NCBI GenBank assembly: GCA_030141605.1
Contig: JAQGDQ010001250.1
Coordinates: forward strand, 1 to 52,225
Length of the DNA: 52,225 bases
Source: Tubiluchus corallicola
Lineage: Eukaryota; Animalia; Priapulida
Direction: 5' to 3'
Part shown: positions 1 to 52,225 of the stretch, one piece after another
Position numbering within the stretch: the first letter of the stretch is position 1
Layout: each line of letters starts with the position of its first letter
Position numbers and translations under genes: made by a program
Notes under the pieces: model-generated
What the model saw: the letters and a program-made list of their open reading frames with translations, nothing else
Told to the model about the DNA's origin: nothing
The model's database searches: none

Positions 1-2045
<2,045 letters not shown>

Positions 2046-2165
2046 GTAAATTTTCTATGTACTGTAAAATAAGTATTTAGGTAACGGTTAAGTAACATAT
2101 TGAATCTTAATGTGAAGGATTTTTTTTTGTAAAAAAGTAACAAACAAAGATTATTGCTCTGTAGT

Positions 2166-18536
<16,371 letters not shown>

Positions 18537-19156
18537 TTTCCGTCACCTCCGAGATCCGTTTGCAAGAGAAATGATCTGATATTGCAAGCTTTGCGTGACT
18601 GTGAAAATTTCTCTTTTGATGATTCGTGTAGCGTCTAGTCCGTAAGTACACGTGTTTACCCTTGCGTATACAGAGCCGTAACTAAAACGCAAAGCTCATC
18701 GCTTGAATTTTTAGAACGTAGTAGAACAATCGATGAGTCACAGTCGATGAGTCACAGTCACAATCGATGCGAGGTCAGCAAGAGACAAAAAAAAACTCGT
18801 GGCTAAAACTGACGTCTAACATATTGGTGTATCACTCCGCCTCTCCTGTGACGTAAGCACTCTCAGCGGCATTCGGGACAACAGCTCACTGTAGGACAAC
18901 AACTGTCTAAGCTAAACTAAACTAAACAACATGACAGTCACAACTAATGTCTAATCAGCAGATAAACTGATAGCTCTTTTTCATAAACACAAATTTGCAG
19001 AGCAGCAGCTATTTTCACACGAAATTATCACTTCAAATAGCCAAAAATGACTTTTCAACTTAAACGGAATGTAGAGACGAAGTTTCAAAGCACTACAAAA
19101 TACAGAGACATAAGTATAATCAAGAAACTAAGAAAGACAGCCTTGCTTTACAGTAA

Positions 19157-19640
19157 ATTCTTCTTCTTCTTCCCAGCTTTTCCCTATGCGGGGTCGCCGT
19201 TGTGAATGAGTCTTCTCCACGCATTCCTGTTGTTGACCATCTCTTCATTTATGTCTTCCCTTCCCACATGATCTTCCCCGACTCTTCTTTTCAGGTGTCC
19301 ATACCAACGCAATCTTGCGAGGCTTCCACTACTTTTACTGTTCCTCTGATATTATTATTTCTAATTTTATCTCTTCTTGTTATTCCCACCATCCATCTCA
19401 ACATCCTCATCTCCACCACACCCATTTTCTTCTCTTCGGTCTTCTTTAGAGAAGCTGCTTCCAGCCCATAGATTAAAGCGGGTCTGACCACTTTTTTGTG
19501 GATATCTCATTCATAGGTTTTGGCGCAGTTTTTACAGGCGGATGCCCTGCCTGACCCTAACCCTCTCTATTTATCTGGGCTTGGGACCGGCACTGAGTTG
19601 GGCTAGTGGCTTGCCCCCCCCTCCCCCCCCGTTGGCTAGG
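19157..19640 (-). mobile_element. Internally deleted RTE-clade LINE (5' UTR joined to 3' ORF end)
   Basis: Minus-strand peptide VRPALIYGLEA...EMRMLRWMVGITRRDKIRN (RTE RT C-terminus); (GAA)n tail; 5' GGCATCC...GTAAAAAC motif recalled as RTE 5' UTR; TSD TTTACAGTAA at 19147-19156 and 19641-19650. Confidence 0.85.
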
Positions 19641-20017
19641 TTTACAGTAAGTGAGCAACAAAACTATTAAATCTCCCTTGCCTTTAAACATGCAAACATC
19701 AAGCCTGCAATGTATTTTTCTATATTAACTGATCATGTGCTCGTCTGCAAGATTTATTAAGATTTTCTCAGGCTACGGAAATGGAATAAATTCGATTGTC
19801 TCATTCACCGACGACCCTTATATTGAATGTCCGAGTTCCATAAGTCTCAATGGCATCGTTTAACCTTGATTAGAAACGGAAAAATAGCGTAAAATTAACT
19901 AATATTAGACCTACATTGATGCATAATATGTGTTTTGATCAGATTTGAATTAATTTTGACTGTGAAGATCTCATTGACGTTTATAAAAACTGGCCAGAAA
20001 AGAAACATTTTGCCTAA

Positions 20018-20833
20018 GCTAAATGAGGGGTTTCTACGAACTTCGTGTAATTATGTAAGTTGTTACGGATTCTCCTGGATGAGTTCAGCTCTGCTTCTAG
20101 GCCTCAACTATTGCTGATCCAGGTTTATTTTCTACAACCTGCGTACGCTAAATGAGGTATTTCTACGAATGTGCTAGCTTACTCGTAATCATGTAAGCTG
20201 TTACGGATTCTCCTGGATGAGTTCAGCTCTGCTTCTAGGCCTCAACTATTGCTGATCCAGGTTTATTTTCTACAACCTGCGTATGCTAAATGAGGTATTT
20301 CTACGAATGTGCTAGCTTACTCGTAATCATGTAAGCTGTTACGGATTCTCCTGGATGAGTTCAGCTCTGCTTCTAGGCCTCAACTATTGCTGATCCAGGT
20401 TTATTTTCTACAACCTGCATACGCTAAATGAGGTATTTCTACGAATGTGCTAGCTTACTAGTCATCATGTAAGTTGTTACGGATTCTCCTGGATGAGTTC
20501 AGCTCTGCTTCTAGGCCTCAACTATTGCTGATCCAGGTTTATTTTCTACAACCTGCATACGCTAAATGAGGTATTTCTACGAATGTGCTAGCTTACTCGT
20601 AATCATGTAAGTTGTTACGGATTCTCCTGGATGAGTTCAGCTCTGCTTCTAGGCCTCAACTATTGCTGATCCAGGTTTATTTTCTACAACCTGCATACGC
20701 TAAATGAGGTATTTCTACGAATGTGTTGGCTTACTCGTAATCATGTAAGTTGTTACGGATTCTCCTGGATGAGTTCAGCTCTGCTTCTAGGCTTCAACTA
20801 TTGCTGATCCAGGTTCATTTTCTACAACCTGCG
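20018..20833. repeat. 138-bp tandem repeat, ~6 copies
   Basis: ttacggattctcc recurs at 20201, 20339, 20477, 20615 and 20753. Confidence 0.93.
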
Positions 20834-22249
20834 CAAACTTATTGATAAGTGCGCAGGCTGGAAGTTCTACAGGCAGTTCACCCTTTAATCATTTCTACCT
20901 ACCAACTCGAGTTCCAATGACCTGAAATCTCTTCTCAACCGGAGTTCGAGAACATTAAAGCAACGTCATATGATCAGTCTAACCTCGTTAGGTTAACTTG
21001 TCCTTATTTAAAGTTAATCAAACAGTTGTTTTTATCTAACTTGCAAAGTCATAAACTAAAGTAAACTGCATATTTTCTTGATTGCAAAATGGTTTAATCA
21101 GCAACTCATAGACGTAAGCGTTGTGCATTTCTTCCTAAAAAACGAAACTAGGCTATATTTCCACTAATTCACCTGCAATTTCAATTAACAATACAGACAA
21201 TCGACAACCTGTAATAAAATCTAAAACCAAGCTGTTTCCTCTTCTGCATATTTATGAAAAGTAGAGCATTTTTCATAAAAACATAACGTATACCGACAGT
21301 AGATAGTTACAGCTCTTGTCTCGAAAGACGAGGTAATGAACAGGCTCTGTGGGCGTGTGAAAAATGTGCACGTTGATTGGACAGTCAACAGAACTTGACT
21401 GAGAATGATTGACGTTCACTAGTGGGGGGGCTACTCGAGAAAACGTTAAGCCATTATTTTAATAAAGTGTAAAACTAAACAAACATATGTTTACATAATT
21501 ATTACATATTATGTAATTTTATTGTTGTAATTTAAAACAAATGAACATACGAAATTTATACATACATTTGATAAAATCCTAAACAAAAAATATTGTTTGC
21601 TTACGAATAGCCTTAATTGTCTCAGTTGAAGAATATCCCGACACATGGCGTTTAAGCACGTGACAACTGACAACACACTGCGTGAGGGACAGTACCTTTT
21701 CTACCTAAAGTACATCATCTTATCTCACATATGTGCACATGGCAGCACTGCTTTGGCTGTCAAGTAAACAGTACTACCCTCACGTGCTCTGTGGTATATT
21801 GAGTGAAAATAGGGGTGCTGCAGTTCCACACTATCTATACACGAGATTCCACTGATTGTGATGTAATGTTTTTATGCTTTTGTCTGGTTTTACACTGAAA
21901 TAATCTAATGATGTATGTGGTGACACACAGTGTTAATATTAGTGATTTAGTGACAGACACTGCTAATATAATTACATACAGTTGTGATTTAGCGGGGCCA
22001 AACTGGTTCTTCTGATTACTACATCAGAATTGGGGTTGCACTTCAACCATGTGGGCGCTTAATACACAGATTTTCATCTACATAAGACGAGTTGTAATTT
22101 CTATTAATAGAAACAGAAATGTAAAAGTGTTTTATATTGAGGTACATCATTCATATTAGATCAAAGTTCTACTGTTACTGCCACTACAATGTTACTATTA
22201 CACATGAGTTATTCAATCAGTGTTAGTGCAGTTATTCAACCAGTGCCGA

Positions 22250-22665
22250 TTTTTCGTAACGTTTTTCCCATGTAAAAACCCATGTACAAATACTAAGGTA
22301 TTTGTACATAAGGGACGATATCTTCGGGTCCAGCGTAATAGAAACCCGGGTAAATTACGTCACATATAAGGAACCCTATGATCAAAGCGAAATCGATTGA
22401 TTCTTAACCTCAATTTTTCACAAACTCGGCCTTCAAACAGCGCGGTTTCCTCAGTCACATACATCTCGCATCGCTGAAGGAGCTTCCTACATACCGTTTG
22501 CACTGAACATGTAGCAATAATCCACAAAAATCTGGATAGAAGGGCAGAAAAGTGCAGGTCTAGATACACCCTTGGTCTGACTCAACTTCGGTTATAAGGG
22601 ATATCCGATATAAGGGACGGGTTTTTCCGGTCGCGAGGTGTCCCTTATATCTAAGGTTGACAGTA
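22250..22665 (+). mobile_element. 5'-truncated copy of the Tc1/mariner-type MITE at 30104-30613, same orientation
   Basis: Colinear similarity with ~30160-30613; ends aaggttgacag|ta. Confidence 0.82.
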
Positions 22666-22741
22666 ATTAATAATGACCACGTAGAAATTAGATTAGTGGG
22701 TGCTCTAATGCAACTTCGCAACAGAGATCTGTAAACATTTA

Positions 22742-23207
22742 TTAACCCTTTCAGTCCCAAATTGTTTTTTAATAAGAAATTGTTTTTTGATCTCGTACTT
22801 TTGTTCAGTATGTCCATCTTGTTTACACATAATAATTATTTTTTTCTACCTGTGCCCGCGTGCTAAATATAGCCTGTATTCCACGGGATACATTGTGATT
22901 CAATGGAAGCATAAAATGTGCTTCATTTTGCAACTGCTGATAATTTTTTAAAGTATTTAAGACATTTAGTATGCATGCTAAGCTGATCTGTACAAAGTCG
23001 TCTCTAAAGTACTGTACCTTGCGCAGTTTTTTATGCTACGTAGATTTTCTAGTTTGCCATTTTATCACCATTTTTAGTCTATTGTTATTGGCATAAATCA
23101 AAATAACTATTAACAGATCAAATAACTGTCCGTTTTAAAATTTTGTTAATTTTAAAGGCAGAAAAATTCTCGCATCCCACGGGATACAACGGGTATGAAA
23201 GGGTTAA
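22742..23207 (+). mobile_element. piggyBac-type MITE, copy 2
   Basis: TTAA|CCCTTTC...GAAAGGG|TTAA; near-identical to 10591-11054; ends 21 bp before FBXO4 exon 4. Confidence 0.88.
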
Positions 23208-23228
23208 TATTTTCTCCAACTGATGTAG

Positions 23229-24574
23229 GAATTGGAGCCGGGATTTACGTGAAGATGAACTCGTACAGATTCAACCTCGTCACACTGTACTCGAATACGA
23301 AGCGAGTCAGAGAACAAGCGGGCAACAGACGACACGAGAACAATCGTTTGCTCTTACAGGAAGAGGGCAGCGATGACTATCAACCGACTCCTGCAATGAA
23401 GGATCTGGCAAGGAAGGCCGATGCATTCATCTAATTTGTAAATTCTAAGAAAGAAAACAAAAATGGTACGTCTCACTTTATAAAATCTAATGATTATTTT
23501 GAACATTAAACGAGAAAGTCTTTGCTAGGCCTATGGCGTCTATACAGACTGGTCTGTAGTTTTTCATTTCCCGAAACCCCCATACCAAGCACAGCAATGA
23601 TTTTAGGCAATGAAACCCCATACCAAGCACAGCAATGAAACCCCACGCCAAGAACAGCAATGATTTTAGGCAATGAAACCCCATACCAAGCACAGCAATG
23701 ATTTTAGGCAATGAAACCCCATACCAAGCACAGCAATGAAACCCCACGCCAAGAACAGCAATGATTTTAGGCAATGAAACCCCATACCAAGCACAGCAAT
23801 GATTTTAGGCAATGAAACCCCATACCAAGCACAGCAATGATTTTAGGCAATGAAACCCCATACCAAGCACAGCAATGATTTTAGGCAATGAAACCCCACA
23901 CCAAGCACAGCAATGATTTTAGGCAATGAAACCCCACACCAAGAACAGCAATGATTTTAGGCAATGAAACCCCATACCAAGCACAGCAATGATTTTAGGC
24001 AATGAAACCCCACACCAAGAACAACAATGATTTTAGGCAATGAAACCCCACACCAAGAACAACAATGATTTTAGGCAATGAAACCCCATACCAAGCACAG
24101 CAAAAAAAAACAATTACTTTGTAGTTTCTAGCCCCACAAAATTTTGTTTTTTATTTGAATTGTAGTCTTTTTGGATGGATCCCTCGAGATGGAACTTAAT
24201 GCACTTGTCAGTGTAAAGTGGAGTCCCTCTTACGTCCCATTGCTAGTCCTTGCAGCCATCGGACTCGGGAGTCATGCACACCTGCCATCTATTGATGTGG
24301 TTCGAAAACTTGGCATGCAGAGCCTCTGTCGACCGTGGCAGGTACGTCAACAACAACTCTTACAAATGATCTTTGGCGTAGCTAGTCTGTGTGGAAACAT
24401 AGTCTCAGAGACTAACGTCAAAGTGTGCTTGGCGTAATTAGTCTGTGTGGAAACGTAGTCTCACAGAGAGTAATACCGTTTCTCTTATCGCAGGTTCACA
24501 AGGTCATCGTTGATGATTTGACCGGCGTCCCCGAAGCCATTGAATGGTCAGTGGAACAATCTCAGCGGAGATGA
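23229..24574 (+). pseudogene. FBXO4: FBXO4-like C-terminal exons 4-6, lying upstream of exons 1-3; in-frame TAA in exon 4
   Basis: Exon 4 23229-23465 (G)IGAGIYVKMNSYRFNLVTLYSNTKRVRE...ADAFI*FVNSK; exon 5 24166-24341 ...PLLVLAAIG...LPSIDVVRKLGMQSLCRPWQ; exon 6 24494-24574 VHKVIVDDLTGVPEAIEWSVEQSQRR*. These parallel recalled vertebrate FBXO4 motifs GIGSGVNFQLN..FNILILYSTTRKER, VDGFIYV, PLLVLSC, HPW and LTGFLNGIEWI. Splice sites are intact and phase-compatible; TAA at 23432-23434. Confidence 0.88.
23573..24102. repeat. 38-bp minisatellite in FBXO4-like intron 4
   Basis: Unit gaaaccccataccaagcacagcaatgattttaggcaat. Confidence 0.94.
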
Positions 24575-25132
24575 TTCTCCGTAATTCAGCGCTCGTGTTC
24601 AAATGACGATTTAAAAAATCTGTAGATACACTTTGTAATGTAAATTCAAAATTCATATACAATCCTTTTTCTATCAGTACATTTGTCTTCTGGCTGTACT
24701 AAAAATATACTGTACTAAATATGTATGCTCCCATTACAAAGATACATAAGCAATAGATTAACAGAAGCTTATTCATGAAAAATATATCACATTAATTATT
24801 TATGTAAATACGTGCGCATATTTGTATAAATGTAACACACAGTCGTATTTTATAATGTAAATTTATTGTTTGTATACAAATATTTTACTCTGCTTACTCA
24901 TGATAATAAAATATATCTAAAATTAGCTACATGAATATACGCATTTGTAGCCTCATATAATGGAGATCATAACTATTGTGGCAAACGAAGATGAAAGTAG
25001 ACAGCTGCATTGTCACACAGCTGCATTGTCACACAGCTGCTTTTTACAAGAGATATGCACCCTAAAACAAGACATGCACTCGTCATACAAACAGTTAAAC
25101 AATTCATATCACAGATTACACTGAGCAGTAAA

Positions 25133-25372
25133 TTAACCCTTTCAGTCCCAAATTATTTTTTTAATAAGAAAAAAAATTTGGCTAATAAACTTTTTTATGC
25201 TATGTAGATTTTCTAGTTTGCCATTTTATCACCATTTTTAGTCTATTGTTATTGGCTTAAATCAAAATAACTATTAACAGATCAAATAACTGCCAGTTTT
25301 AAAATTTTATCAATTTTAAAGGCAGAAAATATTCTCGTATCCCACGGGATACAACGGGTATGAAAGGGTTAA
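25133..25372 (+). mobile_element. piggyBac-type MITE, copy 3 (internally deleted)
   Basis: Same TTAA-CCCTTTC/GAAAGGG-TTAA ends; lacks the central part of copies 1 and 2. Confidence 0.86.
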
Positions 25373-25445
25373 TGAAAATGAAGTTAGTTCTTAGCAATAA
25401 CAAACACCCATCCAATCACTGGCCAAAGTGAACACAACCGAAGAG

Positions 25446-25628
25446 ATGTCTCTAATGCTAGAATTACCCAAGCTCTACCAGGAGGAGATGAGTAGGTACA
25501 ATTTAGAGACGGTGTGTGCAACAGGCGGTTTACAACAATGCATGAATAAATTGATGAAAGCTAGGAGTGATGACAAAGTGGGTCCCACTTCGTGTGATGA
25601 TAATGATGATGTCTTCAGTTATTTGCCG
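25446..25628 (+). CDS. FBXO4: FBXO4-like exon 1
   Basis: ATG at 25446; MSLMLELPK...DDVFSYLP|gtaggt supplies the LP start of the F-box. Confidence 0.75.
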
Positions 25629-28600
25629 GTAGGTAACTATATGGGTTTGTAAGTAACATGGGCACACTGAAAACAAGCAGTGTTGATCTATTGTTGCTGA
25701 CTTGTTTTTGTTGTTGCTGTTGTCGTTCTTCCAGCCGTCATTGTTGCCTGCTTGCTGTTGTTGTTCTGCAGCTGTTAGTTTTGTTGCTATTGTTGTCGCT
25801 GTTATTGACGTTGCTGCTGTCATCGATACTGTTGCTATTGATGTTGCTGTTGTCATCATTATTCTCACTATCATTCTTGCTTGCATTCTGTTGTTGTTGT
25901 TGTGCTGCTGTTAGTTTTGTTGCTATTTTCATTGTATTCATTGGCGCTGCTGCTGTCATTGACAGTGTTGCTATTGATGTTGTCATCATTGTTCTTACTG
26001 TAATTGTTGCTGGTTTGCTGTTGTTGTTGTTGTTCTGCAGTTGTTTGTTTTGTCGCTATTGTCATCGTTTGTTATTAGTGCTGCTACTGTCATCGATGCT
26101 GTTACTATTGATGTTGTCGTCATTGTTGTTGGCTTGCTTTTGTTATTCTGCATCTGTTAGTTTTGTTACTGTAGCCATCGTTGCTATTGATGCTTCTGCT
26201 GTCATTGACGCTGTTGCTGTTGCTGTTGCTGTTGCTACTGTTCTTATTGTTGCTGTTGTCATTGCTATTTAAATTTTTTATTGTTTTATATTGAATAATA
26301 TAGGTAATAGTTTTATTTTAGTGCCTGCAATCTAAACAAACAAATATAGGCTAATTATTCGATACTTCCTTAGGTTAAATGTTAAATTTATAATTAGTTG
26401 CAAATTAGTTAAAATAATTACAATTCGGAAAGCAACACGCAGTTTTATAATAATAATTACGTGTCATAAAATGCTTATAATAATTAATAGAAAGCGCACA
26501 AGTGTTCTATTCACATGATATACACCCTCGCCTCGTGACATTTAATCTGAATTCTCCATTACAGATGGCAGCACCATGCAATTTTAAGCCGCAAAATCTG
26601 TTTCGTCATGTGCCCTTCCGGCAGTTCCTTTAAGTTTTTGCGCAAGAAGTTCGTACAAAAAGCGAGGTACGTGGTTTCGACTTAAAGGAACCGCCGGAAG
26701 GGCACATGACGAAACAGATTTTTCTGCTTAAAATTGCATGGTACTGCCATCTGTAATGATGTTTTAATTGACGTTATACGATAGATATGATCATAATTTC
26801 ATTCACACGTATAATAGAATTCAGAAGTAGTTGACGTATTTTCATGTTGTTGATGTACATATGTTTGTAAACTATGTGTTCATTAGTTGAAGTTTCTATA
26901 TAACGGAAGTGGTGCTGATAAAGCACAAAGCAGTATAGATCTAGCATCTCCTGAACATTCTTTTATGCATGTTTGGGTCGGTTTCCAAATCTGTCAGATT
27001 CTTTGGATTTATTCCATCATTTATATGTAATAATCTCGAAATTAAATTTATTAAGTATTAATTAATTACCCGTGGATTATTTCTTGCAGGCTCTAAATTA
27101 ATTTCAAAACTGAATTCAAAATAATATATTTAATTAGCAATTTTCCTAGCATAGGTAAATTAATCTCGAAAATGTTCAATACTGAATTGGTTTCCCAGTC
27201 ATATGGACTGAATTAAATTACTGAGGAATGTAGTCTAGTGGTTATGATATTCATCTTTCAAGTGAAAGGTACCTGGTTCAAATCCAGGCCGTTCCTGACT
27301 TTAATTCGGGCAAGTTTACTTGCAAAACTTGATATAGAATTAATTGCTGGAGTAAGGTCTGTCTTACCCTAATGAGGACAACTTTTATTTTTAAATGTTC
27401 AATGCTTATAATTAACATAATGCATATTTGTGGTTTTGTAGTTGTTATTGTTGATGACGGCAATGATGATGGTTTTATTTTGCAGGTACAAGTTCAACTA
27501 CACATCTTATCATTCTTGACTTCAGCTGAACTGTGCAACGTGGCCGTGGTGTCAAAACAATGGAACATGCTCTCCTGTGATAACATGCTGTGGAGAACCC
27601 ATTTAAACAGAGACATCCATTCCTGGGATGTGATTGGTAGTGTGACCAACCCCGACATGTATGCCGAGGTTGAATCTGATTGGTCGACCAAAGAAATGTG
27701 AGTTGCAGTACTCAGTAAGTGTTCATTACACTGAAGGAAATGTAACGATGCGAGGCATAATGTTAGTTTGATCAGTTAAGAGTAAAGTCTCATAATCTAA
27801 AGTTCGTGAGTTCAATTCTCGACAGTGTAGTTTTTGATTTGTTGCTAGTATCAGGATTTTTGATTGACATTAACTTCAGGACACTAAGTTCATGTGAAAA
27901 AGGTGCCAGTGACTGGCAGTAAAAGATATCAGACTGACAAAACTGTACGAGACAACCTGGTATCCCATTCACTTAAGACCACACTTGATGAAAAACTGAC
28001 CTCGCATTTGGGCCATAGTGTATGAAAGAAAGTCCTAGGAATCATCCAAAACATCACAAATAAGGAATAAAATCATTTGCACACTAATTATGGGAGTACA
28101 TTTACCTACTAATCAAGAGGCTACCAGGTCGCATCTCAGTTTGCAAGGCCTTCTCAGCCACAAATAATAACTACAATTTCATTTTTTTATCTAATAAAAT
28201 TACCAAATTAAAATCTACAAAATTACGCTCTCGAGATTAAATTGTATTGCACCGTAAGCGTCATTGTGACTGCAGCCATTTTATAAAGTTGATAACAAAC
28301 CCTACTCGAGTTGTCATAATGCCACGTTTTCTTTTTTCACTCTTATTCGTCCCATTCAACCCGCCTGGTGCTTTTAAAATGAATCTTTTATGATTAATTT
28401 ACGTGCTCCTTAGGAAGACACTGGTGTCGCCACCTACATTCATCATTCAGACTTTGTCAATCAGAAACTGAATTTACGTGGTCATTAGGAAGACACTGGT
28501 GTCGCCACCTACATTCATCATTCATAAACTGATGTATTTTTGCAAATGTTGTAATTCAGATACCTCAGATGTTCTCCTGAAGTCAACAAACTCCGACGAC

Positions 28601-28786
28601 ACGAGAACATCACCATACACCACCTGAGCAGCTTCTTCCGGTCACTGATACCATGGCAACTACCTAAGGTGATCATGTTCGGACCGGGTTTGGAGGATCA
28701 GGATACCAAGGGCATCGTCAGAAAGATGTTATTCGTGGTGAACGACATGTTTAACGTCGTCGGATTCTCGGCCGGCGACCAAAATG
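25446..28786 (+). CDS. FBXO4: FBXO4-like F-box protein, N-terminal exons 1-3 (no downstream exons 4-6 found in the window)
   Basis: Exons 25446-25628, 27486-27697 and 28560-28786. FSYLP|VQVQLHILSFLTSAELCNVAVVSKQWNMLSCDNMLWR is an F-box; RDIHSW, YLRCSP and PKVIMFGPGLE match recalled FBXO4 RDLPSW, YRMCCP and PRFAMFGPGLE. Ends at a phase-1 donor gtgaga. Confidence 0.88.
25690..26270. repeat. Degenerate (GTT/GCT)n low-complexity tract in FBXO4-like intron 1
   Basis: Trinucleotide-rich, with a loose ~115-135 bp higher-order period (ctgttagttttgttgctatt). Confidence 0.88.
26557..26758. repeat. ~200-bp near-perfect palindrome (hairpin, MITE-like)
   Basis: ~80-bp arms cattacagatggcag...ttcctttaagt / acttaaaggaa...ctgccatctgtaatg around a ~44-bp loop. 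Confidence 0.9.
27224..27297 (+). pseudogene. tRNA-like element (Glu TTC anticodon); pseudo-tRNA or SINE head
   Basis: A box TAGTCTAGTGG, anticodon arm TTCAT-CTTTCAA-GTGAA, T arm CCTGG-TTCAAAT-CCAGG, acceptor AGGAATG/CGTTCCT with one extra C. Confidence 0.55.
27486..27697 (+). CDS. FBXO4: FBXO4-like exon 2 (F-box)
   Basis: ttttgcag|VQVQLHILSFL...WSTKE|gtgagt. Confidence 0.92.
28560..28786 (+). CDS. FBXO4: FBXO4-like exon 3
   Basis: ttcag|IYLRCSPEV...MFGPGLEDQDTKG...GDQN|gtgaga. Confidence 0.9.
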
Positions 28787-30103
28787 GTGAGAAACTTACC
28801 ACAAGTTTGGCCATAATTGTGCACATCTATGACTGGCTTACCTTAATGTGCGTGTTTGCGCATGCGTGTAAATGTTCGTAAAGCTGTGTTAAATCACACA
28901 TCAGTTCGAGACTCCGACTTAGTGCGAGTTCACTTTAGCAGGGTTGGCAGTGTGTCCATATATCAAAAACTTTTAGGTTAGGACCAATGTAAAGCAATCT
29001 TTAAAAAATTTGTGTGTTGATTACGTTTTTCTTCAAAACTATGAATAAAAAGAGAAAAAATAGATTCAAAACTATGAATGTTATGTACAGAAAGCCTTCA
29101 CTATTTGATTCATGTTCCAAAGTCGTTTATTCTAAAGAGAATAATAAAGAGAACATTAACAAGTAAGAAAATAAATAAAATGATAAACAGAAGTTTAATA
29201 ATTACGAAGAAGTCAACTTATTGGCAAAAGTACTTTCTCAAATTTCAGAGATTGAATTCATAACTTAATTAAATTATTTAAATTCATGTAACTTACATCG
29301 TTGGCCTTTCGTCAAGATTTAAAATTTCTCAAGATACAAAATTTGGTTATAACTAAACGCTGTTATTAACTATAACACAATAACGATAAAAACATTGCTG
29401 CGAATGAAACGCGACCATCATTGTTCTCCTCCTGTCCTTTCCTCCTCACTCGTAGAGGGCAGCACCTTCTAATAAATAAGTGTCGTTATGCATATTGCAG
29501 TTACAATGAATATAGAGAAAACTTAAAAATGTGGAGAAACACATACGTATATGTTATAATCGACGCTAAATCGTCCTTACTTCTGTAATCTAAAGTTCAT
29601 TTAGCTTTGTGTCTATTCACATGTACTTAGGAAAGGTTTATCTGTTTCTGATTTCCTCATAATTATGTCTGGTTAACTCATTAGACCAGTTTGCTTAGTT
29701 TGTGTATGGTGCTGCCATCTGTTGTGTGCTATGTATGCTATTTGCATAGTTTTTAGTCAGGCTTTTAACGTCCACATACCGTAAGTTATCTGCCAGTTTT
29801 TAGCAATATTTTTATTCCTGGGTGAAATGAGATATCATTAAACAGTAAGCTTTCAAGGGTGTATTAACCAGTAGCATAACTAGCCTATAGCCAAGGGCAC
29901 CAAAGTTTGAAGGACGTCACATTTTAGAAAAAATTCTCTTCGGAAAATGTGTATACTTTTCGGAAAGTGTGTATTTTACAACACACCACAGGCAGTTACT
30001 GAAAGCATCTTTTATATGTGTCACATAACGAACAGGTGCAAGGTATTACACAACAAGCATTTGTGCAGCCTGCTTGTATATAAGTGCTATGCAAATATAT
30101 GTA

Positions 30104-30613
30104 CAGTCAACCTTGGGTATAACGTACTGGCTTATAAGGGACCACCAACACAGGTCCCAATTTTTCGTAACGTTTTTCCTATGTAAAAATCTTCGTATAT
30201 AAGGTACTCGCATATAAGGGACTTTCGGTTATAATGGACCATATCTTCAGGTCCTGCGTAATAGAAACCCAGGTAAATTACCTCTCAAATAAAGGGCTCT
30301 GTGATCAAAGCGAAATTGATCGATTTTTAACCTCAATTTTTCGCAAACTCGGCCTTCGAACAGCTCGGTTTCTGCGGTCACATACATCTCACATCACTGA
30401 AGGAACTTCCTACATACCGTTTGTACTGAATGTGTAGCAATAATCCATAAAAATATGGGTGAAGGTACAGAAAAGTACAGGTCTAGATACACCCTCGGTC
30501 TGACTCAACTTCGGTATAAGGGCCATCGGAAAGAAAGGATGGTTTTTCCCGGTCCGGAAGTGTCCCTTATATCCGTTGAAATCCCTTATATCCCTTGTAT
30601 CCAAGGTTGACTG
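30104..30613 (+). mobile_element. Tc1/mariner-type MITE
   Basis: TA|CAGTCAACCTTGG...CCAAGGTTGACTG|TA. Confidence 0.88.
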
Positions 30614-31789
30614 TATAAAAAAGTGAGAATTAACAGAACTTATTTATTAACAGAGAAGTTTATTACGTGACTATTTACAACGTTCATTATTTACATACTT
30701 CAAATTTACAATTGATAAGATACGATGTGACAGCAGATAAACAGAAAAATTGTGCACCTTTTGAGGAAATTATGAAATTTCTAACATGGCTAGAGGATAT
30801 CGTGTTTCATTTTAGATGTGAAAGTAAATCAGACTTGACGTCTAAGGGCTGTTAGTCTTGAATGATGATTTGTTTCTACAATTGGGCACTTAATTTAAAG
30901 CACAAGAAAACCATCCGTTTATACACTGCCTTTTTGCATGCAGGGCTTGCGTCGGAAGTAACGCTGTATAAAATGTATAAATTTAAACTCCCGCGATGAC
31001 CGTTAGGCGCAGCCATTTTAATGATGTCGTTTGAAACAAGTTTAGATAACATTAAGTAAAGTTTTGAAAAAATAATCAGAGCATTCGTAGCATACATGTT
31101 TCTAACTAAGTAAAATTTGAAATTACTGTATCTTGTCAATAAGATTAAGAACTTGTTTTTTTTAGTGAGTAGCGCACGCTGGAGGGTGAACGAGCTACAT
31201 TATACCAACTGCCACAAACATTTTAAATTATTATTTCTAGTTACACAAGTCTTTCCAGCAGGTAAGCAAAATGCTAAGAAATATATATAACTTTGCATGG
31301 AAAGTTTTTTGGGATATTTCCTTCTCTTCCCTGATTTACGTGTCGTAGCGACGTCATGTAATGGGAAGTTCGGAACAGCATAGCGGGAGATTTCAAATGA
31401 AAACAAACCAATATTCCTTTCAACGCGAATACGATATGCGCATAAAAATTGTTGTAAAGTAATAAATTTTTTTAAAGATGATTTTTGTAAAACCCACTTC
31501 AGGTGCCCCTTTTCTCGTCTTTTAAGAATCGGAAGCATAAGCACCGTCTTGGATTTGGATTTCTGTTAAATGCAAACAAACATTCAAAAATGATTTTAAA
31601 TTTTGCTTTGAGATGCACTTTAGTTGATCCAAAATTAAATTCTAACATATTTAGATACTTTATTTAGGTGTTCTATGTTAAATATTCGTTATATAAGTAT
31701 GACGATTAAGAGTTTTACCGTTTTTGAACGCAGTCGTTTTGAATTTGACCTCTGAGGTCAAATCTGATTTCCCTCTAAAATGAAATGTT

Positions 31790-32065
31790 ATGGATTTAAA
31801 CATAACTTCAATGTGTTCTTGCAAAGTCCGTAGCAACCAACATTTGTGCGGTTGCTAAGTGTTTTGCAGAAACACAATAAAAACAATGGCTGACTTTAAC
31901 AGCAATTTTCTCAAGATTATGTTTTTTAGTGCGTAGCCTGCACCTCAACTTCAATGTGGATTATCTGAGCTTAGAAATAACATAGAGTAGAGCGATGAAC
32001 TTGGTATCAAAATGATCCTCATGAAATAGAGATTCAGGAGATGTGAATAAGTAGAAAAACTTAAT
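31790..32065 (+). repeat. Dispersed repeat, second copy at ~38980-39250
   Basis: Shared cggttgctaagtg...ttctcaagattatg...cagcctgcacctcaacttcaatg...agagattcagga. Confidence 0.75.
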
Positions 32066-32348
32066 CGCCGACTTGTGGACGATTTTGCTATGCAAGCACA
32101 TAAATCTAATTTCGCTCGTAATCTAAGATGAAACGTCAATGTGTCCCCCCACAAATGTTAAAAATTTTTCATTTTTCTCAAAAAATGCACAACTGTTTGC
32201 AATATGAGAGGCAATCCGCTGTGCTAATAGCACCAATCTGAAACCTACTAGATGTAATGGGGGAGAAGTGTTTATTATTCATGAGTAAAATACTTCTGTA
32301 ACTGAAAGTGGAGACATTTAACAGTTTACAGTTTCATGCTGCCTGCTG

Positions 32349-32728
32349 TTAAGATTTGTAGTATGAATCTGGCAATGTGCCAAAATTCAGGCTCTCGAGT
32401 TTAGCTGATAGCTGCCCTACAAAATCATTCACAGTGTCTTTGAAAGTTGAATTTTGGAATATCCATTCGAACGCCACGTCGGCATTGACTTCAGATATGT
32501 GTTTCCTCTTCCTGCGGGAGTTTTCCTGGTAGCAGTGTAGCCTAGGTTGCACTTTTCTATTACGTTCCTTCAAGAAATCGAGCATTCTCTTGGTCTCTTG
32601 TTCAACATTGGACGTAATGTTCTCGTACAAGACTACTAGTGTGTTGTTCTTGCTCCATTTTAACCACGACATGTAAAACTGGAACCAGTGTTTCTCCAGA
32701 AAGTTTCCAGTCGCAAACTTCTTCCATT
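32349..32728 (-). CDS. WSCD-like exon 6 (terminal)
   Basis: ttttcag|[24 protein letters not shown]...LPDSYYKS*. Confidence 0.9.
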
Positions 32729-35700
32729 CTGAAAAGAAAAGATACATTGGAAAAAATTACCCATAATGCTCTTTTGTTCCAATGCACCAGTTTGGTTCCA
32801 AAAGACGAAACAACAACATAACAAGAATCAGATGATGAATAAGCCTTTTCACAGTTCCAGCGATCGATGCTGAACTTGAAAAGATCAAAGGTTAAGTGTA
32901 CCAGTCATCGCATTTGTGTACACTTGACAACGCCTCGCAGTCCAAGCTATTGTAATAGCAAATGTTTTAACACAGGGGTGTGCAAATTGCGGCCCGCCGA
33001 GAGAATTTCTGCGGCCCGCGAAGAGATTTGTCAACCTAATGAAAGTGTGGCCTGGGCGATTAATTGAGTGTATCCAGCTAAAGTCCGTGCCACGATCCCA
33101 AAGATAGTGCGGGTAGTTTTTTCCTGCTAGATCGGATGCCATTAACCCTTACAAGACGGTTGTAGCTTAATGTCACTGTACTACACAGACTGTGTGATAC
33201 ACATTACTAATATGCATTGTAATGAAATTTCCACTATCTGTTCTAAAAGTAGAAATATATGGTTTGTAATATAAATTTTAATAACTTCTAAAATAGTTTC
33301 TTGAGTGTAGTAGTAATGATGTACGCAGGTCGGATGCAAAAAAATCGTTATTAGGCCTTTCTGTACTTGGCTCCTTGATCAAACTGCCTGTGGCCCTCAG
33401 GAACTGCGGGAAAGTTTAATGTGGCCCGGCTAGTCAGATAATTTGCACACCCCTATTTTAACAGCTAGCTAGAACCTTACCTAGTTCACTTTTTAATGTT
33501 CGCAAGCAAGTTCCTGCTAGTAAATCATTCTACACACAGACTAGTGCATAATCAAGTAAAGCGCGTAAAACAACTGAAGTTACTGAACCGATGCAGTAGA
33601 CAGCTTTGCTTTACCCGCATGTCACGGTGACGGCTGTTGCTAAGACGCACTGCTGTGGTACACCTAACCTTTGACCAACAGCAACTGTGCACAACGAAAC
33701 TGTGAAAAGCTTATTTCAAGAATTTTACCAATTTACAGTTTGGGCTGCTTACACTTGGATCTCATTGATACTGAGAGAAACTGTCACTTTCTTATTATAT
33801 CACTTGATAACAATGTTGACAATTCATCACTGCTTACAAACAGCATGATGCATTGGTGAGTTTCCCCTGACCTGCTTCAGTATGGAAACTTTTGCTAAAA
33901 TGCTGCATTACTCCACTAAGCAAGATTCTTTCTTTATTGGGTCCATTATACAGATGTAATTTTCTAATTTGTAATTGGCAACAAGGTTAATTGTAATATA
34001 GAAAATTCACATTTTTAAGTAGAGGCATGTTTTTATTAAAGGAAAACCAGATGATTGTGTAAACATGAGTTCAGAATAAGGAATGCTCTAAAATATTGAA
34101 AACTACAAAAGCTTTTTTTAATCAAAGCTTAGATTAAATAATAATTACCTCGGACACTCAAATTTTGGTAAACTTTCAAATCTACGCGCGGCTCAGTGAA
34201 TCTACTAAGATTGGCAACGGCGCCTTTTTGTCACATTTGCGTGGCCGACAAATAGAAGGCGGTACCATGATAACCGTGATCATGAACTGCAGTGTTAGTT
34301 TCTAATGTCATATGACATAGATGCCATTGTCAAACGTACGTGACGTGCAAGGGGAGACGCCTGCCATTGCACAAACTGTGGTTAGTTTCTGACGTAAGCA
34401 ACAGCTGTGTTCGGTTGCCGTTAATTAACGTTCTAAGCTAATTATTCAAATATAAAGAACAATTGTTAACTTTTATTGGCAGGAAAATGTATATTTTGGA
34501 CAGTAAATTAAAATGAGATTGAGTCTAAACAATTGTCCGGTCTTTCTTTAATGCAAGGAAAACAACAGCCAATATGCTAGTGGTGCTATTCCAGAATAAA
34601 GGGAAACGTGCTGATTCAATGGTTGTTCTGGTACATTCACATATTGAATAATTAACTCCTTCAGGAACGTAAGAGTTTGCAGTATTTTGCACGAGTTCAC
34701 GAAAAACTGCAGTTGCTAAGCAACGCTTACCTTATTTGTAGGTTTTTACTCCTCACACAATGGATTTTCATGCAAAATTATATATGAAATGTATTTGCTC
34801 ACCTCACAAATTAATTAGCAATTTTGAGGGAAAAATTTAAAAAATCTTTCAATAACTGCAGTGTTTGCACTGTAACAATGTACAGTATCACTTGTGTGAA
34901 ATGCAGAAAATTTCAACTATCCAGACACAACACTCTGATAAACTTTGGCCTCAAATCTACTCTATTTTTAAAGAAGAAATTCCTGTGAGAGATGAAACCA
35001 CCTTAATTTCTCCTTGGCTGATCTTTTGGTTAGCAGAACGCTGCACAGCTTGGGCTACAGCAAGCAGGCGATCAATAAATTAGTGTGCACGATCACGCAA
35101 GTGTACACCAGCTACTCGATAAGCTAAGTTGGAGCACGCTGAAGATGGTGTGTCTTTTTAATTTTATCCAATTAAGAAATTTTACCCAATCACTTAAGAA
35201 ATAGCATGGTTGTATAGCCAAGATTCTCCTGAATAGAAAAGTACCCGATTTGTGATCATTTAGCTATGTCTGTGCTCATACAGTAGCAGAAAATTCAGAG
35301 ATCTTATAAGACATATTTTGAATAGTGCGGTCTTGAAGGAGTTAAATAAATTCCTAGTTTCACGAAGGCGGTGGTTCAGTGCAAACAAAAACTTGAGAAT
35401 CCAGTATTTACTTCTGTGCTTGAAGATCGCAGGACTGCCATCTGGTGGGACTAATCCGCTCTTCAAATATATGCTTGTTATAAGACGGTTGAATTCTGCA
35501 AATGCTGCATCGTACGGGTTTCTGATTATCAAGATGGCTGCTTTGACCGTTTCCTGCGTTTCTCGATCACATCTGTGCGTTTTCACTATTAATGTTCTCC
35601 CGGCCCCTACGTCTAGCTGCTGAGACGCTTCTGGCCTTTCTAAAAAAATAAAAATACATTAAACTAGTGAATACATTAAAAACACTAATTACAGTAAGTA

Positions 35701-38700
35701 AAAATACTAATTACAGTTAAACCTAGTTATAACGCCATATCTGGGACACCATTAAATATGGCGCACTATACCGGGGGGTGGGCAGTAAGGTGGGGTTCAT
35801 TAAATATCAAAGCCATTCCAGTCTGTAACCTCTATTTAGTTTCTTAGTTCATTTTAATATGTCATAAATAGTATCATATATATTATACCTACAACAATAA
35901 ATGTATTCTGTACATTTCCGCTGCATTAACAAAACTAATGCAGGTGCAGTTCTACGGAGGTGCATTGCAAATCTTTTAGGTAACAAATTGGAGTAACAGT
36001 CTTGCGAAATACGGCTGTGTCCTGATAAGAGAAATATTCAGCCAGGCAGCCCACCCACGCCCGGTCCCAAACTAACATTGCTACTTAATTAAGACAATAA
36101 TTAGCCGCCGCTTATAACTTGAACTTGAGTCAGACAGCTTTTACAGCCGTTTAATTCACGTCAGTACTGAACCTTAGCTATGCAACTCTTGTAGTCGTAA
36201 AATGCATGTTCCTTGTTCAAAACCTCAACATTCACTTTCATACGGTCACTTGCTACGAAACCGAAATCTTAATTTAAACATCATAATTGTTTTCCTATCA
36301 GAGATCACTGTTTTTACAACGTTACAGCTGTTTCTCAGCAGTAATTCATTGTCCATTATCTTGGCTAGTGTTAGAACGGGGATAATTTTATTATGTTAAA
36401 TGTAGATGGCGGTAGGCGAGGTTGGCGGTATCTCCTGTATTTAATACATTATGGAAAACGGGACAGGGCAATAGTCGACGTTATGGCAAGACTGGCGTTA
36501 TAATGGGGAACGCATAACGAGGTTCGACTGCAATGGTGTAAATTTTACATGATTCCAAAAAACATAAGTAGATCTGAAATATTCGAAACGTGTCAGTAAG
36601 AATCAATACCAACATTTAGAAAATAGACATGGCTAATTCATCTCAGCCTTATTCTTTTTCTTCTTATTATTACTCTGATTATTCTTTTTTACCAACTCTG
36701 TCACAAGTATTTACATTGCATAAGCTTTGCTACTGTGTACTGCCTCCCAGCATGCACTACTAAACAGAAACTGACGTTTAATGATTATTCTTTTCTACCA
36801 ACTCTGTCACAAGTATTTACATTGCATAAGCTTTGCTACTGTGTACTGCATCCCAGCATGCACTACTAAACAGTAACTGACGTTTAATGATTATTCTTTT
36901 CTACCAACTCTGTCACAAGTATTTACATTGCATAAGCTTTGCTACTGTGTACTGCCTCCCAGCATGCACTACTAAACAGAAACTGACGTTTAATGATTAT
37001 TCTTTTCTACCAGCTCTGCCACAAGTATTTACATTGCATAAGCTTTGCTACTGTGTACTGCATCCCAGCATGCACTACTAAACTGTAACTGACGTTTAAT
37101 GATTATTCTTTTCTACCAACTCTGTCACAAGTATTTACATTGCATAAGCTTTGCTACTGTGTACTGCATCCCAGCATGCACTACTAAACTGTAACTGACG
37201 TTTAATGATTATTATTTTCTACCAACTCTGCCACAAGTATTTACATTGCATAAGCTTTGCTACTGTGTACTGCATCCCAGCATGCACTACTAAACTGTAA
37301 CTGACGTTTAATGATTATTCTTTTCTACCAACTCTGTCACAAGTATTTACATTGCATAAGCTTTGCTACTGTGTACTGCCTCCCAGCATGCACTACTAAA
37401 CAGAAACTGACGTTTAATGATTATTCTTTTCTACCAGCTCTGCCACAAGTATTTACATTGCATAAGCTTTGCTACTGTGTACTGCCTCCCAGCATGCACT
37501 ACTAAACTGTAACTGACGTTTAATGATTATTCTTTTCTACCAACTCTGTCACAAGTATTTACATTGCATAAGCTTTGCTACTGTGTACTGCCTCCCAGCA
37601 TGCACTACTAAACTGTAACTGACGTTTAATGATTATTCTTTTCTACCAACTCTGCCACAAGTATTTACATTGCATAAGCTTTGCTACTGTGTACTGCATC
37701 CCAGCACGCACCACTAAACAGTAACTGACGTTTAATGATTATTCTTTTCTACCAACTCTGTCACAAGTATTTACATTGCATAAGCTTTGCTACTGTGTAC
37801 TGCATCCCAGCATGCACTACTAAACTGTAACTGACGTTTAATGATTATTATTTTCTACCAGCTCTGTCACAAGTATTTACATTGCATAAGCTTTGCTACT
37901 GTGTACTGCATCCCAGCATGCACCACTAAACAGTAACTGACGTTTAATGATTATTCTTTTCTACCAACTCTACCACAAGTATTTACATTGCATAAGCTTT
38001 GCTACTGTGTACTGCATCCCAGCATGCACTACTAAACTGTAACTGACGTTTAATGATTATTATTTTCTACCAGCTCTGTCACAAGTATTTACATTGCATA
38101 AGCTTTGCTACTGTGTACTGCATCCCAGCATGCACTACTAAACTGTAACTGACGTTTAATGATTATTATTTTCTACCAACTCTGTCACAAGTATTTACAT
38201 TGCATAAGCTTTGCTACTGTGTACTGCATCCCAGCATGCACTACTAAACTGTAACTGACGTTTAATGATTATTCTTTTCTACCAGCTCTGCCACAAGTAT
38301 TTACATTGCATAAGCTTTGCTACTGTGTACTGCATCCCAGCATGCACTACTAAACTGTACAATAAAAACCGTGTACTTTCAGTGGCAGGATCCCGGTAGA
38401 TATTTCCCGTAATGATGCCTGTGCAGAGTTCCAGTAAACTTCTTGTCCATGTGTTACCCGAACCCGGACAACTTGCTAGAGCTACTGGAGGGTGAGTGGA
38501 GGCGGAGTCCAGCGTAACCATTCCGCATTCCGGATCTAGAAGGAAATAATGCTAGCATGTATACATTTTATTTTTACTAACATGAGCGCATATCTACTAA
38601 TTAGTGATTCTGCATTTGTTACTATGACGAAAAGAAATGTAAAACAGTGAGGAGTCACTCTGGATTTGAACCACGGTCCTTCACACTGCAAATGAAATGG

Positions 38701-41700
38701 CATAACTACATTATAATCTTATAGTTTAGCTGAGCATTTTTTAATTTTTTATATAATGTTATCTACTTTTAAAAGTACGAAATAAATTTAAAATAATAAA
38801 AATAATAATAGTAATAGTAATATAGCAACAGACTTCAAGTTTAGTATAATTATGCGATACAACCACATAATTGTATATTTTCAAACTCCGATAGTAACTC
38901 CTGGAAACAGTCATTTTGCTTCTGGTTTTCTCTGTTCACAAGCCCAGATCTTCGTCAGAAAGAGCCGTCTATTGGATGTATTGTAACTTCAATGCGCTGT
39001 TGTAAAATCCACAGCAACCCCACTTTCGTACGGTTGCTAAGTGAATTGTAGAGACGCAATTAAAAATTAATGGCTAACTTTAACAGCGATTTTCTCAAGA
39101 TTATGTTTTTCAATGTGCAGCCTGCACCTCAACTTCAATGTTGATTATCTCAGCTTAGAAATAATATAGAGTGATCAGCTTCTTTGCATAACAATGATCT
39201 CCATGAAGTAGAGATTCAGGATATGTGAATAACTAGAAAAACTTAATTGCCAACCAGCAGTAAACAACTTACCGTCTGAAATCCACATACGAGGTTTCAA
39301 TTGAAAGACTTCGGCACATGACATATTTGATGAGTTTGACATCTCTTTTAGCTCAGGTTTGTTGACTAAGCAAGCGCATTTGTGTTCTTTGAAATTCCAT
39401 GCAGCATAGCCAACATCATCTGATCTGAAAAATAAAAATTTATCCCATTTTATCGTATAATTTAATAAAAAAAAACAAAAAAGAAATAGCTGCTACGTAG
39501 CTTCCAAAATACAGTCAATCAAACAAACTATTAAGGCCAGTGTGAACCTGACTTAATAAATTTTAATTTTGTCGCCAAGGTGGCTCCATCTAGCTGGAAA
39601 GTCTAAAGTGTTGGCATTGACCCAGTTATGTTTTCATTATACTGTCAATCAAACAAACTATTAAGGCCAGTGTGAACCTGACTTAATAAATTTTAATTTT
39701 GTAGCCAAGGTGGCTCCATCTAGCTGGAAAGTCTAAAGTGTTGGCATTGAACCAGTTATGTTTTCATTATGCTGTTCTGTAGTACATGTGAACATGTGTG
39801 TTGTACAAGCTAGCAAAATTTTTCATTAGATATATGCCGCAACGACGTAAGTTTATTTCTATTAATTGTTATTTTGATTTATTCCTTGATATTTTTAGAT
39901 GGTCTAAATAACTGTCAATCTAACTAAACTATGTAACTTTTCATAAAATTAGCCAATGTCAGTCACTTTTGCTTTTCTATTTTAATTTTTAAATATTGGA
40001 GAAATAAAGATCAGTGGTTTGCATGAAATTCAACTGAGATGTTTGAAGATTTGTCATAAATGCCTTTCAGAGACACTAACATGAGATCTCAGAGATCTGA
40101 CATGAGAGGTTAGAGTTTAAGTATGCTCCCGTTAAATGAGAAAATATGAATGTATAAAAAAATCTAGAATTCCCATCAGGGAATTGAACCTGGGACGACT
40201 TGCTAGCAGAGTACCAATCAGATACGATAACCATAATGCTTTTGAGTCAAGCAGATTAAGTTTTTTCCTCATGTAGGTGTGCCGGTACAATTTATTCCCT
40301 AAATTTGACGTTGAAAAGAAACCAAGTTTAACAAAATAATTGTTACACCTGTCTGCATGATTTATTTAAATATCTGTCAAAGGCAGGGCTGGGTTTTGAT
40401 TTTCTAGACCCCAGGGCTACAAATCCTGAGGCCCCGGCCCCTTAGTGACAATTAACAAAAGCGTGAATGTTGGATTCTGCAAATCAGTTTATTCAACTTT
40501 TACAACATAATGCCAACATTAGGCCCCCAAGGACAATTAGCAAAAGCATGAATGTTGGTTTCTTCAAATCAGTTTACTCAACTTCTACAACATAACGCCA
40601 ACATTAGGCCCACAGTGACAATTAGCAAAAGCGTGAATGTTGGATTCTTCAAATCGGTTTCTTCAACTTCTACAACATAACGCCAACATTAGGTCCACAG
40701 TGACAATTAGCAAAAGCGTGAATGTTGGATTCTTCAAATCGGTTTCTTCAACTTCTACAACATAACGCCAACATTAGGTCCACAGTGACAATTAGCAAAA
40801 GCGTGAATGTTGGATTCTTCAAATCGGTTTCTTCAACTTCTACAACATAACGCCAACATTAGGTCCACAGTGACAATTAGCAAAAGCGTGAATGTTGGAT
40901 TCTTCAAATCGGTTTCTTCAACTTCTACAGCATAATGCCAACATTAGGTCCACAGTGACAATTAACAAAAGCGTGAATGTTGGTTTCTTCAAATCAGTTT
41001 ATTTAACTTCTACAGCATAATGCCAACATTAGGCCCACAGTGACAATTAACAAAAGCATGAATGTTGGATTCTTCAAATCGGTTTCTTCAACTTCTACAA
41101 CTTAATGCCAACATTAGGCCCACAGTGACAATTAACAAAAGCGTGAATGTTGGATTCTTCAAATCGGTTTCTTCAACTTCTACAACTTAATGCCAACATT
41201 AGGCCCATAGTGACAATTAGCAAAAGCGTGAATGTTGGATTTTCTACAACGTAATGCCAACGTTAGGCCCACATAGATGGATGAAAATCTAACACAACAA
41301 AAAAAGAAGAGATATTCTGATATTCAAAACATTAAAATAACTTTTTGAAATATTAAATATAACATGTCTAAATTACAATAAATAAATTACTGGTACTTTA
41401 ACGTATATTATAAAATATACTGTTACTAATACTAATTCACAGTAAATTGATTTCACTTAATCTCTGGATCTCAGCTGATGGAGGCCATTGGTTTGCTGCC
41501 CATCACTGCCATGCATTAATTTGGCACTGTATAAAAGTCGGCCAAGTGTGGCATTGTACTGTCACACCTACATCAGCAAGGTAGGTGTGGCAGGTCAGGG
41601 GTAATACACAGCACTAGTTCGCTGGGTTGAAAAGTGTTATGGTTATCATATCTGACAGGCACTTAGCTAGCAGGTCGTGGGTTCAATTCCCTGATGGGAT

Positions 41701-44700
41701 CTTAGAATTTTTTATAGTTAATAATAAAACTTACAGCGGCGAATTGTACTTACGATGTTTGACAAGAGAAAATGCAGTCTTTTGCCGTGTTTTTTTCTTG
41801 TACGGCTACCGTATTTCCAGTGCACTCCTCCCCAACAGGTTGTGCTAAAACAAAGAAGAAGAAGCAAACTTAGGACAGCAACGATGACAAAAGAGGAAAA
41901 GCAAAGTAAAGAAAAGGAAAAAGAAGAGAACACCCATGCAGCAGGTAATATAGATTGAGTTTATACGCTTGTCTGTTTATCTTCATGTATGCCTGGTGTG
42001 AAAGCAACGTAGAGCCTGGTTAGTACTTGGATGGGTGACCGCCACGGAATACAAGGTGCAGTAGGCTTGCAGGATGCCCACAATGTATCTCGACACTAGG
42101 CGGAGGAGCTGTACAAGCAGCCAAAGGCTAGAGGGCGGAGGAGGTCAAGTGACCCAACGGCCATGTGTAGAGGAGTAAACCTTCCAAATCAGGAGCGGAG
42201 TCCCGAAGGCGGACCAGTGCAGCATGCTCACTGACTCCGGCAGCTCCTGCAGCCGACCTGATGCCAAACGTATCGCTCCGCTTTCCTTTGGACTACACCA
42301 GGGAGGAAGAGAGGGGGTTCCTGTTGTCTGGACAACTCAGGATCTCCATACACCTTTCCCAGGTGTGCGCCCTGGAGACATTCAAAGGATCGCACTGCTC
42401 AGTCACATTCGACGCTGCAGCTCCATCAGTGTGATCAATAACTGACTCTCTTGGCGCACACTCCACTGTCTTTCGAGACAGAAGGATGCCAACAACATGG
42501 TGTGAAATAGATTTAGGAAAAGTTTACATTTTTTGTGAAATAAAGTTTGTGGATTTCTAATACTTGCATCTTCTTAAATTATTACCATTGAACTCATGCG
42601 CACCATTACATTAAGGCAGGCGTACCAGAACAGATGAAAACATGCTTTTTGTTTAGAAATGATAATACTGGAGTTGCCAAATATGTCACAATTCCACATG
42701 GAAGCAGTCTGAGAAAAAACTGAAGGAAGTTAATAGGTGAGTAAGTTTATTAGGCAGTCACAGCTTTTTATTAATAGAAGAATACATTTATAACTAAATG
42801 ATTTACAATTCTATACAACATTAAATAATATTACAAAGAGCAAATGTGATTATTAATAGAGTTGTGAAAGGGTGGCGAAAGAACAATGAGTTATCGAGAT
42901 CAGCCGTCCTCTCAGAATTATTATTAGTATAATTAATTAATGCACATTTATCAAGTAATTAAAAATTATCAGATTTTACATTTAAGACGATTGTCGATTG
43001 AGTTATGATAGAAAAGTTTGAGTTTCTAAGAAAATAAGGTTCAGTCGCGAGAAAGCAACGAAGAGAAAAACGTGATCATGTTTAAATATTGCCTTAAAAA
43101 TGGATTATTTTATGTATTTAAAGTTATTATAATTATTGGGATCTAAAATCAAAGCAAAAAACAAACTTGGTTTGTACTTAAAGTGGGTAAACATGTAAAA
43201 CTCACATGCTGAGTCATGAAAAAGAGTTGAAAGCAAACGCATCTTGAAATACTTTAGAATCAGCATTGATGATATATTAAATATATACACAAAAGGTGTA
43301 TCTTACCTCCACGACAAACATTTGAGCTGTAAGCATACTGAAGCAAAGCAACACAAATAATCAGTATCATATTAATAAGAGCCTTGTAATAATGTGAAAT
43401 GAGCATTAATATTGTTTTGATAACATGTAATATTTACTATGAGTCAGAATTCCACACAGAAGCAGTCTGAGAAAAATAATCAGTATCATATTAATAAGAG
43501 CCTTGTAATAATGTGAAATGAGCATTAGTATTGTTTTGATAACATGTAATATTTACTATGAGTCAGAATTCCACGCAGAAGCAGTCTGAGAAAAATAATC
43601 AGTATCGTATTAATTAGAGCCTTGTAATAATGTGAAATGAGCATTAGTATTGTTTTGATAACATGTAATATTTACTACGAGTCAGAATTCCACGCAGAAG
43701 CAGTCTGAGCGGTGTGATGTGGTGGAGTATTATGGTGTGGGTGGTGTGGTGTGGTGCGTGAGTGGTGCAGTGGTATGGTGTGGTGCAGTGTGGTGTGATG
43801 TGGTGGAGTGGTATGGTGTGGTGCAGTGTGGTGTGATGTGGTGGAGTCGTATGGTGTGGGTGGTGTGGTGTGTGAGTGGTGCGGTGTGCTGCAGTGGTAT
43901 GGTGTGGTGTGATGTGGTGGAGTTGTATGGTGTGGGTGGTGTGATGTGGTGGAGTATTATGGTGTGGGTGGTGTGGTGTGGTGCGTGGGTGGTGCAGTGG
44001 TATGGTGTGGTGTGTAGGTGGTATTGTGTGGTGCAGTGTGGTGCGATGAGGTGGAGTGGTATGGTGTGGTGCAGTGTGGTGTGATGGGGTGGAGTGGTGT
44101 GGTGTGGGTTGTGTGTTGATTTGTGCACAAAATTCTTTTTGTGGGGTTTGGCTAGTTAGTATTGTTTTGATAACATGTAATATTTACTACGAGTCAGAAT
44201 TCCACGCAGAAGCAGTCTGAGAAAAATAATCAGTATCATATTAATAAGAGCCTTGTAATAATGTGAAATGAGCATTAGTATTGTTTTGATAACATGTAAT
44301 ATTTACCATGAGTCAGAATTCCATGCAGAAGCAGTCTGAGAAAAAAAATCAGTATCATATTAATTAGAGCCTTGTAATAATGTGAAATGAGCATTAGTAT
44401 TGTTTTGATAACATGTAATATTTACTATGAGTCAGAATTCCACACAGAAGCAGTCTGAGAAAAGTAATCAGTATCATATTAATAAATGCCTTGTAATAAT
44501 GTGAAATGAGCATTAGTATTGTTTTGATAACATGTAATATTTACTATGAGTCAGAATTCCACGCAGAAGCAGTCTGAGAAAAATAATCAGTATCATATTA
44601 ATTAGAGCCTTGTAATAATGTAAAATGAGCATTAGTATTGTTTTGATAACATGTAATATTTACTATGAGTCAGAATTCCACGCAGAAGCAGTCTGAGAAA

Positions 44701-45415
44701 AATAATCAGTATCATATTAATTAGAGCCTTGTAATAATGTGAAATGAGCATTAGTATTGTTTTGATAACATGTAATATCTACTACGAGTCAGAATTCCAC
44801 GCAGAAGCAGTCTGAGAAAAATAATCAGTATCGTATTAATTAGAGCCTTGTAATAGTGTGAAATGAGCATTAGTATTGTTTTGATAACATGTAATATTTA
44901 CTATGAGTCAGAATTCCATGCAGAAGCAGTCTGAGAAAAACACTCCAGTTAGTTAATAAGTGAGTAAGTTAGTTTATTAGTTTAACACCATTTTTATAAT
45001 AGTAAAATACATATATAACTAAGTAGTTTATAATTCTACACAACATTAAATAATGTTACAATATTCTCATGATAGAATTTTTCAGTGCACCGCTGTACAT
45101 ACAATAATGATTATTATGAGGCAAAATAGATACTACTGTATAATATATGGGCACTACGAAACATTTCCATACAAAATATAAACTCAAGCACAACAGAAAT
45201 CAGAAACTGCACTAATTGTTCCACTTACACCCTGGTATATATTCGACTACCTCCTCTTGTGCAACTGAAGTAACCATTTCTGTTGCTCCTGGCAAAGAAT
45301 CCAGACTTTTCACAGACGTGGTCCATTTTACCGATGGAACATAAACGTAGGATAGTCCTGTACACAGCGTTACGATCACAATCAACTGAATGACCCGATA
45401 TCGTCGAAAGATCAT
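32349..45415 (-). CDS. WSCD1/WSCD2-family membrane-anchored sulfotransferase, 6 coding exons, 378 aa
   Basis: Exons 45415-45229, 43337-43307, 39424-39273, 38535-38377, 35639-35412 and 32728-32349; phase-compatible, 1137 nt. N-terminal signal-anchor [19 protein letters not shown]; 5'-PSB-like [14 protein letters not shown]; KTH; 3'-PB-like [15 protein letters not shown]; C-terminal LVVLYE...RMLDFL...RLHC. Confidence 0.88.
32973..33455. mobile_element. hAT (Charlie-like) MITE
   Basis: TIRs CAGGGGTGTGCAAATT / AATTTGCACACCCCTA; GCGGCCCG subterminal motifs; 8-bp TSD TTTTAACA. Confidence 0.88.
34040..34547. mobile_element. Putative Kolobok-type MITE
   Basis: TTAA flanks and imperfect TIRs AGGAAAACCAGATGATTGT / ACAATTGTCCGGTCTTTCT. 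Confidence 0.45.
35412..35639 (-). CDS. WSCD-like exon 5
   Basis: [24 protein letters not shown]...[19 protein letters not shown]...FKHR. Confidence 0.9.
35714..36530 (+). mobile_element. Tc1/mariner-type MITE
   Basis: TA|CAGTTAAACCTAGTTAT ... ATAACGAGGTTCGACTG|CA (degenerate TIRs and TSD). Confidence 0.7.
36675..38358. repeat. 106-bp tandem array, ~16 copies, ending ~18 bp from the WSCD exon 4 donor
   Basis: ORF-track duplicates are 424 bp (4x106) apart. Confidence 0.95.
38377..38535 (-). CDS. WSCD-like exon 4 (PAPS-binding loop)
   Basis: [53 protein letters not shown]; donor gtacac is weak, so the 3' end is slightly uncertain. Confidence 0.88.
39273..39424 (-). CDS. WSCD-like exon 3
   Basis: tttcag|[23 protein letters not shown]...MWISD|gtaagt. 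Confidence 0.8.
39512..39770. repeat. ~130-bp tandem duplication
   Basis: gtcaatcaaacaaactattaaggccag...ttttcatta occurs twice. Confidence 0.88.
40444..41270. repeat. 85-bp tandem array, ~10 copies
   Basis: gtgacaatt recurs at 40615, 40700 and 40785. Confidence 0.94.
42002..42497 (+). mobile_element. 5S rRNA-derived SINE (SINE3-like), 5'-truncated
   Basis: 42002-42068 matches the 3' half of 5S rRNA (GCCTGGTTAGTACTTGGATGGG.GACCGCC..GGAATAC..GGTGC.GTAGGCTT), followed by a GC-richer body ending GAAGGATGCCAACAAC. Confidence 0.75.
43307..43337 (-). CDS. WSCD-like exon 2 (31-nt microexon)
   Basis: ttgcttcag|[11 protein letters not shown]|gtaaga; bridges the phase-1 donor of exon 1 to the phase-2 acceptor of exon 3. 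Confidence 0.65.
43356..44940. repeat. 119-bp tandem array interrupted by a (GTG/GTGTG)n tract at ~43710-44155
   Basis: aataatcagtatc recurs at 43356, 43475 and 43594, and the array resumes after 44155. Confidence 0.93.
45229..45415 (-). CDS. WSCD-like exon 1 (type II signal anchor)
   Basis: [27 protein letters not shown]...EYIPG|gtaagt. Confidence 0.75.
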
Positions 45416-45877
45416 CGAATGTTTAGCTAACAAATAATCAACTTTACGGAATCACTCTTAACCGAAGAGCAAGCATGTAGGGCAGTACACATTTCTACAT
45501 TCAAGCTGAGTGAACATTAAACTTCCTGGGTTTGGTAACCTCAAGCTTTCTGTCAAGAGCATCCAAGCGTAGAACCTGGCAAATCCTCTCATGTATTAGC
45601 AGGTAAGTGCAATATCTTGCAGGTATAGTTACTGTCCATTTCAGAAGAAAAAGTTAAAATTAGTTATGCTAGATTGGATCCAACACAAATGCTAAACCAA
45701 CAAAGTCATCCTTATCTAGGCATAGCAACTGGGATGCTTCCCAGTTTACGTTAACACAACAAACCTTTTCATAGCACTAAAGAAACATTTTCTGTGCTTT
45801 TTGTCCTGTGAACATGATATCGTAGCCCTATTAGGCAACCTACTTGCTGGTACAGGAATTTGAAGCATTAATAAAAA

Positions 45878-46718
<841 letters not shown>

Positions 46719-46814
46719 CACCTAAACTACCTGCAATAATAAACACTAGCTATATTATTGCAGGCAGCCCGCCCAAGTGTCTAAAGGGATGATACATCCT
46801 TCCCAGTTGAGTCC

Positions 46815-46982
46815 TACACGTCACTCATTACAGGACCAATGACAAGTCGTACACGTCACTCATTACAGGACCAATGAGAAGTCGTACACGTCATTCATTA
46901 CAGGACCAATGACAAGTCGTACACGTCATTCATTACACGACCAATGACAAGTCGTACACGTCATTCATTACACGACCAATGA
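46815..46982. repeat. 35-bp minisatellite, ~5 copies
   Basis: Unit tacacgtcattcattacaggaccaatgacaagtcg. Confidence 0.92.
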
Positions 46983-47574
46983 AGTCAACAGGAAGAAGAA
47001 AATTGATTACAATTTTTGTAACACAATTTATATTCACTTAATAAATTTTTTTGTTGTTGTAACAATGCAGTTTTTGTTAAATTAACTAATACAATATTTA
47101 AAACAGAGGTTTTTCATTAGTAATGTAAGTCTAAGCTAAATATCTGATTCCCAGTTGAACATAAATTAGTTATAAATTAAGTTATAAATTATTCAGGTAT
47201 TAAAATGGATTATGACGCATATTTAATCCCACGTTTTATCAATTTTTCAATAAATCATAATTATTATATAATTCCTGGTGTAAATGGTCACTTAAAATAT
47301 GGAACCTTTTTTACTTGTTCAACAACACAATTATTAATTTTAATGACGCCGCTCATGTTACTTATGGACTCTAAAATATGAATTTAGTTTTAGCTGGTTT
47401 AAAGCAACGCTAATAGAAAATTTGAATTCTATGCATACAAAAATCATGCATACTACTTGATTTGTAGTGCAGTAAAACACCAATAATACATTTAAAAATC
47501 GTGCGCAGAAATCACAGCTAAATTGCGCTAATTGCATGGTATTTTAATCGTTTTAATGATAAAGAAAGTAAGTA

Positions 47575-48019
47575 CAGTCCAGTCTCGTTATCTCGCCAAT
47601 GTCCGTCTAGGGCAAATTTTTGGCGAGAGCCGAGTATGGCCAGATAACGGGAATATAACGAAGTTAGTCTATATGTATATACATAATAGTTGATTAACAT
47701 AGTACTCCTAAGATTAATAGACACATGCTAGATTAATTATGTCTGTCTATCGAGTACAGCAGCATTGTCTACATACCGCGGTTATATTGATCGACAGGCG
47801 GTATATATATTGATCGATTCACCTCTGAGTTTGTCTGTTTGGCGACATAACGAATATAGTTTACATAAGCACTCATCCTAGCGTGACGTGGCGAGGGCGA
47901 GAAGCGAGGGTGGCGACTTAGCGAGGTAAATATCAAAGCAGGAAATCCGTCCTGGTACTTTCTATGGCGAGAGACGAGTTTGGCGGCATAACGAGGGGCG
48001 AGATAACGAGGCTAGACAG
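47575..48019. mobile_element. Tc1/mariner-type MITE
   Basis: TA|CAGTCCAGTCTCGTTATCTCGCC ... GGCGAGATAACGAGGCTAGACAG|TA. Confidence 0.82.
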
Positions 48020-48963
48020 TAGTTCAAGTGCTGAATTATCATAATCCATAATTTTAGGTTCGAATTGCTCACCCCTCACTCCAAGGGAAAATTCCTAAAC
48101 TTTTTAAACAGTTTTCTTCGTAAGATCATTCGTAAGAACTTACGCTAGATATCGTAAGTTATGAAACTTCTAAACTGTTTTTTTCTGCAAAGAAGTGATA
48201 AATTAAGATACTTACTTCGCAACTTTAAGAAAGCAAGAACATTTCTAAGCGTGAAAAAATGGCTTGCATTGCTTTTGGAGTTGAAGACGACTATTCAGGA
48301 AAAGTGACTGCACTCGATCGCTCCACTGTATAGGAACTATCTACGATACATTGAACTTTCAGCTTTTTTGGAAAGGACTGCCTTTTAAACAACTTTTAAC
48401 TTTTTAACTAAAACGGAAGCTGACAAAGGCTGACCGGTGTAAGTGTTAAACAGAGGTGATGCTTTCCACCTGCCTCCCATAGAAACAACAACTAGTCTTT
48501 GTGGCACAAAGAAGACCATGTGCGAGCGGAGCTTGCCTCGAACATGCGGGGTATGTGTCGTTCCATGTATTATTTGATTGTATATATGTTCAAGTATAAT
48601 GAACACTAAACTAGATCCTTTGTCGAGAATTAGTAACTAGTTATGCATAACTTCAAACTTTCAGCTTTTTTGGAAAGGACTGCCTTTTAAACAACTTTTA
48701 ACTATTTAACTGAAAACGGAAGCTGAAAATATCAGGTTTTACTGCAGGAGGTACTGGGTGGTTGTCCTAAAGAAAAATTTACCTGAATTTTGTATTGATC
48801 CAGTCAGTTATTGCAAATTTTTTAGAGAAAAACCACTTATAGAGATACTTCAGGGAACTGACTAATACTTGAAACTTGGAACTGGAGAGTCTGACAAGAG
48901 GTTCTCTCCTGGCTTAACTCTAACAATAAATATACAATTTACAAAATTGAGAGCTGAGTTCTT

Positions 48964-49350
48964 TGCGGCACTTACAAAACTATACAATGCGGAACTTACA
49001 AAAGTATGCAATGCGGAACTTACAAAAGTATGCAATGCGGCACTTACAAAAGTATGCAATGCGGCACTTACAAAAGTATGCAATGCGGCACTTACAAAAG
49101 TATGCAATGCGGCACTTACAAAAGTATGCAATGCAGCACTTACAAAAGTATGCAATGCGGCGCTTACAAAAGTATGCAATGCAGCACTTACAAAAGTATG
49201 CAATGCGGCACTTACAAAAGTATGCAATGCGGCACTTACAAAAGTATGCAATGCGGCACTTACAAAAGTATGCAATGCGGCACTTACAAAAGTATGCAAT
49301 GCAGCACTTACAAAAGTATGCAATGCGGCACTTACAAAAGTATGTAATGC
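48964..49350. repeat. 24-bp minisatellite, ~16 copies
   Basis: Unit tgcggcacttacaaaagtatgcaa. Confidence 0.96.
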
Positions 49351-49764
49351 AAATGTTTCGAGTGTTTGTGCGTGTGTTGGTTTTTCGCCAGTTATTACAC
49401 AAGTTTGCTGAACGCAGTTTGCATAAGTTTGCTAGCAGCAAAAGAGGAATTAAACGTGTGAGTGCAGCACAATTAATAAAATACATTTATAAGGAATAAA
49501 ATTAAAACGATCTTGCATAGAATCAGAGGAATCACAGACATAGTGTTATAAAACGTGGTGTAGAAATTAAATTGTAATGTGACGTGTGGATACATTCTGC
49601 TGTTTATGTGTAATGAACAAGAAAAAATGAACTAGGTAAGGTACTAGCTAGTTGTTAAAACAGTTACTATCTCAACAGCTTGGGATGCGAGGCATTGTCA
49701 AGTGTACACAACTGCCTTGTCTGGTACACTTGACCTCTGACCTATAACCTATAGTCACTATCAA

Positions 49765-50480
49765 TCGCCGGAACTGTGAAAAGGCTGATTGTAAGCGCAA
49801 TCAAATACTGGTTAAGTATACTGAATCATCCGCCATTCTCATTAGTGTATCTAGCATACTTGCAAAATGTTCAACTTCTGGAACATAATACCGACTGTTT
49901 CCTGAAATTTATCACAGATATTTTAAATCATACAGGATTCTCACACATTTGGGAGGCTCAAAGTACAGAGTCGATCACGCCCAAACAAACCTATTAATTT
50001 ACTGAAATCAAAACTGCAAACTAACTATTGCAAATTACTGGAAGGAAAATGAAACCGAAGAAAGTGGTAAAAACATTAATGAAAAGAATAAGCTACGAAC
50101 TTATTCAAAGTTTAAAAATGAATTCGTAGAAGAAAAATACTTATTGCTAATAAAAAAAAAACCTGTTAAAAGAGTAAACTTTACAATGTTGTGTCTTAGC
50201 TCACACAACCTCCTTATTGAAAACTGTCGATTCACCAAACATAAAATCTTCCTTAACAACAGATTACGCCATTTTTGTAAACATCAAAAAAAGCTGATGA
50301 TGAAAAACATTTAATTCTTGAATGTAACTATAATAATGATTTAAGACAGAGTCTGTTTTCTCATGTCAATGAAATTTTCTCAAACTTTATTAATCCTATG
50401 TTACAGGAAAACTTAATATTTCATATAAATGGAAATGAAAGTGAACTTGTAAAATTTACTTCAAACTATAGACTGTTTTA
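49765..50480 (+). mobile_element. Decayed 3' fragment of a non-LTR retrotransposon (RTEX-like C-terminus)
   Basis: Frameshifted peptides AIKYWLSIL...ILNHTGFSHIW, NKLRTYSKFKNEFVEEKYL, LSSHNLLIE and DDEKHLILEC resemble the Cys/His C-terminal region of such LINEs. Confidence 0.7.
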
Positions 50481-52225
50481 AAAGAAGTGTGGAAGTTGGA
50501 ATTGTATATTACAGTTAGGTGCTGCCATCTATGGGCTAATCCTGTTACATTCTACCAGCTAACTTACCCCCAGTATAATTGTATGGTCCAGTGAATGCAT
50601 ATTCACTGGTTCTCTCCCTATTTTAAAGTAATGGTTGTTGTGAAGCGTGTGCAAGTGTGCATAGGTCACCTATAGCTATATATACTGACTGTTTTTGCTT
50701 TCTAGTTACTCTCACGCTCACTCTCAGTGCATTACAACAGTCATACTACTCATCTCTCTTTAAACTCTCACTCTCTCAATCTCAGTGTTCAGTGCAGCAG
50801 TCGTGCTACTCATGTGTCTTTAGTTTAATAAACACTTTTCAGTTTTGTGCAGTGCAACTATGTATTATAGATTTTTACTCTTGTTCATACTTCTTAAACT
50901 CAATCATTACAAAGTGAGTGATCTACAACTTTAAACATGACTTTCACAAGAAGAAAATAATATCTTAGTCACAGAAAATCACATCTAATTAATAGCAAAG
51001 GCGCATTATTTTTGCTTTACATTTATGCACGTTTTTGATTTGATAATTTTCGTTTAGATTCACTACTTATATAATGTAAAATCATATGCTCATTTGTTAT
51101 CCCAAAAAATTTTACTAATAATAAGGGTGGCTGATTAAAATAAGCTTCGTCACCCTTCGCTTCAATTGTATTTTGTAATTTAGTAATAACTAGAAGTGTG
51201 ATATGTACAAAAGGGAAAATAACATGAACTTTAATCTGAATCTGATCTGACATTATTGCAATTATATTGTTGCGGGCACTCTTAGTCAGGGTTGGCTTTG
51301 CGCATGCGCGTCATTTGCTGTAAAAGCAGTGAGCACGTAGTTTTCTACGTCTCTGTCGTGTCGTCACGTCCACTATGTGTGCTGCTCTTTCCAGTGCCTA
51401 GTAGTGGTTGTCATTTTGGTAGGTACGGCATAGTTTGAATATAATTAATTATCTTTTGTCTTTCTCTCTCGTGCACTCCTCCCTGGTAGGATGCAATGCG
51501 GTCAAACGAAGGCTGACTGCTCGACCGTCTTCGCGTCCTTCGACCCCCTGGCGGCTCCCAGGGCAGGACTCCGCAACAATATTATTTTTGCAAATGCGCA
51601 ACTATTATTAACTGTTTAGCCTCTACTGTTTCTTTTATTGTTTAATAATTATGACGATTATACCCAAGTGTTGGGATGCCGTGAATGTTGTGTGATTTAT
51701 ATGTACATTGTATTGTATATTGTATTGTGTATTGTATTGTGTTGTCAGTCGATAGACTATAAATTCTAGCAGCTGTCCATTCTCAACATGCACTGGCATA
51801 AGATGTGCTTGTGGAGCGAATTACCTGCAGATGCAATTCTAATGGCTTCTTTCAGACAGACTGTTTTCCACCATTTTACTATCCAAGAGCACGCATTTAA
51901 ATCCTTGCGCCTCGTATATACTTTATTTGTTTTTAGCGTTTAATCGTATTTGTAGACAATTTTTGTCATTTAAGTAATTTGTCTTGAATACGTTGTCATT
52001 TCTTACAATGTAATTTTTATTTTAGCTCTGTGTGTCTACTACTGGATGGATAACAGGCAGTGATCTGTTTGAGGATTTAGTTCCTTGCTGTCATCCATGG
52101 CACATCCATGGCTACCATAAGCGGTAGGTACAACCTTCCATTGGTAGGATAACCAGTGGTAGGGTTACCAAAGACGCAATCAGAAAAATTACCCATTCAT
52201 TTGATTCAAATTACATTAATTTCTA

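Follow-up and report, generated by a model that had tools for sequence, protein, structure and literature searches.

The window, by which we mean the whole 52-kb stretch of DNA examined here, contains an FBXO4 gene whose six coding exons all lie on the + strand in the order 4-5-6-1-2-3 (Table 1; only coding exons are numbered). Relative to the order of the protein, two complementary blocks are swapped on the same strand. We think it probable that this is a 7.3-kb FBXO4 pseudogene duplicate, generated when a DNA circle, opened in intron 3, integrated between an annexin gene and a sulfotransferase-domain gene.

Exon order and identity of the FBXO4 copy

The preliminary description placed exons 4-5-6 ahead of exons 1-2-3 on the same strand, and our analysis confirmed six exons with GT-AG boundaries in that arrangement. 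Joining the exons from 1 to 6 uses GT-AG sites and preserves the frame at each of the five joins, yielding 1116 nt or 372 codons with a single internal stop, as had been described; that stop is the TAA at codon 276. Phase 1 is shared by the exon 3 donor and the exon 4 acceptor, whose junction reads DQNGIGAG. Introns 1, 2, 4 and 5 are retained with GT-AG ends, implying a DNA rather than an RNA intermediate, and their presence rules out a processed retrocopy. The retained introns, the complementary halves, the phase fit and the AATAAA at 24905 all stand as first reported; from its sequence, the AATAAA is likely a poly(A) signal. No acceptor exon lies 3' of exon 3 within the window, and tblastn searches of the whole window with the joined protein and five homologues found each exon once and no second copy of any exon at E<1, in agreement with the earlier statement that exons 1-3 are absent between 18.5 and 23.2 kb and exons 4-6 after 28.8 kb. 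The open colinear frame of a functional FBXO4 gene is lacking here, given the exon order and the TAA at codon 276, and the window copy is likely a pseudogene.

Residues 4-369 of the joined protein align to residues 1-364 of P0001, an F-box only protein 4-like protein of Priapulus caudatus (38.6%, E 1.7e-86), which itself matches human FBXO4 chains in the PDB from end to end (E 8e-29). Human FBXO4 was also the best solved-structure match for exon 2 (E 1e-8), exon 4 (E 0.007) and exon 3 (E 0.04); exon 5, queried singly against solved structures, gave no match. The N-terminal F-box and full C-terminal domain place the window copy in FBXO4, with which it can be aligned end to end and from which it differs by the permuted exon order and the stop at codon 276. 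Three homologues came from a HMMER search with exon 4 and two more from a search with P0001, all too distant for a comparison of gene order, and when exon 4 was compared with longer proteins by a word-index search, none of the 20 candidates reached E<=0.001. One of 319 metagenome candidate stretches passed (L001) and was rejected as chance: a 14-residue match within a low-complexity frame that is unrelated and whose DNA does not resemble the window.

Table 1. Positions of genes, exons, repeats and signals in the window
Feature	Position	Strand	Remarks
Left neighbour, annexin gene	2706..18536	-	Candidate ATG at 18536; Pfam Annexin in 3 exons
Candidate inserted block	22688..29971	+	7284 bp; limits inferred from the joint 22687 to 29972 and contig depth, +/-2 bp
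MITE copy M1	22742..23207	+	21 bp ahead of exon 4 acceptor
FBXO4 coding exon 4	23229-23465	+	237 nt; phase 1 acceptor
Premature stop TAA	23432-23434	+	Codon 276, in exon 4
Stop codon and neighbour codon	23432..23437	+	Stop-Phe
FBXO4 coding exon 5	24166-24341	+	176 nt
FBXO4 coding exon 6	24494-24574	+	81 nt; ends TGA
AATAAA	24905..24910	+	Between exon 6 and exon 1
MITE copy M2	25133..25372	+	Internally deleted; at or beside the inferred tail-to-head join
FBXO4 coding exon 1	25446-25628	+	183 nt; ATG
FBXO4 coding exon 2	27486-27697	+	212 nt; F-box, Pfam F-box-like E 7e-11
FBXO4 coding exon 3	28560-28786	+	227 nt; phase 1 donor
Right neighbour, last exon of sulfotransferase-domain gene	32352..32756	-	Pfam Sulfotransfer_1 E 1.6e-5

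The candidate block, sister versions and a candidate empty site

The candidate block runs from the 3' part of intron 3 through exons 4-6, the tail-to-head join and exons 1-3 to the 5' part of intron 3, and its two intron-3 pieces do not overlap. Within the 52-kb window no extra copy of either block lies beside the insert, a result compatible with a collapsed middle unit. The neighbourhoods of the two outer junctions share no word of nine or more letters; the 8-letter word common to 22740 and 29862 appears to be at chance level for the regions compared. The right-hand neighbour, in which the sulfotransferase domain is what has been established, may be WSCD-like.

Contigs were drawn from runs X1-X3, which are three runs of one sample and maybe the source of the window, and from X4, another sample from another study; the window's words were all but absent from runs X5 and X6, and no RNA run was listed as containing them. 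Contig depth is not copy number, and the depths given here come from the listed contigs (32 of ~145,400 pieces): in X1 the block stood at 16.3 and its flanks at 8.6 (five versus three listed contigs), in X2 at 358 versus 164 (four versus four), and in X3 at 7.9 versus 4.1 (five versus three). Among the listed contigs of each of these three runs, the shallowest inside the block was deeper than the deepest outside it, and both halves were deeper. The listed X4 depths overlapped, at 6.2-59 inside and 7.5-15.9 outside, with one piece inside M1 omitted.

Contigs from inside the block differ from the window by ~0.9-1.2%. Six exonic differences occur among 40 of the 364 rows of differences, two silent and four residue-changing, and at the latter (codons 32, 33, 276 and 277, spanning both halves) the contig letters restore the residues of the homologues. 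At codons 32-33 in exon 1 the window reads Cys-Met and the X1 and X2 contigs Tyr-Val; at the stop-Phe of exon 4 these two runs again read Tyr-Val, and all four aligned homologues have Phe/Tyr-Val there. The X4 contig over exon 1 carries the same letters as the window at codons 32-33, and the X3 contig over the exon 4 stop has no listed difference from it. Because the window's letters recur in these contigs, they are unlikely to be assembly errors. Doubled depth and stop-free contigs are the data that bear on a colinear donor elsewhere; the listed contigs do not include its locus or exon order.

X2 and X4 each supply one contig that joins 22687 to 29972, skipping the block and thereby defining a candidate empty site; two letters separate the sides in the X2 contig. 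The sides are short (25 and 24 letters); each 24-base side occurs once in the window, and none of 300,000 random 24-mers matched the window as well. Among the 15 of 632 joints that are listed, this one is in neither X1 nor X3, and none joins 29971 back to 22688 as a parental intron 3 would. With these short sides, the absence from X1 and X3 and an X2 depth of 638, ~4x that of the flanks, the skipping joint may stem from a look-alike site. Together with the window-type letters in the second sample, the candidate empty site suggests that the block may still segregate. One insert plus one parent does not simply account for a 4:2 dose where the same sample also has an empty site; either another copy or an empty site at a paralogous place would be required.

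M1 and M2, which flank exons 4-6, are direct copies (95.6% over 183 bp) of a high-copy MITE family that is presumably piggyBac-like. M1 has TTAA at both ends and CCCTTT..AAAGGG termini, and is 93.8% identical to another copy at 10591-11054. M2 matches the family over its left 41 bp and right 182 bp at 95-98%. An X1 contig links the right end of M1 to the stop-free exon 4, and M1 is therefore likely older than the duplication. Another X1 contig (24148-25140) extends from exon 5 to the left edge of M2, and an X4 contig (25346-25823) from the right end of M2 into exon 1; among the 32 listed of ~145,400 pieces, none crosses M2 and no record spans the whole block.

Competing explanations for the permuted order

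Under the reading we favour, the whole FBXO4 gene would have left its parent locus as a ~7.3 kb DNA circle, closed tail-to-head at or beside M2, perhaps through the joining of two MITE copies on either side of the parent gene. The circle would then have opened within intron 3. End joining or microhomology repair would have inserted it at 22687|29972, at a cost of ~2 bases and with no target duplication. Opening inside the gene would have broken FBXO4 and so led to its decay after insertion, and an intact colinear parent would be located elsewhere. A short-indel scar of this kind, without homology, fits the cases in the accessible part of PMC7450558. The circle origin had been proposed in the preliminary description, and doubled depth, intact sister versions, the candidate empty site with its 2-letter scar and the absence of a shared 9-mer lend it indirect support; the two decisive predictions, that a colinear parent exists and that its intron 3 is unbroken, found no match among the listed records, none of which spans the block. 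The complementarity of the halves is modest evidence, because with these intron lengths two random ends would share one intron ~19% of the time. Integration by homologous crossover between two copies of a different repeat on either side of the block (22243-22651 and 30154-30573, 82% alike) is not favoured, as the candidate breakpoints lie outside both.

That same ~19% chance also serves a head-to-tail array of exons 4-6, a whole gene 1-6 and exons 1-3, which we consider unlikely. The middle unit would have been collapsed in the assembly or lost by unequal crossover, leaving only decayed outer halves in the window, and the array could have begun as a rolling-circle dimer or as a tandem duplication with later deletions. 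It would account for the doubled depth with no need of a distant parent. If there is a distant parent as well, and the insert has two units and is heterozygous, both the 4:2 dose and the same-sample empty site are explained; tandem duplication plus deletion is a named false positive for permuted patterns in the available text of PMC7188851. However, an accurate long-read assembly, if used here, should separate units as divergent from the window as these contigs are, two colinear genes merged by simple collapse would read 1-6 rather than 4-6/1-3, and the exact 22687|29972 join is not what duplication in place plus two deletions would predict. We regard as improbable a mis-assembly in which the halves of one colinear gene were swapped at M1 and M2. 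The similarity of these flanking direct repeats would favour such an error, as would the uncrossed M2 and unspanned block among the listed pieces, but for halves to be swapped at repeats a third MITE copy would have to follow exon 3, and the window has none there. The window is free of N letters, and mis-assembly would account neither for the doubling of depth, nor for each half occurring in two versions, nor for a joint that skips the block.

The MITE pair could also have acted as a composite transposon, carrying exons 4-6, by local cut-and-paste, from a place after exon 3 to a TTAA site before exon 1 and leaving the copy number unchanged. The left end of M1 and the right end of M2 do form matching inverted outer termini, with TTAA exactly on either side of the exon 4-6 block. 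This explanation is nonetheless very improbable: both halves appear doubled, which suggests a gain in copies, the candidate left breakpoint lies 54 bp outside M1 and away from the TTAA, and the predicted empty join from 22745 to 25373 is absent among the 15 of 632 joints listed. It is scarcely credible that the permuted gene works, with back-splicing or trans-splicing of its read-through transcripts linking the exon 3 donor to the exon 4 acceptor, and with its stop-free versions permuted too. All splice sites are intact and in phase, no colinear join occurs among the same 15 joints, and the accessible part of PMC6545197 describes a natural back-spliced permuted gene in coral mitochondria. That corallimorpharian ND5 precursor likewise has a downstream exon ahead of an upstream one, but it is expressed and intact and uses a self-splicing group I intron, whereas here the introns are spliceosomal and a stop codon is present. 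The stop in exon 4, the altered conserved residues in exon 1, the AATAAA between exon 6 and exon 1 and the candidate allele without the entire block all argue against a working gene. We find it equally hard to believe the full form of this proposal, in which no colinear FBXO4 exists here, all copies are permuted and the protein is made from back- or trans-spliced RNA, so that a nuclear spliceosomal gene would be functional only when permuted.

Published circle-mediated duplications and the FBXO4 block

Circle-mediated duplication is an already published mechanism, and the accessible parts of the literature document heritable reinsertion of a DNA circle rarely, in yeast, tilapia, cattle and human. 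The literature covered, mostly listings and the openings of abstracts, contained neither a permuted copy of FBXO4 nor a comparable case in an invertebrate. If confirmed, the favoured circle origin would provide a compact single-gene case of 7.3 kb in a probable invertebrate, opened inside the gene so that the copy was dead from the start, and with all three junctions within reach of PCR. A segregating insertion would permit dating and a test of whether MITE pairs close such circles. For annotation, the locus is a warning that swapped exon blocks need not be assembly errors; no new protein function is indicated for the permuted FBXO4 copy.

Human segmental duplication pairs, as the accessible part of PMC7450558 presents them, flip from A-B/C-D to B-A/D-C via a circular DNA intermediate. 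They resemble the FBXO4 block in the same-strand swap of two complementary blocks, in derivative copies that are often pseudogenes and, going by the candidate junctions here, in short-indel, no-homology junctions with breakpoints in or near interspersed repeats; they range from 22 kb up to 3.9 Mb and both their donors and their acceptors are sequenced, whereas here ~7.3 kb, one gene and a predicted donor are involved. The available text of PMC7188851 gives a comparable recipient order, efghij-abcd, and its check for extra flanking copies, the sign of a false positive, found none within the window; none of the cases in that text gave new coding-gene copies, whereas here a whole coding gene was carried. 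The Nile tilapia vasa duplicate 72C07 is likewise a single intron-containing gene that reached an intergenic site via an inferred circle, of ~28 kb (PMC3245284, accessible part), but that circle opened outside the gene and left it whole, whereas opening here was likely in intron 3 and the gene was broken. The cattle KIT colour-sidedness translocations and the yeast five-ORF cluster, known here through their citation in the same parts of PMC7450558 and PMC3245284, show the circle formation and reinsertion proposed for the FBXO4 block, along with its permuted order; the cattle translocations are much larger, and the yeast cluster was repeatedly inserted and kept its function.

Exon order and reading frame of the permuted FBXO4

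Six FBXO4 exons lie on the forward strand in the order 4-5-6-1-2-3, as the preliminary description had claimed, within a candidate insert of 7284 bp (22688-29971; hereafter the block). When spliced from 1 to 6, GT-AG is found at all five joins, and the 1116-nt frame proposed earlier is confirmed, its lone internal stop being a TAA at codon 276. The joined product aligns end to end with the F-box only protein 4-like of Priapulus caudatus (P0001; 38.6%, E 1.7e-86) and with another homologue (P0007; 39.9%, E 1.7e-81), and human FBXO4 in turn aligns end to end with P0001. Judged from these alignments, the N-half-then-C-half order is ancestral and the window order derived. The closest named proteins are priapulid (39%) and nematode (34%), which makes an invertebrate source likely. 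A homology search of the whole window found each exon once, in line with the earlier statement that exons 1-3 do not recur between 18.5 and 23.2 kb nor exons 4-6 after 28.8 kb.

Features of the block and its surroundings
Feature	Position	Strand	Remark
FBXO4 exon 4	23229-23465	+	splice-joined reading
FBXO4 exon 5	24166-24341	+	splice-joined reading
FBXO4 exon 6	24494-24574	+	splice-joined reading
FBXO4 exon 1	25446-25628	+	ATG at 25446
FBXO4 exon 2	27486-27697	+	splice-joined reading
FBXO4 exon 3	28560-28786	+	splice-joined reading
Annexin gene	leftwards from ~18.5 kb	-	left neighbour of block
Sulfotransferase-domain gene	ends at ~32.35 kb	-	right neighbour of block
MITE	10591-11054		TTAA-flanked
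MITE, M1	22742-23207		TTAA-flanked; 21 bp ahead of exon 4
MITE, M2	25133-25372		TTAA-flanked; internally deleted

The window is repeat-rich animal DNA with zero N. Its three MITE copies are 94-96% alike and belong to a very high-copy family, the summed contig depth over M1 exceeding that of unique sequence by a factor of thousands. M2 sits between an AATAAA (24905) and the exon 1 ATG.

Copies and junctions in public sequencing runs

Assembled contigs from four public runs, representing at most two samples (X1 to X3 from S1, X4 from another sample and study), were compared at a likeness of 90, covering 40 of 364 differing letters, 15 of 632 joints and 32 of about 145,400 pieces. X1 and X2 contigs encode Tyr-Val at codons 276-277, against stop-Phe in the window, and Tyr-Val at codons 32-33, against Cys-Met; two more exonic differences, among the 40 of 364 listed, are silent. 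All four aligned homologues have Phe/Tyr-Val at 276-277. Window-type sequence recurs in an X3 contig covering the stop, with no difference among those listed, and in X4 record 27, where exon 1 is attached to 27 bases of the M2 right end. Decayed and intact versions of each FBXO4 half therefore coexist. In X1 record 2, intact exon 4 also follows the M1 right end, so M1 is likely older than the duplication.

Mean depth of the listed contigs inside and outside the block was 16.3 and 8.6 in X1, 358 and 164 in X2, and 7.9 and 4.1 in X3, about twofold throughout S1 and with ranges that do not overlap in any single run; in X4 they overlap (6.2-59 inside, 7.5-15.9 outside, one piece within M1 excluded). 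As contig depth differs from copy number, this doubling hints that both halves are present in additional copies.

Sequence that passes straight from 22687 to 29972 and so leaves out the block occurs in one X2 contig (25 letters on the side, two letters at the join, depth 638) and one X4 contig (24 letters on the side, depth 11.3), and is absent from X1 and X3 among the 15 of 632 joints listed. Each side occurs just once in the window, and none of 300,000 composition-matched random 24-mers fitted the stretch at two or fewer mismatches. Because the sides are short and the X2 depth is high, it remains a candidate and could come from an empty allele or from a similar site at another location. X1 record 3 spans 24148-25140, from exon 5 to the M2 edge, with one difference; no contig crosses M2 among the best 32 of about 145,400 pieces, and the intron-3 join predicted for the parent, a presumed intact colinear FBXO4 elsewhere, is not among the best 15 of 632 joints. 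The two outer-junction neighbourhoods share no word of at least nine letters, and there is no overlap between the two pieces of intron 3. The candidate insertion site shows no target duplication, with about two bases lost. A short near-tandem repeat (~20 bases; about 29925-29975) spans the candidate right breakpoint and could either be a scar of repair or be coincidental.

Origin of the block

The permuted exon order is a real feature, and the mechanism we favour for it is already known. We favour as probable the circularisation of the whole gene (~7.3 kb). It would have left as a DNA circle closed at or beside M2, been opened within intron 3, and entered between annexin and the sulfotransferase-domain gene at 22687|29972. 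Such opening would break the gene and preclude normal mRNA, with decay to follow, which fits that seen in both halves. M2 might, at a guess, be a fusion of two MITE copies once flanking the parent. The circle is in tension with a 4:2 dose plus an empty site in one sample, a combination that would call for one more copy or for an empty site at a paralogous place.

The dose would be accounted for just as well by a head-to-tail array that has a complete central gene and shows only its outer halves in the window. Chance alone would give complementary ends in about 19% of cases, and tandem duplication plus deletion is a published false positive (PMC7188851); we consider an array possible, if rather unlikely. 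Mis-assembly at the MITEs is improbable, needing a third MITE after exon 3, where the window has none, and leaving the doubled depth, the two versions and the 22687 to 29972 join unexplained. The TTAA ends would suit a composite transposon, exons 4-6 having hopped locally between M1 and M2, but the doubled depth does not fit and the candidate breakpoint lies 54 bp beyond M1, making this origin very improbable. We give scarcely any credence to a functional permuted gene expressed via back-splicing: no colinear copy is seen among the best 32 of about 145,400 pieces, as it would predict, yet the window copy carries the stop in exon 4, and the AATAAA intervenes between exons 6 and 1.

Circle-mediated duplication has been described for tilapia vasa (PMC3245284), human segmental duplications (PMC7450558; PMC7188851) and, via PMC7450558 and PMC3245284, cattle KIT and a yeast five-gene cluster. 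The block would have arisen in the same way and is set apart by its small size, its single gene and the likely opening within that gene. Human circle-derived duplications carry end-joining or microhomology scars at their junctions (PMC7450558), and the candidate junctions of the block would match these, with no shared word of nine or more letters and ~2 bases lost. Three of seven defining features are found in the block, so it likely belongs to this class. A literature search with few subscription papers in its scope listed no permuted FBXO4 and no invertebrate circle-mediated duplication.

Neighbouring genes and repeats

The right-hand neighbour may be WSCD-like. Direct copies of a second repeat family (22243-22651 and 30154-30573; 82% alike) flank the block on either side, at distances of 22 and about 130 bases beyond the candidate breakpoints. 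Within the block, FBXO4 intron 1 holds a palindromic element of ~220 bases (26540-26760) and a tRNA-Glu(TTC)-like sequence (27224-27297, +; ARAGORN; Rfam 46.9 bits), which could be a genuine tRNA gene or a repeat derived from a tRNA. A fragment at 19160-19510 (-), which we take to resemble a LINE/RTE 3' end, had no match in a Pfam search and has very high contig depth. A GC-richer ~700-base repeat forms a tandem pair in an annexin intron (15150-16640) and one inverted copy (46001-46525), matched arms being 85-91% alike. Long minisatellite arrays (periods 37-119) occupy introns of both neighbour genes (3134-8608, 36676-38359, 40444-41241 and 43355-44940); the second, of 106-base period, appears to end in an exon start of the sulfotransferase-domain gene.
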